NCBI GenBank assembly: GCA_001001555.1
Contig: LCKS01000001.1
Location: forward strand, 82,066 to 146,065
Origin: Candidatus Amesbacteria bacterium GW2011_GWC2_45_19
GTDB lineage: Bacteria > Patescibacteriota > Microgenomatia > CAZETR01 > Amesbacteraceae
DNA length: 64,000 nucleotides
Direction of reading: 5' to 3'
The translations under genes and the position numbers were made by a program. The notes below the pieces were generated by a model. It was not told where the DNA came from and searched no databases. It was given only the letters and a program-made list of their open reading frames with translations. Within the stretch, counting starts at the first letter, position 1. Each line of letters starts with the position of its first letter. Shown here one piece after another: positions 1 to 64,000 of the stretch.

Positions 1-5
1 AAGAA

Positions 6-455
6 ATGGTTTCCACCTTTAAGGTGGCAATTATTTTGGGGATTAAAGACAAGCAAAAGATTATTAAATTTGGCACGGTAGGTTTCGCAGGCTATGTGGT
101 CAACGCCACCGCTCTTTATCTCTTCACCAAATTAAATTGGCCCGGCTGGGCCGCCTGGGGTTTGTCCACCGAGTTGGCTATTCTCAATAACTTTACCTGG
201 AACAATATCTGGACTTTCAAAGACCAGCAAATAAACGGTTTGACTATGATTCTGTCTAAATTTTTGCAATTTAACATCACCTCGGCCGGAGGCCTGCTGA
301 TCCAGGTGGTAGTGGGCGTCGCGACAGACTATCTGACCGGCTCGCAATACCGCCAAATTGTTTTGCCTCTGACCATCGCCTTTTTAGTCATGCCCTACAA
401 CTATCTGATGTACACCCTGGTTATCTGGAGAAAAAAGGCGTCCAGTCGGAAATAG
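6..455 (+). CDS. GtrA-family small membrane protein (polysaccharide synthesis/translocation accessory)
   Basis: 149 aa, 4 predicted TM segments, N-terminal K-F-G-x-VG-x-x-G motif typical of the GtrA family; overlaps convergently with the next gene. Confidence 0.55.
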   Translation: MVSTFKVAIILGIKDKQKIIKFGTVGFAGYVVNATALYLFTKLNWPGWAAWGLSTELAILNNFTWNNIWTFKDQQINGLTMILSKFLQFNITSAGGLLIQVVVGVATDYLTGSQYRQIVLPLTIAFLVMPYNYLMYTLVIWRKKASSRK

Positions 456-1467
456 CCGCCGTATTGTGGGCCAGGAAATTTAAACTGTAGAAATACATGG
501 GAATAATTAAGAGCAGCAATGCCCATCTGACCTCTTTTTTCTCCAACACATCAGTTAAACCCAATATAACTACGGGCACCATAGGCAACGAATATCTGGC
601 TATATCCCGGTGCGATACAAATAAAATCACCGCGTAAAATATCGCTCCCCACCACCCCCAGACTGCTGATTTTCTGAACGCCCTGATCACCCCGACCGCT
701 CCGATCAAGTACATCCACAACACGTCTTCCAGCCACCAATTGCCCACCCAGGGCTGATTGCTGTCAAAAACTTTGAACGGCAATGCTTGTAAATGAATAT
801 TGTCCCCGGAATTGAAATATGCCCAGAAATCCCCGGTGCGTAAATAATAAAAACCAAATACGGCCACCAATGCAGCCGGAATCAAAAGCGTGGGCCAAAT
901 TTTTTTATCAAATTTAGACGCCAATACAAAAGCCGGGAACAGCAAAATTCCCGGGCTTTTGGTCAATGTGGCCAGGGCTCCGGCAATGGCCGCCAGCCAA
1001 TACGATTTCTTTCGGAAAGCATATAGGGCAATTACTACAAACAATATAAATAACGTTTCCGGGCTACCGATAGACCGCACCACCCACATTCTCGGCCAGG
1101 CAAACAACCACACCAGACCAGCTATCAGAGGATTTCCCCATTTAAATTCCTCAAAAATTTTGTAAATAGCCAGCGCTGTTACTGCCGAAACTACTAGATT
1201 TATCATCACGGCAGACAGCGGGCTGCCTCCAAAAAGCCAAATCAGGGCGGGGTATAGAGGAAAATGCGCCGGATAATACTCCAGTGGCAGCGGGAAAGAG
1301 AAATTATTACCGATAAACGCTTTGTCATACCAGCTTTTGGCAATCACCACATAATATAGTCCATCGAAGTTCTCATATACTTTCTGCATTCCCACCGGCA
1401 CCCATAGGGCCAATGTCGAAAATACGGAAACTACGGCCAGGATCAGCATATTTCGGCTGATTTTCAT
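421..1467 (-). CDS. Polytopic membrane protein, PIG-V-like (GT76-like) mannosyltransferase family
   Basis: 348 aa multi-TM protein with an FDG-x-YY...AFIG...FPLYPAL motif resembling PIG-V mannosyltransferases; paralog of 33090..34202. Confidence 0.45.
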   Translation of the reverse strand: MKISRNMLILAVVSVFSTLALWVPVGMQKVYENFDGLYYVVIAKSWYDKAFIGNNFSFPLPLEYYPAHFPLYPALIWLFGGSPLSAVMINLVVSAVTALAIYKIFEEFKWGNPLIAGLVWLFAWPRMWVVRSIGSPETLFILFVVIALYAFRKKSYWLAAIAGALATLTKSPGILLFPAFVLASKFDKKIWPTLLIPAALVAVFGFYYLRTGDFWAYFNSGDNIHLQALPFKVFDSNQPWVGNWWLEDVLWMYLIGAVGVIRAFRKSAVWGWWGAIFYAVILFVSHRDIARYSLPMVPVVILGLTDVLEKKEVRWALLLLIIPMYFYSLNFLAHNTAAISDWTPFFSR

Positions 1468-1484
1468 GCTACAATTGTAGCATG
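1465..1484. promoter_or_regulatory. Perfect 20-bp palindrome CATGCTACAATTGTAGCATG whose arms contain both divergent start codons; symmetric TACAAT -10 boxes; candidate bidirectional leaderless promoter/operator
   Basis: Read directly: cat(1465-1467)=start of minus gene, ATG(1482-1484)=start of plus gene, TACAAT on both strands 6-7 nt from each start; only 14 nt intergenic. Confidence 0.5.
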
Positions 1485-3638
1485 TCGAAAGGCGTCTCGG
1501 TAGTTATTCCCGCTTACAATGAACAGGACAATGTTGCCAAGTGCCTGACTTCTGTTTCTTCTGTCATAAAAAAACTTAAACTGGACGCAGAAGTAATCGT
1601 GGTCGATGATGGATCAACTGACCAAACTGGGGAAATTGCCAGGAAGTTTATTAAAAAAATCCCCAATTTAAAAATTGTCACCAATCACCCCAACCGCGGC
1701 TATGGTGGCTCTCTTAAGGCTGGGTTTGCCAAAGCCACTAAAGAATTAATTGCTTTTTTTCCCGCCGATAACCAATTCGATTTTTCCCAAATTTCTCTCT
1801 TACTGGAAAAAATGAAAGAAACCAGCGCTGATATTGTCAGTGGCATGAGAATCCACCGTCAAGATCCCCGGCATCGCCGGCTACTGGCCTGGATGTGGAA
1901 TACATTATTTGTTTCCCCTCTCTTTGGTTTCCTGGCTTTAGATATAGATTGCGGTTTTAAGCTTTTTCGCAGAAGTATATTAAAAAACGCTTATATTCCC
2001 GCGGAAAGGGGAGCTATGATCGATACTCAACTATTTGCTTCTGTGAAAGCTCATGGCCATGCTATCGCCGAAGTCCCCCTGGCTCACTACCCACGCACTT
2101 CGGGAGTTTCCACGGGTGCCAGCCCCAAAGTCATTATTCAATCTCTCATTGATTTGCTTAAATATTGGTGGCAGCTAAAGCAAGAGTTGCTCACTGAAAG
2201 AGGCAAAAATGTTTTCCGCTGGGAAGCCCTGGCTATTGTGGCCATTTTGGCGGCAGCCGCCTTTGTCCGTCTCTACAAAATTGACCAATATATGACTTTT
2301 TTGGGCGACGAAGGCCGGGATGTGTCGGTCGTCCGGGATATGTTAATAGGGCGCAAATTCACCCTGATTGGTCCCGGTACTTCCATTGGCAATATGTACT
2401 TAGGTCCTCTGTATTACTACATGATGCTGTTACCTCTGGCTTTGTTTAATTTTTCTCCCGTCGGGCCTGCTGTCCAAATCGCTTTGTTGGGGATGGCCAC
2501 CGTAGCTCTCTTGTGGTGGGTTGGCCGGCAATGGTTCGGCCGGGTTCCGGCTCTCCTAATTTCTATTCTCTATTCTCTATCTCCTGTCATAATCACCTAC
2601 TCCCGTTCTTCTTGGAATCCCAATATCATGCCTTTTTTTGCGCTTCTTTCCATATATGGTATTTGGAAAGTCTGGCGTCTGGGTTACTGGCGCTGGCTGG
2701 TTGTCACGGCCATCGCTTTCGCCTTCGTCCTCAACTCTCACTATTTAGGTTTATTATTGTTTCCCGTCCTTGGCCTATTTCGGTTCCTATCCAAAAAAAC
2801 TCCGAAAGCTAAATACTATTCTCTAATTTCTATTTTCTCATTTCTAATTTTAATGTCCCCACTTCTGTGGTTTGACCTGCGCCACAATTGGATAAATGTC
2901 AGGGCCGTCACGGCTTTTTTTACCGACCGCCAAACTACGGTTAATCTCAAAGCCTACAAAGCCCTGCCCAATCTTTGGCCTCTTTGGGTGGACATAAACA
3001 CGTCCCTCCTGGCTGCCAAAAATAAGCCGCTCGGGGCCGCCACGGCAATTTTATTGATCGGAGGACTAGTTTATTTAATCAAATCACGCCCCTCAAAAGA
3101 TTTTTGGTTTACTGCCACCTGGATGAGTGTCGGTCTAATCGGTCTGGGCTTATACAAGCAGCATATTTACGACCACTATTATGGTTTTCTTTTTCCAGCC
3201 CCCTTTTTACTCCTGGGCTTTATATTGGAAAAAATTAAAAAGTGGGCTTGGTTAGTTTTTGGGGCGCTGCTTCTGGCAAATATTTCAAATTTCCCCTTGC
3301 GTTTTTCACCCAATAATCAACTTGCTCATACCCAAGAAATTGCCGGATTTATCAAAGAGCAGGCCTCCGGCCAGCCTTTTAATCTTGCTTTAATTGCCAA
3401 AAGAAATTACGACAAGGGCTACGTCTACTTTTTAGATATCCAGAAGGCCCCTTACTACACTATCCACCAAAAACTATCAGATCAATTATTTGTAATTTGC
3501 GAAGACCCGGTTTGTGAACCTATCAACAATCCTTTGTGGGAGATTGCTGCATTCGGCTGGGCTAAAATTGACCGGCAGTGGGAATTTCCCTGGGGCACCA
3601 AACTCTTCCGTCTCGTCCACAATTCTACCGGAAAATGA
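1482..3638 (+). CDS. Fusion protein: N-terminal GT2 (DPM1/ArnC-like polyprenyl-phosphate sugar synthase) + C-terminal GT-C (PMT_2/ArnT-like) membrane glycosyltransferase domain
   Basis: N-term VVIPAYNE...VVDDGSTD...DXD GT2 hallmarks. From about aa 240 there are 10+ TM segments with LGDEGRD...GP...LGPLYYY, matching the start of the next stand-alone GT-C gene. Confidence 0.7.
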   Translation: MSKGVSVVIPAYNEQDNVAKCLTSVSSVIKKLKLDAEVIVVDDGSTDQTGEIARKFIKKIPNLKIVTNHPNRGYGGSLKAGFAKATKELIAFFPADNQFDFSQISLLLEKMKETSADIVSGMRIHRQDPRHRRLLAWMWNTLFVSPLFGFLALDIDCGFKLFRRSILKNAYIPAERGAMIDTQLFASVKAHGHAIAEVPLAHYPRTSGVSTGASPKVIIQSLIDLLKYWWQLKQELLTERGKNVFRWEALAIVAILAAAAFVRLYKIDQYMTFLGDEGRDVSVVRDMLIGRKFTLIGPGTSIGNMYLGPLYYYMMLLPLALFNFSPVGPAVQIALLGMATVALLWWVGRQWFGRVPALLISILYSLSPVIITYSRSSWNPNIMPFFALLSIYGIWKVWRLGYWRWLVVTAIAFAFVLNSHYLGLLLFPVLGLFRFLSKKTPKAKYYSLISIFSFLILMSPLLWFDLRHNWINVRAVTAFFTDRQTTVNLKAYKALPNLWPLWVDINTSLLAAKNKPLGAATAILLIGGLVYLIKSRPSKDFWFTATWMSVGLIGLGLYKQHIYDHYYGFLFPAPFLLLGFILEKIKKWAWLVFGALLLANISNFPLRFSPNNQLAHTQEIAGFIKEQASGQPFNLALIAKRNYDKGYVYFLDIQKAPYYTIHQKLSDQLFVICEDPVCEPINNPLWEIAAFGWAKIDRQWEFPWGTKLFRLVHNSTGK

Positions 3639-5002
3639 TTATTTTTCTTACCCTTTTATCCGCCTTTTTTTTAAGAATCTATAGAGTCTCTGATTTTTTA
3701 GGATTCTGGTACGATCAGGGCCGGGACGCATTAGTCATCTGGGATCTGCTTCATAAAGGCAAATTCTTCCTCATAGGCCCCACCACCGGCATTGAGGGCA
3801 TTTTCTTAGGTCCTTTTTATTACTATTTTATTGCTCCGGCTTACGCTTTAGGACGGGGCCATCCGGCTGTCGCCGCTGTATTCCTGGCTCTGGTCAATGC
3901 GGCCGCTATTTATTTAGTGTATTTGTTTGGCCGCAAGTATTTCAACCAAACTACCGGCCTTCTGGCAGCCATTCTTATTTCGTTCTCAACCAGGTTTATG
4001 CAAGACCAGCGTTGGCTGTCTAATCCCACTCCATTACCCTTGTTTGCAATTATTGCTCTTCACGCTCTTATGCAGAGCCGTTGGTGGCTTTTGGGACTAA
4101 GTGTTGGATTATCTCTGCAGCTTGAAGCCGCATCTGCAATATTTTTTCTCCCGGCGATTTTAGTTATTTTGCACCGCAAATTTAACAGGCATATGCTTAT
4201 AGGACTGCTGTTTTTTGGTCTTACCCTTATGCCCCAAATTATTTTTAATTTCCGTCACCAAAACATTTTGTTTGGTGCTTTCAAAACATTTTTAGTAAGC
4301 CAGCGCAGTTTTCAGCCGCAGCCGGTGGCTTTTCTGTCCACCCGGCTGAAGTTTTACTACGATACTTTTACTCCCAGATATTTTCGCACTCCCGGCACAG
4401 CCCTGTTTTTTTCCGTTTTTACTTTGGGAACGCTGGTTCTGGTCTGGCGTAAATTACCAAACACTCCGTTAAAAGTTCTTCTTATCTGGTGGCTGACCCC
4501 GATGGTTCTGCTTCTTTTCTACCACGGGAACAAAGGCTATGTTTGGGATTATTATTTTACAGGGGTTTTTCCCGCCCTCACCCTTCTTATCTCCGCCATC
4601 TGGGTAAAAACCGGTCGGAAATTTGCTGCCATTTTCTTAACTATCTTTCTCTACCAAAATCTTTCTGCCACTTCTGCATTTTTACGCCAGCCCCAGCCCG
4701 CTTACATTTCTCTTACTCCCCAAATTCAAGCCGTAGACTGGATTTATTCTAATGCAGCCGGTAAACCATTTAATACCGACGCTTATGTTCCCCCCGTTAT
4801 TCCTTACGCCTACGATTACCTGTTTCTCTGGCGCGGCCGGCCCGAAACCAGGCTAGTTGCCGATCTGTATACCATTCAGGAACCGGATCCCGGACATCCG
4901 GGTCTTCTTAATGCTTGGTTGGCCCGGCAGGATAGTTACTCTTCGATTAAACAAACTGTTATTTTCGGCCCGCTCACGGTTCAACACCGCACCCGGCGCT
5001 GA
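3635..5002 (+). CDS. GT-C family membrane glycosyltransferase (PMT_2/ArnT-like), subfamily with YDQGRD loop
   Basis: ATGA overlap with upstream stop; polytopic; WYDQGRDALVIWDL...GPTTGIEG...GPFYYY parallels the C-terminal domain of 1482..3638. Confidence 0.65.
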   Translation: MIIFLTLLSAFFLRIYRVSDFLGFWYDQGRDALVIWDLLHKGKFFLIGPTTGIEGIFLGPFYYYFIAPAYALGRGHPAVAAVFLALVNAAAIYLVYLFGRKYFNQTTGLLAAILISFSTRFMQDQRWLSNPTPLPLFAIIALHALMQSRWWLLGLSVGLSLQLEAASAIFFLPAILVILHRKFNRHMLIGLLFFGLTLMPQIIFNFRHQNILFGAFKTFLVSQRSFQPQPVAFLSTRLKFYYDTFTPRYFRTPGTALFFSVFTLGTLVLVWRKLPNTPLKVLLIWWLTPMVLLLFYHGNKGYVWDYYFTGVFPALTLLISAIWVKTGRKFAAIFLTIFLYQNLSATSAFLRQPQPAYISLTPQIQAVDWIYSNAAGKPFNTDAYVPPVIPYAYDYLFLWRGRPETRLVADLYTIQEPDPGHPGLLNAWLARQDSYSSIKQTVIFGPLTVQHRTRR

Positions 5003-5015
5003 TATACTGGAAAGC

Positions 5016-5753
5016 ATGGCCCAAACTTATCTTTCTATTGTTATTCCCGCCTGGAATGAATCTGCCAACATCAAAAGAGGAGCCTTAGATCAAGTTCTCA
5101 AATACCTCGCCCGGCAGAAATTTTCCTGGGAAGTAATTGTTGTTAACGATGGTTCTTCAGACGACACGCTTAGACTTTTGGAAAAATATTCCATTAAAGT
5201 CATCAACAATCCCCATCAGGGTAAAGCGGCCAGTGTCGCCTCCGGAGTTTCCCAAAGCGCGGGCCGGATAATTCTTTTCAGCGATATGGACCAAGCCACT
5301 CCCATCTCCGAGTTCGACAAATTTATCCCCAAGTTTAAAGAAGGTTTCGACATTGTCATTGGCTCCAGGTCGGGCCGCAAAGGAGCTCCAATTTACCGTC
5401 AAATCCTGGCTTACGGCATGGTAATTTTGCGTACCATTCTGCTCCGCTTGCCATACCGGGACACCCAGTGCGGTTTCAAGGCTTTTACCAAGCCAACCGC
5501 CCAAAAACTTTTTGTTATTTTTAACAAAGTTCATCCCGTCAGACCGACAACGGGGGGTGTGACCAATCCGGGTTTTGACGTAGAACTACTGTATCTGAGC
5601 CGCAAGCTGGGATTTCGCACGGCAGAAGTTACAGTAAATTGGGAGCATCAGCATGGCGAGAGAGTCCGGTTTATAAAAGACGCCATCGCTGGCACTTGGG
5701 AACTGCTTCTTGTCCGCTGGCGGTCTCTTACCAATACCTATGGCCTCCGTTAA
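5016..5753 (+). CDS. GT2 polyprenyl-phosphate sugar synthase (DPM1/GtrB-like)
   Basis: LSIVIPAWNE...VIVVNDGSSDDT...FSDMDQA (DXD)...QCGFKAF; start moved to first ATG after upstream stop. Confidence 0.75.
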   Translation: MAQTYLSIVIPAWNESANIKRGALDQVLKYLARQKFSWEVIVVNDGSSDDTLRLLEKYSIKVINNPHQGKAASVASGVSQSAGRIILFSDMDQATPISEFDKFIPKFKEGFDIVIGSRSGRKGAPIYRQILAYGMVILRTILLRLPYRDTQCGFKAFTKPTAQKLFVIFNKVHPVRPTTGGVTNPGFDVELLYLSRKLGFRTAEVTVNWEHQHGERVRFIKDAIAGTWELLLVRWRSLTNTYGLR

Positions 5754-6516
5754 ACCTCTGCTTTCGGTCATAATTCCCGCCTACAACGAAGAAAAAAGGC
5801 TGGGTTCTCATTTGGAACTGGTATTGAAATTTTTTCGTTCTCGCTACCCCAACTTTGAGTTGATTATTGTCGACGACGGAAGTAACGATGCTACCGCCCG
5901 GACAATATCTGCCGCAATCCCCAAAGAACCTCGCGCTCATCTCATTACATACCAACCCAACCGGGGCAAAGGTTATGCCGTAAGAAAAGGAGTTCTGGCT
6001 TCGCGCGGCGACCCGGTTCTTTTTATGGATGCCGATTTGTCTACCCCCCTGTCCCAGGTTCCTAAAATTTTGCAGGCCCTTTGGGGGGCTGATATTGTTA
6101 TCGGTTCCCGGGGTCAGGCCAAATCCGATATCCGTCAGCGCCCTCCACTTTTCCGCAGATTAGCTTCGTTTATATTTGACCAGATTAAATATGCTTTAGT
6201 CGGCTTGCGCCGCTTCAAGGATACTCAATGCGGATTTAAAGTTTTCCGCGGATCTATCGCTCGCCAATTGTTTGCCCAAAGCCAAGTTAACCGTTTTATG
6301 TTTGACGTAGAGATTTTATATCTGGCTGAACAAGCTAGAATGATTATTCGCGAAATACCGGTCACCTGGGCCGACGCTCCCGATAGCCACGTGCGTTTTT
6401 GGGAAGGAGTGGTCAGCATGTTCCGTGACCTCTGGCGCATCCGCCGCATACACCAGGGACACTCCTTTAAGGTTAGTCCTTTTAAGGCTAAAGATCGATC
6501 ACGGAGTTCTGAATAA
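5740..6516 (+). CDS. GT2 polyprenyl-phosphate sugar synthase (DPM1/GtrB-like); C-terminal ~20 codons read through REP-like repeat copy A
   Basis: LSVIIPAYNEE...IIVDDGSNDAT...MDADLS...QCGFKVF; last residues ...HQGHSFKVSPFKAKD are encoded by the REP sequence. Confidence 0.7.
   Translation: MASVKPLLSVIIPAYNEEKRLGSHLELVLKFFRSRYPNFELIIVDDGSNDATARTISAAIPKEPRAHLITYQPNRGKGYAVRKGVLASRGDPVLFMDADLSTPLSQVPKILQALWGADIVIGSRGQAKSDIRQRPPLFRRLASFIFDQIKYALVGLRRFKDTQCGFKVFRGSIARQLFAQSQVNRFMFDVEILYLAEQARMIIREIPVTWADAPDSHVRFWEGVVSMFRDLWRIRRIHQGHSFKVSPFKAKDRSRSSE
6456..6483 (+). repeat. REP-like repeat copy A (GGGACACTCCTTTAAGGTTAGTCCTTTT)
   Basis: One of three near-identical direct copies flanking the RAYT gene. 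Confidence 0.7.
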
Positions 6517-7180
6517 CGCTAATAGAGGCCTCTTCTAATCTTTGATCTTCCACAAAAGACTCATATGAGTTTGTACCAGCCGCAGCAAAGTATCCCAAGA
6601 TGTCTTGTGGCTTTACCCACTCCTGGTTGATCCTCCCCAGGTAATTGGGATAAGATGACGGTTGGGGACACTCCTTTAAGGTTAGTCCTTTTTGAATAGG
6701 GTTGCGATGGATGTATCTAGTGAGATGAAGGAGTTGTTCTTCAGTTTCGACCAAAACAGCCTTGTAAGTATCCTGGAAAAGACCGCCAACCCGTTTATCA
6801 TGACGGTGATTAAAGTATTGAGCATAACGGGTAGCAAGAGATCTCATGAATTTCTCAATTCCTCGCTCATTCTTTTGTTTTATCAATAAATGAAAGTGGT
6901 TTGGCATCAGACAGTAAGCCCGTAAATCAATTTCTCCAGCGAAATTATTCATCCTCAACAACTTAGCTGCTTCCGATTTTTCCTTTGGTGAAGAATCGGG
7001 ATCCGCAATTATCTGAGCTAAACTACTTACGTCTTTAGGGGACAAATACTCTTTTAAGTAAGACAAAAAGACAGCTTCGTCTTGATGGTCAACAAATATC
7101 GTTCTTTTTTCCACCCCCCGGTTATAGATATGATAATAACCGTTAGGAAGATAATCTTTGACTTTGTTTCTGGCTGGCAT
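6488..7180 (-). CDS. REP-associated tyrosine transposase (RAYT; IS200/IS605-like HUH Y1 transposase)
   Basis: N-term YHIYNRG, HUH motif NHFHLLI, catalytic Tyr context RYIHRNP. ORF reads through REP copy B, so the true C-terminus may be shorter (~160 aa). Confidence 0.65.
   Translation of the reverse strand: MPARNKVKDYLPNGYYHIYNRGVEKRTIFVDHQDEAVFLSYLKEYLSPKDVSSLAQIIADPDSSPKEKSEAAKLLRMNNFAGEIDLRAYCLMPNHFHLLIKQKNERGIEKFMRSLATRYAQYFNHRHDKRVGGLFQDTYKAVLVETEEQLLHLTRYIHRNPIQKGLTLKECPQPSSYPNYLGRINQEWVKPQDILGYFAAAGTNSYESFVEDQRLEEASISVIQNSVIDL
6665..6693 (+). repeat. REP-like repeat copy B
   Basis: GGGACACTCCTTTAAGGTTAGTCCTTTTT; lies inside the 3' part of the RAYT ORF. Confidence 0.7.
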
Positions 7181-7182
7181 AG

Positions 7183-7210
7183 GGTTACTCCTTTAAGGTT
7201 AGTCCTTTTT
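7183..7210 (+). repeat. REP-like repeat copy C
   Basis: GGGTTACTCCTTTAAGGTTAGTCCTTTTT, 3 nt upstream of the RAYT start codon; followed by tandem TAGACTAAAT x2 at 7239..7258. Confidence 0.7.
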
Positions 7211-7274
7211 GGCTTGCGGGGCAATACCGAGGATGTTAGACTAAATTAGACTAAATTAATCTGGTTGAGTTTTT

Positions 7275-8733
7275 ATGAAAATCAACGCTAAAACGATAAT
7301 AATTGGACTTTCAATATTACTTCTGGCAACTACCCTTCGTTTTTGGAATCTCAATTCATTGCCCATTTTTGCGGATGAAGCCATTTATGTGCGCTGGTCC
7401 CAGGTCATGCGCGCCGAATCCTCCTTACGTTTCTTGCCTCTCTCGGACGGCAAACAGCCTCTATTCATGTGGCTCACCATTCCTTTTTTGCGCATTGGCT
7501 GGCCTGGGCACAGTCATAGGTATCGGCCTAGCTTCCTACTTTCTATTTTCTAATATCAGGTTATCAATACTCACTACCCTGCTGGCCGCTGTCCTGCCAT
7601 ACCTGGTTTTCTTCGACCGGATGGCCCTGGCAGATAGTTTATTGGCTATGTTTTTAGTTTGGACATTTAATTTTTCTTATTTGTCTTTTATTCACCGGCG
7701 GTTAGACTTAGCCATGTTTGCCGGTTTCGCTCTGGGATTTGCCTGGCTGACTAAATCTCCCGCCATCTTCGCTTTCTTTCTCCTCCCTCTCAATTTTCTT
7801 TTTATACCTAAATATTCAGCCAAAAATATTCTAATTTCTAGTTTCTATTTTCTGGTTTCTGTCGCCATTGCCTTCGGCATGTATAATATTTTGCGTTTGG
7901 GCCCGGAGTTCCATCAGATTGCCTTGCGTAATGCAGACTATGTTTTTCCGCTGGCCGAAATTTTGCGTCATCTGCTGGATCCGCTCCTGCCCCATCTTAA
8001 AGATTCTTTTCTCTTTTTTGCCTACTTTCTCACTCCGCTAGGGCTGCTGGCCGCTATTACCGGCATTCTGGCCGGAGGCCGGTCTCGTTGGCGGACTCGT
8101 CTGGTCTTGGCCGCTTGGTGGCTAGGGCCGGTGCTGGTTCAATCCGCCATCGCCAGAGCCTTCACTGCCCGTTATTTATTGTTCACCGTTCCCTTTGCCG
8201 CGATTTTGATTGGCCACGCTTTGGAACATATTGGTCAGCGTACCCAAAAGCACTTTCTATCAATGGCTGCCGCCGGTCTGATTATCCTTCCGGCTTTGGC
8301 CATGGATTATTTGGCTGTTGCCCGCCCTGAATCTTTACCCCTACCCCGGATCGAACGGTCTGGCTATTTGGAAGACTGGACAGCCGGTTACGGTCTGCGG
8401 GACGTAGCCCAACGATTGCGCCAGTACGCCGCTGCGGGTCCGGTTTTGGTCGGCAGCGAAGGCTTTTTTGGCACCCCATTTAACGCTTTGCAACTATATT
8501 TAAACGATGTTTCCAACGTCCGTGTCATTGGCGTTGGTGTCTGGATAGACTCCGTCCATGAAAAACTTAAGAATTCCTTAGCTGATAACCAGGTGTTTTT
8601 AGTTGTTAATTCCACCCGCCTGCACGCCGACCCGGATCAAATAGGGCTAAAACTCATCGTCAGTTACCCCAAAGCTTACCGTCCCGACGGCACCCGCGAG
8701 TATCTGCTATTTTTCCAAGTTTTATCTAAATGA
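7275..8733 (+). pseudogene. GT-C (PMT_2-like) glycosyltransferase interrupted by a +1 frameshift in a T6 tract (7484..7489)
   Basis: Frame 0 gives the genuine N-terminus (ADEAIYVRW...KQPLFMWLTIPFL) and stops at 7553. The +1 frame continues with genuine TM-rich sequence (CALAGLGTVIG...) to 8733. Removing one T restores a single 485-aa ORF. Confidence 0.55.
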
Positions 8734-10388
8734 AAAAAGACCTGTTATTGCTTGTGTTGCTGGTGTTGCCTGCTTTTGCCCCGCTATTGCAGCGGGGCTA
8801 CTTCTCCATGCACGACGATATGCAATCTATCCGCCAGATGAAAATGGATCAATGCCTGGCCGACTTGCAATTTCCCTGCCGCTGGAGCTTGGATTTAGGC
8901 TATGGCTACGGATACCCGCTTTTCAATTATTACCCGCCCCTGCCGTATCTTCTCGGTCAGCCTTTCCGCTGGTTAGGCTTTCAGTACATTGACGTCGTCA
9001 AAATAGTCGGGATTTTGGGATTTGTGACCGCCACCTCATTCATGTACTTATTGGGTAAAGAGTTTTGGGGCCGTTTGGGCGGGCTGATTGCGGCCGCGTT
9101 TTACACATATGCTCCATATCACTCCGTAGATTTTTACGTCCGGGGAGCCATGAATGAATTTTGGGCTCTGGCTCTTTTCCCGGCCATCTTCCTCACCACC
9201 TACAAACTCATCTCTACCTCCCAAAAAAAGTGGATTCCCTGGGTGGCTCTTTCAGTTGCCGGCCTCATGCTTTCCCACAACCCCATCCTTATGATTTTTG
9301 CACCGGTTTTGGTTATTTGGTGTCTTTTCTGGATGTTTAAATTTAGGTCAATTAGATTAATTAGGTCAATTAGAAATTTATTCGTCTCCGCTCTCTGGGC
9401 CCTGGGCCTGGCCGCCTTCTTTACCCTGCCGGTTTTGTTTGAAACCAAGTTTGTTTCAGTCTGGACACTGACTGCCGGCTATTTCAACTACCTGGCCCAC
9501 TTTTTGGATTTAAACCAGATATTTTTGCGTATTAATTGGGGCTACGGGGAATCGGTTTACGGCCGGGGAGATACCATGAGTTTTGCCCTGGGCTACCTGC
9601 ACTGGATCATTCCCACTCTTATTTTAATTCTCCTACCGTTCTCCCAAAAACTTAAAAACTTTTCAGCTTTAATTTTGACTGTTGCATTTTTAGTTTTGAG
9701 TTCTTTATTTATGTCTCACTTCAAGGCCACTCCTATCTGGCAAGCATTTCCGCCTTTGGAATTCCTACAATTTCCTTGGCGCTTCCTGACCCTGGCTATC
9801 TTCGCCGCCTCTTTTCTCTCCGGTGCCATCGCTCAAATTTTCCCTAAAAAAATCTTAATCATTTTAATCAGCTTAGTTATCTTAATTAACGGCAATTACT
9901 TCCGTCCCCGTCAGTGGTACCCGGACACGACCGACGCTAAAAAATTCTCTGGCAAATCGTGGCAGTTACTCATTACTTCCGGAATTTTTGACTATCTGCC
10001 CATCTGGGCTCCGCAACCCCCAGCTGATCCGGCCTTAGAGGACATAAAATTTATCAGCGGCGATGGTATCTACTCTACTCTAATTAAAAAAACCAACCGC
10101 CAAGAATTTTTAATCACGATCCAGACGCCCACTGCCGTGGCCGAATTACAGACCTATTACTTCCCGGGATGGAAAATTTGGGTCGATGACAAGCAAGTCA
10201 AAATTGATCCCTCCCGCGACAAAGTCCTGGGCCGGATGCAAATCGATCTTACTCCCGGCAAACATCAAGTCCTCGCCCGCTTCACCGCCACCCCCGTCAG
10301 AACTATCGGCAACACTTTGTCTCTTATAGCTTGGGTGGCTTTAGTTTGCCATTGGTGGAGTCGAAGACCATTTGTCCGCGGTCGTTAG
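8730..10388 (+). CDS. Large polytopic membrane protein, family B (putative GT-C-like glycosyltransferase/polymerase); paralog of 24584..26089
   Basis: 552 aa, >10 TM; shared motifs FPCRW..D.GYGYP.FN.Y, YAPY..VD.YVRGA.NE, C-terminal TP(I/V)RTIGN + TM; contains an 18-nt in-frame tandem duplication at 9343..9378. Confidence 0.45.
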   Translation: MKKDLLLLVLLVLPAFAPLLQRGYFSMHDDMQSIRQMKMDQCLADLQFPCRWSLDLGYGYGYPLFNYYPPLPYLLGQPFRWLGFQYIDVVKIVGILGFVTATSFMYLLGKEFWGRLGGLIAAAFYTYAPYHSVDFYVRGAMNEFWALALFPAIFLTTYKLISTSQKKWIPWVALSVAGLMLSHNPILMIFAPVLVIWCLFWMFKFRSIRLIRSIRNLFVSALWALGLAAFFTLPVLFETKFVSVWTLTAGYFNYLAHFLDLNQIFLRINWGYGESVYGRGDTMSFALGYLHWIIPTLILILLPFSQKLKNFSALILTVAFLVLSSLFMSHFKATPIWQAFPPLEFLQFPWRFLTLAIFAASFLSGAIAQIFPKKILIILISLVILINGNYFRPRQWYPDTTDAKKFSGKSWQLLITSGIFDYLPIWAPQPPADPALEDIKFISGDGIYSTLIKKTNRQEFLITIQTPTAVAELQTYYFPGWKIWVDDKQVKIDPSRDKVLGRMQIDLTPGKHQVLARFTATPVRTIGNTLSLIAWVALVCHWWSRRPFVRGR

Positions 10389-10434
10389 GAAAAGGGATTA
10401 GTTTTGCGTTTGTCGAAATATCTTTACATCAACG

Positions 10435-10448
10435 GTAACGATCGTTAC
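10435..10448. promoter_or_regulatory. Perfect 14-bp palindrome GTAACGATCGTTAC in intergenic region
   Basis: Read directly; sits between family-B gene stop and the VapBC cassette. Confidence 0.3.
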
Positions 10449-10516
10449 TGGCGGTGTAAATATGATATAATCAGAAAATAGCTTTTGCCCTCGGATCCAA
10501 ACTGAATATTGAATTC

Positions 10517-10555
10517 CGATAATGTAAAAATAACTTCATGGCGGAAGAAGTGACG
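10517..10555 (+). repeat. Left copy of 39-nt direct repeat bracketing the VapBC cassette; includes a relic start codon and 6 codons (MAEEVT) of wzx
   Basis: cgATAATGTAAAAATAACTTCATGGCGGAAGAAGTGACGC matches 11240..11278 at about 36 of 39 positions with 1 indel. Confidence 0.7.
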
Positions 10556-10564
10556 CCAGCGAAC

Positions 10565-10602
10565 TTCAAGGAGTTGACAAGGGTTCCTTGAAGGGGTATG
10601 CT
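10565..10602 (+). promoter_or_regulatory. vapB promoter with operator-like inverted repeat
   Basis: TTGACA (10574-10579), 17-nt spacer, TATGCT (10597-10602); 8-bp inverted repeat TTCAAGGA/TCCTTGAA straddles the -35. Confidence 0.45.
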
Positions 10603-10611
10603 TTCCTTGAA

Positions 10612-10857
10612 ATGACTTATACTGCTACTCTCACTGGCAAGCAACAGCTCACTATCCCGGCCGATCTCTTCCGCCGACTCAATTGGAAAATTGGCCAAAA
10701 AGTTCTTATTTCCCAAAACGGCAGCGTGTTATCTGTCACGGCTGCCTTAGACCTGATAGACAGACTGGCAGGATCGGTACCATTACCCAAAAAGTTTAAG
10801 GGGTTGACCATTGATCAGATTATTGACCGGGCCACTAGTGAAAATCACTCCAAATGA
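10612..10857 (+). CDS. vapB: VapB antitoxin, AbrB/MazE/SpoVT-type swapped-hairpin DNA-binding domain
   Basis: MTYTATLTGKQQLTIPADLFRRLNWKIGQKVLI; 4-nt ATGA overlap with the PIN gene. Confidence 0.6.
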   Translation: MTYTATLTGKQQLTIPADLFRRLNWKIGQKVLISQNGSVLSVTAALDLIDRLAGSVPLPKKFKGLTIDQIIDRATSENHSK

Positions 10858-11234
10858 CATTTGTCGACACTAATTATTTTTTGAGATTTCTTCTAGCTGA
10901 TGTCTCCTCCCAACACAAGCTGGCCAAAGCCCTTTTCCAACAAGCCGCCGGGGGCAAAGTTTCTTTGTTTACATCCGCCGTCGTCATCTTTGAAATATAT
11001 TGGGTTCTTCTCTCTGTATATAGCAAAAACAAAGACCAAATTACCGCCACTTTAGACTCTTTACTAGACATGAGTTTTATAGATTTCGAGCACCACTCCT
11101 TGCTAAAACAAGCCATATCTCTATACGCACATTCTTCTCTCGGATTAGTCGACGCATTTAATCTTTTCTATGCCAAATCTTTGAACGCTAAGGATTTTAA
11201 AACCTTTGACACCACGCTCTCCCGCCACTTCTAA
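10854..11234 (+). CDS. vapC: VapC toxin, PIN-domain ribonuclease
   Basis: FVDTNYF (Asp1), IFEIYWVL (Glu), LVDAFNL (Asp) PIN acidic residues; 126 aa. Confidence 0.65.
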   Translation: MTFVDTNYFLRFLLADVSSQHKLAKALFQQAAGGKVSLFTSAVVIFEIYWVLLSVYSKNKDQITATLDSLLDMSFIDFEHHSLLKQAISLYAHSSLGLVDAFNLFYAKSLNAKDFKTFDTTLSRHF

Positions 11235-11239
11235 ACTAC

Positions 11240-11278
11240 CTATAATGTAAAATGACTTCATGGCGGAAGAAGTCACGC
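11240..11278 (+). repeat. Right copy of 39-nt direct repeat (native promoter/start of wzx)
   Basis: cTATAATGTAAAATGACTTCATGGCGGAAGAAGTCACGC. Confidence 0.7.
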
Positions 11279-12720
11279 TGGGGGATGTAGATTTGACCAC
11301 AGTCAAAGCCAGAACCGTTTCGGGCGTAGTCACGCTTATCAGCCGCTCATTCTTGCTCCAATTCGTAGCCACCGGCGGCTTTTTGGCCCTGTCTATTTTT
11401 TTGGGCCGTCCGGAAATTGGCCTGTTTATCGCCGTTAACGACCTGGTTTCCATCTTAGGCTATTTTTCCGACATCGGCCTGGCCGCATCCTTGATTCAAA
11501 AAAAGGACCAAGTAACCATCACCGACCTGCGTACCACCTTCACCATCCAGCAAATTATAGTATTAATTCTCATTTCTCTATCTCTATCTCTATCTCCGTG
11601 GCTGTTTAATTTCTACCACATTGGCAATGGAGGAACCTGGCTGTTTTATAGCTTATTGGCAGCTTTTTTCCTGGCTTCCCTGAAAACTATCCCTTCGGTT
11701 ATTTTGGAGCGCAAACTGCAATTTAAAGAGCTGGCGGCCGTCGAGGTGGTAGAGACCGTCATCTTCTATAGTATTGCGGTTCTTTTGGCTTGGCGGGGCG
11801 GGGGAGTCATGTCATATGCCTGGGCGGTCGTCTTCCGGGGCCTAATCGGAACTGTTATGATTTACTGGCTATCTCCCTGGAAAATCGGTCTGGCTGTCTC
11901 CATATCTTCTCTCAAATCTCTGCTCTCATTTGGATTGCCATATCAAATAAATTCTTTAGTGGCCACCGTCAAGGACCGGTTTATAAATATTATTCTCTGG
12001 AAAATTATCGGCGCCGACGGGGTGGGCATTATTGGCTGGGCTCAAACCTGGTCCCAAAAACCCCTGCGCTTTATTATGGATAATGTCACTCGGGTCACCT
12101 TCCCCAGCTTTGCTCGTCTCCAAGACAATCCCGCAGAATTGCGTCAAGCAATTGAGCGCACCCTGTTTTTTATCACCCTGATTACTTTCCCGATTCTGGC
12201 CGGCCTGGCCGTCTTTGCTCCCCAATTAATCACGCTCATTCCCCGTTATTCCAAATGGCAGCCGGCTCTTCTGGCTCTGGTTTTGTATTGTTTTAATTCT
12301 GCCTGGGCCAGCGTCTCTACTCCCCTGACCAATACCCTTAACGCCTTGGGCAAAGTCAAAACTAATACTTACTTAATGCTTATGTGGACCGCCCTCACCT
12401 GGATACTTGTCCCATACTTTGCCTACCGCCTAGGCTACAACGGAGTGGCCTATGCTACAGCTTTGATTGCCCTTTCGTCAGTCGTTCCCATTATTATCGT
12501 CAAGCGCCTAACCCACTTTAGTTTAATAAACGGCGTTCTCAAACCTTTAACTGCCACTTTGGTAATGATTGCCGGAGCTCTTCTGCTCACTCCGTTGCCC
12601 TTGATAATTAACATGATTATCTCCCTGTTACTATTTACCATTACTGTTTACTTATTGGTCGGTCCGGATCTATTTGTGCAAACATGGAAAAAAATAATCA
12701 CCGCCCGCCTTGGTCGCTAA
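11260..12720 (+). CDS. wzx: Wzx-type oligosaccharide flippase (MOP/polysaccharide biosynthesis protein family)
   Basis: 486 aa, ~14 TM, N-terminal layout typical of O-unit flippases; internal (TCTCTA)x3 microsatellite at about 11575..11595. Confidence 0.6.
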   Translation: MAEEVTLGDVDLTTVKARTVSGVVTLISRSFLLQFVATGGFLALSIFLGRPEIGLFIAVNDLVSILGYFSDIGLAASLIQKKDQVTITDLRTTFTIQQIIVLILISLSLSLSPWLFNFYHIGNGGTWLFYSLLAAFFLASLKTIPSVILERKLQFKELAAVEVVETVIFYSIAVLLAWRGGGVMSYAWAVVFRGLIGTVMIYWLSPWKIGLAVSISSLKSLLSFGLPYQINSLVATVKDRFINIILWKIIGADGVGIIGWAQTWSQKPLRFIMDNVTRVTFPSFARLQDNPAELRQAIERTLFFITLITFPILAGLAVFAPQLITLIPRYSKWQPALLALVLYCFNSAWASVSTPLTNTLNALGKVKTNTYLMLMWTALTWILVPYFAYRLGYNGVAYATALIALSSVVPIIIVKRLTHFSLINGVLKPLTATLVMIAGALLLTPLPLIINMIISLLLFTITVYLLVGPDLFVQTWKKIITARLGR

Positions 12721-14249
12721 TAATTATAGGCACTATTATCTGGTCGTTGACCATGGTCAAGAGCGGCTGGATATATCCGTATGGCATGGGTTTTTGGGGG
12801 GCCAACGGCCACGACGGCATTTGGCACCTGTCTCTTGTCGAAAGCCTGTCCCGCGGCAGTTTGGCTATGCCCATGTTTGCCGGTGAAGTCATCAAAAATT
12901 ATCACCTGGGCTTTGATCTGATCTTGGCTGGTCTGCATCGCCTAACGGGAATTCCGGTAGTGAACTTATATTTTCAGATTGCTCCACCCGTTCTGGCTCT
13001 CTTAATCGGATTTTTGACTTTTAAACTTACCCGCAATTTATGGTCGGTTTTCTTCGTTTATTTCGGCGGCAACTGGGCCTGGATTTTAGGAAAAGGGGAA
13101 TCCACTTTCTGGTCCCAGGCCTCTATTTCTACCCTTATCAACCCTCCCTACGCACTTTCGCTAGTTGTCATTTTGTTAGGCCTAATATTACTCGATAAAA
13201 AACGTTATTTACTGGCCGGATTAATTTTTGGCCTGCTGGTGCAGATCAAAATTTACGCCGCTATTCTGATCATCGCCGGGCTGGGGGTAGCCGCTTTCAA
13301 AAACCGCCACCTTTTCAAAACTTTAGTGGCCACGCTTTTGGTCTCTCTGCCGTTATATCTGATTACTAACCGCCAATCCGCGTCTCTTATCGTCTTCCAG
13401 CCTGGGTGGTTTTTGGAAACCATGATGGCTCTGTCTGACCGGCTGAATTGGCCGCGGTTTTATGAAGCTATGACCAATTATCGCGCCGCGGGCAACTGGC
13501 TCAAGGCCGCACTAGCTTACGCTGCGGCCCTGGCTATTTTTGTAATTGGCAACCTGGGCACGCGCCTAATATTTTTGGCCCGTAAATTAAATCTGTTTTA
13601 CATAACCATTATTGTCCTAGGTGTTATTTTGCCCATGTTGTTTCTGCAATCCGGTACTCCCTGGAACACCATTCAATTTTTTTATTACCCCCTCTTCTTC
13701 GCCAGTCTTCTCGCTGGCGAATATTTGAAAATTGTAAATTTCAAATTTCAAATTTTGATAGTTCTTTTGACATTGCCCACCACCCTAATTACTCTGCGTG
13801 ACGTTTATCTGCCTTCGCGGCCTCCGGCTATGATTTCCCGTTCGGAGCTGGAAGCCCTGCAATTTCTGCGCGCCCAACCGCCGGGGATTGTTTTGACGCC
13901 CGTCGTTAATCCCAACCCTTATTCTCCACCCCCCAGGCCTTTATATCTCTACGAATCAACGGCCTATGTCTCTGCCCTCTCCGGCCAGCCGGTGTATATG
14001 GAAGACGAAGTCAATCTAAACATCACCACTTATGCCTGGCCGGTCCGCCGCCAAGTTATTCTTGATTTATTCGCCACCGGCGATGCTTCTGTTGCCGCCA
14101 AATTTCTCTCTGATAATAATATCCGTTATCTCTACCTGCCCCAAGTGGCCTTCGTTCGCCCCCGCCTTAGTGAAACGGCTTTAGGCATGACCAAGCTATT
14201 TGAAAATTCCCAGGTAGCTATTTGGGCCAGGTCAATTCTGCTAAAATAG
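12684..14249 (+). CDS. Polytopic membrane protein of unknown function (possible glycan polymerase/GT-C-like)
   Basis: 521 aa, many TM; no recognised catalytic motif; context next to wzx. Confidence 0.35.
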   Translation: MEKNNHRPPWSLIIIGTIIWSLTMVKSGWIYPYGMGFWGANGHDGIWHLSLVESLSRGSLAMPMFAGEVIKNYHLGFDLILAGLHRLTGIPVVNLYFQIAPPVLALLIGFLTFKLTRNLWSVFFVYFGGNWAWILGKGESTFWSQASISTLINPPYALSLVVILLGLILLDKKRYLLAGLIFGLLVQIKIYAAILIIAGLGVAAFKNRHLFKTLVATLLVSLPLYLITNRQSASLIVFQPGWFLETMMALSDRLNWPRFYEAMTNYRAAGNWLKAALAYAAALAIFVIGNLGTRLIFLARKLNLFYITIIVLGVILPMLFLQSGTPWNTIQFFYYPLFFASLLAGEYLKIVNFKFQILIVLLTLPTTLITLRDVYLPSRPPAMISRSELEALQFLRAQPPGIVLTPVVNPNPYSPPPRPLYLYESTAYVSALSGQPVYMEDEVNLNITTYAWPVRRQVILDLFATGDASVAAKFLSDNNIRYLYLPQVAFVRPRLSETALGMTKLFENSQVAIWARSILLK

Positions 14250-14253
14250 AGGC

Positions 14254-15093
14254 ATGCTCTCGGTGGTAATTACGGCCTGGAACGAAGAGAAGGATATCGC
14301 CCGGGCTCTTTCCTCGGTTAAGAAGCTAGCGGATGAAATAGTAGTTGTCGTCGATGAGGCAACCACGGACCGCACCGCCCAAGTCGCCAAAAAACTGGGA
14401 GCCAAAGTTTTTTCTCATCCCCACGCCGGCATCGTTGAGCCCATGCGCAATTTCTCCATTTCCAAGGCTACGGGTGACTGGATTCTTCTTCTGGACGCAG
14501 ATGAGGAAATTTCGGCCAGTCTGGCCAAAAAGATCAAGGAATTAATCAAGGATCCTTCCGCCGATTACTATCGTCTGCCCCGCAAAAATATCATTTTTGA
14601 CAAATGGATTACTTCAGACCATTGGTGGCCGGATTATGTGTACCGCCTTTTCCGCCGCGGCGCCGTTACTTGGGAAGATACTGTCCATAGTATTCCTGTT
14701 ACGTATGGCCAGGGTCGGGATCTACCCGCCCAGGAAGAATTAAGTTTAGTGCATCACAATTATTCCACTGTGAGCGAGTACTTGGAACAGATTGACCGCT
14801 ATACCAAAGTCTCCTTGCCCGCAACTTTTGCGCCTTCTGACCTGGTGATTAAACCCATTGGAGAGTTTTTGAGTCAATACTTTGCCCGCCGGGGATATAC
14901 CCAGGGATTGCACGGGTTAGCCTTAGCCGGCTTGCAAATGTTTTCGGAATTCGTGCGCTATCTTAAGGCGTGGCAAAGCCGGGATTTTGTCCAAACAGAG
15001 TTCGGCTCACAGGACCTGACAGCCCAGTTAAAAAACAAAGCCCGTGAGTATCGCTGGTGGAAATCTCCTCCCTGGCTTCGGCCCTGGCTATGA
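14254..15093 (+). CDS. GT2 glycosyltransferase (short soluble type)
   Basis: LSVVITAWNEE...EIVVVVDEATTDRT...DADEEI; paralog of 15954..16712 and 30675..31490. Confidence 0.7.
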   Translation: MLSVVITAWNEEKDIARALSSVKKLADEIVVVVDEATTDRTAQVAKKLGAKVFSHPHAGIVEPMRNFSISKATGDWILLLDADEEISASLAKKIKELIKDPSADYYRLPRKNIIFDKWITSDHWWPDYVYRLFRRGAVTWEDTVHSIPVTYGQGRDLPAQEELSLVHHNYSTVSEYLEQIDRYTKVSLPATFAPSDLVIKPIGEFLSQYFARRGYTQGLHGLALAGLQMFSEFVRYLKAWQSRDFVQTEFGSQDLTAQLKNKAREYRWWKSPPWLRPWL

Positions 15094-15964
15094 AAGTAAC
15101 CATTATTGTTCTTAATTGGAACGGCGAAAAATATATTATCTCCTGTTTGCAATCTTTGCGGCGTTTGGCAGTCCGTCCCCACCGGATAGAAGTAATAGTA
15201 GTGGACAATACCTCCACCGACCATTCGGTTGGGCTGATTAAAAAAAAGTTTCCCCAGCTTTTGCTTATCCAAGCCGGCCAAAATCTAGGCTACGCCGGAG
15301 GTAACAACATTGGTCTGCAATATGCCCTGGATCAGGGCAGCGACTTCGCCTGGATTGTCAACCCCGACGTCCAAGTTCATCCCCAAAGCTTGCTGGCTCT
15401 GCTGGAGGCCGCCTCAACCCATCCGGACGGCGGTATTTTTGGCTCCAAATGTTATTTCGCCAAAGGCTACGAGTTTCACAAAGACCGTTACACTCCTTCC
15501 CAACTGGGCCAGGTCATCTGGTATGCCGGAGGCAAGATCGATTGGGCTAACCTCATTACTCAACATATAGGCATTGATGAAGTAGACATCGGCCAATACA
15601 ACCAGACCAGGGAAACTGATACTGTCACTGGCACCTCATTTTTTATCCGCAGGCAAGTTCTGGAACAAATTGGCCTGATTGACCCTAAATATTTTTTGTA
15701 TTACGAGGAAACTGATCTCTGCGTCAGGGCTTCCCGCGCGGGCTGGAAACTGTTGGCCAGGCTTCTGGCATAGGTTCACCGTTGGCCGACTATTACACTA
15801 CCCGCAACCGGTTACTCTTCGGTCTGCGCTGGGCTCTTTGGCGCACCAAACTAGCTCTTTTCCGTGAGTCGCTCCGTCTGCTTTTTTCCAGCCGGCCGTG
15901 GCAGAAAAGGGGAGTAGTAGATTTTTATCTTGGCCGCTTCGGCCGGGGATCATATGTTAAGTAG
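15090..15964 (+). pseudogene. GT2 glycosyltransferase (WbbL/rhamnosyltransferase-like) apparently disrupted by an internal deletion plus frameshift near 15760..15780
   Basis: Frame 0 (15090..15773) has VTIIVLNWNGE...VVDNTSTD...ETDLCVRASRAGWKL then a stop. The conserved C-terminal segment (GQASGIGSPLADYYTTRNRLLF...) continues in another frame (15782..15964). About 12 expected residues between GWKL and GQAS are missing. Confidence 0.4.
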
Positions 15965-16712
15965 CATCATCATTACCAAAAATGAAGAAGACATGATCGG
16001 AGAATGTCTGCTGTCTCTGGAGTTTTCCGACGAAATTATAGTGGTTGATACCGGTAATACCGATTCCACCGACGATATTGCTAAATCATTCGGAGCCAGA
16101 ATCGTTACAAGTAATAGTAATAGCTACGCCGAATTTAGGAACGCCGGGCTTAAAGCCGCCCGCGGGGACTGGATCTTGTATGTAGATGCCGACGAACGGG
16201 TAACTCCTTTACTCAAAAAAGAGATTGAGCAAATAATGTTCTCACCAGATTCAGCCTCAGCTTATCAAATTCTCCGCAAAAATATTTATTTGGGTAAAGA
16301 GATGCGTTTCGGCGGCTGGGGCGGCGACCGGGTCATCCGGCTATTTAAAAGATCCGCCCTGCAAAGATACGAGGGCCAGCTTCACGAACAACCGGTTTTC
16401 ACCGGCAATCTCCTCACTACCCACTACGAACTAACCCACTACTCACATAGAGACCTATCTTCAATGTTAGATAAGACCTTAGATTTTACAGCCTACGAAA
16501 CCCGGTTGCGCCTGGCCGCCGGCCATCCGCCTCTGGCTTGGTGGAGATTCTTGCGGGTCATGCTCACCGAGTTTTGGCTGCGTTTCGTCAAGTTGTCCGC
16601 CTGGCGCGACGGTGTGGAAGGCGTCATCGATGGAATTTTCCAAGTATTCAACATGTTTGTTATCTATGCCCGCCTTTGGAAACTGCAAAATGAAAAGCGC
16701 CGCCATATTTAG
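15954..16712 (+). CDS. GT2 glycosyltransferase (short soluble type)
   Basis: LSSIIITKNEEDMI...EIIVVDTGNTDSTD...VDADERV. Confidence 0.7.
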   Translation: MLSSIIITKNEEDMIGECLLSLEFSDEIIVVDTGNTDSTDDIAKSFGARIVTSNSNSYAEFRNAGLKAARGDWILYVDADERVTPLLKKEIEQIMFSPDSASAYQILRKNIYLGKEMRFGGWGGDRVIRLFKRSALQRYEGQLHEQPVFTGNLLTTHYELTHYSHRDLSSMLDKTLDFTAYETRLRLAAGHPPLAWWRFLRVMLTEFWLRFVKLSAWRDGVEGVIDGIFQVFNMFVIYARLWKLQNEKRRHI

Positions 16713-17706
16713 TCCAACTTGGGATTCTTTGGGGGGTGGAGAAAGATACGCCGCCGCCTTTGCCAAATTGCTTTTGGAAAAAGGCTATAAAGTTGATATC
16801 TGGTGGCCTCACAACATTTCCACTGCCATCAAAGCCAGGTTTGGCATCGACGTCTCGCGTGCCGATTTTGTCCCTTTTCCTAAAAACGATCAACTATCAA
16901 CTATCAACTATCAACTGGTATTCTGGGTCAGCAACGGCAGCCTGCCGACTTCTCTGGCTAAAAGAACTCTCGTCCATTATCAAATTCCCTTTCGCAATCC
17001 GGGATTTCTCAACAAAATCAAAGCCCGTTTTTACACTTCAGTCTGCAATTCTATTTTTACCAAGCAAGTTATAGACCAAACATACGGCATTAACTCCCAA
17101 GTAATTTACCCGCCGGTCGATTTGGAGTACTTCCCTCCTCAATCCAAAACTAACTCTATCGTTTCCATCGCCCGTTTTTCTACCCTTCTCCATGCCAAAC
17201 GTCAGGATACTCTCATCGAAGCTTTCTCCCGCATTTCTTCTCAACTCCCGGGATGGGAGCTGATTTTAGCCGGGGGTTCTACAGACCCAAAGTATGTATA
17301 TAGTCTCAGGAAACAAGTAAAAAACCTGCCTGTCAAAATTATTACTAACCCCTCTCTTCCTAAATTAAGACAACTTTTAAGCTCTGCTAAAGTTTTTTGG
17401 TCGGCTACAGGTTTCGGTGTCAGCCCTGCCGCTCATCCGGAAAAAATGGAACACTTCGGCATTACCACGGTGGAAGCCATGGCAGCCGGGGCGGTACCCT
17501 TAGTCACCAACGCCGGCGGGCACAAGGAGACAGTCGTCCCTGGTCAATCTGGCTATTTATGGGATTCGATTGATCAACTAGTAAAATACACAGTCTCTCT
17601 ATCAAAAGACGAATCGCAGCTCCAAAAAATGGCCAGGCAAGCCCAAAAGCGGAGTAAACTGTTTTCAACTGCGGTTTTTAATACCCAATTTTCAAAATTG
17701 ATATGA
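16690..17706 (+). CDS. GT4 (GT-B fold) glycosyltransferase
   Basis: C-terminal GFGVSP...E.FGITTVEAMAAGAVPLVTNAGG motif region; contains (ATCAACT)x4 heptamer tandem repeat at 16889..16916. Confidence 0.65.
   Translation: MKSAAIFSPTWDSLGGGERYAAAFAKLLLEKGYKVDIWWPHNISTAIKARFGIDVSRADFVPFPKNDQLSTINYQLVFWVSNGSLPTSLAKRTLVHYQIPFRNPGFLNKIKARFYTSVCNSIFTKQVIDQTYGINSQVIYPPVDLEYFPPQSKTNSIVSIARFSTLLHAKRQDTLIEAFSRISSQLPGWELILAGGSTDPKYVYSLRKQVKNLPVKIITNPSLPKLRQLLSSAKVFWSATGFGVSPAAHPEKMEHFGITTVEAMAAGAVPLVTNAGGHKETVVPGQSGYLWDSIDQLVKYTVSLSKDESQLQKMARQAQKRSKLFSTAVFNTQFSKLI
16889..16916 (+). repeat. Heptanucleotide tandem repeat (ATCAACT)x4 inside GT4 coding sequence
   Basis: Read directly; encodes DQLSTINYQL. 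Confidence 0.8.
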
Positions 17707-18905
17707 CCAAAACCATCGCGATTTTGGCAGTTGTTGGTCTGGCTATCCGCTTGGTACTTATCCCCATTACCATGCACGCCGACTTCCGGGCTTATAACCT
17801 GGCTGCCTATCTCATTACCCAAAAAGGCCAGCTCTTGGGTTTTTACGATTATATTAGCCGTCTCCCCCGCACCGATAGAATTTTAGAGGTCTTCATGGAT
17901 GATGGGCTGTTTATTTATCCCCCGCTGGCATATCTCACCCACGCTCTGTTTATGTGGTTATTAAGCCCTTTTTATCCCTGGCAGACTCTCAATACCCTCA
18001 TTTTATATTTTGATCATGTCCGTCCCGATCCGAATTTACCTTGGTTACTGTATTTGCTGAAACTCCCTTATTTAATAACTGACGCTGCCGGATTATTTAT
18101 TCTTCTCAAATTAGTCGACCCCCGGCGCCGGCTTTTGGCCGCATCTTTATGGATTTTTAACCCCGTCACTATTTACTCGGCTTATATGCTGGCCCAGCTT
18201 GATATTTATATTGCCGTGTTTTTACTGCTGGTCTTGCTGGCGGTTGCCCGGGGCCGGTCGCTTTGGGCCGCTGTATTTATTGGTATCGCCGCCGGATTCA
18301 AGCCTTTCCCCCTACTCCTGGCCCCCTTCTTAGGCCAGGGATTATGGGGCAAGGCCAAACACACCGGCCTGGCCTTGCTCACCTATTTGGTCATAATTTC
18401 TCCTTATCTATCGTCGCCCGCTTTCAAACAATACGCCCTGCTGGCCAATCAGACAGAAAAACTCTGGTTTGCCAAAGTCCCCGTTTCCGGCGGCCAATAT
18501 ATTTCCATTTTTTTGTTGGGATTGGTACTTCTGCTGTGGTGGAATTTCTATAAACCCAAAGCTATGTCCCTGGCCGGCTGGATTACTTCTGCGCTATTAC
18601 TCTTTTTTTCCGTAGTCCATTACCATGTCCAATGGTTTACCTGGGTCGTTCCTTCGCTCATCGTTGTCTTAACCACTAAAAAACTTCTCCTGCCGTCGGT
18701 AGTTCTGATGATTTGTTATGCAGTTATCGTTCTCTTGGGCGAACAGACATTATTTTTTGGCCTTTTTGGCAGCAACTTTTCTTTGGCATCCAAATTTACA
18801 TTGATACCAGTCGATCAATTCCTCTCTTTAACTAGATCTGTTTTTGCCGCCACCTCTGTTTATCTGATATGCGCAGATACTTCTCAAAACCGCACCGGCA
18901 AATGA
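17703..18905 (+). CDS. Polytopic membrane protein, DUF2029/GT87-like (PimE/PIG-M-like mannosyltransferase fold)
   Basis: 400 aa; W.FNP....S...AQLD...R....GIAAGFKPFPLL pattern characteristic of DUF2029. Confidence 0.4.
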   Translation: MTKTIAILAVVGLAIRLVLIPITMHADFRAYNLAAYLITQKGQLLGFYDYISRLPRTDRILEVFMDDGLFIYPPLAYLTHALFMWLLSPFYPWQTLNTLILYFDHVRPDPNLPWLLYLLKLPYLITDAAGLFILLKLVDPRRRLLAASLWIFNPVTIYSAYMLAQLDIYIAVFLLLVLLAVARGRSLWAAVFIGIAAGFKPFPLLLAPFLGQGLWGKAKHTGLALLTYLVIISPYLSSPAFKQYALLANQTEKLWFAKVPVSGGQYISIFLLGLVLLLWWNFYKPKAMSLAGWITSALLLFFSVVHYHVQWFTWVVPSLIVVLTTKKLLLPSVVLMICYAVIVLLGEQTLFFGLFGSNFSLASKFTLIPVDQFLSLTRSVFAATSVYLICADTSQNRTGK

Positions 18906-19699
18906 CCACATCAGTAGTTATCTCCAGCTTTAACGGCCAAAAACATCTGGCAAAAAACTTGCCGGCGGTTATGGCTCTGGGAGCCGATGAAGTAGTTATC
19001 GTCGATGACGCTTCCACTGATGACACAGTCCAGTTTCTGACCGCTAAATACCCAGCCGTTAAACTCGTTCGCCACTCCCGTAATCAGCGTTTTCCTATTA
19101 CCGTCAACGATGGTTTTGCCGCCGCTTCGGGTGATATAGTTTTCCTTCTTAACCAGGACGTTAATCCCCAGCCTGATTTAATTAAAAAAACCCTGCCGCA
19201 TTTTTCCAACCCGCGGGTTTTTGCTGTGACCTTTAATGAAGAAGGCCGGTCCTGGGCGGACGGGGGATGGGTTAAAGGTTTTTTGGAATTCAAAAATGGA
19301 AGGCGGGACAATCGCATTCATCAGTCCCTCTGGGCCTCCGGCGGCAGCGCCGCCTTCCGCAAAGCCATTTGGGATCAGTTGGGCGGCTTCGACCCTATTT
19401 TTACGCCCGGTTATTTCGAGGATTTAGACTTGGGGTTGCGGGCCGCGCGGGCCGGCTACAAAATTCTCTGGGTTCCTGCCTGCCGCGTAACCCATACTCC
19501 GGAAACGTCATTTAATAAGGCTTTTTCTCCCCGCCATCTTCAATACTTTAAAGACCGTAATTATCTGCTGGCCATGTGGAAAAATATGCCCCCTGGTCTG
19601 TGGCCGGTTCATCTCACTACTCTTTTCGGCCGCAGCTTGCGCCATCCCGGATTTGTTATTCCCACCGCTTGGGCTTTATGGAAAAAGTTAGCGTCATAA
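18902..19699 (+). CDS. GT2 glycosyltransferase
   Basis: MTTSVVISSFNGQKHL...VVIVDDASTDDT; ATGA overlap with upstream gene. Confidence 0.7.
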   Translation: MTTSVVISSFNGQKHLAKNLPAVMALGADEVVIVDDASTDDTVQFLTAKYPAVKLVRHSRNQRFPITVNDGFAAASGDIVFLLNQDVNPQPDLIKKTLPHFSNPRVFAVTFNEEGRSWADGGWVKGFLEFKNGRRDNRIHQSLWASGGSAAFRKAIWDQLGGFDPIFTPGYFEDLDLGLRAARAGYKILWVPACRVTHTPETSFNKAFSPRHLQYFKDRNYLLAMWKNMPPGLWPVHLTTLFGRSLRHPGFVIPTAWALWKKLAS

Positions 19700-20457
19700 C
19701 CGTCAATTGGAACGTAGCTGAATCATTAGCTCGTTGCCTAAACTCAATTCGGACTACCAAATATCCTAATTTAGAAGTCATAGTTATCGACAACGCTTCT
19801 TCCACCCCCATTCATCCCAAAGGCGTCATCTTTATTCAGAATCAAACTAATATTGGCCTGCCCCGAGCTTGGAACCAAGGTCTAGAACAAGCGACGGGAG
19901 ATTATATTCTAATCCTTAATCCCGACACCCGCCTCTCTGCCGATTTTTTTACTAAATCTATCGCATATCTCAAATCCCATCCCGGCGTGGGCGTGCTCGG
20001 TCCCAAATTTCTCGACCCCGACGGCACTCCCCAGGGTTCTGTTTTCCCCGAGCCGTCTATTATTGCCGCCATCCGTGAATACTGGCTGGGCCAAAAAGGC
20101 CTAACCCAGAAACATACTCCCCTCAACTCACAACCCACAACCGTCTCCTCAATTTCCGGCGCCTGTATGTTCTTGCCCAAATCTACGGTCGTACAAGTGG
20201 GCAAATTTACCGAAAAAGTTTTTATGTATTACGAAGACCTGGACTATTGCCGCCGCCTGCGCCGCGCCGGACTGAAAATAATTTTTCACCCAGGAATCAC
20301 AATTGTTCACGAGCACGGCCAAAGTGCAGCCAAGTCCGGCGGCTCTGCCCAGAAATACCTCCGCGATGCCTCCCTGTGGTACAATGGCCCCATAAAGCAC
20401 TATCTCCTTTGGTTTATTACTTGGACGGGCCAAAAGATACTAAAAATATTAGCGTAA
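19678..20457 (+). CDS. GT2 glycosyltransferase
   Basis: VSVITVNWN...VIVIDNASS...YYEDLDYCRR. Confidence 0.7.
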   Translation: MEKVSVITVNWNVAESLARCLNSIRTTKYPNLEVIVIDNASSTPIHPKGVIFIQNQTNIGLPRAWNQGLEQATGDYILILNPDTRLSADFFTKSIAYLKSHPGVGVLGPKFLDPDGTPQGSVFPEPSIIAAIREYWLGQKGLTQKHTPLNSQPTTVSSISGACMFLPKSTVVQVGKFTEKVFMYYEDLDYCRRLRRAGLKIIFHPGITIVHEHGQSAAKSGGSAQKYLRDASLWYNGPIKHYLLWFITWTGQKILKILA

Positions 20458-20472
20458 GGGTGATGCTGTGCT

Positions 20473-20508
20473 AATCCCGTTTTTTCACGGCCGCGAAAAA
20501 ATGGGATT
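20473..20508. terminator. Extended inverted repeat between convergent genes, candidate bidirectional terminator
   Basis: AATCCCGTTTTTTCACGG|CCGCGAAAAAATGGGATT, ~17-bp arms with one mismatch. Confidence 0.45.
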
Positions 20509-20529
20509 AATGGAGCGTGGGAGTTATCT

Positions 20530-21393
20530 CTAAACTTCTTCTACTAATTCCGGAAGGACCTGGATATAGGCTCTAACTAAATCCCACTTTCCCCACACGG
20601 CCCAGGCGGGAATTCTAATAGCACAGCCAAAAAGTAAAACCAACTTTAGCAGAAACCGTTCAGGAGCCGAATTGTATTTTTTAAACCAATACAGATAACC
20701 ACGCATTTCTCCCAAAAAAGAATTGGCGTAGGTTTTAACGCTTTGGCGAGCCAGATGCACACATTGGGCGCCCGGAAAATAATAGGTATCAAAGCCGGAT
20801 TTTTGGGTGCGGTACATCCATTCGGTTTCCTCTCCATACATATAAAAATTCTCGTCAACCCCCCCGGTTTTTTCGTAGACTCCACGCTTGAGCATCACAA
20901 AAGCCCCCATCACCCAGTCGACTTTTTGTGTGGTAGTAAATCTGGATAGGTCGCGGACGTGGACCGAATCGACGAATTTACGGATAACTGGGAAGTTGTC
21001 AACAAAGATTTGAAACTGAAGAATCCTGCGCAGAGTGGGGAAATATCCCCAGGAAGGTTGTATCGACAGGTCTTCGTTGAGTAGTTGGCAACCTAAAACA
21101 TCGTAATCTAGGGCATAACACTTGGCTAGAGTATCCGGATAGACAAATGCGTCACTGTTAAGAAGCAAAATTTTATCGCCTTTAGCTACTCTCATACCTT
21201 TGTTGTTATTGGCTCCAAATCCCAGGCGGGTGGGATTATTAATTATTTTCACTTTCGGAAAAACCAGTTTATCTTCCGGGGTGTTATTAATTAAAATAGT
21301 CTCAAATTCTATTTCCCGGGATCTATACAAATGCTGCAAACATTTGAACGTGACATCCGGGGTTCCGTGATTTATGATAATTACAGATAGCAT
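20530..21393 (-). CDS. GT2 glycosyltransferase
   Basis: MLSVIIINHGTPDVT...ILINNTPED...NSDAFV; start codon overlaps the divergent GT-C start (CATG). Confidence 0.7.
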   Translation of the reverse strand: MLSVIIINHGTPDVTFKCLQHLYRSREIEFETILINNTPEDKLVFPKVKIINNPTRLGFGANNNKGMRVAKGDKILLLNSDAFVYPDTLAKCYALDYDVLGCQLLNEDLSIQPSWGYFPTLRRILQFQIFVDNFPVIRKFVDSVHVRDLSRFTTTQKVDWVMGAFVMLKRGVYEKTGGVDENFYMYGEETEWMYRTQKSGFDTYYFPGAQCVHLARQSVKTYANSFLGEMRGYLYWFKKYNSAPERFLLKLVLLFGCAIRIPAWAVWGKWDLVRAYIQVLPELVEEV

Positions 21394-22987
21394 GAGCTGG
21401 ATTCTTAGCCTTATTTTAGCACTTAGCCTTATTTTACGCGTTGGGTTGTTGAATCAGGTTCCTCCGGAACTATTTGGTGATGAAGTCGACGTAGGTTACC
21501 AAGCCAGATCGCTCTTGCAAACCGGTCGGGATTTGTACGGCCAGGTATTGCCCACCTATATTCATTCTCTGGCCGAGTGGCGGGCCCCGCTTCTGATGTA
21601 CGCCACCGTTCCCACCATAGCTGTCTTTGACAACTCCGTCCGGGGCGTCCGCCTGCCGGAAGTCATTTTTGGTACTCTTGGCCCCCTGATTCTATTTCTT
21701 TTGGTTTACCAAATTTCGAAATCTTGGAAGTTTGGAGTTTTGGCGTTTTTGGTTATGGCCACCATGCCCTGGCATATTTATTATTCCCGGGCCGCCTTCG
21801 AAGTGGTTCTCATGCTCAACCTGGTCATGTTGGGCACTCTCCTTTTTCTTAAAAAACGTTTTGCACTTTGCACTTTGCACTTTGCACTAGCTATGTACAC
21901 TTACAGTACCGCCGTCCTATTTGTCCCGCTTTGGCTGGTTGTTCTGCACTTTCTTACTAAAACAAAACCCAAAGTTGTTTCCCTGTTATTATTTACGATT
22001 ATTGTTGCTCCATTGATATATCACATCGTCGCCGGCCCGGCCCGCGGCCGGTTTGGAGGTTTAAGTATTTTTAACCAGCAGGAACTGGTGAGAAATATTA
22101 ATGATTTGCGCCAGGAAGACAATAATCCCATCGCGCCCCTTTGGCACAACAAACCGGAAACTTACGCTTCGGCCATTATGGCCAATTACTTAAGAGCCTT
22201 TTCTACCGACTTTTTGTTTATCCGGGGCGATCCCATCTACCGCCACAGTATCCAGATAGTGGGTCAACTGTTAGCTATCTCTTCCCCGTTTGTGCTTCTG
22301 GGTTTGTGGTCCTTAGGCTCAAGGCGGCAATGGCTCTGGTTGTCCTGGCTGATTTTAGCTCCAATTCCGGCTGCCTTAACTGCCGACGGGGGATATCATG
22401 CTACCCGCCTCTTTCTCATGATCCCTCCTCTGGCCGTGGCCACCGGCACCGGTTTACTTTTAGTTCTGCAAAAATTACCCAGGATTTTAAATATCCTGTT
22501 AGTATTACTGTTTACTGTTTACATCGCGTGGCTGGGTCATTATTACGTGGCCCATTACGCCAAATCTTCCTGGCGCTGGTGGCACGTCGGGTTTGAGCAA
22601 GCGATGGTTCAATTAAACAAACTATCTCCTCAATACTCGCGGGTATTTATTAATAATACTTACGAACCGTCTTTAATTAGATTCTTGTTTTGGACCAATT
22701 ATTCTCCTGCCAAGTTTCACCGCCAATTCACTGTCGACCAGCCGCAGGATAACATCGTTCCCAATTACAACGGCTTTTCTCTGGACGGCAAATATTTCTT
22801 TGGCAATTTTAATAAATCAAACTGGACAGAATTTTTACTCCCCAACAGTCTGTATCTTATTTCCCAGCGCGACAATGTCGCCGGGGATTGGGACTGGCGC
22901 CGCACTCCGCCAGATAATATCCGCGTTCTCTTTACCAGCACCAATGCCTATGACCAGCCCGTCCTATATTTGATAACCAAGATATAA
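21392..22987 (+). CDS. GT-C family membrane glycosyltransferase (PMT_2/ArnT-like), paralog 1 of tandem array
   Basis: LFGDEVDVGYQARSLLQTGRD first-loop DE motif, 12+ TM; contains (TTTGCAC)x4. Confidence 0.65.
   Translation: MSWILSLILALSLILRVGLLNQVPPELFGDEVDVGYQARSLLQTGRDLYGQVLPTYIHSLAEWRAPLLMYATVPTIAVFDNSVRGVRLPEVIFGTLGPLILFLLVYQISKSWKFGVLAFLVMATMPWHIYYSRAAFEVVLMLNLVMLGTLLFLKKRFALCTLHFALAMYTYSTAVLFVPLWLVVLHFLTKTKPKVVSLLLFTIIVAPLIYHIVAGPARGRFGGLSIFNQQELVRNINDLRQEDNNPIAPLWHNKPETYASAIMANYLRAFSTDFLFIRGDPIYRHSIQIVGQLLAISSPFVLLGLWSLGSRRQWLWLSWLILAPIPAALTADGGYHATRLFLMIPPLAVATGTGLLLVLQKLPRILNILLVLLFTVYIAWLGHYYVAHYAKSSWRWWHVGFEQAMVQLNKLSPQYSRVFINNTYEPSLIRFLFWTNYSPAKFHRQFTVDQPQDNIVPNYNGFSLDGKYFFGNFNKSNWTEFLLPNSLYLISQRDNVAGDWDWRRTPPDNIRVLFTSTNAYDQPVLYLITKI
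21860..21887 (+). repeat. Heptanucleotide tandem repeat (TTTGCAC)x4 inside GT-C coding sequence
   Basis: Read directly; encodes FALCTLHFAL. Confidence 0.8.
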
Positions 22988-22988
22988 C

Positions 22989-24587
22989 ATGCGCCGTTTA
23001 TTAATTCTGGCCCTGATTATCGGATCGCTCACGCGTCTCTTGTGGATCTCCCGCTATCCGGCCGGATTCACTGCCGACGAAGCAGCTTTTGGCTACAATG
23101 CCTACTCGCTCTTGCTTACCGGCCGTGACGAATGGGGGACTCCCTGGTGGCAATTGTTTTTTACCAACCTCCGTTCCTTTGGGGATTATAAACTTCCCCT
23201 TTACGCTTTCCTGGCCGTTCCCTCCGTTAAAATATTTGGTCTGACTGAATTTGCCGTCCGCCTGCCCAACGCCATTTTTGGCATTCTGGCTATCACAAGC
23301 ATTTACTTACTGGCAAAAAAGTTATACCTCACCTCTCACCCCTCTCCTTTAAAAGGAGAGGGGAACGCAAGGGGTGAGGTACTGGGAGTAACTTCTGCAT
23401 TACTGCTAGCCATCAGCCCCTGGCATATTCAACTGTCCCGGGGTGCCTTTGAAGCCAATCTGGCCACCTTTCTCTTGCCGATGGGGATCTATCTGCTTCT
23501 GGAAAGCCATCCTCTCCTTTCCACCCTCTTTTTTATCGCCTCGGCCTACTCCTATCATTCCGCCAGACTAATATTGCCGTTCATCCTCGTTTTTCTTTTT
23601 ATATACTTCCGGGATAAATTCAAACCCCTATTAATTATTCCTCTTCTGATCTCGCTTTGGGGGCTGACTTCCCCCCGGGTGGCTGACGTAAGCATTTTCA
23701 GCCCTACCGATAACTGGTTAGGAGTAGCCACCCGCCGTTTTGAAGCCCGGGCCCTGGGTCTTCCGGACCAAATAGCCCGCGTTTTTTCCAACAAACTGGT
23801 TTATTCACTTTCTACATTCACCCAAAATTATATTTCCTATTTCTCTCCCAACTTTCTGTTCACCTCCGGGGCCGGCGAATCCTTTTACGGCATGATGCCG
23901 GGCAGGGGAGTGCTTTATTTGATTGAACTGCCAATTTTGATCATGGCCCTAATTTATTTCATCCGTCGGCCATCAAAACTATATTTACTATTACTTTTAC
24001 TATTACTAATCTCCCCTATTCCCGCCGCTTTGGCCAAAGGTCCCGGAGCCGCCGCCAACCGCGCGGCAATCATGCTTCCCTGGCTGGTAATTTTTCTCTC
24101 TACCATTATTGTCCGCCTTCCGCGCAAATGGCTGGCTCTTTTAGCCGGCGCTTACGTTATTAGCTTCGTCTTTTTCGTCGAGGATTATCTATATCATTCC
24201 TCTTATATTACCGCCCCTTCCATGTCTTACGGATGGCGGGAATTGGTGCCGCGCCTCAAGCCTTTTTCCGACCGCTTTTCCGATGTGCGCTTCAGCCGCT
24301 CTCTTTCCGAACCGCATATTTTTGTGGCTTTTTATTCCCGTTTCGATCCCCGGGAGTATCAAAAAGCCGCGGCTTCCTGGCCCCGCCATATCAAGTTTTT
24401 GGACCAGTTTGATGGTTATTATTTGGGTAAATACCGTTTCGGCGACATTCATCCCCAAGATCCGGTAATCACTCCTACACTTTTCATTGGTAAACCGGAG
24501 GATTTTCCCGCCGGTTTTCCCCAATATTTCCAGATTGATTATCCTTCTTCCCGGCCGGCTATCATAGTCGCCCAAAAACTTCCATGA
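22989..24587 (+). CDS. GT-C family membrane glycosyltransferase, paralog 2; carries in-frame palindromic mini-element insertion
   Basis: FTADEAAFGYNAYSLLLTGRDEWG; extra 17 aa (SHPSPLKGEGNARGEVL) relative to paralogs, encoded by nested inverted repeats. Confidence 0.65.
   Translation: MRRLLILALIIGSLTRLLWISRYPAGFTADEAAFGYNAYSLLLTGRDEWGTPWWQLFFTNLRSFGDYKLPLYAFLAVPSVKIFGLTEFAVRLPNAIFGILAITSIYLLAKKLYLTSHPSPLKGEGNARGEVLGVTSALLLAISPWHIQLSRGAFEANLATFLLPMGIYLLLESHPLLSTLFFIASAYSYHSARLILPFILVFLFIYFRDKFKPLLIIPLLISLWGLTSPRVADVSIFSPTDNWLGVATRRFEARALGLPDQIARVFSNKLVYSLSTFTQNYISYFSPNFLFTSGAGESFYGMMPGRGVLYLIELPILIMALIYFIRRPSKLYLLLLLLLLISPIPAALAKGPGAAANRAAIMLPWLVIFLSTIIVRLPRKWLALLAGAYVISFVFFVEDYLYHSSYITAPSMSYGWRELVPRLKPFSDRFSDVRFSRSLSEPHIFVAFYSRFDPREYQKAAASWPRHIKFLDQFDGYYLGKYRFGDIHPQDPVITPTLFIGKPEDFPAGFPQYFQIDYPSSRPAIIVAQKLP
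23326..23380 (+). repeat. Palindromic mini-element (MITE/REPIN-like) inside GT-C coding sequence
   Basis: Inner perfect palindrome CCCCTCTCCTTT-A-AAAGGAGAGGGG (23339..23363); outer arms CTCACCCCT / AGGGGTGAG; preceded by 7-mer periodic CCTCACC TCTCACC CCTCTCC. Confidence 0.65.
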
Positions 24588-26089
24588 AAAAATATATTTT
24601 TATCCTCTTGGTTCTTTTAATTCCCGCATTTTCTCTCATGCTCCGCCCGGGCATTTTTACCATGCATGACTTTCACCCTTTCCGGCAGTATGAATTTTCC
24701 CAATGCGTCGCCGCTAAAACTTTCCCCTGCCGCTGGGCCCCTGATGCCGGCATGGGTTACGGTGAACCGGTATTTAATTTTTACGGCCAATTTCCCTACT
24801 GGGTCGGGCAAATTTTTCACTCTCTGGGGTTACAAATCATTGATTCCGTCAAAGCCAATTTTATTCTGACCATCATAGTTTCGGCTGTCGGCATGTATTT
24901 GCTGGGCAAAAAATATTGGGGAAACTTGGGCGGGATGATCGCGGCCCTGTTTTACATTTATGCGCCTTACCGGGCGGTAGACGTCTGGGTCCGCGGCTCT
25001 CTCAACGAGGCTTACGCTCTGGCTCTATTTCCTTTTATATTTCTCTCGCTGGACAACTTTCTGGACGACCATCAGCCCCGGCACTTATGGTGGCTGGTTT
25101 TCTTTGCCTCCGCACTACTCATAACCCACAACTTATCCGCACTCATGATTGCTCCGTTTCTGGCCATTTGGGTTTTTAAGAAATTCCCCGTGCCCTTCTC
25201 CCGCCTGATTGCCGCGGCAGCCGCCGTTTTTCTCTTGAGTGCTTTTTATTTACTGCCGGTTATTTTTGAAAGCCGGTTAGTCACCCTGAATTTGACTACC
25301 AGCTCCTATTACAATTATCAGCTCCACTGGACTACTCTCAAACAACTCTTTATTTCCCGTTTCTGGGGTTACGGCGGCTCCACCTGGGGCCCCAATGATA
25401 CTATGAGTTTTTCTGTGGGCTACCTGCAATGGCTCGTCCCTCTATTTCTTCTTCTTCGCAAAAAGTCCCTCGCGTTTATCGCTTTTGGCTTCTTTGCCGT
25501 TTTTCTCACTCACGGCAAGTCGGAATTTATCTGGAAACTTTTTCCGCCCCTGGCTTATATCCAATTCCCTTGGCGTTTCCTGGCCGTCTCTACTTTCTTT
25601 TTGTCTCTTTCCTCCGGCGCCATCTCTCAAGTTTTCTCCAAAAAAATTCTAAGTCTCTTAATCATCTTAGTTATCTTAATTAACTTTTCTTTCTTCCGTC
25701 CGGATATTTGGCGCAGCATTGGAGATAAAGAACAATTCTCGGGAGCCTTGTGGGACGAACAGCGCTCTTCCGCTCTTCAGGATTTTTGGCCTAAGACGGC
25801 CAAACAACTTCCCACCGGTTTTGCCCCACGCCTCCCCCAGGTTTTACTTACTACTGACACTTATCAAAAAATCCAATACCCAATTGTTTATTTCCCCGGC
25901 TGGAAATCCCAAGTCGAGCTGTTTCCATCGGGCCCATTGGGCCTCATCACTGCCCGGGTTCCCCTGGGCACTCAAATTAACCTGAAATTTACCAACACCC
26001 CAATCAGAACCATCGGCAACATTACTAGTTTGGTCGCTTTGCTATGTCTCATCTTAAGTGGCTATTACTTATTACCGCGGCGGGTCTAA
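24584..26089 (+). CDS. Large polytopic membrane protein, family B (paralog of 8730..10388)
   Basis: FPCRWAPDAGMGYGEPVFNFY...YAPYRAVDVWVRGSLNE...TNTPIRTIGN. Confidence 0.45.
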   Translation: MKKYIFILLVLLIPAFSLMLRPGIFTMHDFHPFRQYEFSQCVAAKTFPCRWAPDAGMGYGEPVFNFYGQFPYWVGQIFHSLGLQIIDSVKANFILTIIVSAVGMYLLGKKYWGNLGGMIAALFYIYAPYRAVDVWVRGSLNEAYALALFPFIFLSLDNFLDDHQPRHLWWLVFFASALLITHNLSALMIAPFLAIWVFKKFPVPFSRLIAAAAAVFLLSAFYLLPVIFESRLVTLNLTTSSYYNYQLHWTTLKQLFISRFWGYGGSTWGPNDTMSFSVGYLQWLVPLFLLLRKKSLAFIAFGFFAVFLTHGKSEFIWKLFPPLAYIQFPWRFLAVSTFFLSLSSGAISQVFSKKILSLLIILVILINFSFFRPDIWRSIGDKEQFSGALWDEQRSSALQDFWPKTAKQLPTGFAPRLPQVLLTTDTYQKIQYPIVYFPGWKSQVELFPSGPLGLITARVPLGTQINLKFTNTPIRTIGNITSLVALLCLILSGYYLLPRRV

Positions 26090-27549
26090 TTTTACGGCTG
26101 GCTGCCATTAATTTTTTGCCGCCCAGTCTCAACTGGGACGAAGTGTCACTGGGCTACAACGCTTACTCGCTTCTTAAAACCGGCCGGGATGAATGGGGAA
26201 CAGTTCTGCCCACTATTTTTCGCGCTTATGGCGATTACAAATTGCCTGTTTACGTTTATCTGGCCACAGTCATGCCCTTTTTTGTGCGCCTGCCCTCAAT
26301 CATTCTGGGCACCCTGCTCATTGTAATCACCTATCTATTAGGCCGCCGGCTATCTTCTCCGTTCGTGGGCTTGACTTCGGCTTTGCTGGTAGCCATCTCT
26401 CCCTGGACCTGGTGGATGTCCCGCATCGCATTGGAAGCCAATGTGGGGGTCTTGCTCATTGTCGTAGGTGTCTACTGTCTACTAATCCGTAAACTTAACT
26501 TGGGAATTCTCTTTTTGGGACTGTCAGTTTGGGCTTACAACTCCGCCCGTGTTTTCTCCCCCCTATTTTTATCCGCTTATTTTTTGATTTATCGTCCCAA
26601 ATTATCTATTGTCTCCTATTCTCTAATTTCTATTTTCCTCATCCCTATGATTATTCAGCTCTTGTCTCCGGTTGGTCAAGCCCGCCTCAACTGGCTGACT
26701 CTTTTGGATTCTGGAGCTATTTCCCGCATAGAGAACCTGCAAACCACCCGCCCCGGCGGCCGTCTGCTGTACAACAAGGCCACTTATTTTACCTACCGTT
26801 TCGTTCAAAATTACATCAGTTACTTTTCTCCCAATTTCTTATTTCTCAAGGGAGGAAACCATTATCAATTCAGCGTCCAAAACTTCGGCCTTCTTTATCT
26901 AATCTGTTTGCCATTTTTTTACATTGGGATTTTGAATTTATTTGGATCTTCGAATTTTAAATTTAGAATTTTACTTCTCATATGGCTCTTGTTGGCCCCA
27001 ATTGCTGGTAGTTTGACCCGTGACGCGCCTCATGTCTTACGCGCTGTCCCCCTGCTTCCTTTACCCATGCTGCTTATCTCCCTCGGCCTGGACCGTTTCG
27101 GCCGTAACGTTAAAGCCTTTTTCTTCACGGGTCTCCTAATATCTATTATCTACTATCTAGTATCCGCGAATAGTTACCGTAGTAACTATTCGCAATCTTG
27201 GCAATATGGTTATTCCCAGGTAGTTCAATTTATTAAACCCCGGTACTCCCAATACGACCAAATCGTTTTTACCAAAAAGTATGGGGAGCCTCACGAATTC
27301 GTGGCTTATTTCTGGCCCTGGGATCCCGCTGACTTTGCCAAAAATAAATCCTGGGACTACCACGCCAATTGGTATTGGGTAAACGCTTTGGATAAGATAA
27401 AGTTCGTAAACGATTGGGAGATTAAAAACATGGCCTTTAAACCGAACACTTTGGTTATTTCCAGTCCCGAAAGTGAAATTGCCGGCCGCGAGATAACCAG
27501 AATTAATTTTCTCGACGGCCAACCCGCCTTTATCATTTATGAGAAATAG
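26044..27549 (+). CDS. GT-C family membrane glycosyltransferase, paralog 3
   Basis: LNWDEVSLGYNAYSLLKTGRDEWG; shares exact 22-nt string CTATTCTCTAATTTCTATTTTC (26616..26637) with 2816..2837. Confidence 0.65.
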   Translation: MSHLKWLLLITAAGLILRLAAINFLPPSLNWDEVSLGYNAYSLLKTGRDEWGTVLPTIFRAYGDYKLPVYVYLATVMPFFVRLPSIILGTLLIVITYLLGRRLSSPFVGLTSALLVAISPWTWWMSRIALEANVGVLLIVVGVYCLLIRKLNLGILFLGLSVWAYNSARVFSPLFLSAYFLIYRPKLSIVSYSLISIFLIPMIIQLLSPVGQARLNWLTLLDSGAISRIENLQTTRPGGRLLYNKATYFTYRFVQNYISYFSPNFLFLKGGNHYQFSVQNFGLLYLICLPFFYIGILNLFGSSNFKFRILLLIWLLLAPIAGSLTRDAPHVLRAVPLLPLPMLLISLGLDRFGRNVKAFFFTGLLISIIYYLVSANSYRSNYSQSWQYGYSQVVQFIKPRYSQYDQIVFTKKYGEPHEFVAYFWPWDPADFAKNKSWDYHANWYWVNALDKIKFVNDWEIKNMAFKPNTLVISSPESEIAGREITRINFLDGQPAFIIYEK

Positions 27550-29101
27550 AATTATTCTCTTATTCATAGTCCTACTTGGGCTGGGACTTAGACTGTTTCG
27601 TCTAGATTCCCGCCCGTTAGGCTTTACCTGGGACGAAGCCGCTCTTGGTTACAACGCTTATTCGCTTCTTAAAACTGGCCGGGACGAGTATAGCAAAGTC
27701 CTACCCGTCGTTCTCAAATCCTTTGGCGACTACAAACCCGGCGCCTATGCCTACCTGGCTGTTCCTCCTATCGCCACTTTCGGCTTGAACGAGTTCGCCA
27801 CCCGTCTGCCCTCAGCCATCTTTGGAACGTTGCTTATTGTTATTGTTTACCTGCTCACCCGGAATATGTTTGCGGCCGGACTTTTGGCCATTAATCCCTG
27901 GTCGCTTTATTTTTCCCGCGGGGCTTGGGAGGCCAATGTCGCTCTTACCCTCACCGTTCTGGGCGTCCTTTTGTTTATCCGCCGCCGTTATCTGGTTTCG
28001 GCTCTCTTTTTTGGTTTGACCTTTCTTACTTACCAGGGAGCCAAAATGTTTACTCCGCTTCTTATTTTGTCCCTTCTTCTAATCTACCGTCCCAATATTA
28101 AATCATTAATTAAACCCCTGATCTTCCTGATCTTCCTGATCTTCCCCATCCTCCTGGGTCTCACCACCCAATCCGGCCGCCTGAAGGTCTTTAGCGTCTT
28201 CAGTTATTCGCGTTCTCCTTCCGTCGTCGGGGAAATAGAACGTCAGGATAATAACAATCCTTTTCTTTTCACTCTCTTCCATGCAGAAATTATTGACCAG
28301 GGCCGGGGAGTACTGCAAAGATATCTCAACCATTTTTCTCCTTATTATCTGTTCTTCGCCGGAGACTGGCAAAACCTGCGCCACTCCATTCCTTACTACG
28401 GCTACTTCCACCTTCCGGAAATAGTTACTGTCGTTCTAGGTCTTATTTTCCTAATCTCTAATTTCCAATCTCCAATTTCTAAAGTTCTTCTCACTTGGCT
28501 GCTGCTGGCCCCTTTGCCCTCCGCCCTTTCCCGCGACCTAGTCTCCGGCGTCCGCTCCCTGCCCCTGCTGGTACCCCTGGTCGTGCTTAGCGGCATTGGT
28601 TTGTCCCAACTTTTTCGCCATCGTCTTCTCTTATACTCTTACGCTCTGATACTTTTATTTTTCTTCGTCTATTATCTTGATTTATTCTATATCCACGCCC
28701 CCAATTTCACTGCCGTTGACTTCCTTTATCCCTATCGCCCCGCGCTTCAGACAATCAAACTTCTTGTCTCAAATTATAAAAAGATTGTTATCACTTCCCA
28801 ACTTGGTCAACCCTACATATTTACTTTATTTTATTTGCAAATCGACCCCCGCATATATCAATCTCAAGCCCGTTTGCGCGAAAATCCCCAAGGGGACGTA
28901 GGCGAAGTAGAAAAATTTGATATATTCGAATTCCGTCCCATTTTCTGGCCGGCTGATAGGGGATTGTCATCAACTCTATTTGTGGGTGGCCAGTACGAGC
29001 TTCCCGAATCAGATTTACAGACCACTCCCAATCTGGAAAGAGTTTCCGATATCACTTACCCCGGCGGGGCCCCCGCCTTAAAAATTGTTGGCCTCAAATG
29101 A
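27539..29101 (+). CDS. GT-C family membrane glycosyltransferase, paralog 4
   Basis: FTWDEAALGYNAYSLLKTGRDEY; contains (CCTGATCTT)x3. Confidence 0.65.
   Translation: MRNRIILLFIVLLGLGLRLFRLDSRPLGFTWDEAALGYNAYSLLKTGRDEYSKVLPVVLKSFGDYKPGAYAYLAVPPIATFGLNEFATRLPSAIFGTLLIVIVYLLTRNMFAAGLLAINPWSLYFSRGAWEANVALTLTVLGVLLFIRRRYLVSALFFGLTFLTYQGAKMFTPLLILSLLLIYRPNIKSLIKPLIFLIFLIFPILLGLTTQSGRLKVFSVFSYSRSPSVVGEIERQDNNNPFLFTLFHAEIIDQGRGVLQRYLNHFSPYYLFFAGDWQNLRHSIPYYGYFHLPEIVTVVLGLIFLISNFQSPISKVLLTWLLLAPLPSALSRDLVSGVRSLPLLVPLVVLSGIGLSQLFRHRLLLYSYALILLFFFVYYLDLFYIHAPNFTAVDFLYPYRPALQTIKLLVSNYKKIVITSQLGQPYIFTLFYLQIDPRIYQSQARLRENPQGDVGEVEKFDIFEFRPIFWPADRGLSSTLFVGGQYELPESDLQTTPNLERVSDITYPGGAPALKIVGLK
28117..28143 (+). 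repeat. 9-nt tandem repeat (CCTGATCTT)x3 in GT-C paralog 4
   Basis: Read directly; encodes LIFLIFLIF in a TM segment. Confidence 0.8.
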
Positions 29102-30675
29102 AAAAATTTCTCCTCATTTTCATTCTTATCCTGGCATCAGTCCTGCGGCTCTACAAACTGTCTTCATACCCGGCTGGTCTAAACGCCGATGAAGCCGCGT
29201 TAGGTTACAATGCTTATTCTTTGATGCTGACCGGCCGTGATGAGCACGGCCATCCCTGGCCGGTGAATCTGGAATCGTTCGGCGATTTCAAGCCTGCCGG
29301 CTACGCGTATTTGCTCATTCCTTTCATCAAAGTTTTCGGCCTGACCGAACTGGCCGTCCGCCTCCCCTCGGCTATCTTCGGCATCCTAGCCGTTCTCTTC
29401 ATCTATTTACTGGTCAAAGAGCTGAGCACTGAGGGCTGCGCGCTGATAGCTGCGATATTGCTAGCAATATCGCCGTGGCATTTGCACTTCTCCCGCGGCG
29501 GCTGGGAAGTCAACGTGGCCACCACTCTGATTCTCATCGGCGTCTGGCTCTTCCTCAAACGTCGCTTTGCCCTTTGCACTTTGCCCTTTGCACTTTCGAT
29601 GTACACCTACCAATCAGCCCGCGTCATCGTCCCTTTTCTGGGATTAGGACTAATATTACTCAATCGCCCAAAAAAGATTCTGTCTAGCGGCTTATTACTG
29701 TTACTGTTATTATCTCCTCTGGCCCTCTCGGTACTTCGTTCAGACGCCGCCTCCCGTTTATCCGGCGTGGGGCTGCTGGCCGATGAAGGGCCTCTTAACC
29801 GGGCCAAAGAACTGCGCGGCCAACATGCAAACTGGAGTTCTCCTCTGTCCCGGATTCTCCACAACCGGCCCGTTCTCTACACCATCCAATTCTTGAAAAA
29901 TTACACAGATCATTTTTCCGGCGACTTTCTTTTCGTCAACGGCGACGTCATCCCCCGGAACCGGGTTCCCGAAACCGGCCTGCTGTATTTCACTGATTTC
30001 ATCTTTCTGGCTCTGGGCGTGGTCTATCTTCTCCGCACTACTCACTACTCACTACACACCCGGGTTATCTGGCTCTGGTTGCTCGTCGCCCCTCTTGCTG
30101 CGGCTCTGACGTTCCAAATCCCCCACGCCCTGCGGGCCCACACCTTGGTCATTCCCCTCACGATCTTGATCGCGGCCGGCGGATACTCTTTAAAGGAGAC
30201 TCCTTTTAAGTTTAAAAGGAGTCTCCTTTTTATAGTGGCTGTGATTTATTTGTGGCAATTTGCCAGATATCTGCACCAGTATTACATCCACTATCCCCAA
30301 ACTTATCCTTACGCTTGGGAGTACGGTTTCAAAGAACTGGTGGCTTACGTGGGATCGGTCCAAGACAAATATGAAAAGATTTTAGTCACCGATAAATATG
30401 ACCAGCCATATATTATCTTTCTCTTTTATTCCAAGTATCCGCCTCAATTATTCCAAAATAATCACCAGCTTACTTTCAGGGATAAGTTTAATTTCTCTAC
30501 CGTCCGCGACTACGGCAAGTTCCATTTTGCCGCCACTCCCTGGTCAACCGTCCGCGATATCCATTCCTCGCTTATTGTGGCCGCCCCGGAAGATATTCCC
30601 GAAGTAGGTGTTAATATAGTTAAAACCATTAATTTTCCCAATGGCCAGCCCGCATTTAAAATAATCAGCAACTAA
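29098..30675 (+). CDS. GT-C family membrane glycosyltransferase, paralog 5
   Basis: LNADEAALGYNAYSLMLTGRDEHG; closest to paralog 1 (RRFALCTLPFALSMYTY). Confidence 0.65.
   Translation: MKKFLLIFILILASVLRLYKLSSYPAGLNADEAALGYNAYSLMLTGRDEHGHPWPVNLESFGDFKPAGYAYLLIPFIKVFGLTELAVRLPSAIFGILAVLFIYLLVKELSTEGCALIAAILLAISPWHLHFSRGGWEVNVATTLILIGVWLFLKRRFALCTLPFALSMYTYQSARVIVPFLGLGLILLNRPKKILSSGLLLLLLLSPLALSVLRSDAASRLSGVGLLADEGPLNRAKELRGQHANWSSPLSRILHNRPVLYTIQFLKNYTDHFSGDFLFVNGDVIPRNRVPETGLLYFTDFIFLALGVVYLLRTTHYSLHTRVIWLWLLVAPLAAALTFQIPHALRAHTLVIPLTILIAAGGYSLKETPFKFKRSLLFIVAVIYLWQFARYLHQYYIHYPQTYPYAWEYGFKELVAYVGSVQDKYEKILVTDKYDQPYIIFLFYSKYPPQLFQNNHQLTFRDKFNFSTVRDYGKFHFAATPWSTVRDIHSSLIVAAPEDIPEVGVNIVKTINFPNGQPAFKIISN
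29565..29596 (+). repeat. Degenerate heptamer array (CTTTGC[A/C])x4 in GT-C paralog 5, homologous position to (TTTGCAC)x4 in paralog 1
   Basis: gCTTTGCCCTTTGCACTTTGCCCTTTGCACTTTcg. Confidence 0.7.
30192..30229 (+). repeat. Perfect 18-bp inverted repeat with 2-nt spacer (REPIN-like doublet) inside GT-C paralog 5
   Basis: AAAGGAGACTCCTTTTAA-GT-TTAAAAGGAGTCTCCTTT; core GACTCCTTTTAAG resembles REP core CACTCCTTTAAGG. Confidence 0.65.
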
Positions 30676-31490
30676 TGAAGTATCACCCCTCCTCACTACG
30701 TTCGGTTTCCCCTCTTAAATTAAGAGGGGACAAAGGGGTGATATTGTCTGTTGTTCTTGCCACTCGCAATGAGGAGGCCAATCTAACTCGTTGTCTGGAG
30801 GCGGTAAAATCGATTGCCAATGAGATAATCATTGCGGACGAGCAATCAACCGACAAAACAGTGGGAATAGCCAAAAAATTCGGGGCAAAAGTCATTTCTG
30901 TTCCGCATCAGGAAAATTTCCATATCACCAAAAATATCGCCATAGACGCCGCCCGTGGAGACTGGATCCTCCAATTAGATGCCGACGAAGTCGTCTCCCC
31001 CGAACTGGCTTGCGAAATTGTCTCTACTATCAACCATGAATCATCAACCATGAACGGTTATTGGGTTAACCGCCGCAATTGGTTTCTCACCCGCTTCTTA
31101 TCTAAAGGCGGCCAATATCCGGATCCCACTCTCCGCCTGTACCGCCGGGGAAAAGGAAGACTTCCGGCCAAAGACGTGCACGAGCAAGCACAGATCCAGG
31201 GTCCAACCGGCCGCTTGCGGAACGATTTGTACCACTACCGGGATACCAGTTTCGCCAAGTACTTAGATGGTTTTAATCGCTATTCATCGTTTTTGGCGGC
31301 AAATATTAACCCCGAGGTCAATTTGCGGCAAACTCTCAACTACCTGGGCTGCAAACCAGTGGTAACGTTTTGTAAAATCTATTTTCGTCACCGGGGTTAC
31401 GTTGACGGTTACCCTGGTTTTGTCTTTGCCCTCTTTTCCGGCCTCACCCACGCCATCGCCTATATTAAATATTGGCAAAGGTTATTATGA
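30675..31490 (+). CDS. GT2 glycosyltransferase (short soluble type); true start possibly GTG at 30738
   Basis: VVLATRNEE...EIIIADEQSTDKT...LDADEVV. The first 21 codons (KYHPSSLRSVSPLKLRGDKG) are encoded by a palindromic mini-element and are probably not native coding sequence. Confidence 0.65.
   Translation: MKYHPSSLRSVSPLKLRGDKGVILSVVLATRNEEANLTRCLEAVKSIANEIIIADEQSTDKTVGIAKKFGAKVISVPHQENFHITKNIAIDAARGDWILQLDADEVVSPELACEIVSTINHESSTMNGYWVNRRNWFLTRFLSKGGQYPDPTLRLYRRGKGRLPAKDVHEQAQIQGPTGRLRNDLYHYRDTSFAKYLDGFNRYSSFLAANINPEVNLRQTLNYLGCKPVVTFCKIYFRHRGYVDGYPGFVFALFSGLTHAIAYIKYWQRLL
30681..30743 (+). repeat. Palindromic mini-element (same architecture as 23326..23380) at gene junction
   Basis: Outer perfect 10-bp arms TATCACCCCT / AGGGGTGATA; inner CCCCTCTTAA-A-TTAAGAGGGG (30709..30729). 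Confidence 0.65.
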
Positions 31491-32464
31491 TCAAGGTTGG
31501 TTTCATTACGGCTCCTCTTCACGACGCTAACGCAGTCCGCGGCGTCGGGTCATATACCCGCCGCCTTCTTCCGGAACTCAAAAAACAAACCTCTGATTTT
31601 GGATTTGAAATCGTTGAAAATGACACGTCTGCAGAGATTATCCACTATCCGTATTTTGATTTATTTCGGCACACTTTACCAATATTCAAAGATGCCAAGA
31701 CTATAGTTACCGTCCATGACGTTATTCCTTTGGAATTTCCCGATCATTATCCACCCGGCCTGCGCGGCTGGTTTAATCTGCAACTACAAAAACTAGCCCT
31801 GAGCGAAGTCGAAGGGGTGATTACCATTTCGTACCACTGCGTTAAGACAATTCATAAGTACTTAAACGTACCTCACGGCAAGTTGAAATTGGTTTACGAA
31901 GCCGCTGACTCCATATTTAAAAAGATTTCTAAACCCAAAAATAAATTTAACCTGCCCAAAAAATTCGTTCTCTACGTTGGAGATGTAAATTGGAATAAGA
32001 ATATACCCAATTTAATTAAAACCTGTGAACAAATAAATTACCCATTGGTAATGGTGGGTAAACAAGCAGCTGAAGTAGAAAAATTGGACTTAAATCATGC
32101 CGAACTGCGGCATTTACAAGGAGTAGATTGGAGTAAAGTTATGAAATTGGGATTCGTGTCCGCTGCAGACCTAGTGGACATTTACAATTTGGCCACTGTT
32201 TATTGCCAGCCTTCATTTTCAGAAGGTTTTGGCCTGCCGGTGGTGGAAGCTCTGGCTTGCGGTACTCCGGTGGCCTGCAGTAATACTTCATCTTTGCCGG
32301 AAATAGCCGGCGACTCTGCCACCTACTTTGATCCCCATGATGTAAACGATATGGCTAAAGCTATCAAAAAGGCCAAGCCTAGCACTGTACAACCCAAGTT
32401 TTCCTGGGCCAAAGCCGCCGCCCAAACTTTGCAAGTCTACCAGGAAGTATTAGAGTTGGTTTAA
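31487..32464 (+). CDS. GT4 (GT-B fold) glycosyltransferase
   Basis: PSFSEGFGLPVVEALACGTPVACSNTSSLPE; ATGA overlap with upstream gene; last 30 nt duplicated downstream of BrnTA. Confidence 0.7.
   Translation: MIKVGFITAPLHDANAVRGVGSYTRRLLPELKKQTSDFGFEIVENDTSAEIIHYPYFDLFRHTLPIFKDAKTIVTVHDVIPLEFPDHYPPGLRGWFNLQLQKLALSEVEGVITISYHCVKTIHKYLNVPHGKLKLVYEAADSIFKKISKPKNKFNLPKKFVLYVGDVNWNKNIPNLIKTCEQINYPLVMVGKQAAEVEKLDLNHAELRHLQGVDWSKVMKLGFVSAADLVDIYNLATVYCQPSFSEGFGLPVVEALACGTPVACSNTSSLPEIAGDSATYFDPHDVNDMAKAIKKAKPSTVQPKFSWAKAAAQTLQVYQEVLELV
32425..32452 (+). repeat. Left copy of 28-nt direct repeat bracketing the BrnTA cassette (3' end of GT4 gene)
   Basis: AACTTTGCAAGTCTACCAGGAAGTATTA vs 33049..33076 AACTTTGCAAGTCTACCGGGAAGTATTA (27/28). 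Confidence 0.7.
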
Positions 32465-32467
32465 CTA

Positions 32468-32496
32468 TTGACAATCGATATTGTTTGTCATACACT
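32468..32496 (+). promoter_or_regulatory. brnT promoter with operator-like inverted repeat; -10 box 7 nt upstream of GTG start (leaderless)
   Basis: TTGACA(32468-32473)-17 nt-TACACT(32491-32496); inverted repeat TGACAA...TTGTCA overlaps the -35 and spacer. Confidence 0.45.
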
Positions 32497-32502
32497 ATAT
32501 AA

Positions 32503-32787
32503 GTGAAATATGTGGATTGGAATGCAGCCAAAAACGAGATTCTAAAAACAGAGAGAGGAATTTCGTTTGAAGATGTTATGGCAGCATTCGTAGAAGAAGG
32601 TTTACTTGACATTATTAAACATCCAAATGAACAAAAGTATTCTCATCAAAAAATGATTATAGTTAATGTTGACGATTATGTTTATCTGGTTCCGTTTGTC
32701 GAAGACGATGAAAAGATTTTTTTGAAAACCATACTGCCCAGCCGAGAAGCAACAAAACGTTATCTAATCCAAAAAGCAAAAAAATGA
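32503..32787 (+). CDS. brnT: BrnT-like toxin (DUF497 ribonuclease toxin of type II TA)
   Basis: GTG start; VDWNAAKNEILKTERGISFEDVMAAF...IIVNVDDYVYLVPFVEDDEKIFLKTILPSREATKRY fits DUF497/BrnT layout. Confidence 0.6.
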   Translation: MKYVDWNAAKNEILKTERGISFEDVMAAFVEEGLLDIIKHPNEQKYSHQKMIIVNVDDYVYLVPFVEDDEKIFLKTILPSREATKRYLIQKAKK

Positions 32788-33050
32788 GCCAAAAATATTT
32801 TGATTTAACTTCAGAAGAACAAAGATTACTAACTTCATTCGAAGCTGGTGAATGGCGTAGTGTCGCGGATTTGGAAAAATCTAAGAGACTGTATCGTCAG
32901 TATGCAGCAAACACTCTGGCTAAAGCCAAGAATGTAAATTTAAGATTGGCAGAAAAAACAGTCTTGAAATTTAAAGCAAAAGCAGCTTCCGAAGGAATTC
33001 CTTATCAGACTCTCATGTCTTCAGTACTTCACAAGTACGCAAACCAATAA
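32784..33050 (+). CDS. brnA: BrnA-like antitoxin (RHH/CopG-like, DUF4415-type)
   Basis: C-terminal VNLRLAEKTVLKFKAKAASEGIPYQTLMSSVLHKY is the BrnA signature; ATGA overlap with brnT. Confidence 0.6.
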   Translation: MSQKYFDLTSEEQRLLTSFEAGEWRSVADLEKSKRLYRQYAANTLAKAKNVNLRLAEKTVLKFKAKAASEGIPYQTLMSSVLHKYANQ

Positions 33051-33076
33051 CTTTGCAAGTCTACCGGGAAGTATTA
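33049..33076 (+). repeat. Right copy of 28-nt direct repeat bracketing the BrnTA cassette
   Basis: Starts at the last two nt of the brnA stop codon. Confidence 0.7.
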
Positions 33077-33089
33077 AAATGATCCGTAC

Positions 33090-34202
33090 ATGAGTTTTTC
33101 CCGCCTGTTTAAGATTTTTGTCCTCTGGCAAGCCGCAATCATTATCGTGACTATGGCCGCCCAATATTCTTCACTGCCCCTGCGGGAAACGTTTTTGGGC
33201 AGTGGCACTCAAGCGTATGTGGAAAAGCCCTGGGCTTACTCCCGGGAAAATTTTGACGGCATGCATTACACGTATATCGCCAGCCGCGGCTATGGCTATT
33301 CCCAGCAGGCTTTCTTCCCTCTTTATCCGGCTCTCATGCGCCGCCTGATGACCCTGCCAATTCTTAACAACGCCGTCACTGCCGGCGTTTTAATTTCTGT
33401 AGTGGCTTTTCTGGCCGGCCTGTATCTGTTCATCAAATTAATTCTTTTGGATTATTCCTCATCTGTTGCTAAGTGGACTATCCTGGCCCTGCTGTTTTTT
33501 CCCGCCAGTTTCTTCTTTACTTCCGTATACACCGAAGGCCTATTCTTTTTCCTGACTATTGCCGCTTTTTACTCCGCCCGCACCCGCCACTGGTTGCTGG
33601 CGGGTATATTCGGGGCCCTGGCCAGCTACACCCGTTTCATCGGCATCTTTCTCTTTCCGGCTCTTTTAATCGAATGGTGGCAGCAGGGCCGCCGCTTCAA
33701 GCACTTCTTGCCTCTTCTTTTGATTCCGCTCGGCTTAATAATTTACATGAATTATTTGAATAAGACAACGGGGGACCCCTTAGCCTTTTTCCACGTCCAG
33801 GTGAATTTTGCCCAACTGCGAAGCGAGAAACTCATTCTGCTTTATCAAGTTTTCTGGCGTTACCTCAAAATGCTTCTGACCGTCAACCGTTCCGACCCGC
33901 TGTATCTGACCATCGTTCTCGAATTTGTGACCGGAGTGGTATTTCTAGTAACCACTGTCTACTCGTTTATCAAACACCGCCTGTCCTACGCCGTCTTTAA
34001 CTTCTTGACCTATATTATCCCCACCTTGACCGGCACCTTTACCTCTTTGCCCCGCTACGTTCTGCTTTGTTTCCCCTCGTTCCTGCTAATTGGCGAGTTA
34101 TTATCCCGCTCGCCCCTAGCCCGCAAAATTATCCTCGGCATCTTCGCTGTCGCCTTTATTATTTTTCTCTCCTTCTTCGCCCGGGGATATTGGGTGGCAT
34201 AA
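33090..34202 (+). CDS. Polytopic membrane protein, PIG-V-like (GT76-like) mannosyltransferase family; paralog of 421..1467
   Basis: FDGMHYTYIASRGYGYSQQAFFPLYPAL motif; 370 aa, ~9 TM. Confidence 0.45.
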   Translation: MSFSRLFKIFVLWQAAIIIVTMAAQYSSLPLRETFLGSGTQAYVEKPWAYSRENFDGMHYTYIASRGYGYSQQAFFPLYPALMRRLMTLPILNNAVTAGVLISVVAFLAGLYLFIKLILLDYSSSVAKWTILALLFFPASFFFTSVYTEGLFFFLTIAAFYSARTRHWLLAGIFGALASYTRFIGIFLFPALLIEWWQQGRRFKHFLPLLLIPLGLIIYMNYLNKTTGDPLAFFHVQVNFAQLRSEKLILLYQVFWRYLKMLLTVNRSDPLYLTIVLEFVTGVVFLVTTVYSFIKHRLSYAVFNFLTYIIPTLTGTFTSLPRYVLLCFPSFLLIGELLSRSPLARKIILGIFAVAFIIFLSFFARGYWVA

Positions 34203-34943
34203 ATGAACACTATTAAATTGTCGGTAGTTATGCCGGTCTACCGGCAGGAAAAGAACGTGGTCCGATATCTGCGGGCTCTGGGTAAAGTCTTGGCGGGATT
34301 GAATGTTGTTTACGAAATGATTTGCGTTGTAGACGGCCAAGTGGACAATACTTATGAGAATGCCAAAAAGGCCAAAATCCCAAAACTTAAAGTCTTCACT
34401 TATCCCAAAAATCAGGGGAAAGGCAACGCGGTCCGGTTTGGCATGTCCAGAGCCAGGGGGGAAGTAATCGGTTTTGTAGACGGAGGATTTGACCTTAAAT
34501 ATTCATCCATTCCTTTGGCCTTGGAGCATATGAAGTGGTACAACGCTGATATTATGATCGGATCCAAACGTCATCCCGCTTCCAAAGTCACCTATCCATG
34601 GCAGAGACGGATTTTGTCTTGGGGATATCAAATGGGCGTAAGGCTACTTTTTGGAATTAATGTTAGAGATTCACAGGTTGGTATTAAATTCTTCAAAAGA
34701 AAAGTTGTTAAAGAAATAATGCCAAAATTATTGATAAAAGCTTTTGCTTTTGATATCGAAATGTTGGCAGTAGCCAACCGGATGGGCTTTTCCAGAATTT
34801 ACGAATTTCCCATAGAATTAAAATTGGAATTTGGCACATCTTCAATTGCCTCAATCGGCTTTTTCAAGACTAGCTGGAATATGCTGTGGGACACTCTGGC
34901 TGTCTTTTACCGCCTGAAAATCCGGTGCCACTACGATAAATGA
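34203..34943 (+). CDS. GT2 polyprenyl-phosphate sugar synthase (DPM1/GtrB-like)
   Basis: LSVVMPVYRQEKNV...CVVDGQVDNT...FVDGG...; GC falls from ~48% to ~33% inside this gene. Confidence 0.65.
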   Translation: MNTIKLSVVMPVYRQEKNVVRYLRALGKVLAGLNVVYEMICVVDGQVDNTYENAKKAKIPKLKVFTYPKNQGKGNAVRFGMSRARGEVIGFVDGGFDLKYSSIPLALEHMKWYNADIMIGSKRHPASKVTYPWQRRILSWGYQMGVRLLFGINVRDSQVGIKFFKRKVVKEIMPKLLIKAFAFDIEMLAVANRMGFSRIYEFPIELKLEFGTSSIASIGFFKTSWNMLWDTLAVFYRLKIRCHYDK

Positions 34944-36712
34944 GAAAATTCTGGTTCTCATTAATGACTCCTTTTTTAATTGCCGTTTCTTCGGCTGGGG
35001 CGGCGGATGATAAATTTATCACTGTCGTAAACCCGGTCAGGATTTCTATTTATAATTCTGATCCGGTGGCCAGCATAAAAGCTCAGTATGCAGTAATAAA
35101 CAAATTGAATTTACCGGCAACCTGGCTTGTGACTTATGATGTACTAAATCAACCAGAAATAATTGCCGAATTTAAAAAATTTTCATCCAATCAAGAACCC
35201 GGAATTTTCTTGGAGATTACTCCGGAATTTTCTAAAGTTGCGGGAGTCAAGTACCACAACACCGGCTCCTGGCATTTTGCTAATGCCGTCTTTCTTTCTG
35301 GTTACACCCAAGAAGAGAGGATCAAATTTATCGATACAGTATTTGCTAAATTCAAAGAACAATTCGGCTATTATCCAATTTCCGTAGGTGCTTGGTGGAT
35401 AGACAGTTTTTCTTTAAATTACATGCATAATAAATATGGAATTATAGCCAATTTAGGAGTAGCAGATCAGTACTCTACCGATAATTATCAAGTCTGGGGG
35501 ACTTATTGGTCTATCCCGTATTACCCCAGCAAACTTCACGCCGGTATTCCCGCGGGAAGGGTGGACAATAAAATAGGAGTAGTTATCCTGCAGTGGGCTC
35601 CGCGCGAACCCCGCCGGGGTTATTACAGCAGTCTGTATAGCACCCAGGATTATTTCACCACTCCAAAGCTTGATATCAATTATTTTTCCCAGCTAATTGA
35701 TATATTCCCCCAAGTTACTGTAGGTTTGGAAAGTGACTTTACACCTGAAGCCTATGGGGGTGAATATACCAAGCAAATGCAAATTGTAGCCCAAAAAACC
35801 GCAACCAAGATGACAATGAAAGATTTTGCCAAATGGTACGCAGATAAGTTTCCCGAGGTATCGCCGGAACAAAAGATCGAGTCAGACGGCATGCTCTGGT
35901 ACCAATCGCCTTTTTACCGGTTGAGTATAGATAAGACAAATTTCAAAATAATCGATTTTAGAGTCTATCCGCCGGATTTGCGCGAGCCGTACTATCTGTG
36001 GCCAAACCGGGAAAAAGACTTGCGCATCAATACCCCGTCTTTAATTGATTCTATCCAAAATCCTTCAGAAACTTGGACGATTACTGATCTGAATATCAAA
36101 ACTACTCCAAAATATTTTGAATCAATGAACAAACCGCCCCAAAGTTTTTTCAAGTCAAAATTAATCAAAATTACCCCAATTAACAATAATTGGCGGATAG
36201 AAATAAATACTGAATTAGAGAATTTAACAGACGGGGTCGTTTTTAGTGACTGGAGCCTGGCCACAAAACACTTGCTCAAGGCCCCTAAAAGTCTTATCAG
36301 AGCCATTATTTCTTTCGACTGGAATAAATTTAAGAAAGAAAAATATTGGATTTCTCCGGAAGAAATTATCGGACTGGACAAGTTGAGGCAGCTGCCCGCC
36401 GGCAAAGTGTTGGTCTATAATCACGAATGTTTGCAGTGTGAGTATTTTGGCAAATACCGCCCGGCAGCCTTTGCCAATTCCAGAGGCTATATCCAAAAAT
36501 ATTCCGGGAAAGCCATAATTTACAACAGCGGGATTTTTGAAGCGAAATCTCAAGCTGGGCTGAAATCTAAATTAAAATCTACGGATGCAGGCTATATTTA
36601 TGTAAGCAAATACGCGCCCGGGGTCGAACTATTGAGATTTTCTCCCGGCGACTACGGTATCCGGAAAATATTTGAGAACGCCATGGTCCAGATTTGGAAA
36701 GTAGTAAAATAG
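34940..36712 (+). CDS. Exported hypothetical protein with N-terminal signal peptide (possible carbohydrate-processing enzyme)
   Basis: MRKFWFSLMTPFLIAVSSAGAADD signal peptide; 590 aa soluble, Trp/Tyr-rich; no recognised catalytic motif. Confidence 0.45.
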   Translation: MRKFWFSLMTPFLIAVSSAGAADDKFITVVNPVRISIYNSDPVASIKAQYAVINKLNLPATWLVTYDVLNQPEIIAEFKKFSSNQEPGIFLEITPEFSKVAGVKYHNTGSWHFANAVFLSGYTQEERIKFIDTVFAKFKEQFGYYPISVGAWWIDSFSLNYMHNKYGIIANLGVADQYSTDNYQVWGTYWSIPYYPSKLHAGIPAGRVDNKIGVVILQWAPREPRRGYYSSLYSTQDYFTTPKLDINYFSQLIDIFPQVTVGLESDFTPEAYGGEYTKQMQIVAQKTATKMTMKDFAKWYADKFPEVSPEQKIESDGMLWYQSPFYRLSIDKTNFKIIDFRVYPPDLREPYYLWPNREKDLRINTPSLIDSIQNPSETWTITDLNIKTTPKYFESMNKPPQSFFKSKLIKITPINNNWRIEINTELENLTDGVVFSDWSLATKHLLKAPKSLIRAIISFDWNKFKKEKYWISPEEIIGLDKLRQLPAGKVLVYNHECLQCEYFGKYRPAAFANSRGYIQKYSGKAIIYNSGIFEAKSQAGLKSKLKSTDAGYIYVSKYAPGVELLRFSPGDYGIRKIFENAMVQIWKVVK

Positions 36713-36716
36713 GTCA

Positions 36717-37724
36717 ATGAACTTTCCTGGAGTTAGCATCATTATTCCGGTTTTAAATAACGAACGTACTATTAAAAAGTGCTTGGAATGTGTTACGTTC
36801 CAAGATTATCCTAAAAACAAAGTCGAGATCCTGATTCTTGATGGGGGAAGCACTGACAAAACCATAGCAATCTCAAAATCTTCTAAAAGCATAAACCTTC
36901 ACATTATAAAAGGTGGTTACCGCAACAATATGGAGGCCAGGAGATCTATAGGCTTCCAAAAAGCAAAGCACAATTTAGTATTGGTTTTAGATTCAGACAA
37001 CTACCTATATAGCCCAGACAGCCTTCGAAAGTTAGTCAAGCCCATGCTCGGCAAGGATCGTCTGGTTGGGTCATTCACACTTCATTACCATTATGACTCC
37101 AGATTGCCGCTCTTTACTAGATATATCTCTCTATTTGGCAACCATGATCCTGTTGCCTACTATTTACACAAGGCTGATCGGCAAAAGATTACTCAAAAAA
37201 CCTGGCCACATAAAAATCAAATCGTGTCTACAAAACCGGAATGGACTATTGTTCAATTTAATAAAAAAGATTTCCCGACCCTCGGCTGCAATGGGTTTCT
37301 CATAAACAAAAAATACCTGCACTTAAAAGATATTAAACCGGAGAATTTTTTACATACAGATATTCTCTATGACCTTCTCGATAAAGGATTAAATAAATAT
37401 GCGGTGGTTGATGCTCAGGTTGTTCACGATAGCAGCTCCAGCATTAAACGGCATTTAGAAAAAAGGTATGAATATATGCAGCTCCACCATATTTCTCTGG
37501 CTAAAATAAGGCGCTACAAAGTCTTCGATTCTGACTCGCCCCAGGATCGTCTCCGTCTTGGCAAATTTATTTTATATACTATTACCATTGTCAGACCTCT
37601 CTATGAATCAATCGAAGGATTTTTTCAAAAACCTGATCTCGCCTGGTTTATTCACCCATTTTTATGCTGGGCATTTCTAATCACTTATTCATTTGCGGTA
37701 GTTAATCCTTACAAAAAAGGATGA
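36717..37724 (+). CDS. GT2 glycosyltransferase
   Basis: VSIIIPVLNNERTI...ILILDGGSTDKT...LDSDNYL. Confidence 0.6.
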   Translation: MNFPGVSIIIPVLNNERTIKKCLECVTFQDYPKNKVEILILDGGSTDKTIAISKSSKSINLHIIKGGYRNNMEARRSIGFQKAKHNLVLVLDSDNYLYSPDSLRKLVKPMLGKDRLVGSFTLHYHYDSRLPLFTRYISLFGNHDPVAYYLHKADRQKITQKTWPHKNQIVSTKPEWTIVQFNKKDFPTLGCNGFLINKKYLHLKDIKPENFLHTDILYDLLDKGLNKYAVVDAQVVHDSSSSIKRHLEKRYEYMQLHHISLAKIRRYKVFDSDSPQDRLRLGKFILYTITIVRPLYESIEGFFQKPDLAWFIHPFLCWAFLITYSFAVVNPYKKG

Positions 37725-38833
37725 ACATATTAATTTTAAACTGGAAAGATCTTAAGCATCCACAAGTGGGTGGGGCCGAAATCATAGTCTACGAATTGGC
37801 AAAGAGGCTTGTATCAGTGGGACACGAAGTAACTTGGTTTTGCAGAAGCTTCAAATACGGCAAACATGAAGAGACTATAGACGGAGTCAAGATTGTAAGA
37901 AGAGGCAATCTAGTGACTATGTACTTTCACGCGCCAATATACTATTGGAAACTCCGGAAAAAACCGGATGTTGTAGTCGATATCTCCAACACAATATATT
38001 GGCAAACTCCTTTGTGGGCATGGCAATCAAAAAGAATCGCTTATCTGAACCAACTTGCCCAAGAGGTATTTTATTATGAATACCCGGTCTTTGTATCCAG
38101 ATTCGGTAAATTGGCAGAAAGGCTTCAATACTTGGCATATTTAAACACCAAGTTCGTTTGTTACGCCCAAAGTACAAAGGCAGACTTGATATCAATGGGA
38201 ATAAACGATTCCATGATAAGCACATTCTCATTAGGAGTTGATCACGATAGATATTTTCCTGGCAAAAAGTCAAAAAACCCGTTATTTATATGCGTTAACC
38301 GATTGGTGAAGATGAAAAGAACAGATTTGGTTATCAGAGCCATGGAGATTGTTCATAAGCGTTTTCCTGACACCAGATTAGTAGTCGTAGGATATGGTTA
38401 CGATAGAATAAGACTTGAGAAATTGAGGGATAGTTTGAATCTGGAAGACTCAGTAAAGTTTGCGGATGAAAATATATTATTTTTCACCAAAAACTCAAAG
38501 GATAAAAAAGTAACACTTATGCAACAAGCTTGGGCATTGGTCTTTCCTTCAGTCAAAGAAGGGTGGGGGATGACTGTTACTGAATGTGCAGCCTGTGAAA
38601 CCCCGGCTATAGTGTCCGGCGTCAGCGGACTAAAGGATTCGGTGGTCGATAATCAAACGGGTATTATTCTCTCCCCAAATCCATCGCCTGAAGAAATTGC
38701 CGGCGCAATGGTTAGCTTAATTAAAAACCCGAAACTTCGCAACCACCTGTCTAAACAAGCCAGACTTTACTCGCGAAAATTTAGTTGGGACAAAAGTTAT
38801 CGGGAATTCGCAAACATAATTAGTCGACTATGA
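37721..38833 (+). CDS. GT4 glycosyltransferase, tandem paralog 1 of 3
   Basis: MNILILNWKDLKHPQVGGAEI...EGWGMTVTECAACETPAIVS. Confidence 0.65.
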   Translation: MNILILNWKDLKHPQVGGAEIIVYELAKRLVSVGHEVTWFCRSFKYGKHEETIDGVKIVRRGNLVTMYFHAPIYYWKLRKKPDVVVDISNTIYWQTPLWAWQSKRIAYLNQLAQEVFYYEYPVFVSRFGKLAERLQYLAYLNTKFVCYAQSTKADLISMGINDSMISTFSLGVDHDRYFPGKKSKNPLFICVNRLVKMKRTDLVIRAMEIVHKRFPDTRLVVVGYGYDRIRLEKLRDSLNLEDSVKFADENILFFTKNSKDKKVTLMQQAWALVFPSVKEGWGMTVTECAACETPAIVSGVSGLKDSVVDNQTGIILSPNPSPEEIAGAMVSLIKNPKLRNHLSKQARLYSRKFSWDKSYREFANIISRL

Positions 38834-39960
38834 ATATCCTAATGCTTTCCTGGAGAGGACCAGGTCATCCCAACTCTGGTGGTGCAGAAATAAACACGCT
38901 TGAAAATGTCACTGCATGGACCAAAGCCGGACACAGCGTTACCTGGTTCACTTCGACCTTTCCGGGCGCAACCCCTTTCGAGGTTGTTAACAAAGTGAAA
39001 ATTGTTAGACGCGGATCCCAAAATTTTAAAGTTAATTTAGCGGCATTTACTTGGTATCTTTTTAAACCCCATGAGAGATTTGACATAGTCGTTGATCAAT
39101 TTCATGGATTGCCCTTCTTTACTTCTCTGTACGTTAAGGTTCCTAAACTTGCGTTTATTCATGAAGTGGCCCGTGAGGTTTGGTGGCTAAATCCCTGGCC
39201 TAAACCGTTTAACCTTATTCCAGCCATAGTCGGCAGCTTTCTTGAGCCATGGATATTTCGCATTCTTTACAAAGATATTCCTTTTATGACAGTATCTAAT
39301 TCGACCAAAGAAGATTTAATTAAATATGGAATTCCTGAAAAAAATATATCGGTATTTCTTAGTGGAGTTAATCTTTCCATCCCGTCTCCTTTACCCCCTA
39401 AAAACAAGATTCCAACGATTGTATTTTTAGGAGCATTGTCTAAAGACAAAGGAATAGAAGACGCATTACTTACCTTTTCTTTTATTAGTAAACTCCGTCC
39501 ATCTTGGAAATTCTGGGTGATAGGTCAGGGCGAAACCAACTATCAACTCTATTTAGACACTCTTTGTCAGAAACTGCAGGTAGATAAAAAGGTCAAGTTT
39601 TTGGGTCCGGTTTATTCACTGGAGAAGTTTAAGTTGCTATCACAATCGCACATTTTGATTAATCCTTCAATCCGGGAAGGATGGGGCCTGGTTAATATTG
39701 AAGCTAATGCCGTAGGAACTCCGGTAGTAGGATACTCTGTTCCAGGCACTAAAGATTCAGTTCGTCATCAAATTACCGGTCTCCTCTGTCCTCCCCATCA
39801 TCCAGAGTTGCTGGCCGGGAATACGATCCGGTTAATTGAAAACAAAAAATTATATAAACGACTCGTTTCCAATTCTCTACGTTGGAGTAGACAATTTTCT
39901 TGGGACAAGTTTACTAAACAAAGCTTAAATCTTATTGAAAACCTAGCGGGTAAGAAATGA
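38830..39960 (+). CDS. GT4 glycosyltransferase, tandem paralog 2 of 3
   Basis: MNILMLSWRGPGHPNSGGAEI...EGWGLVNIEANAVGTPVVGY; ATGA overlaps. Confidence 0.65.
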   Translation: MNILMLSWRGPGHPNSGGAEINTLENVTAWTKAGHSVTWFTSTFPGATPFEVVNKVKIVRRGSQNFKVNLAAFTWYLFKPHERFDIVVDQFHGLPFFTSLYVKVPKLAFIHEVAREVWWLNPWPKPFNLIPAIVGSFLEPWIFRILYKDIPFMTVSNSTKEDLIKYGIPEKNISVFLSGVNLSIPSPLPPKNKIPTIVFLGALSKDKGIEDALLTFSFISKLRPSWKFWVIGQGETNYQLYLDTLCQKLQVDKKVKFLGPVYSLEKFKLLSQSHILINPSIREGWGLVNIEANAVGTPVVGYSVPGTKDSVRHQITGLLCPPHHPELLAGNTIRLIENKKLYKRLVSNSLRWSRQFSWDKFTKQSLNLIENLAGKK

Positions 39961-41087
39961 ACATTTTAATGCTTTCCTGGCGCGGTCCCGGCCATCCAAA
40001 CTATGGCGGAGCTGAAATCTCCACTTATCATCATATCCGGGCCTGGGTCAAGGCGGGCCACCAGGTTTATTGGTTTACTTCTTCCGTTCTCCATAGTCCG
40101 TCTGAGGAAACTATCGACGGTGTACACATTATCCGCCGGGGGTTCCAGATTCTGCAAGTCCAATTCGCAGCCGTTATCTGGTATTTTTTCTCTCCCCATC
40201 CCAAATTTGACCTGGTAGTCGATCAGTTTCACGGAATCCCTTTTTTTACCCCTCTTTTTGTTAGATCCAAAAAATTAGCGTTCATTCATGAGGTGGCTAA
40301 AGAAGTTTGGTGGATAAATCATTTGCGCTTTCCCGCCAATTACATATTTGGCACAGCCGGGTTTATTTCCGAACCCTTAATTTTTCGACTTTTTTATCGT
40401 CACATTCCCTTTTTTACCGTATCCCAGTCCACGAAACAAGATTTGATCAAATGGTCCATCCCCGCTTCAAATATTTATATCATACCTAACGGAACCACTA
40501 CTTTGCCTGCTAAATTTGCCAAAGAAAAAACCCCAACCGTGATTTTTTTAGGCGCTGTCGCTCATGATAAGGGAATTGAAGATACACTATTTGCCTTTTC
40601 ATACATTATTAAACTACATCCTCAATGGCGTTTATGGATTGTTGGCAAGAGTGAACCGACCTATCAGGCTAAGCTGGATGAACTCGGTCTTCACTTAGGC
40701 ATTAATTCTCGGCTCAAATTCTGGGGTTTTGTCAATCAACGGAAGAAATTTGAACTGCTGGCCAAAGCTCATGTGATGCTTAACCCGTCCATCAGAGAGG
40801 GTTGGGGATTAGTAAATATTGAAGCTAATTCTGTCGGTACACCCGTTGTCGCCTATGACGTTCCTGGTTGTCGAGATTCTATCCAAAACGGCACAACTGG
40901 CCTTCTCTGTCCCAAAGGCGATATTTCCTGTCTTGCCAAAACCTGCGTTCGTCTCGTGAGTGATAATAAACTATATGAAAAAACGTCAGCTCAAGCTAAG
41001 AAGTGGTCTCTACAATTTTCCTGGGCTAAATCCGCCTCTCTTAGTCTCAAGCTTATTGAGACTTTACGCACAACAAGTTTGCATTAA
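39957..41087 (+). CDS. GT4 glycosyltransferase, tandem paralog 3 of 3
   Basis: MNILMLSWRGPGHPNYGGAEI...EGWGLVNIEANSVGTPVVAY. Confidence 0.65.
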   Translation: MNILMLSWRGPGHPNYGGAEISTYHHIRAWVKAGHQVYWFTSSVLHSPSEETIDGVHIIRRGFQILQVQFAAVIWYFFSPHPKFDLVVDQFHGIPFFTPLFVRSKKLAFIHEVAKEVWWINHLRFPANYIFGTAGFISEPLIFRLFYRHIPFFTVSQSTKQDLIKWSIPASNIYIIPNGTTTLPAKFAKEKTPTVIFLGAVAHDKGIEDTLFAFSYIIKLHPQWRLWIVGKSEPTYQAKLDELGLHLGINSRLKFWGFVNQRKKFELLAKAHVMLNPSIREGWGLVNIEANSVGTPVVAYDVPGCRDSIQNGTTGLLCPKGDISCLAKTCVRLVSDNKLYEKTSAQAKKWSLQFSWAKSASLSLKLIETLRTTSLH

Positions 41088-41937
41088 ATAGTGAACTTTT
41101 AGGATAATTTTTTAACATCTGTTGAAACGAGATTTTGGATACTTTATTAGCAGTACTATCTATTTCATAAACTTTAAACTTATAAGCCTTAAGTAATTCC
41201 AAATAATCTCTACCCGAACTACCGCTTAGATATAATCCCCTCGGCCAAAATTCAGTTAGGATTTTCATTTTTTTGTTCTTTCTTAACACCTCTGACGCTC
41301 CTGTTAAAGCCTTTACCTCTGAGCCTTGAATATCCATCTTAATGACATTAATTCTTTTCTCTTTATTTTTGAAAAAAGTGTCCAATTTGATTGTTCTGAT
41401 AGAAGTAGATCGCCTATTACCTTCTGGATCATAAATGCGTTGGTCTCCAAAATTATCTTCATTACTTAAAAAAAGTTTACTCTTGCCATTTTTGTTCGAT
41501 ACAGCTTTATTTACCAACACTACATTTTTATATCCATTAACTTCCACATTTTTTTTAAGCAACTCAAAATTTTTGGGAAGTGGTTCAAATGCATATACCT
41601 TCCCTTTTGGTCCAACCCTTTTTGCTGCTATCAACGTGTAGTATCCAATATGGGCACCTATATCTATAACGATGTTTCCTGGTTTAATATTCTGTTCAAA
41701 CAGACTTGCCTCAAACTTCTCCCACTTTCCACTCAATATCAGTTCCAGCGAAATCACTCGGTCATCTTTGTCAATGTACATCCGATGGCCGCCAATAATC
41801 AATGATTCGGGTTTAAAAAAATTAACTACCGGCGAGACGACGGCTTTAGTATATGGATTTTCATAAATTTGGTGCACTACGGTCCACAAAACTCCTCTGC
41901 CAATATTTTTATATATTTTTCCAAACACAAGTATCAT
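41053..41937 (-). CDS. FkbM-family SAM-dependent methyltransferase
   Basis: VIDIGAHIGYYTLIAAKRVGPKGKVYAFEPLPKNFELLKKNVEVNGY...MDIQGSEVKAL. Confidence 0.6.
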   Translation of the reverse strand: MILVFGKIYKNIGRGVLWTVVHQIYENPYTKAVVSPVVNFFKPESLIIGGHRMYIDKDDRVISLELILSGKWEKFEASLFEQNIKPGNIVIDIGAHIGYYTLIAAKRVGPKGKVYAFEPLPKNFELLKKNVEVNGYKNVVLVNKAVSNKNGKSKLFLSNEDNFGDQRIYDPEGNRRSTSIRTIKLDTFFKNKEKRINVIKMDIQGSEVKALTGASEVLRKNKKMKILTEFWPRGLYLSGSSGRDYLELLKAYKFKVYEIDSTANKVSKISFQQMLKNYPKSSLFNANLLCVKSQ

Positions 41938-41940
41938 TAT

Positions 41941-42969
41941 ATGCTAAACTGGCAAAATTACCTTATGACACCCGAGCAAAAAACTTATCTTCCAGTGTCT
42001 CAATTGGCCTTGGAAACTTTCAGACAAACTCCGAACCATGATTTAGAACTTCTCATCAAAACCCCCACGGGTACTTACCAGACGGCTTGGGAACGGGCTT
42101 ATGGAGAACCAGCTCTGAATCCCGATTCCCGACTGCCCGGCCTATTGGGTGGTGAAGATTTCATGCCTCCCGGGAAAAGAAAGCTTCTTTTTGGTACCCA
42201 TCTTAATGGCCGTTGTCCGGCCGACTGCCTAGATTGTCCCTTTGGCTCAACTACCATAAGAGCCATTTACGCTTCCGAATCCGATTTGCACTACACTCTG
42301 GCCCGACCGATTACTCCAGCTGAACTGTCGGCTTTTCTGGTCAGAGCCAAACAAATAGCAGTCGAGCGGGGAATTTTAAAATCTGGTGAAACATTTAGTG
42401 CTGGAGCTTTACTTTCCGGGGATCCTGGTTATAACCGACATACAGCCGAACTTGTTGCCGCTGTAAGTCGAGTTCCAGACTGTGAAGCCTGTCGTTGGTC
42501 GACCATTGCCCCCGATACTGGCCACAACGTCTTAGCGGCTTTTATAAAAGGAGCGCAGCTCGCCCGGGAAATAGACCCAGCCCACATTTCCAGTTTTCAA
42601 GCCTCCCTTCACAGTACCGATCATGAGGTTCGCGTGCGGCATACGGGAGTCACCCGTCTTCTTTCAATGAGTGATATTGCCGCGGCCTCACAGGAAATTT
42701 ATCAAATTACCGGTAGAAAACTGTCGTTAGCCTTCGTACTGCATGCAGGTTCGGTGATAGACCATCGGGTATTAAAAGATAACTTTTCGCCTGATCACAA
42801 TATTATTTCTCTCCGGCCTATCTATTCCGCCACTACACTACCCATGAATCCGGATAACACGATAAAACTCTATTCGCAGCTAAGAAAAGATGGCTGGGAT
42901 GTAGTTTACATGCCCCCAAACCAAGGTAATGGTGGGCCACCGATTGAATTACACAATATGAGAGGCTAA
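41941..42969 (+). CDS. Hypothetical protein with CX3CX2C cysteine cluster (candidate radical-SAM-like Fe-S enzyme); higher GC than neighbours
   Basis: LLFGTHLNGRCPADCLDCPFG with later SGDPG; start chosen at first ATG after the divergent FkbM start; ~50% GC vs ~38% around. Confidence 0.4.
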   Translation: MLNWQNYLMTPEQKTYLPVSQLALETFRQTPNHDLELLIKTPTGTYQTAWERAYGEPALNPDSRLPGLLGGEDFMPPGKRKLLFGTHLNGRCPADCLDCPFGSTTIRAIYASESDLHYTLARPITPAELSAFLVRAKQIAVERGILKSGETFSAGALLSGDPGYNRHTAELVAAVSRVPDCEACRWSTIAPDTGHNVLAAFIKGAQLAREIDPAHISSFQASLHSTDHEVRVRHTGVTRLLSMSDIAAASQEIYQITGRKLSLAFVLHAGSVIDHRVLKDNFSPDHNIISLRPIYSATTLPMNPDNTIKLYSQLRKDGWDVVYMPPNQGNGGPPIELHNMRG

Positions 42970-43790
42970 GTGAGTGGATTATAGTAGCCCGTTGCCGCCT
43001 TAATAGCCATTAGGAGAACGTCCAGCTTTTTTCTAAAGCCGACTATTTTGGTGGGAGTTTTACCCTGCGGAGGATAGCTGCGGATAACCGGGATTTCCAC
43101 ACTACGCAGTCCCAATCGGTTTGCGCGGGCGGTCACATAAAACAAAATCTCATAGCTATTAAAAACGCCCCGGAATAATTTCAAGTTTGGATCAAGAAGT
43201 AACTTCTTGCTGTAAGCCCGATGCCCATTACTTGTGTCTGTGTACCATTTGCTAGCGGCCAAGCTAAGCATTGGAGAGAATAAATATTTAATTGCCACCT
43301 CTCGTTCTAAAGGAGTATTTATTCCCCGGCCGCTCTTAATAAACCTGGATCCCTGGATATAGTCATATCCCATATCCAAATACTTCACAAAATTTGGAAT
43401 AGCTTTAGAATCATCCTTACCATTACCGTCAATGTGTAATACCCCTGCATAACCATTTTTAAGGGCAAAGGCATAAGCCATTCGATATTGAGCCCCCAAT
43501 CTCCCTGAACCAGTTTTTACGAGCAAGGTAGTCACTCCTTGATTTTTCAAAAATTTTGGGTCGGTGGAACCGTCCGTACTTCCTCCATCGGCAATAATAA
43601 TGTCCACTAGTTTCGAATACCTTTTTACTTTTTTCAACTGTTTCTTAAACTTGTCTCCCTCATTAATAACGGGAATAACCAAACAATATTTAGTCTTTCT
43701 TTTTTTAAATTCAAATTTTTCAAAATCCGGCACCTCCCAATCCTTTTTCATCACCCAATTATACAGTTGTATAATTGTCTTGTGGTACAA
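42966..43790 (-). CDS. GT2 polyprenyl-phosphate sugar synthase (DPM1-like); probable true start at 43751 (MKKDWEVP...)
   Basis: CLVIPVINEGDK...IIIADGGSTDGSTD...HIDGNGKDD. The ORF's first 13 codons overlap a palindromic promoter; a minus-strand TATAAT sits 7 nt upstream of the internal Met. Confidence 0.65.
   Translation of the reverse strand: MYHKTIIQLYNWVMKKDWEVPDFEKFEFKKRKTKYCLVIPVINEGDKFKKQLKKVKRYSKLVDIIIADGGSTDGSTDPKFLKNQGVTTLLVKTGSGRLGAQYRMAYAFALKNGYAGVLHIDGNGKDDSKAIPNFVKYLDMGYDYIQGSRFIKSGRGINTPLEREVAIKYLFSPMLSLAASKWYTDTSNGHRAYSKKLLLDPNLKLFRGVFNSYEILFYVTARANRLGLRSVEIPVIRSYPPQGKTPTKIVGFRKKLDVLLMAIKAATGYYNPLT
43756..43777. promoter_or_regulatory. Palindrome CAATTATACA-GT-TGTATAATTG with TATAAT on both strands; candidate bidirectional promoter
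   Basis: Read directly; minus-strand TATAAT is positioned for a leaderless start at 43751. Plus-strand TATAAT (43769-43774) is ~30 nt upstream of the GtrA ATG at 43806. Confidence 0.45.
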
Positions 43791-43805
43791 ACTTCTATAC
43801 AGCTC

Positions 43806-44189
43806 ATGCGGTTTGTGTTTGTAGGAGGACTGGCGGTGGGGGTTGATTTTATGGTTTATTTTGGGTTGTTATTTTTACTATCGGGTATTTCTACTCCTTT
43901 GGCTAAGGCTATATCTTACATCTGTGGGGCAACAGTTTCGTTTGTGGGCCACCGGTCTTTTGTATTTGCAGCCCACGATCGGCAGGCCAGACATCAAGTC
44001 CTGCCTTTTATTATTCTGTATGGAAGTTCTTTAATAGCCAACAATCTAATTAACCAAGTTATTTTAAATCTGACAGGGGTAAGAGTCCTGGCTTGGTTTA
44101 TAGCCATTTGCTCCTCAACTACCATAAACTATCTGGGGATGAAATTTGGAGTGTTTAGAGACGGATCTTTACACTTGCCAAAAATGTGA
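43806..44189 (+). CDS. GtrA-family small membrane protein
   Basis: MRFVFVGGLAVGVDFMVYFGLL..., 4 TM, 127 aa. Confidence 0.55.
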   Translation: MRFVFVGGLAVGVDFMVYFGLLFLLSGISTPLAKAISYICGATVSFVGHRSFVFAAHDRQARHQVLPFIILYGSSLIANNLINQVILNLTGVRVLAWFIAICSSTTINYLGMKFGVFRDGSLHLPKM

Positions 44190-44204
44190 TATAAACTTCG
44201 GTGT

Positions 44205-45245
44205 ATGAAAGTATTAGTTACCGGGGGATGCGGATTTGCAGGCAGTCATGTTTGTGAATACTACAAAAAACAAGGCGCGAAGGTAGTAGCTTATGATAAT
44301 CTGACTAAATTTGAACTCCGCAGGACTGGTTATTCTACTGAAAAAGCCAGGTTTCATAACGTTGAGTTTCTAAAAAAACTAAAAGTAGAAATAGTCAGAG
44401 AGGACATTAGAGACAGACAAACATTGGAAAATTACGCCAAAAAAGCAGACTTTATAATTCACACTGCCGCCCAGCCAGCCATGACAATTTCCTGGGAAGA
44501 CCCAGAGTTGGACTTTACCACCAACGTGGTAGGAACATTTAATATCTTAGAAATTGCCCGTAAATATAAAATTCCGACTGTATCTTGCGCGACTATCCAC
44601 ATATATGGAAACAAAATTAATGACGAGGTCAAAGAAGGCAAGACTCGCTACATCAGGCGTCCGGCAGAAATAGATGAGAGTCATAGATTGGTCGAAGGCT
44701 TGTTGACACCATTGCATGCTTCCAAACATACCCTAGACCTTTATACTCAAACTTACATTGATACCTACAAACTTCCCTTGGCCTCTTTTAGGCTCACAGG
44801 ACTATATGGATCGCGTCAGTTTGGTGGAGAGGACCACGGTTGGGTAGCCAATTTCGCCATTCGTTCTGTTATGGATTACCCATTAACTATTTTTGGAACA
44901 GGTAAGCAAGTCCGCGATATCCTTCACATTTCCGATTTAGTCAGAGCATTTGACGCATTTTACAAAAAACAAAAAGCCGGTGTCTATAATATTGGCGGTG
45001 GAACTAAAACTATACTTTCATTGATAGAGTGCATACACTTGATAGAGAAAATATTGGGTAAAAAATCAGAGATTAGTTATCAACCCTCTCGAATGGGAGA
45101 CTTGGTCTATTTTGTCTGTGACATCACTAAGGCTAAGAAAAATTTAGGCTGGTCTGCCAAAGTTTCTCCGGAAAAGGGTGTTCGGGAGCTTGTTAATTGG
45201 GTCCAACAGAACAAAAATCTTTTCGAAATCAAAGATGCAAAATAA
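44205..45245 (+). CDS. NAD-dependent sugar-nucleotide epimerase/dehydratase (extended SDR; CDP-/UDP-sugar epimerase-like)
   Basis: MKVLVTGGCGFAGSH Rossmann; YxxxK region present (ASKHTLDLY). Confidence 0.7.
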   Translation: MKVLVTGGCGFAGSHVCEYYKKQGAKVVAYDNLTKFELRRTGYSTEKARFHNVEFLKKLKVEIVREDIRDRQTLENYAKKADFIIHTAAQPAMTISWEDPELDFTTNVVGTFNILEIARKYKIPTVSCATIHIYGNKINDEVKEGKTRYIRRPAEIDESHRLVEGLLTPLHASKHTLDLYTQTYIDTYKLPLASFRLTGLYGSRQFGGEDHGWVANFAIRSVMDYPLTIFGTGKQVRDILHISDLVRAFDAFYKKQKAGVYNIGGGTKTILSLIECIHLIEKILGKKSEISYQPSRMGDLVYFVCDITKAKKNLGWSAKVSPEKGVRELVNWVQQNKNLFEIKDAK

Positions 45246-46014
45246 GATAAGAATCGGTGTTATACCTGCCGCTGGTTCCGGAAAACGGTTGGGCTACCTT
45301 TCTTCACTCCTTCCCAAGACACTTTTTCCTCTTTATGACCGTCCAATAATTCACTATGTAGTTGATCAAATGCAAAGTATTGGTATAGAGGACATATATA
45401 TCATTGTCAATATTTACAAAGAAAAAATAATTGAGTATTTCAAATTTGTCCAAATGGATTTGCGGGCTAATATCTACTTCATTGAACAAAAAACCTTAAA
45501 CGGTAATGGTGAGGCAATTCTTTTAGCTGAGCAATACACCAAAAAGGAACCTTTCATGGTCATATATGGCGATGATTGTACAGTGTCTGAATCATTGGAC
45601 GGCATGATTCAAAATTTTTTAAAATCGACGGCAATTGTCATGGAAGGTGTAGTGAAAGAGGAAGACTTGGCAATTCTTAGACAAACTTGTTCGGTCAAGT
45701 TGGCAAAAAACGGCCGCATGATAGAGATTATCGAAAAGCCTGAAAACCCGCCGCACATGTTCCGTGGTTGCGGGGTATATTTATTCCGCCCGGAAGTATT
45801 TAGTCATATTCGAAACACGCCAATACACCCAATCCGTCAAGAACGGGAAATCACATACACCATTGATCGATTGGCAAAACTTGGTAAAGCCTACGGACAC
45901 TTAATTAATGGCAGTAATGTAAATATTAATGATTATGATGAATTAATTAAAGCTAGCCAGATGTTAAAAGACCACAAAAAGGCGTCTAAAAAATTGGTTG
46001 AGGTTTTGTTTTAA
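45235..46014 (+). CDS. Sugar-1-phosphate nucleotidyltransferase
   Basis: IRIGVIPAAGSGKRLG...LPKTLFPLYDRPIIHY G-x-G-x-R-L signature. Confidence 0.65.
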   Translation: MQNKIRIGVIPAAGSGKRLGYLSSLLPKTLFPLYDRPIIHYVVDQMQSIGIEDIYIIVNIYKEKIIEYFKFVQMDLRANIYFIEQKTLNGNGEAILLAEQYTKKEPFMVIYGDDCTVSESLDGMIQNFLKSTAIVMEGVVKEEDLAILRQTCSVKLAKNGRMIEIIEKPENPPHMFRGCGVYLFRPEVFSHIRNTPIHPIRQEREITYTIDRLAKLGKAYGHLINGSNVNINDYDELIKASQMLKDHKKASKKLVEVLF

Positions 46015-46030
46015 CTTCAGCCAAACACTG

Positions 46031-46036
46031 TATAAT
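46031..46036 (+). promoter_or_regulatory. TATAAT -10 box 7 nt upstream of GTG start (leaderless configuration)
   Basis: ctgTATAATcactataGTG. Confidence 0.4.
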
Positions 46037-46043
46037 CACTATA

Positions 46044-47027
46044 GTGAAGTGTCTCGTTACTGGCCAATCAGGCCTAATCGGCTCTCATCTAGTAGACTTG
46101 CTATTAAAAAACGGACATGAGGTATATGGAATTTCCAGAACCAACAGAAATAAGATCCCGGGAAGCCGTAACTTTTGTTTAGATCTTAGAGATACAAAAA
46201 AGGCGAGAGAAACTATTGAATTAATTGCTCCGGAAGTGGTATTTGCATTGGCAGCTAATGCTGCAGAGGGTAAATCTTTTTTTTCACCCATCGAGATTTC
46301 TACCAGCTGCATAGATACTTTCTTTAATACTCTAGTTCCCTCCATTAGAACTAGAAAGCTTAAACGTTTTGTATTCACTTCAAGTATTGCCGTTTATGGT
46401 TCCATCCCCACTCCGTTTAAAGAGTCTAACAATCCACAGCCAAAGGATATTTATGGGATTAGCAAACTTACAGCCGAGAAAGCCCTTAAGGTTATGAGTC
46501 AGGTGTATGGGTTCGAATATGTAATTGTCAGGCCTCACAATGTCTTCGGTCCCAGACAAAACATGTCTGATCCATATCGAAATGTCGTCACACTTTTTAT
46601 GAACCAAATTTTAAAAAATGAACCTTATGTTATATATGGCAACGGGGAAATGAAGAGATGTTTTTCTTACATTGACGAAGTGGTTGAAATAATTCATCGT
46701 TGTGGATTTGAGGATGTAGCGGGAATGATATTTAATGTGGGCTCTAATCTTAGTTGGTCTATCAACGAGTTATCAGCGGCGATACAGAAAATAACAAGAT
46801 CTAAAGTTAAGCCAACTTACTTGCCCGAAAGAGTGAACGAAGTTCAACAGGCTATTTCCGATCACTCTCTGCTAGAGCGAGTATTCGGTTACAATGACAC
46901 TCCTTTAGAGGTAGCCCTTAGGAGAACCTGGAAATGGGCTAAAGCTCAGGGGCCTCAGAAATACAAGTTTACAAGACTCGAATTGTCCCATCCACACGTA
47001 CCCAAGAATTGGAAATCGAGGGCATAA
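46044..47027 (+). CDS. NAD-dependent sugar-nucleotide epimerase/dehydratase (extended SDR)
   Basis: GTG start; VKCLVTGQSGLIGSH...YGISKLTAEK (YxxxK). Confidence 0.7.
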   Translation: MKCLVTGQSGLIGSHLVDLLLKNGHEVYGISRTNRNKIPGSRNFCLDLRDTKKARETIELIAPEVVFALAANAAEGKSFFSPIEISTSCIDTFFNTLVPSIRTRKLKRFVFTSSIAVYGSIPTPFKESNNPQPKDIYGISKLTAEKALKVMSQVYGFEYVIVRPHNVFGPRQNMSDPYRNVVTLFMNQILKNEPYVIYGNGEMKRCFSYIDEVVEIIHRCGFEDVAGMIFNVGSNLSWSINELSAAIQKITRSKVKPTYLPERVNEVQQAISDHSLLERVFGYNDTPLEVALRRTWKWAKAQGPQKYKFTRLELSHPHVPKNWKSRA

Positions 47028-47029
47028 AA

Positions 47030-48436
47030 CTAATTTGATTGGTATTTCTTGTTTATTGCTAAGTATACGTATTGATAGGCAAAATGCTGGGTAAGTAGTC
47101 TAGCCAGTACTATGCCGATACTCGTAAAAAACGGAGCGGGGGTAACTTGTTTAGAAATAATAGAATACTTTGATCTATTGATTAACTCTTGGGAAGATTT
47201 ATCTGTAAAAAAATGTAAATGGGTGGAATCAAAAGGACCGCGGGTGAACTTATGTCTTGGAAAAAGAAAACGCAGTATTCGAGCAGGTAAATAATTAGAA
47301 TTAGGTAAGGAAACTATTAAGTATTTAGAGTTAATTTGATTTATTACTGTCTCCGGCTTGTTTAAATGTTCAAGAACATCTGCGGCCACAGTGACTTCTG
47401 AAGATGTCTTTGGAAGAGGTTTATTTAAGCTTCGCCAATAGACAGTCGAATAACGGTTAATGGCTGCAAATCTTTTCCAACTATGGCTTTTTTCTATACC
47501 GATGAGATCTCCTTGCCAAGTCGGACCTAGTGCAGAAGCTAAGAATCCTCCAGCACAGCCTAAATCAAGAACTGTACGAAAGTTGCATTTTTTAATTAGA
47601 GAAGCAATAAGCATATGACTGGAGTTAGAGTGATGCTTAAAGCTGTAAGGGGAGACAGAATAAATTGAATCTTTAATGAGTCCTAACTGAGATAATTGAT
47701 ATTTAAGTACTGCATTGAGACAGCTTAAACCGTAGGAGAACACCTTGACTCCGCTTTTGCTGCCTGGTCCGTAATAAGTGGGAATGGGCACTTCAATTAT
47801 TCGATATCCCAGATGATTGAGAAATATTATCATTTCTGTGTCAAAGTGGTATGAATTTGACAGTTTAGACAGGGGAATTGCTTTAAAGACGTTAGTATTA
47901 TATGCACGATATCCCGAGTGGAATTCGGAAAAATTTGTACCTAGAATTATGTTTTCCAAATGAGTTAGTATTTTGTTACCAATAAATTTGTAATAAGGCA
48001 TACCACCTTCCAAGGGCCTGCCTAGCATTCTGGAACCCATTACTACACCTATTTGCCTCCAATCCTGTTCTTCGAAGGGTTTTAAAAGCAATGGCATTTT
48101 TTCAGGTGAGTATTGGACATCGCCATGCAGCATAACTACAACGTCGAGTTTTTGGGTTATGGCATAGCGGTATCCACGTTTTTGATTTCCACCGTAGCCT
48201 AAATTTCGGGGATTTCTAAATACTCGAAACTTTTCAATTCTTCGAAGTAACTTGTAACCCATGGCTGCAAAATAAGTATTGTCCCCGGAGTGATCATCAA
48301 GACAGTAAATGGTGGAAGCACCCCTTTTAATTTTTACCGGAATGCGTTCGTATGCCGCAATAAGGGTAGACGCAACATTGTAGGCAAGAATGAAAATTCC
48401 GTAGCGTAACTTGTTCTTCATATTTGTTCTAAGCAT
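47030..48436 (-). CDS. Bifunctional GT2 (DPM1-like) glycosyltransferase fused to C-terminal class I SAM-dependent methyltransferase
   Basis: N-term FILAYN...CLDDHSGDNT...LHGDVQY; C-term VLDLGCAGGFLASAL...ADVLEHLNKPE methyltransferase motifs I and post-I. Confidence 0.6.
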   Translation of the reverse strand: MLRTNMKNKLRYGIFILAYNVASTLIAAYERIPVKIKRGASTIYCLDDHSGDNTYFAAMGYKLLRRIEKFRVFRNPRNLGYGGNQKRGYRYAITQKLDVVVMLHGDVQYSPEKMPLLLKPFEEQDWRQIGVVMGSRMLGRPLEGGMPYYKFIGNKILTHLENIILGTNFSEFHSGYRAYNTNVFKAIPLSKLSNSYHFDTEMIIFLNHLGYRIIEVPIPTYYGPGSKSGVKVFSYGLSCLNAVLKYQLSQLGLIKDSIYSVSPYSFKHHSNSSHMLIASLIKKCNFRTVLDLGCAGGFLASALGPTWQGDLIGIEKSHSWKRFAAINRYSTVYWRSLNKPLPKTSSEVTVAADVLEHLNKPETVINQINSKYLIVSLPNSNYLPARILRFLFPRHKFTRGPFDSTHLHFFTDKSSQELINRSKYSIISKQVTPAPFFTSIGIVLARLLTQHFAYQYVYLAINKKYQSN

Positions 48437-49962
48437 TTAGACACCTTCTCTCTGAAAGCCATCGTTTCGTTGGAAATTGTACCATTAAAATCTACCGACC
48501 AGGCATAAATGTTGGTTTTCAAAATGGGTTTCCCTTTTTGGTTATCGGGAGCCGCATATTTAAAGGTAATTTCTTCTCTTTTATTGTTGGGAGCGCAGAT
48601 CCATTCTGCAGCAGCATCCCAATTCGAAAACACCGTAGGAAACATTGCAGAATCCCGTAGACCCTTGAAATAAGCATAAGCATAGGGGAACCAGCCAGAC
48701 ACTAAGTTGCTCCTAGATGTATGAATAACCAAAGCGCGGGGTAGTGAATCAACGGTGGTATCGTTCACAATTTTTTGATAGATTGGTTTTACAAGATTAG
48801 CATTTCTTAACGAGCTTTCAATGCTCAATACATACGTAGAGTATTTTAAAAACATTATGAGCAATGGGACAAACACTAGTATCTGCTTCAACTTAGATAA
48901 CTTTGACAAAAGAAGTCCAATCATAAGAAGCACTCCAATACCTATGCCGGCCATATATCTGTGGGAGGATCCGACCATTGTGCTCGGTCCACCGCTAGCA
49001 TACATCCAGTTAGGAATAAACATAAAGGCCATCCACAAAAAGATGGTGGCCGTGGATTGCCAGAACTTTGAGCGGGTAACCAGAAAGACAATAGTTACAA
49101 CTACTGTAGTAATAAAAAAAACCTTTCCAATAAGTAGACTTAGGAAGGAGATTCTTCCTACTAATCCTCCTTCCTCGGCTAATGGGAAAATAGGAATTCG
49201 TAGCAGGTTACCAATATTACTAAATAAGATGTCTAGGTGTGAGTAACTTTCTGAGAGAACATGGGAATAAGAAAATCCAGAGGTGTTAACAGCTGGATCT
49301 CGAATGATAATTATTAGTATTACAATTACGAGTACTAAAAATCCGAAATACTTGGCTAAAAATTTACTTGGACGAAGATAGAAGTGGAAAAACGTGGAGA
49401 TAGCCAGTAGTGGGAATATTCCTATTACCCGTCCAAAAAAAGAAAATAAACTCATTATTGCAGAAATACAAATGCCTAAGAAGTAAAGTGGTCTCTTAGT
49501 TTTTAGAAATAAATTATGGAATGCAAATGCTAGTAGTGAAAAGAATACCGCAAGACCTGTAATTCTATGCCAGGTATACACTTCTACACCTCCGCTGTAA
49601 CCCGCGTACAATAAAGAAGATAGAATCGAGGAGGTTTTATTTTTAGTAAAAGTGTACACCAGTAGCAAGACGGCGGCGCTATTAAGAAATTTTAGATAAA
49701 TTCCGGTAGATTGAAACTGCTCAAAGGAAATTTTGTCGTATAAGCGAGTGTAAGGGAGCATGAAGAGGCCCGTTTTTACTTGCCAACCATCTGGAGTACC
49801 TCCAATTTCTCTATATACTGCCGCCGGATTTAACTTATTGGCCCACATAAAAATCCAGTCGTCCTTCCAATAATAGAAATTCTTTACATTTGGTAAACTG
49901 ATATAGCTAATTAACAGCAGCAAACCAGAAGTAATTATTACGCGACTATTTACTTTCAGCAT
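48418..49962 (-). CDS. Polytopic membrane protein of unknown function (family C; putative glycan polymerase/GT-C-like)
   Basis: 514 aa, >10 TM, no recognised motif. Confidence 0.4.
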   Translation of the reverse strand: MLKVNSRVIITSGLLLLISYISLPNVKNFYYWKDDWIFMWANKLNPAAVYREIGGTPDGWQVKTGLFMLPYTRLYDKISFEQFQSTGIYLKFLNSAAVLLLVYTFTKNKTSSILSSLLYAGYSGGVEVYTWHRITGLAVFFSLLAFAFHNLFLKTKRPLYFLGICISAIMSLFSFFGRVIGIFPLLAISTFFHFYLRPSKFLAKYFGFLVLVIVILIIIIRDPAVNTSGFSYSHVLSESYSHLDILFSNIGNLLRIPIFPLAEEGGLVGRISFLSLLIGKVFFITTVVVTIVFLVTRSKFWQSTATIFLWMAFMFIPNWMYASGGPSTMVGSSHRYMAGIGIGVLLMIGLLLSKLSKLKQILVFVPLLIMFLKYSTYVLSIESSLRNANLVKPIYQKIVNDTTVDSLPRALVIHTSRSNLVSGWFPYAYAYFKGLRDSAMFPTVFSNWDAAAEWICAPNNKREEITFKYAAPDNQKGKPILKTNIYAWSVDFNGTISNETMAFREKVSKCLEQI

Positions 49963-51718
49963 ACTTGATTCTTTTTAGTAACTCTCTCTTCTCATCTGTA
50001 ATATCATATAGGGTTTTATTTTCAAGTTTATATGCATAAATATTTTCCAACTCCACAGGTCCATAAGGCCCGGGCATGAACCTTTTTAATGATTCGCCGT
50101 CCTGATAGGCCGAGACTACTTCTTGCCAATTTTCAGTGGGGGCAACGTTGTACCAGGGACCGGAGATATTAAACTGATAGTGAGATATTACCGGCCAGCC
50201 GAATATAAACGAGTGGTATATAACTTCAGGATTATCTCCTTCAAAATAAAACACCAGTGGAATGTTGGGTTTACCAAAGTTTTTAGGCGGCTTAACTGAA
50301 TTTCTTATTCTGGTAGTTAACTCAATCCCCCTCACTTCGGATAAGTGATACAAGTATTTGTAACTGACCTTGGCGTGTAAGCTAAACATAAATCCAAACG
50401 AGAGAATTAAGATAATCTTGCTTCTAAATTTGGTCTTTACGGCTAGAAGCATAGCCATAAGCCAGGCTAAACCGGCACCTGATACAATCAAGTATCGTCC
50501 AGTGATCTCATATAATTGACCCGGATATCTAATCCAAAAGAGAATGAAACCGCTGACAAGCATGAGTATGGATAACACCAGCCCGAGGCGCAGAGATGGC
50601 TGGGTTTTAGCGTTGAGCCACAATAAGCCTAAACCTATCAGAATATAACCGCCCAGTAGGTAAGTTAGTAATTCAAATGGTTGGAGAGCACTATTAGACG
50701 GCGGCATGAATGTTTGCCAGATAAACGCAGTCCAACCAGCTGCCAATATGAGGGCCGCTACTAGTTGACGCTGGCGGGTCTTAAAAATAACTAAAGCTAG
50801 CCCAAATAGAACAAATGTCGGTCCGACTACCCGGCGAAAGGTTCTAGGTAATCCCCATACCTCTATTCGCTGGTACATAAAATCGTTGGGGAGAATTATG
50901 GAACCGATTTGGCTCACTGGAGACACCAGTATTTTATAGTTTTTGTCGTTAATTAGCTGGATTACCTGTTGGAAATTTTGGGACAGAGCTTTACTGCCGC
51001 GTAAACTTACCGCTCCACCATAGTTGGTGTACTTTAAAATTGTCATTAGCAAAAATATATATAAGCTTATTCTCAGTAGTCCCAGCCCAACATTTTTTAA
51101 GTTAAAGTTGGTAATTAACCAATATATTTCTAGCCCAACTATCAGAATAGGTAGGAACATAGTCCTGACAGGTTGAGATATGATAGCCAAGACAAATAAG
51201 GCCGCTGATGCAATCCAAATTAATAAGTGATTTTTCGTTCGAGCCAAAATAAAACAGCCCAAAAAGGTATTAGCTAAGGCGATAGCTATATATGAGGGCA
51301 TGTTAAATGACCAGTCGGTGGCTTCTAACCCGGTAGTTGTCACCGCAAAAAAGGCAGCCGCTCCGATACTGGCCCATTTGTTTTTGGTTAAGGTGTATAC
51401 CGGCCACAAAAAGGATAAAGCCGCTAAGAATCTCAGCGCGAAAGAGAAAATGTAGTAAACTTGATGATTAAATCCAAAATAGTGGTGGATAACGGCCGTT
51501 AGCATATCCATCGGACCGTAATCGGTGAAGAAGTAGGACCAGTTACTTAACGTTTCACCTCCCCAGCCATTATGATAAAACTGATACCGCCATAGTCCCA
51601 AATAATCATCCCCGGTCAAAGCTAAATTAAAACTGGGAAACAGGGTAATAAAATATATACCGAATAATAACAAAATTCCCACAATCCAAAATTTATGCGT
51701 TTTCATAAACATCATCAT
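49946..51718 (-). CDS. Polytopic membrane protein of unknown function (family C-like); start possibly at an internal Met
   Basis: 590 aa, many TM; MMMFMKTHKF has several candidate starts. Confidence 0.4.
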   Translation of the reverse strand: MMMFMKTHKFWIVGILLLFGIYFITLFPSFNLALTGDDYLGLWRYQFYHNGWGGETLSNWSYFFTDYGPMDMLTAVIHHYFGFNHQVYYIFSFALRFLAALSFLWPVYTLTKNKWASIGAAAFFAVTTTGLEATDWSFNMPSYIAIALANTFLGCFILARTKNHLLIWIASAALFVLAIISQPVRTMFLPILIVGLEIYWLITNFNLKNVGLGLLRISLYIFLLMTILKYTNYGGAVSLRGSKALSQNFQQVIQLINDKNYKILVSPVSQIGSIILPNDFMYQRIEVWGLPRTFRRVVGPTFVLFGLALVIFKTRQRQLVAALILAAGWTAFIWQTFMPPSNSALQPFELLTYLLGGYILIGLGLLWLNAKTQPSLRLGLVLSILMLVSGFILFWIRYPGQLYEITGRYLIVSGAGLAWLMAMLLAVKTKFRSKIILILSFGFMFSLHAKVSYKYLYHLSEVRGIELTTRIRNSVKPPKNFGKPNIPLVFYFEGDNPEVIYHSFIFGWPVISHYQFNISGPWYNVAPTENWQEVVSAYQDGESLKRFMPGPYGPVELENIYAYKLENKTLYDITDEKRELLKRIKYAESK

Positions 51719-51729
51719 TATAATATAAT
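51719..51729 (+). promoter_or_regulatory. Overlapping TATAAT boxes (TATAATATAAT) 7 nt upstream of ATG 51736 (leaderless configuration)
   Basis: Read directly; only 17 nt between divergent ORFs. Confidence 0.4.
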
Positions 51730-51735
51730 CTCTTC

Positions 51736-52569
51736 ATGGCTAAACCACTGGTGTCAATCATTATTCCGGCATATAACGAGGAAAAAGTTATTGAATGCTT
51801 ACTTGCGTCTATCAATAATCAGTCTTATCCCAGAATTGAAAGTATAGTAATCGACGATAGTTCCACGGACGGAACTTTTAAAACAGCCTCCCGGATGGCC
51901 ACCGTAGCCATTAAGAGAAAACATGCAGAGAGAAGCATTCAAAGAAACTTTGGAGCCTCCAAAGCTCACGGACAATATCTGATATTTTTAGATGCTGATA
52001 TGGAACTCACATCTGACGTTGTTTCGGAATGTGTGCAAACTATTCAAAAAGATTCCACTATTGGGGCCATAGCAATTCCTGAATTACCAATAGCTACAAA
52101 TCATTTAGAAAAAATAAAAGCCTTTGAAAGGTCTTTTTATAGTGACTTTGGAGATCCGGATACAGACGCTGCTAGATTTTTTCCCAAAAAAATATTCGAC
52201 CAAATAGGTGGTTACGACACTAGTTTAACTGGGCCGGAAGATTGGGATTTGCCTGAAAATGTTGTCCGTAAAGGTTATAAAGTGGGGCGGATTTCTTCCC
52301 GAATTAAACATTATGAGAGAATAAGATCAATTCTGCACTTACTTAAAAAGAAATATTATTATGGCATCTCTTCACACCGTTATTTTAAAAAACACAAGCT
52401 TTCTCTCATTGGTCCTAAAACTATTTACTTTTTACGCCCCATTTTTTATAAAAACTGGCAAAGGCTTGTGCAAAACCCGGGACTAACAGTAGGCATGATT
52501 GTAGTTTTGACTCTTGAGCAGTTTTTTGGAGGACTTGGTTATTTGGTTGGCCGAATCACAAAAGCATGA
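51736..52569 (+). CDS. GT2 glycosyltransferase
   Basis: LVSIIIPAYNEEKVI...IVIDDSSTDGT...LDADMEL. Confidence 0.7.
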   Translation: MAKPLVSIIIPAYNEEKVIECLLASINNQSYPRIESIVIDDSSTDGTFKTASRMATVAIKRKHAERSIQRNFGASKAHGQYLIFLDADMELTSDVVSECVQTIQKDSTIGAIAIPELPIATNHLEKIKAFERSFYSDFGDPDTDAARFFPKKIFDQIGGYDTSLTGPEDWDLPENVVRKGYKVGRISSRIKHYERIRSILHLLKKKYYYGISSHRYFKKHKLSLIGPKTIYFLRPIFYKNWQRLVQNPGLTVGMIVVLTLEQFFGGLGYLVGRITKA

Positions 52570-53675
52570 AAATACTTCAACTAACATCTCATTACTATCC
52601 AAATTTAGGAGGAGTGGAAACCCATCTTCAAGATTTAATCAGAGAGTTAATTAAAATGAAACATCAAGTATTTGTCCTCACATACCGACCTCTATCCACC
52701 AATTCTCCATGGTCAATTTGGGAGACCTCCCAATTCTTAAAGGTGTTTCGTATCCCATGGTTTCCCGGGCTATTTAACAAACTATCTCCCTATCCAGTTT
52801 TAGAATTTCTATACCTAGCACCTGGACTATTCATTGCCCTTCCCTTGCTATTGATTATTTCAAGACCCCAGGTAATTCACTCTCATGGACTAGTTGCTGC
52901 ATTTGCAGGGGTAATTTGGGGCAGATTATTTGGTATTCGGGTGATCGTTTCTACCCATTCAATTTACCATTTTCCTTCCAGTGGTCTTTATAGATGGTTA
53001 GCCAGAGTTATTTTTGAATCTGCCGATTACAACCTGTGCTTGTCAAACCAATCTGCAAGTGAACTAATTAAGCAAGGTGTATCACCTCAAAAAGTGGGCC
53101 GTTTTACTTACTGGGTGGATTTAGATAAATTCTCTCCTAAAGATAAATTATTAAGCAAAAAAGCGCTTGGTTGGTCAGGTCAATTTGTGGTTCTTTTTGT
53201 GGGCAGATTGGTCTCTGAAAAGGGGATACCGGAGCTGCTTAAAGCAGCCAAAAAGTTCAAGTCCGGAATTAATCTCAAAATAGCCGGTTCAGGTCCTCTC
53301 GAAGATCAAGTAAAAAAATTTTATATTGGCCGTATTTCCCAGGACATGCTCTCCCTCTATTACTCTGCCGCCGATCTCACAATCGTTCCCAGTACTCACG
53401 AGGAAGGTTTCGGCAGGGTTATCATCGAATCCTTGGCCTGCGGTACGCCTGTGATTGCTGCCAATCGTGGAGCAATTCCAGAAGCTATGGACAATACCGT
53501 TGGAAAATTAATTGATATCACACCAAAAAACATAATCGATACAATTAATCACTTCCTTTTACACCAGGATCGATTAACTTCCTTGTCTAAGAAAGCCAGA
53601 ACTTTTGCCGTTTCAAATTATAGTAATAACAACGCAGGTCAAATTATTTCAGCGTATGGTTTTCCAACTGGATAG
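52566..53675 (+). CDS. GT4 glycosyltransferase
   Basis: MKILQLTSHYYPNLGGVETH...EGFGRVIIESLACGTPVIAANRGAIPE. Confidence 0.7.
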   Translation: MKILQLTSHYYPNLGGVETHLQDLIRELIKMKHQVFVLTYRPLSTNSPWSIWETSQFLKVFRIPWFPGLFNKLSPYPVLEFLYLAPGLFIALPLLLIISRPQVIHSHGLVAAFAGVIWGRLFGIRVIVSTHSIYHFPSSGLYRWLARVIFESADYNLCLSNQSASELIKQGVSPQKVGRFTYWVDLDKFSPKDKLLSKKALGWSGQFVVLFVGRLVSEKGIPELLKAAKKFKSGINLKIAGSGPLEDQVKKFYIGRISQDMLSLYYSAADLTIVPSTHEEGFGRVIIESLACGTPVIAANRGAIPEAMDNTVGKLIDITPKNIIDTINHFLLHQDRLTSLSKKARTFAVSNYSNNNAGQIISAYGFPTG

Positions 53676-53720
53676 AAAATTTGCAAAAAGTGTTAGAATA
53701 CTTATCTAGTAATTAAAATC

Positions 53721-54704
53721 ATGGCCACAAATAAAAAAATCAGGGTGACAGTAACAGGCGCCGGTGGATTCATAGGACACCACCTCGTAAAATTTCTAAA
53801 GAAAAAGGATTATTGGGTGAGAGGGGTTGATATTAAAAACCCAGAATTTGAAAAAACGGTTGCCGATGAATTTTTGTTATTAGATCTTCGTATTAAAAGA
53901 AACGCCTTAAAAGCTACTAAAAACGTTAACCAAGTATACAATCTGGCCTCCAATATGGGTGGAATCGGTTTTATAAGCAGCGTAAAAGCTCGGCTTATGA
54001 ATGACAATATTTTGATTGATACTAGCATGATTGAGGCGTCTCGACAAAATAATGTTAGCAGATTTTTTTATCCTTCATCGGCTCTGGTTTATCCGAATTT
54101 TAAAGAACCTAAAAAAAATTTAGGACTAAAAGAAAGTTATGCTTACCCTGCACTTCCTGATAGCGAGTATGGCTGGGAAAAACTATTCGCTGAAAGGCTT
54201 TGTGCTAATTATTACGAAGATTATGGATTAGAAACTCGGGTAGCCAGATTTCATAATATTTATGGTCCATTAGGAGTATACGAAGGCGGACGGGAAAAGT
54301 CGCCCGCCGCAATTTGTAGAAAAATTGCTTTAGCTAGAAACGGGGATGAAATTGAAGTTTGGGGCGATGGTAAACAAATGCGATCATATTGTTATATAGA
54401 CGACTGTATTCAAGGAATTTACAGACTTACTCTTTCTGAAATACATCAGCCTGTAAATATCGGCACTGACGATGCAGTCTCGATAAACGAATTTATTGAT
54501 ATGACTTCGGAAATTGCGGGAAAAAGAATAAAAAAACGATACGATTTGTCGAAACCGCAAGGCGTGAGATGTAGAAATTCCGACAACACACTGGTTAGAA
54601 AATTTCTCGGATGGGAGCCCAAGATTCCGCTAAAAGTCGGTATTAGGAAAAACTATGACTGGATAAAAAACGAATTAGACAAAAAAGGGATGAAAAAAAA
54701 TTAA
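53721..54704 (+). CDS. GDP-mannose 3,5-epimerase-like NAD-dependent epimerase (GME family)
   Basis: Motifs shared with GME: ITGAGGFIG, FxxxDLR, NLAxxMGGxGFI, RFFYxSSAxxYP, GWEKL, RFHNIYGP, GGREKxPAAxCRK, VRxRNSDNTL, LGWxP. Confidence 0.6.
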   Translation: MATNKKIRVTVTGAGGFIGHHLVKFLKKKDYWVRGVDIKNPEFEKTVADEFLLLDLRIKRNALKATKNVNQVYNLASNMGGIGFISSVKARLMNDNILIDTSMIEASRQNNVSRFFYPSSALVYPNFKEPKKNLGLKESYAYPALPDSEYGWEKLFAERLCANYYEDYGLETRVARFHNIYGPLGVYEGGREKSPAAICRKIALARNGDEIEVWGDGKQMRSYCYIDDCIQGIYRLTLSEIHQPVNIGTDDAVSINEFIDMTSEIAGKRIKKRYDLSKPQGVRCRNSDNTLVRKFLGWEPKIPLKVGIRKNYDWIKNELDKKGMKKN

Positions 54705-55669
54705 TGAAGTATCTAAATTATTTCAAAGGAAGGAGAGTCGTTATAACTGGTGGGAACGGTTTTTTTGGAACTCACATTATTAATCACTTACGACAAATAA
54801 AGTGCGAAATTCTTGTTCCCAGAACAAAAGAAGGAATTGATTTCAGAAAACGTGAGGATTGTTTTTCCTATCTAAACATAGCTAAACCTGATTTAGTAAT
54901 CAACTGCGCAGCCAACCAAGGTGGAATAGGTTATCACGAGGGGAAACAAGCGGATTTACTTATGGATAATCTTCTAATGGGGATATATTTGATGAATGCC
55001 TCTCAACAAACGGGTGTCAAAAAATTCATCAACATTGTTGCGGGATGCTCTTATCCTGGATATGTCGAGAGTAGTGAAATGAATGAGGAAGATTATTGGA
55101 ATGGTTGGGTTCATGACAGTATATTTAGCTATGGATTTGCTAGAAAAGCCTCCACGGTGTATGGACTTGCTCTTAAAAGGCAGCATAATTTCAACTCTAT
55201 TCACCTTGTTATGGCTAATATGTATGGCCCGGGAGAACATTTTAATCCCGAGCAGAGCAAGGCTCTAGCTGGTCTTATCAGAAAAATTTACGAGGCTAAG
55301 AAAAAAAAGCTACATTTTGTCAAAGTTTGGGGGACAGGAAAACCCATTAGAGATTGGCTATATGTAAAGGACGGAGCAGAGGCTATTTTAAGAGCAGCTT
55401 CGACATATAACAACGTAGATCCATTAAACATTGCCACTGGGGTCGGCATCTCAGTTTCCGAACTTGCCGAAACGATCAAGGAAGTACTAGGTTACGAAGG
55501 CAAGCTGGTATACGACACTAGTAAGCCAGACGGAGCACTCCATAAACTGTTTGGAATTAAAAAAATGAAAAAAATTCTCAATTGGATACCTCCAACCTCG
55601 TTGAGAAAAGGGATTAAAGAAACAGTTCAATGGTTTGATAAAAATTATCAACGAGCAATTTCATATTAA
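54704..55669 (+). CDS. GDP-L-fucose synthase-like (Fcl/GMER family) NAD(P)-dependent epimerase/reductase
   Basis: Collinear with E. coli Fcl: INCAAxxGGI, SSCxYP, ANxYGPxxxFxPxxSxxxxxLIRK, VWGTGxPxRxxLxVxD, SKPDG. Confidence 0.55.
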   Translation: MKYLNYFKGRRVVITGGNGFFGTHIINHLRQIKCEILVPRTKEGIDFRKREDCFSYLNIAKPDLVINCAANQGGIGYHEGKQADLLMDNLLMGIYLMNASQQTGVKKFINIVAGCSYPGYVESSEMNEEDYWNGWVHDSIFSYGFARKASTVYGLALKRQHNFNSIHLVMANMYGPGEHFNPEQSKALAGLIRKIYEAKKKKLHFVKVWGTGKPIRDWLYVKDGAEAILRAASTYNNVDPLNIATGVGISVSELAETIKEVLGYEGKLVYDTSKPDGALHKLFGIKKMKKILNWIPPTSLRKGIKETVQWFDKNYQRAISY

Positions 55670-55672
55670 GCC

Positions 55673-56437
55673 ATGAAAACATTAGCAGTTATTGGCGGCA
55701 GTGGAACGTTGGGGTCTGATTTGGTTCAATATTTTTCAACTAAATTTGTTGTTATATCAATAAACAGAGGTAATTATCGGGATCAAATAGGAAAACTTTT
55801 TGATGTTGTGATAAACGCAAATGGGAATAGTAAGCGTTTTTGGGCAAACCAAAATCCCGTAGAAGATTTTTTCGCTTCTTCTGCTTCTGTAATCAAAAGT
55901 ATTTTCGATTTTCCTTGCGACGTTTATATTTATATTTCCTCTCCAGATATATACGAGAACCACAGTGAACCTAAGTACACTAAGGAAAACGTGCAAATTA
56001 ACCCAAAAAGACTAGAACCGTATGGACTTCATAAGTATTTAGCAGAGCTCATTGTAAAGAAATATAAAGAAAAATTTCTTATCTTAAGACTTTCGATGTT
56101 TCTTGGGAAAAAATTAAAAAAGGGACCAATTCACGATGTCATCAAGGATAACCCGATTTACGTTACTCTTAACTCAAAACTCCAACTTATAAGCACTTTT
56201 GCAGTCGCCGAAGTGATCGAAGTCCTCCTGAATAAATCTATCAGAAATGAAGTCTTTAATGTCGGTGGAGTTGGAACTTTCTCCTTTTTGGATGCAAAAA
56301 AACTTTTAAAAAAGAATATCCAGGTCAGACCAGACGCAAAGAAGCAGTTATACGAAATGGATACCAATAAACTAAAACGTTTATATCCAGCTTTAAAAAC
56401 CTCCGAGGAATACTTGCGACAGTTTCTATTAGTGTAG
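55673..56437 (+). CDS. Short SDR-family NAD(P)-dependent sugar-nucleotide reductase (RmlD-like)
   Basis: MKTLAVIGGSGTLGSDL Rossmann; YGLHKYLAE (YxxxK). Confidence 0.5.
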   Translation: MKTLAVIGGSGTLGSDLVQYFSTKFVVISINRGNYRDQIGKLFDVVINANGNSKRFWANQNPVEDFFASSASVIKSIFDFPCDVYIYISSPDIYENHSEPKYTKENVQINPKRLEPYGLHKYLAELIVKKYKEKFLILRLSMFLGKKLKKGPIHDVIKDNPIYVTLNSKLQLISTFAVAEVIEVLLNKSIRNEVFNVGGVGTFSFLDAKKLLKKNIQVRPDAKKQLYEMDTNKLKRLYPALKTSEEYLRQFLLV

Positions 56438-56465
56438 AGTTTCGTGTTACAATTTATCTGTTTTC

Positions 56466-57614
56466 ATGAGCGTTAAAAAGAAAAATTACACATTAAGCGA
56501 AGATCTGATTCGGCCATGGTCGACATTTGTTCCCAAGCAAGCAGCGATTGAAGTGTCCAAAACTTTGAAATCAAAATGGATTAATACGGGAGTCAAAGAA
56601 AAAGAGTTAAGAGAAAAAGCTTGTAAAAAATGGAGCTTTCGCTACTGTGTTGCTGTCTCCAATGGGACTGCCGCGCTAAGGTCCAGCCTTGCGATGCTGG
56701 GAGTTGGTTCTGGTGATGAAGTGATTTCTACTCCTTTCACTTTTATTGCTACAAATACAGCAATTTTAGAACAGAGAGCAGTACCTGTTTTTGCTGACAT
56801 CAAATACGATGATCTTAATATAGATCCCAAAAGCATTGAGAAAAGAATCACTTCAAAAACAAAAGCAATCATGGTGGTTCATTACGGCGGAAACCCCGTT
56901 GATTTAGATGAAATACGAAAGATAGGGACAAAATACAAGCTTCCTTTAATTGAAGACGCAGCTCACGCCTTAGGGAGTAAGTACAAGAATGATTACATTG
57001 GTTTAAAAGGAGAACTTGTGTGTTTTTCTCTGCAAGTTGTAAAAATCATCACCTCGGGAGATGGCGGTTTAATCGCAACTTCTAACCAAGATTATTATCA
57101 AAAACTCAAAAAAATCATTTGGTACGGCATTGATAGAGAGGAAAAAAAAACAAATCTTATAGATCCCTTGCCCAATAACTTTAAAGGTGACGTGCTCGGC
57201 TTTAAATATAATATGAACGACATAACAGCTACTTTAGGGATAGTTGGAATTGATCACTTCAATGAGGCGGCCAAAAAAAGAAAAGTCATAGGCGAGCGCT
57301 ATAGAAATGAGCTCTCAGGGCTACCAAAAATAAAGCTCATGAAGTACCATGCTGACCGAAGCCCCAATTATCAGATATTTCCAGTTCATGTTGAAAACCG
57401 TCTGCGCTTTGCAACATACTTAAGGGACCAAAATATCATGGTAAACATCAATAATCGCAGAAATGATATATATCCAATATTTGGCGGCCTTAGGAAAGAT
57501 CTTACATCAACCGCGCGAGCTGATCAGGACGTTATCCTCCTCCCAATACATGCTGACCTTACCCAACGGCAAGTGGACCATATTATTAAACATGTTAAAG
57601 AAGCCGTTAGATAA
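56466..57614 (+). CDS. DegT/DnrJ/EryC1/StrS-family PLP-dependent sugar aminotransferase
   Basis: AVSNGTAALRSSL...DEVISTPFTFIATN...IEDAAHALGS...SLQVVKIITSGDGG (Schiff-base Lys present). Confidence 0.7.
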   Translation: MSVKKKNYTLSEDLIRPWSTFVPKQAAIEVSKTLKSKWINTGVKEKELREKACKKWSFRYCVAVSNGTAALRSSLAMLGVGSGDEVISTPFTFIATNTAILEQRAVPVFADIKYDDLNIDPKSIEKRITSKTKAIMVVHYGGNPVDLDEIRKIGTKYKLPLIEDAAHALGSKYKNDYIGLKGELVCFSLQVVKIITSGDGGLIATSNQDYYQKLKKIIWYGIDREEKKTNLIDPLPNNFKGDVLGFKYNMNDITATLGIVGIDHFNEAAKKRKVIGERYRNELSGLPKIKLMKYHADRSPNYQIFPVHVENRLRFATYLRDQNIMVNINNRRNDIYPIFGGLRKDLTSTARADQDVILLPIHADLTQRQVDHIIKHVKEAVR

Positions 57615-57619
57615 ATTAG

Positions 57620-58777
57620 TTGAGGATGAATAAGTCAATTGTCTATATCAACTACTCACCCTACGAAAATTCAGGAAAAATACTAGACTACCTGCTTGAT
57701 AATTTTGTTAACGTATTTCATTTTTCTATAGGGTTTCATAATTTAAAAAATAAAAAAAATTACAACAGACTAATAATTTTCAAAAACGGAAAATTAGAAA
57801 AAGAATTCGTCCTCTTTCAACTACCCATACCCTCATCACTTGTGTTTATATTGCTACCAATTAGGTCACTAATCAATTTTCTTCAGATTATTAGATATAC
57901 GGTTTGGCTCAAATACAAATATAAGACAATCAACATCTATTTCACAGTCAATGCGTTCATTGCCTGGATCGGAAATCTCCTTAGAGGTTTTGGGGTTGTA
58001 GAAAAAACCGTCTTTTGGGTTTGGGATTATTACCCGCCTATTCATGAAAATAAAATCATCATGCTTATGAGGTATGTTTATTGGCAATTTGACAAGATTA
58101 GTTCCTACTCGGATAAGGTAGCTTTTGTTAACCACAGATTACTTAATTTACGTAAAGACATGGGGATTTATGAAAGAAATGCCAAACATCCAATTATCCC
58201 AATCGGAACCGATAAATTTGCATACACCAAAAGGAAAAATGCCAAGAAAGTAATATTTGGGTTCATAGGTGTGCTTAAAAAGAGCCAAGGACCCGGAATC
58301 ATTTTTGATCACTCTCACGCATTGTTCAAAAAATTTAAAACCTTTCAGTACGAAGTTGTCGGGTCAGGTCCGGATGAGGAATATTTAAAACACAGAGCGT
58401 ATGAAACAGAAGTCCAAACTAAGTTTTATGGCTATCTTGAAGGCGAATCGTTTAATCAGGTTTTGAACAGATGCACTATTGGTATAGCCACTTATATTCC
58501 TGATCCGAGTAATGTTTCCTATTATGGGGACCCCGGAAAAATTAAAAGATACATTAGTCTAGGGTTACCTGTTATATGTACTGATGTCTTGGAGTTTTCA
58601 AGAGAAATAGAGAGATCAGAATCAGGAATAATCGTTAATTACGATGATTCCAAAGCGTTTGTAGCCGCCGTTGGAAAAATTATGTCAAAATACCCTTTTT
58701 ACAGCAAGAACGCGTACAAATTGAGTCAAAAATATTACTACAAAAAAATTTATCCTGAGATGTTTGACCTTAACTAG
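57620..58777 (+). CDS. GT-B-fold glycosyltransferase (GT4-like), AT-rich
   Basis: 385 aa; C-terminal half with Rossmann-like pattern (VIFGFIGVL...EVVGSGPDEEYL...IGIATY); weak similarity only. Confidence 0.4.
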   Translation: MRMNKSIVYINYSPYENSGKILDYLLDNFVNVFHFSIGFHNLKNKKNYNRLIIFKNGKLEKEFVLFQLPIPSSLVFILLPIRSLINFLQIIRYTVWLKYKYKTINIYFTVNAFIAWIGNLLRGFGVVEKTVFWVWDYYPPIHENKIIMLMRYVYWQFDKISSYSDKVAFVNHRLLNLRKDMGIYERNAKHPIIPIGTDKFAYTKRKNAKKVIFGFIGVLKKSQGPGIIFDHSHALFKKFKTFQYEVVGSGPDEEYLKHRAYETEVQTKFYGYLEGESFNQVLNRCTIGIATYIPDPSNVSYYGDPGKIKRYISLGLPVICTDVLEFSREIERSESGIIVNYDDSKAFVAAVGKIMSKYPFYSKNAYKLSQKYYYKKIYPEMFDLN

Positions 58778-58810
58778 TAAAATTCTAACCATTTTGTATA
58801 ATCTGGTTAA

Positions 58811-59719
58811 ATGGCCGCTAAATCAGAAAGACGAATTTTAATTACGGGAACAAGTGGATTTATCGGATCAACGTGCATTCATACATTAGCTGGTAGAAAA
58901 GATTACTCACTAGTTTGTCCTTCATCGGCGCAGATGGACATAACTAACAAGCATGCAGTAGAAGACGCAGTAAAACAATATCGACCGGATACTATTCTAA
59001 ATTTTGCAGCCCACCGAAACGCTAACACAGCAGAAATCCAGAGAGGCGACGAAGAAGGCAGTGCCTGGATGATAAATGTTGTAGGAGCCAAAAATCTTGC
59101 CGAAGTCTGCAATATATACAGAATATATTTGCTTCACGTTTCTACAGATATGGTTTTTAGTGGAAAAGAAACGCGGAAGGGACCATACTCCGAAAGTGAT
59201 ACACCCGAAAATGATCCCAACAATCTATCCTGGTATGGTTGGACTAAAAGACTGGCAGAACAAGCCGTCATTTCAAATGAGAACGCTTGTGTTGTGAGGA
59301 TAGGCAATGTGACTAAACCCATCTATGATCCTAGTTTAGATTATATTGGAAAAATTCAGTGGCTCTACGATACAGGTAATTCATACCCGCTTTTTCATGA
59401 TCAAAATATAACTTTGACATACATACCTGAACTTGTAGATTCAATGATACAACTAATTGATGCCAGAATGAGTGGTGTATATCATGTAGCAAGCGACAAC
59501 GTTACTACTCCGGTGGAGCTGGCTAAGTATTTGATGTCTAATGTGCGCCCAGATAGAAATAAAATCAAAGAAGTCCGTATCGACGAATATCTTAGTGCGC
59601 ATCCAAACAGATATCCCAAAGATGGTGGATTGAAAAGTCAAAATACTCAAAAAAAACTAGGAAAAAAGTTTAGATCATGGCAAATGATAGTAGACTGTTT
59701 TATTAAATACGCCACATGA
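58811..59719 (+). CDS. RmlD-like NAD(P)-dependent 4-keto sugar-nucleotide reductase
   Basis: ILITGTSGFIGS...RPDTILNFAA...LLHVSTDMVFSG...PYSESD...YGWTKRLAE matches dTDP-4-dehydrorhamnose reductase family. Confidence 0.6.
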   Translation: MAAKSERRILITGTSGFIGSTCIHTLAGRKDYSLVCPSSAQMDITNKHAVEDAVKQYRPDTILNFAAHRNANTAEIQRGDEEGSAWMINVVGAKNLAEVCNIYRIYLLHVSTDMVFSGKETRKGPYSESDTPENDPNNLSWYGWTKRLAEQAVISNENACVVRIGNVTKPIYDPSLDYIGKIQWLYDTGNSYPLFHDQNITLTYIPELVDSMIQLIDARMSGVYHVASDNVTTPVELAKYLMSNVRPDRNKIKEVRIDEYLSAHPNRYPKDGGLKSQNTQKKLGKKFRSWQMIVDCFIKYAT

Positions 59720-60744
59720 CAAGAATGATTAAATGGCCAAAGGTATCATTCATTTTGCTCACATTAAATGGTGGAGACGGCATTCGTAAATGCCTAGAAT
59801 CACTTAAAAAACAATCATACCCTGCTGATCTGATTGATGTCGTAGTCATCGATAACGGATCAAAAGACAACAGTGTTGAAATAGCTAAAAGCCTTGGAGG
59901 AAGAGTATTCATCCACCCTGAAGGAAATTTATATTCCAACTGGGTAAGAGGGCTTCATAAAATTAGAGGGGACTTCGTTTTTTATTTAGAACAAGATATC
60001 GTTCTAAGGGGGAGAGATTTTATCAAAAACATGATCAAACCCCTTCTTGACGACAACCGGCTGGTTGCAACGTTCACTAAGGAATATCCGCATAAAAACA
60101 TGCACTGGGTTCCCAGGTTTCTTTCTTATCACTATTGTCAGTGCGATCCGCTTTTAGAATTTCTTTTTTTGCCTGTGGAAAAATCTTTTATCGAAAAAAA
60201 GAACGGCTATATTGTATGTAAATACCAAGACAAAAAAATCCCACCGGCCGCTCGTATGTTTTATAGAATCAAGTATTTAAAAAAGACACCTAACTGGACC
60301 ACAAAAAATTATTTTGATCATGATTTTATTATTAATTGCGTGCGGTCAGGTTATCCTTATTTTGCCTATGTTCCCGAACCGGGTTATTACCATTACCATG
60401 CTAGGAACTTACAGCATTTAATGCAAAAGAGAGTCCGTAACATGGGTATGCATTTCTTTCCTGAATATGGAAAATATCATTACACCATCTTGAATACGAA
60501 GAATAAACATGAAGTCCTGTGGTTAATTTTGTTCGTCATTTACGCCAATCTCTTTTTTCCTGCCGCAATAAGAGGGTTTATTCGCTTTCTGAAACATAAG
60601 GATTGGGCGCTCTTGATGGAACCTGTCATTACATTAGCGATAACAGACTCGCTTTTACTCGCTTTTCTAAAAGACAAGAGTGGTAGGAAGTTTATAACCG
60701 ATTCCATAAATTCATTTATTAAGGTTCAGCCTGTCGCATCATAA
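59716..60744 (+). CDS. GT2 glycosyltransferase
   Basis: VSFILLTLNGGDGI...VVVIDNGSKDNS...EQDIVL. Confidence 0.6.
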   Translation: MTRMIKWPKVSFILLTLNGGDGIRKCLESLKKQSYPADLIDVVVIDNGSKDNSVEIAKSLGGRVFIHPEGNLYSNWVRGLHKIRGDFVFYLEQDIVLRGRDFIKNMIKPLLDDNRLVATFTKEYPHKNMHWVPRFLSYHYCQCDPLLEFLFLPVEKSFIEKKNGYIVCKYQDKKIPPAARMFYRIKYLKKTPNWTTKNYFDHDFIINCVRSGYPYFAYVPEPGYYHYHARNLQHLMQKRVRNMGMHFFPEYGKYHYTILNTKNKHEVLWLILFVIYANLFFPAAIRGFIRFLKHKDWALLMEPVITLAITDSLLLAFLKDKSGRKFITDSINSFIKVQPVAS

Positions 60745-60749
60745 TTTCT

Positions 60750-62750
60750 ATGCTTAGGAAATTAATACTGTTTATATTGATCCCGTTTCTTTTGACGTCA
60801 ATTTGGTTTGGACCAAGAAAAATTATTGCCCATGCCGAAGAGGGTTTACTCTTTTTTAATCCAATTAGGACGTATCTAATTTCATCGCATCTCTGGCAGG
60901 ATACAGGATTGGGATTTGTTAATCTGTTCTCAACACCACGAATAACGTTGTATATATTCTCTGCTGGACTAAGCAGCTTAAAAATTTCCAATTTTGTTGT
61001 TCAACAATTGATTTTCTTTTTGTTAATTTTAGTACCGCTAGTATCAATACCCCCCCTGACTAAACTATTGTTACCTGACTCGAAAAGCAACGTTGGTACC
61101 TACGCTGCACTATTTTATGTATTTAACTTATTTTTTGTTTCCCAGGTTCTGCAGCGATTTATTATAGAGTTATTTTTTTTGTGGTCATACCTTCCACTAT
61201 TTATCTACCTTTGGGTTAGATGGTTAGAGTCGAGTAAGCTAAAGTATCTTATATTATTAATCCTTTCGTCCGTCATTTATTCTACATCCTTCGCAATTAT
61301 TGCTTCTGTTTTCGCACTTTGGATACCAGCCGGGGTTTTATGGTTAAAGTATCGAAGATTTCCACCCTTGATAGTTGGGGCCGTAATTTGGTTTCTGGCA
61401 GCAATTTGGTGGTGGTATCCATTAGTTGTCATAAAAGATAATCCTTATAATCAATTTTTAAACTCAGCTCAAAACCTAATCTCACTTGTAGATGTCAGTA
61501 AATACTATTCTAATTCCGACATTTTATTATTAAAGCAAAAATACTATTTTTCTCCCCAAACTATCTGGTTCAACTTTTTTTCCCGCCCACCCATAAATTA
61601 TCTTAGCTGGGTTTTTCCCATCTTACTCGCTGTGGGTTCAATTTGGGCTATCAGATCTAGATCAAGCAGGCTTTTAATTATCTGGCTTATAGTGGGTTGG
61701 TTTTTTGTCAAAGGAGCCAATCCTCCCTGGGGTACCCAATTTTACGAATGGTTGTTTGAAACCCTTCCGTTCACCATGGTCGTACGCAATCCATACGAAA
61801 AACTTGGAGTAATTTTTCTCCTTCCTTATTGTTTGCTCATGGCACTGGGATTGTCCAGGATACCAATTCGTTTTGTTCGAGTAGTCATTGTCTTTGCTGT
61901 GTGCTTCTTCTTGTTAAGGCCAATGTGGAACGGCCAGGTTTTTACGGGATATCAGGTTAAAGTTCCTCTGTCTTACGAGCTAGCAGACCACTATCTCAAC
62001 TCTCAGAGTAATCTTCGCCTCCTTCACTTGCCTTTTGTTCATGGATCTGGGGTAGGATATAACTGGGGGTATTTGGGAGACGAACCTTCAGAATTTACGT
62101 TCGATCGGCCTTCTTTGTCCAAAACATACAATTTCTCAGGCGATCCTTATATGCTAATTTATCAATACTTACGCTCACCAAACGTTTATCGGATTCTTCA
62201 GCAATTTGCCATAGACACCGCGGTTTTACATAAAGACATTTTGCCAGGAGTGACTTTACAAGAAAATTATGCAGGTGCCAAAGCAATGATCGGACTGATG
62301 GAAAAGGTTAAACTTACAAAATCATTTGATGATCTGGATATATACCAACTTGAAGACGCGCCTGTAGACTGGGGCTACTTAAGCAACAACATTACAGAAG
62401 TAAAATCATTAAAAGAGGGCTTAGATATGGTTTTAAACAATGAGAGGTTTATTCCTCTTTACTCAGCTTTTACCTTGCGAACAGACATTCCGAATATAAA
62501 ACAATCAATTCTTCCACAATATCAAATTAATAAGATTTCGCAAGTTCACTATCAATTTCAAATCTACAATGCCGCCTCACCCTATTTTCTTATCCTTTCT
62601 AATAGTTTTAATCCCCTTTGGATTGCTAGGATCAATGGATTAATCGTCACAGACCATTTTCAAATAAATGGTTACGCTAATGGATGGCTTATCAATAAAA
62701 CTGGGAATTACACAGTTGATATTACATTCAAAGTCTGGCCATGGGATTAA
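60750..62750 (+). CDS. Large polytopic membrane protein (666 aa) with C-terminal soluble domain; putative GT-C-type transferase/polymerase
   Basis: >12 TM in first ~420 aa then hydrophilic C-terminal ~240 aa; no recognised motif. Confidence 0.4.
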   Translation: MLRKLILFILIPFLLTSIWFGPRKIIAHAEEGLLFFNPIRTYLISSHLWQDTGLGFVNLFSTPRITLYIFSAGLSSLKISNFVVQQLIFFLLILVPLVSIPPLTKLLLPDSKSNVGTYAALFYVFNLFFVSQVLQRFIIELFFLWSYLPLFIYLWVRWLESSKLKYLILLILSSVIYSTSFAIIASVFALWIPAGVLWLKYRRFPPLIVGAVIWFLAAIWWWYPLVVIKDNPYNQFLNSAQNLISLVDVSKYYSNSDILLLKQKYYFSPQTIWFNFFSRPPINYLSWVFPILLAVGSIWAIRSRSSRLLIIWLIVGWFFVKGANPPWGTQFYEWLFETLPFTMVVRNPYEKLGVIFLLPYCLLMALGLSRIPIRFVRVVIVFAVCFFLLRPMWNGQVFTGYQVKVPLSYELADHYLNSQSNLRLLHLPFVHGSGVGYNWGYLGDEPSEFTFDRPSLSKTYNFSGDPYMLIYQYLRSPNVYRILQQFAIDTAVLHKDILPGVTLQENYAGAKAMIGLMEKVKLTKSFDDLDIYQLEDAPVDWGYLSNNITEVKSLKEGLDMVLNNERFIPLYSAFTLRTDIPNIKQSILPQYQINKISQVHYQFQIYNAASPYFLILSNSFNPLWIARINGLIVTDHFQINGYANGWLINKTGNYTVDITFKVWPWD

Positions 62751-63487
62751 AATCAAAAAAATTTAAAGACTGGACTATTTCATATTTTAATGAAGTCGAG
62801 TTAAATGAAATGTTAAAAGAACTATACGAGAAAAAATATTATCAGTTTGATACCTCAAAACCAGACCCGGTTATATTTGACGTTGGAGCCCTGATTGGTG
62901 AAACAGTTTTATATTTTAAAGAGCGATTTCCGCGAGCGAAAATCACGGCTTTCGAACCCAGTCCACGCAGTTTCTCTCTGCTCAAAAAAAATATCAGCAG
63001 AAACCGCGTTACCGGCGTCCGGTTACTTAACTTGGCAGTAGGCAAAGTTGCTGGCAAAATGGATTTCTACATAGACAAAAATGAAAACGTACCCTGGGGT
63101 AGGGGAGACTCCCTGAAAAATACAAAATTCACCAATCCGTCAATCTCAAAAACGGTTAAAGTTCAAGTAGTTCGACTTTCCAAATATATCAACGCTAATG
63201 TCGACTTGCTAAAATTGGACGTGGAGGGAGCGGAAACGGAGATCGTCTGCGAAATTGAAAAAAAACTCAAATTTGTTAAAAACATTATTCTCGAATTCCA
63301 TGAGAGCGTCTACAACCCCGAAAACAAGTTCTCGATCGTAATTGGCGTTCTTAAAAAAAATGGATTTAGAATAAGCATTTATCTTGGTAAATGGCCGTTG
63401 CCGGAGATCGCGGTAATTTTGGCCAGAGTCGTGCTAAAATTAGTGAGTATCGACGAATATTGGCTGCGCATTTATGCAAAACATTAA
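62741..63487 (+). CDS. FkbM-family SAM-dependent methyltransferase
   Basis: VIFDVGALIGETVLYFKERFPRAKITAFEPSPRSFSLLKKNI...KLDVEGAETEIV. Confidence 0.6.
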   Translation: MGLKSKKFKDWTISYFNEVELNEMLKELYEKKYYQFDTSKPDPVIFDVGALIGETVLYFKERFPRAKITAFEPSPRSFSLLKKNISRNRVTGVRLLNLAVGKVAGKMDFYIDKNENVPWGRGDSLKNTKFTNPSISKTVKVQVVRLSKYINANVDLLKLDVEGAETEIVCEIEKKLKFVKNIILEFHESVYNPENKFSIVIGVLKKNGFRISIYLGKWPLPEIAVILARVVLKLVSIDEYWLRIYAKH

Positions 63488-63508
63488 TGAACATTTTATT
63501 TCGTCAGC

Positions 63509-64000
63509 TATGAAAGTTATAATCCTGTGCGAAGGTTTTGGTACTAGATTGTCGTCAATTATTTCCGATAGACCCAAACCTTTAGCCCCGATTGCGGGAA
63601 AACCTTTTATAGAGCACATCATAAAGTGGCTTTGTAAATACGGCTACAGAGACATAATTTTCTGCGTTAGTTATAAAGCTGAACAAATTGTAAAATTTAT
63701 AGGAGATGGTAAGAAATTCGGCATCAAGGCAACATATTCCCAAAGGGCCCAACCTTCAGGGACAGGCGGAGCTATCAAGTTTGCCGGTCGATTGTTGCAA
63801 GATAAAAATGAAAGTGTATTAGTACTTAATGGAGACACTTTATTTGACATTAACTTGAATAAATTTGTAGAATTTCACGATAAAAACAAATCGTTTGCAA
63901 CTATCGCCCTTAGTCACGTTTTGGATGTGCATCAATATGGAGAAGTCAGTATCGATTCCGGATATCAACTAATCAAATTCAGCGAAAAAAATCCAGAAAG
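63509..64000 (+). CDS. Sugar-1-phosphate nucleotidyltransferase (mannose-1-P guanylyltransferase-like), 3'-truncated by window edge
   Basis: MKVIILCEGFGTRLSSIISDRPKPLAPIAGKPFIEHII...GTGGAIKFA; not in ORF track because no stop codon before the window end. Confidence 0.6.

What the first reader, a model, noticed from the sequence alone, without database searches (positions are those of the whole stretch)
41941..42969. Unannotatable Cys-cluster protein (CX3CX2C) on a high-GC islet next to an FkbM methyltransferase
GTHLNGRCPADCLDCPFG has the spacing of the radical-SAM [4Fe-4S] ligand motif, and a downstream SGDPG could substitute for the GGE SAM-binding motif. However, the order of other motifs is atypical and no profile search was possible. 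In a glycan locus with two FkbM and one fused methyltransferase, a radical-SAM-type C-methyltransferase or epimerase acting on a sugar would be a plausible and interesting function.
Basis: inference. Interest (0 to 1): 0.5.

Follow-up and report, generated by a model that had tools for sequence, protein, structure and literature searches.

The report
Hidden radical SAM enzyme, glycan locus
This unannotated gene in a Candidatus Amesbacteria sugar-coat locus encodes a real but very divergent radical SAM enzyme built on the scaffold of the RNA methylases RlmN/Cfr, without the cysteines those enzymes need to methylate, so it most likely does a different radical reaction on a sugar.

Summary
The ORF at 41941-42969 (likelier start 41965) encodes CPADCLDC and SGDPG and sits between an FkbM methyltransferase and a GT2.

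The radical SAM reading is supported:
- All three Cys are invariant in 35 homologues; four homologues contain no other Cys.
- A family profile aligns to an RlmN-anchored profile at E=7e-28, with every core motif in canonical order.

Pfam, NCBIfam and PDB sequence searches miss the protein itself.

It is not a class A methylase. RlmN Cys118 and Cys355 are absent, and no B12, SPASM or auxiliary-cluster features exist.

In 11 of 13 independently sampled loci it lies tail-to-tail with an AglJ/DPM1/ArnC-like GT2, next to an NDP-sugar SDR and a nucleotidyltransferase. In one Levybacteria locus an FAD oxidase occupies its slot.

Best inference: a single-cluster enzyme that abstracts a sugar hydrogen, probably oxidising CH-OH to C=O. 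The chemistry is unproven.

The "high-GC islet" reflects amino-acid composition (GC3 equals neighbours).

Verdict: a new variant of a known kind, of moderate interest.

The parts
41965..42969 (+). Coding sequence of the radical SAM protein 'X'. It is 334 aa from ATG 41965.
   Evidence: ORF. The homologue alignment and the NCBI model start at M9. AlphaFold model: pLDDT 84, pTM 0.86.
41992..42165 (+). N-terminal accessory domain (residues 18-75): three beta-strands and a short helix. It is not aligned to RlmN.
42214..42237 (+). CX3CX2C motif (C92, C96, C99): predicted ligands of the SAM-binding [4Fe-4S] cluster, in the loop after beta1.
   Evidence: Invariant in 35/35 homologues. Aligned to RlmN C125/C129/C132.
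42415..42429 (+). SGDPG (G160 invariant, D161 in 30/35): the GGE-type SAM-binding motif at the end of beta2.
   Evidence: Aligned to RlmN GMGEP. Conservation.
42493..42513 (+). RWSTIAP (S187 invariant): the end of beta3, equivalent to RlmN TLSTSG.
42598..42633 (+). QASLHSTDHEVR (Q220, S222 and R231 invariant): the beta4 motif, equivalent to RlmN AISLHAPNDEIR.
42811..42819 (+). LRP (R292 invariant): the end of beta6, a candidate substrate phosphate binder.
   Evidence: Conservation. Aligned to RlmN LIP. The phosphate-binding role is inferred.
42946..42957 (+). ELHN (E336 in 33/35, N339 in 28/35) in the C-terminal loop that carries the methyl-Cys355 'CGQ' motif in RlmN. Proposed general base.
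   Evidence: Conservation. No Cys occurs in this loop in any member. Related 'bridging' proteins have SNCGQ here. The positional equivalence rests on spacing (inference).
42966..43790 (-). Partner glycosyltransferase: a soluble-type GT2 most like AglJ, dolichyl/polyprenyl-phosphate hexose transferases and ArnC. It is convergent with X, with a 4-bp overlap of the 3' ends.
   Evidence: PF00535 E=3e-6. TIGR04182 AglJ E=2e-10, and weak DPM and ArnC hits. The pairing is conserved in other loci.
41053..41937 (-). FkbM-family methyltransferase, divergent from X. Only 3-27 bp separate the two start codons.
   Evidence: It is adjacent to X or to the GT2 in most X loci.
43767..44189 (+). GtrA-family small membrane protein (putative flippase for a lipid-linked sugar).
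   Evidence: PF04138 E=3e-19.
44205..45245 (+). NDP-sugar 4,6-dehydratase/epimerase-type SDR, about 90% identical across X loci.
45178..46014 (+). Sugar-1-phosphate nucleotidylyltransferase.

Best explanation
X is a genuine single-cluster radical SAM (AdoMet radical) enzyme. It belongs to a small, previously unannotated family that descends from the RlmN/Cfr branch of the superfamily.

C92, C96 and C99 hold a [4Fe-4S] cluster. SAM binds through the GDP, STIA, SLHST and FVLH strand-end motifs and is reductively cleaved to a 5'-deoxyadenosyl radical.

Unlike RlmN/Cfr, the protein has no methyl-carrying cysteine, no resolving cysteine and no helical RNA-binding N-domain. It therefore cannot methylate by the class A ping-pong route.

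Instead it works in a cell-envelope glycan pathway with the tail-to-tail AglJ/DPM1/ArnC-like GT2, an NDP-sugar SDR, a nucleotidyltransferase, GtrA and often an FkbM O-methyltransferase. The radical is proposed to abstract a hydrogen from a sugar carbon of the NDP-sugar or polyprenyl-phosphate-sugar handled by that GT2.

The most likely outcome is an O2-independent two-electron oxidation of CH-OH to C=O. The conserved Glu336 would deprotonate the alpha-hydroxyalkyl radical and the electron would return to the cluster, as DesII does with TDP-quinovose. A neighbouring SDR could then re-reduce the ketone to give a net epimerisation.

What is shown: the motif, its conservation, the fold, the homology, the absence of class A/B/SPASM features, and the synteny.

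What is inferred: cluster binding, SAM cleavage, the substrate class and the oxidation chemistry.

My sub-probabilities:
- radical SAM enzyme: about 0.9
- acts in the glycan pathway: about 0.7
- dehydrogenase-type chemistry: about 0.3
For: Motif and conservation:
- C92/C96/C99, G160, S187, Q220, S222, R231 and R292 are invariant in 35 sequences of 20-61% identity.
- P0020, P0023, P0024 and P0028 contain only the three motif Cys.

Fold:
- AlphaFold2 model has pLDDT 84 and pTM 0.86, with alternating beta/alpha elements.
- Foldseek places RlmN and Cfr in ranks 1-11 (E from 1e-10 to 7e-7).

Homology:
- The family profile finds about 310-aa proteins at E 1e-10 to 1e-7. These in turn hit PF04055 and the TIGR00048/Cfr models.
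- hhalign of the family against those proteins plus E. coli RlmN gives Prob 99.8% and E=7e-28 over X 75-324 / RlmN 110-344.
- 11 of 35 members give sub-threshold PF04055 hits and none hits SPASM or B12.

Not class A:
- RlmN C118 aligns to L83.
- No member has a Cys in the C-terminal loop, whereas the bridging relatives keep SNCGQ.
- The mechanistic roles of Cys355 and Cys118 are described in PMC12871812 and PMC12458371.

Glycan link:
- X is convergent with the same GT2, with overlapping 3' ends, in L001, L002, L003/L005, L009, L019, L020 and L021.
- In 3 of 5 loci found by searching with the GT2 alone, X is again convergent with the GT2 (L024, L025, L027).
- The FkbM gene changes sides and X is sometimes the last gene of a GT2-GT4-GT4-SDR-SDR operon (L020, L027), yet the X-GT2 pair persists.

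Oxidation hypothesis:
- In Levybacteria locus L026 the same slot (convergent, 4-bp overlap) holds a DAO-family FAD oxidoreductase resembling glycerol-3-phosphate and L-2-hydroxyglutarate oxidases. A ketose-3-epimerase-like TIM barrel and an SDR-like gene lie beside it.
- DesII is a single-cluster radical SAM enzyme that dehydrogenates a TDP-sugar, using a Glu as proton acceptor with electron return to the cluster (PMC11434129).
- Sugar epimerases of this superfamily need a Cys hydrogen donor, as NeoN Cys249 shows (PMC10991966). [quoted passage not shown]
Against: - No significant direct hit of X to PF04055, to any NCBIfam model or to any PDB sequence.
- The residue before the third Cys is Asp, not the usual aromatic.
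- All biochemical steps are untested.
- The loci carrying X come from related Microgenomates/Patescibacteria and their neighbours are 55-95% identical. Part of the synteny therefore reflects shared ancestry rather than selection.
- The FAD-oxidase substitution is a single locus, and L019 carries both X and a different flavoprotein.
- The most distant family branch (P0031) sits after the rRNA methyltransferase gene rsmE in a housekeeping context, not a glycan one.
- The closest solved relatives act on RNA.
- The position of E336 relative to the active site is inferred from spacing, not from coordinates.
Confidence: 0.55

Rival explanations
1. X is a stand-alone radical SAM sugar epimerase. The 5'-deoxyadenosyl radical removes a sugar hydrogen, and a protein or solvent-derived donor returns a hydrogen to the opposite face.
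For: - The glycan context is conserved.
- No RmlC-type 3,5-epimerase was seen among the window genes I scanned, although many SDRs are present.
- The slot-mate in L026 is accompanied by an epimerase-like TIM barrel.
Against: - Known radical SAM sugar epimerases use a Cys hydrogen donor, as with NeoN Cys249.
- Four family members have no Cys outside the cluster motif.
- No Tyr is invariant: Y311 is present in 31/35 and lies in a helix.
Confidence: 0.15
2. X is an RNA-modifying enzyme, a divergent RlmN/Cfr paralogue acting on rRNA or tRNA with non-methyl chemistry. It sits in the glycan locus only by inheritance.
For: - The closest structures and sequence relatives are RlmN and Cfr.
- The distant member P0031 overlaps the 3' end of an rsmE-like RNA methyltransferase gene.
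- R231 and the SLH motif are shared with RlmN.
Against: - X lacks both catalytic Cys residues.
- The N-terminal domain is beta-rich and is not aligned to RlmN. RlmN's N-domain being helical is from my own knowledge.
- The X-GT2 pair survives rearrangements of the surrounding genes and was recovered in 3 of 5 GT2-seeded loci.
- The family is tiny and patchy, unlike a housekeeping RNA modifier.
Confidence: 0.12
3. X is a radical SAM C-methyltransferase of a new mechanistic type. It would install a C-methyl branch on a sugar without a methyl-cysteine or cobalamin.
For: - It derives from the class A methylase lineage.
- The locus is rich in methyltransferases.
Against: - The defining elements of class A (mCys355, Cys118) are absent.
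- The defining element of class B (a B12-binding domain) is absent.
- No extra domain exists for a second SAM or a folate.
- In one locus the slot is filled by an FAD oxidase, not by a methylase.
Confidence: 0.08
4. X is a degenerate or non-catalytic relative. It would be an Fe-S or structural protein that no longer cleaves SAM, or one that acts on a protein or peptide rather than a sugar.
For: - X evolves faster than most neighbours: 36-59% identity against 55-95%.
- There is no direct Pfam hit.
- The residue before the third Cys is non-aromatic.
Against: - Strand-end residues that line the radical SAM active site stay invariant across 20-61% identity, including the GDP, S187, Q220/S222, R231 and R292 positions.
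- The model of a complete barrel is confident.
- No precursor-peptide-like gene is conserved beside X.
Confidence: 0.07

Closest known systems
RlmN / Cfr (class A radical SAM RNA methyltransferases; PDB 6fz6, 3rfa, 4pl2, 5hr7, 9p0p)
   Same: - Homologous core with the same motif order: CX3CX2C, G(D/E)P, ST, SLH...R, and the beta5 and beta6 motifs.
- Single [4Fe-4S] site.
- A C-terminal loop follows the last strand.
   Different: - No Cys at the RlmN Cys355/Cfr Cys338 or Cys118 positions.
- E-x-x-N replaces the CGQ loop motif.
- The N-terminal domain is beta-rich and unaligned.
- Scores are far below all NCBIfam RlmN/Cfr cut-offs: 11.9 bits against 601.
- The genomic context is glycan synthesis, not translation.
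Uncharacterised ~310-aa RlmN-like proteins with a C-terminal SNCGQ motif (P0037, P0041, P0043, P0055, P0056 and others)
   Same: - Nearest sequence relatives outside the family: E from 1e-10 to 1e-7 against the family profile.
- Similar length and the same core motifs.
   Different: - They retain the methyl-cysteine loop motif and hit the TIGR00048 and Cfr models at E 1e-8 to 1e-12.
- Their function is also unknown.
DesII (radical SAM TDP-sugar deaminase/dehydrogenase; PDB 8hzy)
   Same: A single-cluster radical SAM enzyme acting on a nucleotide sugar. An active-site Glu is proposed as proton acceptor and the electron returns to the cluster during dehydrogenation (PMC11434129). This is the proposed functional analogue.
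   Different: - No specific sequence relationship, and a different size and accessory domains.
- X's substrate is unknown.
NeoN / HygY-type radical SAM carbohydrate epimerases
   Same: Radical SAM enzymes that abstract a sugar C-H within glycoside pathways.
   Different: - They use a conserved Cys hydrogen donor; HygY is named a twitch enzyme in a paper title.
- The X family has no conserved extra Cys and no SPASM or twitch hit.
DprE1/DprE2 with Rv3789 (decaprenyl-phospho-ribose 2'-epimerase system of mycobacteria; from my own knowledge)
   Same: The pathway logic is suggested by the neighbourhood: a lipid-phosphate sugar is made, oxidised to a keto intermediate, re-reduced by an SDR, flipped by a GtrA-like protein and used by GT-C enzymes. 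PMT_2-type GT-C genes occur in the window and in related loci.
   Different: - DprE1 is a flavoenzyme unrelated to X.
- The analogy rests on the gene neighbourhood and on one locus where an FAD oxidase replaces X.
- No chemistry has been tested.

Membership tests
Radical SAM superfamily (AdoMet radical core) | CX3CX2C cluster-binding motif in the loop after beta1, conserved among homologues | tested here: met
   C92/C96/C99 are invariant in 35/35 sequences. They align to RlmN C125/C129/C132.
Radical SAM superfamily (AdoMet radical core) | Match to the PF04055 profile at the curated threshold | tested here: not met
   X gives no PF04055 hit even at E<=10. 11 of 35 family members give sub-threshold hits, the best being 28.3 bits against a cut-off of 29.5. 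Homology is established only by profile-profile comparison (E=7e-28).
Radical SAM superfamily (AdoMet radical core) | Partial (beta/alpha)6 TIM-barrel fold shared with solved members | tested here: met
   [not shown]
Radical SAM superfamily (AdoMet radical core) | GGE-type SAM-binding motif at the end of beta2 and downstream strand-end motifs in canonical order | tested here: met
   G160-D161-P162 aligns to RlmN G-E-P. The beta3, beta4, beta5 and beta6 motifs align in order.
Radical SAM superfamily (AdoMet radical core) | Binds [4Fe-4S] and reductively cleaves SAM to 5'-deoxyadenosine | not testable with these tools
   Requires anaerobic biochemistry.
Class A radical SAM methyltransferases (RlmN/Cfr) | [quoted passage not shown] | tested here: not met
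   X has no Cys after residue 181. No family member has a Cys in the loop, and E336-x-x-N339 occupies it instead.
Class A radical SAM methyltransferases (RlmN/Cfr) | Second catalytic Cys in beta1 (RlmN C118), which resolves the adduct | tested here: not met
   RlmN C118 aligns to L83. There is no Cys between residues 77 and 91 in any member.
Class A radical SAM methyltransferases (RlmN/Cfr) | Scores above the curated cut-offs of the TIGR00048 and Cfr models | tested here: not met
   The only hit is NF011031, at E=0.08 and 11.9 bits against a cut-off of 601.
Class A radical SAM methyltransferases (RlmN/Cfr) | N-terminal RNA-binding accessory domain | tested here: inconclusive
   The alignment to RlmN begins at RlmN residue 110. 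X residues 18-75 are predicted as beta-strands. No residue-level structural superposition was available.
Class B (cobalamin-dependent) radical SAM methyltransferases | N-terminal B12-binding domain | tested here: not met
   No B12-binding Pfam hit in X or in any of the 35 members.
SPASM/twitch radical SAM enzymes | Extra Cys ligands for auxiliary Fe-S cluster(s) | tested here: not met
   Four members have only the three motif Cys. No SPASM hit.
Radical SAM carbohydrate epimerases (NeoN/HygY type) | Conserved Cys that returns a hydrogen atom to the substrate radical | tested here: not met
   No conserved Cys outside the cluster motif. The requirement is described.
DesII-like radical SAM NDP-sugar deaminase/dehydrogenase | Specific sequence or fold relationship to DesII | tested here: not met
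   [not shown]

The most novel reading that the evidence does not exclude
X founds a radical SAM family that current profile libraries do not detect. In this family the RlmN/Cfr methyl-synthase scaffold has lost its methyl-relay cysteines and RNA-binding domain. It has been re-used as an O2-independent oxidase or epimerase of a nucleotide- or polyprenyl-phosphate-linked sugar in the cell-envelope glycan pathway of Candidate Phyla Radiation bacteria. There it would be the anaerobic counterpart of an FAD-dependent oxidase found in the same genomic slot in other lineages.
Probability: 0.25. Interest if true: 0.7.

Novelty: new variant of a known kind. Interest (0 to 1): 0.55.

Why it matters
- It shows that real radical SAM enzymes are still missed by PF04055-based censuses of the superfamily. 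This one was found only through structure prediction and profile-profile bridging.
- It would be an RlmN/Cfr-lineage protein working outside RNA methylation and without the methyl-cysteine relay. That bears on how class A chemistry evolved.
- It points to an unexplored radical step in the surface-glycan synthesis of uncultivated Patescibacteria, whose envelopes are almost uncharacterised.
- If the FAD-oxidase/radical SAM swap holds, it offers a testable oxic/anoxic enzyme pair.

Tried and rejected
- Direct searches of X found nothing significant: Pfam, NCBIfam, PDB phmmer and PDB profile searches. Only faint RlmN, YydG and HydG fragments appeared.
- hhalign of the family against the single E. 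coli RlmN sequence was uninformative (Prob 1.8%). It became decisive only after bridging sequences were added.
- The afdb50 fold library was unavailable.
- Horizontal transfer as the cause of the GC islet was rejected. GC3 equals that of the neighbours in the window and in six other loci, and the excess is explained by Gly/Ala/Arg/Pro content. An old transfer that has since equilibrated at third codon positions cannot be excluded.
- C178/C181 as extra cluster ligands or a hydrogen donor was rejected. C178 is present only in one subfamily and lies just upstream of strand beta3; C181 is variable.
- The GTDB genome scan and the metagenome scan added few loci: 2 and 9.
- The GT2 has no PDB sequence relative.
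- Literature searches found no description of this family or of a radical SAM/FkbM/GtrA module.
- Rfam and tRNA scans of the window found nothing.
- Isoelectric point does not separate X (median 6.2) from RlmN (6.6).
Full report
**1. The observation**

Residue numbers below count from 41941.

The peptide GTHLNGRCPADCLDCPFG is residues 85-102, and SGDPG is residues 159-163. The protein is identical to a 334-aa "hypothetical protein" of Candidatus Amesbacteria GW2011_GWB1_47_26, which starts at the 41965 Met. Nearly all homologues start there too.

Direct annotation fails. Pfam and NCBIfam give nothing above noise, and a PDB sequence search gives nothing. So "unannotatable" is fair.

The flanking genes are as described:
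- an FkbM methyltransferase on the minus strand at 41053-41937;
- a GT2 on the minus strand at 42966-43790, whose 3' end overlaps X by 4 bp;
- then GtrA, an NDP-sugar SDR and a sugar-1-phosphate nucleotidyltransferase.

More broadly, every window gene I scanned between about 29 and 63.5 kb is either glycan-related or has no Pfam hit. That stretch includes GT2, GT4 and GT-C genes, several SDRs, a DegT aminotransferase, a fused GT2-methyltransferase and a second FkbM.

**2. The GC islet**

GC rises to 0.48-0.50 across the gene, against about 0.40 in the immediate flanks. Third-codon-position GC is 0.41, the same as in neighbouring genes. The same pattern holds in six other loci that carry the gene.

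The protein is 30% Gly/Ala/Arg/Pro, against 18-23% for its neighbours. The islet therefore reflects amino-acid composition, not recent foreign DNA.

**3. Is the Cys motif meaningful?**

A search of 5.8 billion proteins found only 17 relatives, all unannotated and without Pfam domains. An exhaustive profile search of 1.84 billion cluster representatives raised this to about 35 family clusters.

Across these 35 sequences (20-61% identity) only nine positions are invariant: C92, C96, C99, G160, S187, Q220, S222, R231 and R292. E336, T226 and F265 are nearly invariant.

Four members (P0020, P0023, P0024, P0028) contain no cysteine other than the three in the motif. This rules out three things in one step:
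- an auxiliary Fe-S cluster;
- a methyl-carrying cysteine;
- a cysteine hydrogen donor.

**4. Fold and homology**

The AlphaFold2 model built on the family alignment is confident (pLDDT 84, pTM 0.86). It shows a beta-rich N-terminal unit (residues 23-54) followed by alternating strands and helices.

- Foldseek against the PDB ranks RlmN and Cfr structures 1-11 (E from 1e-10 to 7e-7). NifB, HydG, viperin and lipoyl synthase are among the next hits.

Sequence evidence agrees once intermediates are used. The family profile reaches about 310-aa proteins at E 1e-10 to 1e-7. These themselves hit PF04055 and the RlmN/Cfr NCBIfam models weakly.

A profile of the family aligned to a profile of those proteins plus E. 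coli RlmN gives Prob 99.8% and E=7e-28 over X 75-324 / RlmN 110-344. The aligned motifs are:

| X | RlmN |
|---|---|
| C92/C96/C99 | C125/C129/C132 |
| G160-D-P | G-E-P |
| RWSTIAP | TLSTSG |
| QASLHST...R231 | AISLHAP...R |
| LSLAFVLH | VTIEYVML |
| IISLRP | KINLIP |

Eleven of the 35 members show sub-threshold PF04055 hits, and none shows a SPASM or B12-binding domain.

**5. What it is not**

Class A methylases work by a ping-pong route. SAM first methylates Cys355. A 5'-deoxyadenosyl radical then abstracts a hydrogen from that methyl group, the resulting radical attacks the adenine, and Cys118 resolves the adduct (PMC12871812; PMC12458371).

In X, RlmN C118 aligns to Leu83. There is also no cysteine anywhere after residue 181.

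The loop after the last strand carries SNCGQ in the bridging relatives. In the X family it carries a conserved E-x-x-N instead (E336 in 33/35, N339 in 28/35). By spacing from the last aligned column, E336 falls within about one residue of the Cys355 position. This is an inference.

X therefore shares the scaffold of RlmN/Cfr but fails two defining tests for class A membership. It also fails the tests for class B and for SPASM/twitch enzymes.

**6. Genomic context**

X is convergent with the same ~260-aa GT2, with overlapping 3' ends, in these loci:
- Microgenomates Gr01-1014_16 (L001);
- GCA_000402715.1 (L002);
- L003/L005;
- L009;
- L019;
- L020/L021.

The surrounding order changes. FkbM lies on either side, and X is sometimes the last gene of a GT2-GT4-GT4-SDR-SDR operon (L020, L027), yet the pair persists.

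As a less biased test I searched with the GT2 alone. It belongs to a very large family (more than 7,000 hits at E<1e-10), annotated as GT2 or dolichol-phosphate mannosyltransferase in Levy-, Davies- and Roizmanbacteria and others.
- Three (L024, L025, L027) again have an X homologue convergent to the GT2 (hmmsearch E 1e-111 to 1e-121).
- One (L028) has nothing there.
- One Levybacteria locus (L026) has a DAO-family FAD oxidoreductase in exactly that slot, with the same 4-bp overlap. It is most like glycerol-3-phosphate and L-2-hydroxyglutarate oxidases. A ketose-3-epimerase-like TIM-barrel gene and an SDR-like gene lie immediately upstream of the GT2.

The GT2 is closest to AglJ, dolichyl-phosphate hexose transferases and ArnC. 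The SDR and nucleotidyltransferase next to it are 78-91% identical across loci, whereas X is only 36-59% identical.

Two caveats apply. The X loci come from related organisms, so part of the synteny is inherited. The most distant branches of the family are not glycan-linked: P0031 follows an rsmE-like gene, and P0032 sits in an uninformative archaeal-type context.

**7. Mechanism**

Shown:
- a conserved three-Cys site;
- a SAM-binding motif set;
- a radical SAM barrel of the RlmN/Cfr lineage;
- no other redox or methyl-relay element;
- a persistent partnership with a polyprenyl-phosphate-type GT2 and NDP-sugar enzymes.

Inferred: the enzyme binds one [4Fe-4S] cluster, cleaves SAM, and uses the 5'-deoxyadenosyl radical to abstract a hydrogen from a sugar carbon of the NDP- or lipid-phosphate-linked sugar. 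The invariant Arg231, Arg292 and Arg/Lys185 would hold a phosphate.

Among possible outcomes I favour oxidation of CH-OH to C=O, for four reasons:
- No known methylation apparatus is present.
- No hydrogen-donor Cys is present for direct epimerisation. [quoted passage not shown]
- A CH-OH-type flavin oxidase replaces X in one locus.
- There is a precedent. DesII, with a single cluster, dehydrogenates TDP-quinovose through an alpha-hydroxyalkyl radical. A Glu deprotonates that radical and the electron returns to the cluster (PMC11434129).

The conserved Glu336 could play that role, and a neighbouring SDR could re-reduce the ketone to give a net epimerisation. My probabilities are about 0.9 for a radical SAM enzyme, about 0.7 for a glycan-pathway role and about 0.3 for dehydrogenase-type chemistry.

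**8. Rivals**

- A direct epimerase with a non-Cys donor (0.15).
- An RNA-modifying RlmN-like enzyme inherited within the locus (0.12).
- A new type of C-methylase (0.08).
- A degenerate or protein-directed relative (0.07).

Each is addressed, with refuting results, in the rival section.

**9. Comparison and novelty**

The nearest characterised family is RlmN/Cfr. X works from the same core but is not a member by the defining cysteines.

No paper describing this family or this gene module was found. I rate it a new variant of a known kind.

**10. Verdict**

The radical SAM interpretation is supported. The specific C-methyltransferase or epimerase guess is weakened in favour of a cysteine-independent hydrogen-abstraction/oxidation role. 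Interest is moderate (0.55), because the family is invisible to standard profiles and re-uses the RlmN scaffold, while the chemistry remains unproven.

Noticed in passing
L026:6786-7868 (-), with L026:4422-5998: In a Levybacteria locus, the slot convergent to the GT2 (the slot X occupies elsewhere) holds a DAO-family FAD oxidoreductase. A ketose-3-epimerase-like TIM-barrel gene and an SDR-like gene lie immediately upstream of the GT2. This may be a non-homologous replacement of X.
   Followed up: partly
window 41935-41967: The start codons of the divergent FkbM gene (41937, minus strand) and of X (41941 or 41965) are only 3-27 bp apart. Each gene's promoter must therefore lie inside the other's coding region. 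No Shine-Dalgarno-like sequence is obvious before either X start.
   Followed up: no
window 37721-41087: There are three tandem GT4 glycosyltransferase paralogues (370, 376 and 376 aa), each overlapping the next by 4 bp. Related loci have two or three copies.
   Followed up: no
window 47030-48436 (-): A fused protein has an AglJ/PpgS-like polyprenyl-phosphate glycosyltransferase N-terminal half and a MetW/UbiG-like methyltransferase C-terminal half.
   Followed up: no
window 48418-51718 (-), 34940-36712 (+), 60750-62750 (+), 27539-29101 (+): Several 514-666-aa proteins have no Pfam or NCBIfam hit and sit among GT-C-type genes (PMT_2 at 29098-30675, PIG-V-like at 33090-34202). They may be unrecognised membrane glycosyltransferases or polymerases.
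   Followed up: no
window 56466-59719: A DegT/DnrJ/EryC1 sugar aminotransferase and an RmlD-type reductase lie about 13.5 kb downstream of X. An amino-deoxy-sugar branch therefore exists in the same super-locus. It is of interest because DesII acts on an amino-sugar.
   Followed up: no
L003 (CAYHNU010000001.1) and L005: The GTDB record is titled 'uncultured Gammaproteobacteria bacterium'. Yet the locus proteins compared are 59-95% identical to, and syntenic with, the Amesbacteria window. The bin is probably mislabelled or chimeric.
   Followed up: no
all X-bearing loci (L001, L002, L003, L009): X is among the fastest-evolving genes of the locus. It is 36-59% identical, while the adjacent SDR is about 90% and the GT2 72-80% identical.
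   Followed up: partly
P0057 (814 aa; metagenome protein): A distant relative is a three-part fusion: a QueT-type transporter, an RlmN-like radical SAM domain with a TCGK loop, and an MTA/SAH nucleosidase.
   Followed up: no
P0037, P0041, P0043, P0055, P0056 and about 20 others: A sizeable uncharacterised group of ~310-aa RlmN-like proteins keeps the SNCGQ methyl-cysteine loop. They are about 70 residues shorter than RlmN and score far below the RlmN/Cfr cut-offs.
   Followed up: no
L016:2250-4152: The most divergent X-family branch (P0031, no C-terminal Cys) overlaps the 3' end of an rsmE-like 16S rRNA methyltransferase gene. It lies downstream of dnaN, recF and dciA, a housekeeping context rather than a glycan one.
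   Followed up: no
L024:4944-5972, L025:4866-6026: HD/HDIG-domain proteins (342-386 aa) lie immediately upstream of the GT2 in two X loci. None was noticed in the window.
   Followed up: no
window 1-64000: No tRNA gene and no Rfam family at gathering threshold in the whole 64 kb.
   Followed up: yes

Follow-up and report, generated by a model that had tools for sequence, protein, structure and literature searches.

Which nucleotide sugar is made where a GDP-mannose 3,5-epimerase (GME)-like gene is directly followed by a relative of the GDP-L-fucose synthases (Fcl)? The question is raised by a 64-kb stretch of DNA (the window) from Candidatus Amesbacteria, which belongs to the Microgenomates group of the candidate phyla radiation (CPR). 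Closely packed genes on the plus strand, between positions 53721 and 59719, encode in order the GME-like protein (E1), the Fcl-like protein (E2), a short SDR (E3), a DegT aminotransferase (E4), a GT1-type glycosyltransferase and an RmlD-like protein (Table 1). A sequence-only reading of this DNA had recognized the GME-like gene, its Fcl-collinear neighbor and the aminotransferase, and we found all three where it had placed them.

The genes from 53721 to 57614 are a nucleotide-sugar cassette conserved among the small bacteria of the candidate phyla. Together with the GT1 gene they form the conserved unit, and the second RmlD-like gene, at 58811, is only an occasional accessory, its family (cluster 9) occurring in 13 of 85 E2 loci. 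Downstream, the order of the GT2, membrane protein and FkbM genes (59716 to 63487) is also conserved, being the same in two related loci (L001 and L002). The cassette probably makes an unusual L- or amino-sugar, likely a heptose, for the cell surface.

Table 1. Genes of the cassette and its downstream neighborhood
Feature	Position	Strand	Remarks
E1, GME-family SDR without catalytic Cys, 327 aa	53721..54704	+	proposed NAD+-dependent GDP-sugar C4-dehydrogenase
E2, Fcl/GMER-derived SDR, 321 aa	54704..55669	+	Cys115/Lys186 pair, degenerate redox triad; proposed epimerase-only
E3, short RmlD/GalE-fold SDR, 254 aa	55673..56437	+	proposed NADPH-dependent ketoreductase, constant E2 partner
E4, DegT-family PLP aminotransferase, ArnB-like	56466..57614	+	PF01041; Lys193 = Schiff-base lysine
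GT1-type glycosyltransferase	57620..58777	+	PF13692/PF00534; probable product user
RmlD-like reductase, accessory	58811..59719	+	PF04321, 159 bits
GT2	59716-60744	+	Pfam
Polytopic membrane protein, 666 aa	60750-62750	+	downstream context
FkbM methyltransferase	62741-63487	+	Pfam
HddC-like sugar-1-phosphate guanylyltransferase, 5' part, cut by window end	63510..64000	+	NCBIfam

Family and catalytic residues of E1 and E2

E1 is a true GME-family protein and not a GalE. It carries the motifs RFHNIYGP, GGREKSPAAICRK and VRCRNSDNTL, matches the plant GME structures 8sg0/2c59 with E-values of 6e-100 to 2e-99 (Fcl, the second-best family, reaches only 3e-29), and is 48% identical to AtGME, and the Fcl equivalog NF047922 scores it at 126.4 bits (cut-off 500). 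The structural model of E1 reaches a TM of 0.88 to GME, its 14 best structural matches are all GME, and every one of 100 bootstraps of a neighbor-joining (NJ) tree separates the GME-like sequences from those of Fcl. Tree and structural matches thus place E1 with GME, as had been proposed, rather than with GalE. Indeed, sequence family and fold are common to E1 and the GM35E enzymes of A. thaliana (2C59), M. dubia (8SG0) and Methylacidiphilum (MfGM35E), as are the NAD-type Rossmann motif (read in E1 from Asp37 at the end of beta-2), the Ser/Tyr/Lys triad and residues Asn203, Arg243 and Arg306.

A review of GM35E and a JBC paper describe Cys145 and Lys217 as the epimerisation dyad, and the Ser/Tyr/Lys (SYK) residues as the redox triad. 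The triad is kept in E1 as Ser120/Tyr150/Lys154 and is invariant (S143/Y174/K178) in 120 homologs, while Lys193 and Arg285 of E1 correspond to the catalytic Lys217 and the acidifying Arg306 of GME. Across the E1 subclade, Ser143, Tyr174, Lys178, Asn203, Arg243 and Arg306 are invariant. Unlike in GM35E, however, the position of the catalytic Cys145 of AtGME is occupied by leucine (Leu122) in E1 and by Leu, Val or Ile in all 49 of its nearest relatives, whereas Cys is found in the other 71 of 71 sequences and at 78 genome loci. In addition, Lys217 has become Arg in 12 of the 49 subclade members, and the Gln152 loop differs as well. The Cys-less sequences form one clade with moderate support (65/100 bootstraps in the NJ tree). 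Because the defining Cys145 has been lost throughout the subclade, canonical GME chemistry leading to GDP-L-galactose or GDP-L-gulose is unsupported; the GDP-sugar product predicted earlier is still likely to be of the L-configured and/or amino class.

E2, whose ATG overlaps the TAA stop of E1 by one base, aligns collinearly with the GDP-L-fucose synthases 7ll6 (E 3e-53) and E. coli Fcl (E 1e-42). The alignment with GMER/Fcl/GFS (E. coli 1E6U) spans the whole of E2 and shows a counterpart of Cys109, NADP-type motifs and the GDP-pocket Trp, but no intact redox triad, so that E2 is the converse of E1: Fcl Ser107/Tyr136/Lys140 are Ala113, Tyr143 and Arg147 in E2, and the same columns in 120 relatives hold Ala (118), Tyr (74) or Phe (46; 38%) and Arg (120). 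The Fcl dyad Cys109/His179 has been converted to one of GME type, with Cys retained and His replaced by Lys in 120/120 relatives. NF047922 matches E2 at 222.1 bits, under its cut-off of 500, and E2 lacks a GMD partner. The canonical Fcl chemistry that its collinearity had suggested is therefore not upheld, as both the Fcl redox triad and His179 are missing. Since a GGxGFxG motif and a PRTK signature of NADP type are invariant in the E2 family, E2 could still bind the cofactor and may be a non-canonical reductase.

The account of the locus first suggested would pair an ordinary GME, producing GDP-L-galactose or GDP-L-gulose, with an ordinary GDP-L-fucose synthase. The close match of E1 to plant GME, the presence in it of the redox triad, Lys217 and Arg306, and the JGI labels of some relatives ('GDP-D-mannose 3,5-epimerase', 'GDP-L-fucose synthase') agree with this, but the catalytic Cys is absent from the E1 subclade and Lys217 from a quarter of it, E2 is without Ser107, Lys140, His179 and often Tyr136, and the window holds no 4,6-dehydratase to feed an Fcl. 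Synteny also speaks against it: E1 is tied to E2-E3-E4, whereas canonical bacterial GME is not, the cassette being present at 0 of 78 loci with a canonical-Cys GME. We consider this account very unlikely.

The absence of a canonical 4,6-dehydratase from the 64-kb window had been noted by the sequence-only reading, and it is borne out by the six extended SDRs encoded there, none of which has the acid/base motif of the dehydratases (T-[DS]-E); at this position E1 reads S-A-L. The SDR at 44205 is nearest to CDP-tyvelose 2-epimerase (E 1.6e-54), and that at 46044 is GalE-like. Neither an RmlC-type cupin nor a close homolog of Cj1427 (PDB 6VO6) was found in the window, and the nucleotidyltransferases, previously counted as three, number two (45178-46014, and 63510 to the window end).

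Constant partners and the replacement of E1

E3 lies directly downstream of E2 in 67 loci. The region had been credited with two RmlD-like reductases, which holds for the 58811 product by its Pfam score, though it reaches only 143 bits with TIGR01214 (RmlD; cut-off 224), and holds weakly for E3, with 24.5 bits for Pfam RmlD_sub_bind (cut-off 27) and 25 bits for TIGR01214. The E3 model (pLDDT 93.9) has RmlD and archaeal GalE-like proteins as its closest folds, the S90/Y117/K121 triad is invariant (alignment A3), and an Arg or Lys at the end of beta-2 reads as NADP type.

GMER carrying K140R or Y136E is inactive. Perhaps E2 is nonetheless a working, non-canonical epimerase/reductase in which other residues serve as proton donor, and E3 has another job, in heptose C6 chemistry or on another sugar. 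This would fit the invariant cofactor-binding motifs of E2 and its equally invariant His137, Ser139 and Ser142, which lie close to the Tyr/Phe position, and it would remove the competition between E3 and E4 discussed below. The exchanges of Ser for Ala, Lys for Arg and, frequently, Tyr for Phe all hit the triad, however, and point mutants of GMER at these residues (S107A, Y136E and K140R) have, by their structure titles, been made and crystallized; moreover, the RmlD-like protein tied to E2 in so many loci has a full triad of its own. On balance such a role for E2 is unlikely.

E4 matches PF01041 at 291 bits (cut-off 19.8). Its best solved relative is ArnB (8sng, E 5e-54), with whose lysine Lys193 aligns, and this PLP lysine is kept in 21/21 E4 orthologs at at least 60% identity. 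By its sequence, E4 is an aminotransferase of the Lys type and not of the His, dehydratase type. A hexapeptide acetyltransferase gene adjoins E4 in one locus (L166), and a GT1 gene follows it in most E1-type cassettes, cluster 19 occupying position +3 in seven loci.

All nine loci with a Cys-less E1 have E2-E3, plus E4 wherever the contig reaches. A further 23 E2-E3 loci encode a 317-aa SDR matching PDB 6VO6/6VO8 (E 5.8e-89); going by the depositor's molecule name, we take 6VO6 to be Cj1427. This Cj1427-like SDR and E1 never occur in the same locus, and the former often takes the place of an absent E1, as in L097, where the order is Cj1427-like...E2-E3-E4-GT1. Cj1427 itself is a dehydrogenase acting on C4 of GDP-heptose; it frees its 4-keto sugar, with alpha-ketoglutarate recycling the enzyme. 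Neither E1 nor a Cj1427-like gene lies within ~9 kb in 12 of 31 well-flanked E2 loci, and thus the keto sugar can come from elsewhere. The association of E4 with a dehydrogenase candidate is borderline (15/20 vs 4/11, Fisher p = 0.056).

These loci bear on the possibility that the 4-keto sugar comes from a canonical 4,6-dehydratase of GDP-mannose or GDP-heptose encoded elsewhere in the genome, and that E1 is a C4-reductase or 4-epimerase fixing the final stereochemistry of 6-deoxy, perosamine-like or colitose-like sugars. The loci without a nearby dehydrogenase candidate would be accounted for, E2-E3 adjoin His-type (dehydratase-type) DegT genes in L092, L108, L110, L130 and L139, and dyad-less Fcl-like proteins of C. 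jejuni are pure reductases. E1 itself fits such a role poorly, having the NAD-type Asp37 of the oxidizing GME and no NADP signature; its replacement is a dehydrogenase homolog rather than a reductase homolog, the cassette is already supplied with a reductase in E3, and in this locus with another in the 58811 product, and no such dehydratase lies within the 64 kb. We therefore give this possibility a low probability.

The replacement of E1 by a Cj1427-like protein also bears on the substrate. The 163-aa N-terminal part of the protein encoded at the window end has HddC as its best NCBIfam match, scoring 135.7 bits with only half of the protein present (NF049965 cut-off 300), followed by mannose-1-P guanylyltransferase, and it shares 65% identity with the HddC portion of an HddC-HddA fusion in L002; it is a probable supplier of GDP-heptose or GDP-mannose. 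GmhA in L001 scores over its NCBIfam cut-off, and GDP-heptose synthesis genes lie near L001, L002, the present cassette and eight further E2 loci. Together, these neighbors and the replacement of E1 point to GDP-heptose as much as to GDP-hexose, and between GDP-heptose and GDP-mannose we lean slightly towards the heptose.

A proposed division of GME/GMER chemistry

From family memberships, residue patterns, synteny and mutual exclusivity, we infer catalytic roles, an order of steps, a branch at E3/E4 and a substrate, in which the chemistry that GME and GMER perform in one active site would be divided among specialized paralogs. E1, GME-derived, with NAD binding and triad kept and the epimerisation acid/base lost, would oxidize C4 of GDP-heptose or GDP-mannose and release the 4-keto product, as a functional analog, not a family member, of the C. 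jejuni C4-dehydrogenase Cj1427. E2, with its Cys/Lys pair and degenerate triad, would act on this free 4-keto sugar as an epimerase at C3 and/or C5. The resulting 4-keto-L-sugar could then be reduced by the RmlD-like, NADP-type E3 or transaminated at C4 by the ArnB-like, lysine-type E4, and the GT1 next door would use the product. We give this scheme an even chance.

Because E3 would draw on the 4-keto intermediate that E4 also needs, the scheme does not explain a single linear four-enzyme pathway. One that does is a split 4,6-dehydratase, in which E1 would oxidize C4, the Cys/Lys pair of E2 would remove water across C5-C6, and the ene so formed would be reduced by E3 and aminated at C4 by E4, giving a GDP-4-amino-4,6-dideoxy sugar. 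This arrangement would use every enzyme of the four in a single, redox-balanced sequence and account for the missing dehydratase, but it is without precedent, the replacement enzyme Cj1427 yields a 6-hydroxy 4-keto product, and the E2 residues correspond to an epimerisation dyad, where a dehydratase would have an Asp/Glu pair. It is highly improbable, the least probable of the alternatives weighed here.

Oxidation and epimerisation followed by reduction or transamination, as proposed for E1 to E4, is not without precedent, being known from C. jejuni heptoses and septacidin. For the amination, the nearest solved relative of E4 belongs to the ArnA/ArnB pathway to UDP-4-amino-4-deoxy-L-arabinose, where the 4-keto sugar likewise arises from NAD-dependent oxidation and not from a 4,6-dehydratase, and the GT2 and GT-C (PMT_2) genes near the cassette resemble ArnC/ArnT. 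The cassette differs in having neither decarboxylation nor a formyltransferase, and in its GDP- rather than UDP-linked context. The L-heptosamine of septacidin (SepI, SepJ, SepA, SepG) is made, as proposed here, by 4-oxidation, 5-/3-epimerisation and 4-transamination with the heptose O6 kept, but by unrelated families (GMC oxidase, TIM barrel, VOC), on a nucleoside-linked heptose and in actinomycete secondary metabolism.

In the capsular heptose pathway of C. jejuni, the C4-dehydrogenase Cj1427, the C3/C5-epimerase Cj1430 and the C4-reductase Cj1428 follow the same oxidize/epimerise/reduce logic on free GDP-4-keto-heptose, and the likeness extends to the 23 sister cassettes in which a close Cj1427 homolog replaces E1 and to the GDP-heptose genes nearby. 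The enzymes themselves differ: in the cassette the epimerase has an Fcl-derived SDR fold instead of a cupin fold, the reductase is RmlD-like instead of Fcl-like, the dehydrogenase is GME-derived, and a lysine-type aminotransferase has been added.

The GME-family gene and its surroundings

Inspection of the sequence alone had assigned the product of the gene at 53721 (E1) to the family of GDP-mannose 3,5-epimerases (GME, also GM35E), and this assignment held. All of the GME motifs quoted in support were found in E1, which shares 48% identity with AtGME and matches plant GME structures at E-values of 6e-100 to 2e-99, compared with 3e-29 for the next family, the GDP-L-fucose synthases (GMER/Fcl). 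In a neighbor-joining tree, the GME-like proteins and Fcl separated in 100/100 bootstraps, and no grouping of E1 with GalE, named beforehand as the outcome that would count against the assignment, was seen. The best 14 structural matches to an AlphaFold model of E1 were all GMEs (TM 0.88), and every other fold trailed them by about ten orders of magnitude. The other components of that sequence-only reading were likewise recovered, as the neighboring E2 is collinear with Fcl (E 3e-53 against GDP-L-fucose synthases), E4 is a DegT aminotransferase, and no 4,6-dehydratase occurs among the only six extended SDRs of the window. Two proteins considered as hidden 4,6-dehydratases were rejected, namely the 44205 product, best matched by a CDP-tyvelose 2-epimerase (E 1.6e-54), and the 46044 product, best matched by GalE-like proteins. 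No RmlC-type cupin was found in the window.

From 51736 to the end of the window, all genes lie on the forward strand and are separated by gaps of at most 46 bases or by short overlaps. The RmlD-like gene at 58811 is followed by genes for a GT2, a 666-aa membrane protein, and an FkbM methyltransferase, and then by a nucleotidyltransferase gene of which the window contains the first 163 codons. Proteins 100% identical to E2 and E3 are encoded by Candidatus Amesbacteria bacterium GW2011_GWB1_47_26 (CPR/Microgenomates). A promoter and terminator scan returned 43 sites against 39 expected, which is the background level.

Genes of the cassette and its 3' neighbors (window positions)
Feature	Coordinates	Strand	Product
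E1 (GME-like)	53721-54704	+	327 aa
E2 (Fcl-like)	54704-55669	+	321 aa; ATG shares one base with the E1 TAA
E3 (short SDR)	55673-56437	+	254 aa
E4 (aminotransferase)	56466-57614	+	382 aa; DegT, 291 bits
GT1 glycosyltransferase	57620-58777	+	
RmlD-like gene	58811-59719	+	

The G+C content is about 0.44-0.50 up to 32 kb and drops to 0.36-0.41 beyond about 36 kb, and this low-GC part forms an island of sugar-modification and glycosyltransferase genes. Positions 21374-30675 hold a tandem array of polytopic membrane-protein paralogues of about 500-537 aa, whose members at 21374, 22989, 26044, 27539, and 29098 share 30-39% identity over more than 400 aa and show weak PMT_2 (GT-C) matches; further PMT_2 proteins are encoded at 3578 and 7303, and a GT2-PMT_2 fusion at 1482-3638. 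At 44205-46014, an SDR nearest to CDP-tyvelose 2-epimerase (9rl0) overlaps a nucleotidyltransferase, preceded by a GtrA-like gene (43767-44189). This pair, also present in the homologous loci L001 and L002, possibly forms an NDP-sugar 2-epimerase module of its own. The window also encodes a GT2-methyltransferase fusion and two FkbM-family methyltransferases (47030-48436, minus; 41053-41937, minus; 62741-63487, plus), and the glycan made by its genes is probably methylated.

Catalytic residues of E1 and E2

According to the GM35E review and a JBC paper, three features mark the family, namely an SYK triad for C4 redox chemistry, a Cys145/Lys217 dyad for both epimerisations, and Arg306. Mapped on AtGME numbering, E1 keeps Ser143, Tyr174, Lys178, Lys217, and Arg306. 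The expectation that it is a canonical GME was not borne out, however, as the position of catalytic Cys145 is Leu122 in E1 and Leu, Val, or Ile throughout its subclade. Among the best 120 E1 homologues, this position is Leu, Val, or Ile in the 49 closest (the Cys-less subclade) and Cys in the other 71. Two residues that never vary in the Cys group differ in the Cys-less one, where the Lys217 position is Lys in 37 and Arg in 12 proteins and Gln152 is lost; the triad, Asn203, Arg243, and Arg306 are invariant in both. The Cys-less group is monophyletic in the neighbor-joining tree with moderate support (65/100), and has Tyr187 and His242 as residues of its own. Asp37 at the end of beta-2, invariant in alignment A1, is an NAD-type signature. 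In the E1 model, the loops around the substrate (residues 80-87, 123-147, and 188-191) are predicted with low confidence. Judged by its residues, E1 is a candidate half-enzyme that would perform redox chemistry only.

Compared with E. coli Fcl, E2 keeps Cys109 (Cys115 in E2), and in it Ser107 is replaced by Ala, Lys140 by Arg, and His179 by Lys. This pattern occurs in all six cassettes first examined and is nearly constant among the best 120 E2 homologues (Ala 118, Cys 120, Arg 120, Lys 120), in which the position of catalytic Tyr136 is Tyr in 74 and Phe in 46. We therefore read E2 as an Fcl scaffold that has a decayed redox triad and bears a Cys/Lys epimerisation dyad of the GME type; this would make E2 the mirror image of E1, a candidate dyad-only half-enzyme. 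Because its Gly-rich motif and PRTK signature are invariant, E2 is probably still a dinucleotide binder. The reverse case is known from the C. jejuni Fcl-like proteins DdahC and MlghC, pure reductases that have lost the dyad and kept the triad.

Graded variants of E2 were observed in L158, L159, and L163; in L133, L147, and L149; and in L107-L110. The "ACYKH" forms retain canonical Lys140 and His179, the "PCYKK" forms retain Lys140, and a second E2 copy found upstream in some loci has Leu at the Tyr136 position. Perhaps these variants record how the triad-less form evolved from Fcl in steps. Some sources automatically annotate the E1 subclade as GDP-mannose 3,5-epimerase and the E2 subclade as GDP-L-fucose synthase, and these labels are probably wrong.

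Cassette composition and exchange of E1

All nine Cys-less E1 genes traced to contigs adjoin E2-E3, with E4 next wherever the contig extends and GT1 usually after it, in flanks that are otherwise unrelated. A profile scan of genome contigs with the Cys-less alignment yielded, among the matches listed, only canonical-Cys GMEs of at most 64% identity, and served as a negative control rather than as a sample of the subclade. None of the 78 canonical-Cys GME loci of sequenced genomes among these matches, which include Acidobacteriota, Planctomycetia, and Methylacidiphilum, carries the cassette. A metagenome scan started from E2 added 79 loci, and clustering of their neighbors identified E2-E3 as the universal core (E3 lies directly 3' of E2 in 67 loci), joined in subsets of loci by orthologues of E4 (33), E1 (11), or the 58811-type RmlD-like gene (13). 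The putative half-enzymes E1 and E2 stand side by side, with conservation over at least 85 loci.

A 317-aa SDR in 23 E2-E3 loci matches PDB 6VO6/6VO8 (E 5.8e-89), which we take to be Cj1427, the GDP-heptose C4-dehydrogenase of C. jejuni; the depositor's name, "putative sugar-nucleotide epimerase/dehydratase," is compatible with this identity. E1 and the Cj1427-like gene never co-occur. Across the 31 loci with at least 4 kb 5' and at least 5 kb 3' of E2, E1 is present in 7, the Cj1427-like gene in 12, both in 0, and neither in 12. The Cj1427-like gene precedes E2-E3-E4-GT1 in L097 and follows E2-E3-E4 in L128, L134, L135, and L150; these loci and L121 have the gene set of the window with the dehydrogenase swapped. 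Because the two genes exchange in this way, E1 would be the C4-dehydrogenase of the cassette, replaced non-orthologously by the Cj1427-like gene, and this analogy is the strongest argument for its role. Cj1427 holds a tightly bound NADH that is recycled by alpha-ketoglutarate, and its product is acted on by the cupin epimerase Cj1430 and then by the reductase Cj1428. A TylC3-like sugar C-methyltransferase (Methyltransf_13/14), located after the cassette in L121, L145, and L150 and nearby in L003 and L005, is a hint that the 4-keto intermediate also gives rise to branched-chain derivatives.

The family of E3 is small (322 matches), and its source annotations are mostly absent or generic. Its Ser90, Tyr117, and Lys121 are invariant, and the Arg/Lys after beta-2 is of the NADP type. 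The E3 model is confident (pLDDT 93.9) and resembles RmlD and archaeal GalE-like enzymes; a fold search with it returned generic RmlD/GalE folds only and did not narrow the function. By analogy with RmlD, which follows RmlC, we read E3 as a putative ketoreductase completing the work of E2.

The nearest solved relatives of E4 are ArnB aminotransferases (E 5e-54), with Lys193 aligned to the ArnB lysine. This PLP lysine is kept in 21/21 E4 orthologues, and a ColD-like 3-dehydratase role was accordingly rejected for the cassette of the window. Some E2-E3 loci without E4 have a different DegT protein with His at the lysine position, the dehydratase type, and E2-E3 therefore has the look of a finishing module that can be reused. 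The distant His-for-Lys form ("SF[FY]GSHIIT") was found in L092/L093, L108, L110, L114, L130, and L139, in loci of the GT-E2-E3-methyltransferase type; it is the form of the 3-dehydratases (ColD/E1 type) and suggests that variants of the pathway make 3-deoxy sugars. In L166 (9227-13138), E3 and E4 are separated by a hexapeptide acetyltransferase, a neighbor typical of amino-sugar pathways, and a sulfatase-family gene and a PAPS-reductase-family gene follow. The product of this lineage may be N-acetylated and possibly sulfated. If E3 and E4 both draw on a single 4-keto intermediate, a branch to an L-sugar and a 4-amino-4-deoxy sugar would be the simplest reading.

Substrate, proposed pathway and precedents

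The substrate of E1 is likely GDP-linked because E1 retains the residues to which contacts with the diphosphate and sugar are ascribed in GME. The truncated 63510 gene scores best with HddC (GDP-heptose guanylyltransferase) and next with mannose-1-P guanylyltransferase, and L002 has an HddC-HddA fusion in its place, the HddC half of which shares 65% identity with the truncated product. L001, which has an E1 of 90% identity, carries a GmhA there that scores past its equivalog cut-off, and then a GT9 heptosyltransferase-family gene. Eight further loci, of various cassette types, have GmhA-, HddA-, or HddC-like genes no more than 8 kb from E2. We lean slightly toward heptose rather than mannose.

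The most far-reaching interpretation is tentative and, taken whole, more doubtful than probable. It is that CPR and other bacteria share an undescribed pathway in which a Cys-less GME would act as a C4-dehydrogenase releasing its product and a triad-less Fcl as a stand-alone SDR-fold C3/C5-epimerase. The GDP-4-keto-L-heptose (or hexose) that the two give would be aminated by an ArnB-like enzyme to a GDP-4-amino-4-deoxy-L-sugar destined for glycans of the envelope, and the NADH of the dehydrogenase may be re-oxidised by the alpha-ketoglutarate that the transaminase sets free. Literature searches, of incomplete coverage, found no earlier description of the E1 and E2 subclades or of the cassette. 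The cassette is relevant to nucleotide-sugar enzymologists and CPR genome annotators. Its enzymes might serve as biocatalysts for making free GDP-4-keto sugars as well as rare L- or amino-sugars, and it is a hint that CPR envelopes contain unusual heptose or amino sugars.

GME and GMER are textbook multi-reaction SDR active sites. The GM35E literature has considered that bacteria possibly split 3,5-epimerisation over several enzymes, and the review asks, as one of two open questions of the field, whether single NDP-sugar 3- or 5-epimerases of the GM35E fold exist; E1 and E2 are directly testable candidates for both questions. The novelty lies in the enzymes, namely a Cys-less GME paralogue, a triad-less Fcl paralogue as a putative SDR-fold epimerase, and the constant association of these with an RmlD-like SDR. 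The model as a whole, built from sequence, synteny, and analogy, would not introduce a new principle. In the ArnA/ArnB system, the 4-keto sugar that is aminated likewise arises with no 4,6-dehydratase involved. The proposed logic of C4 oxidation, epimerisation, and then reduction or transamination has precedents in the C. jejuni heptoses and in the L-heptosamine of septacidin.
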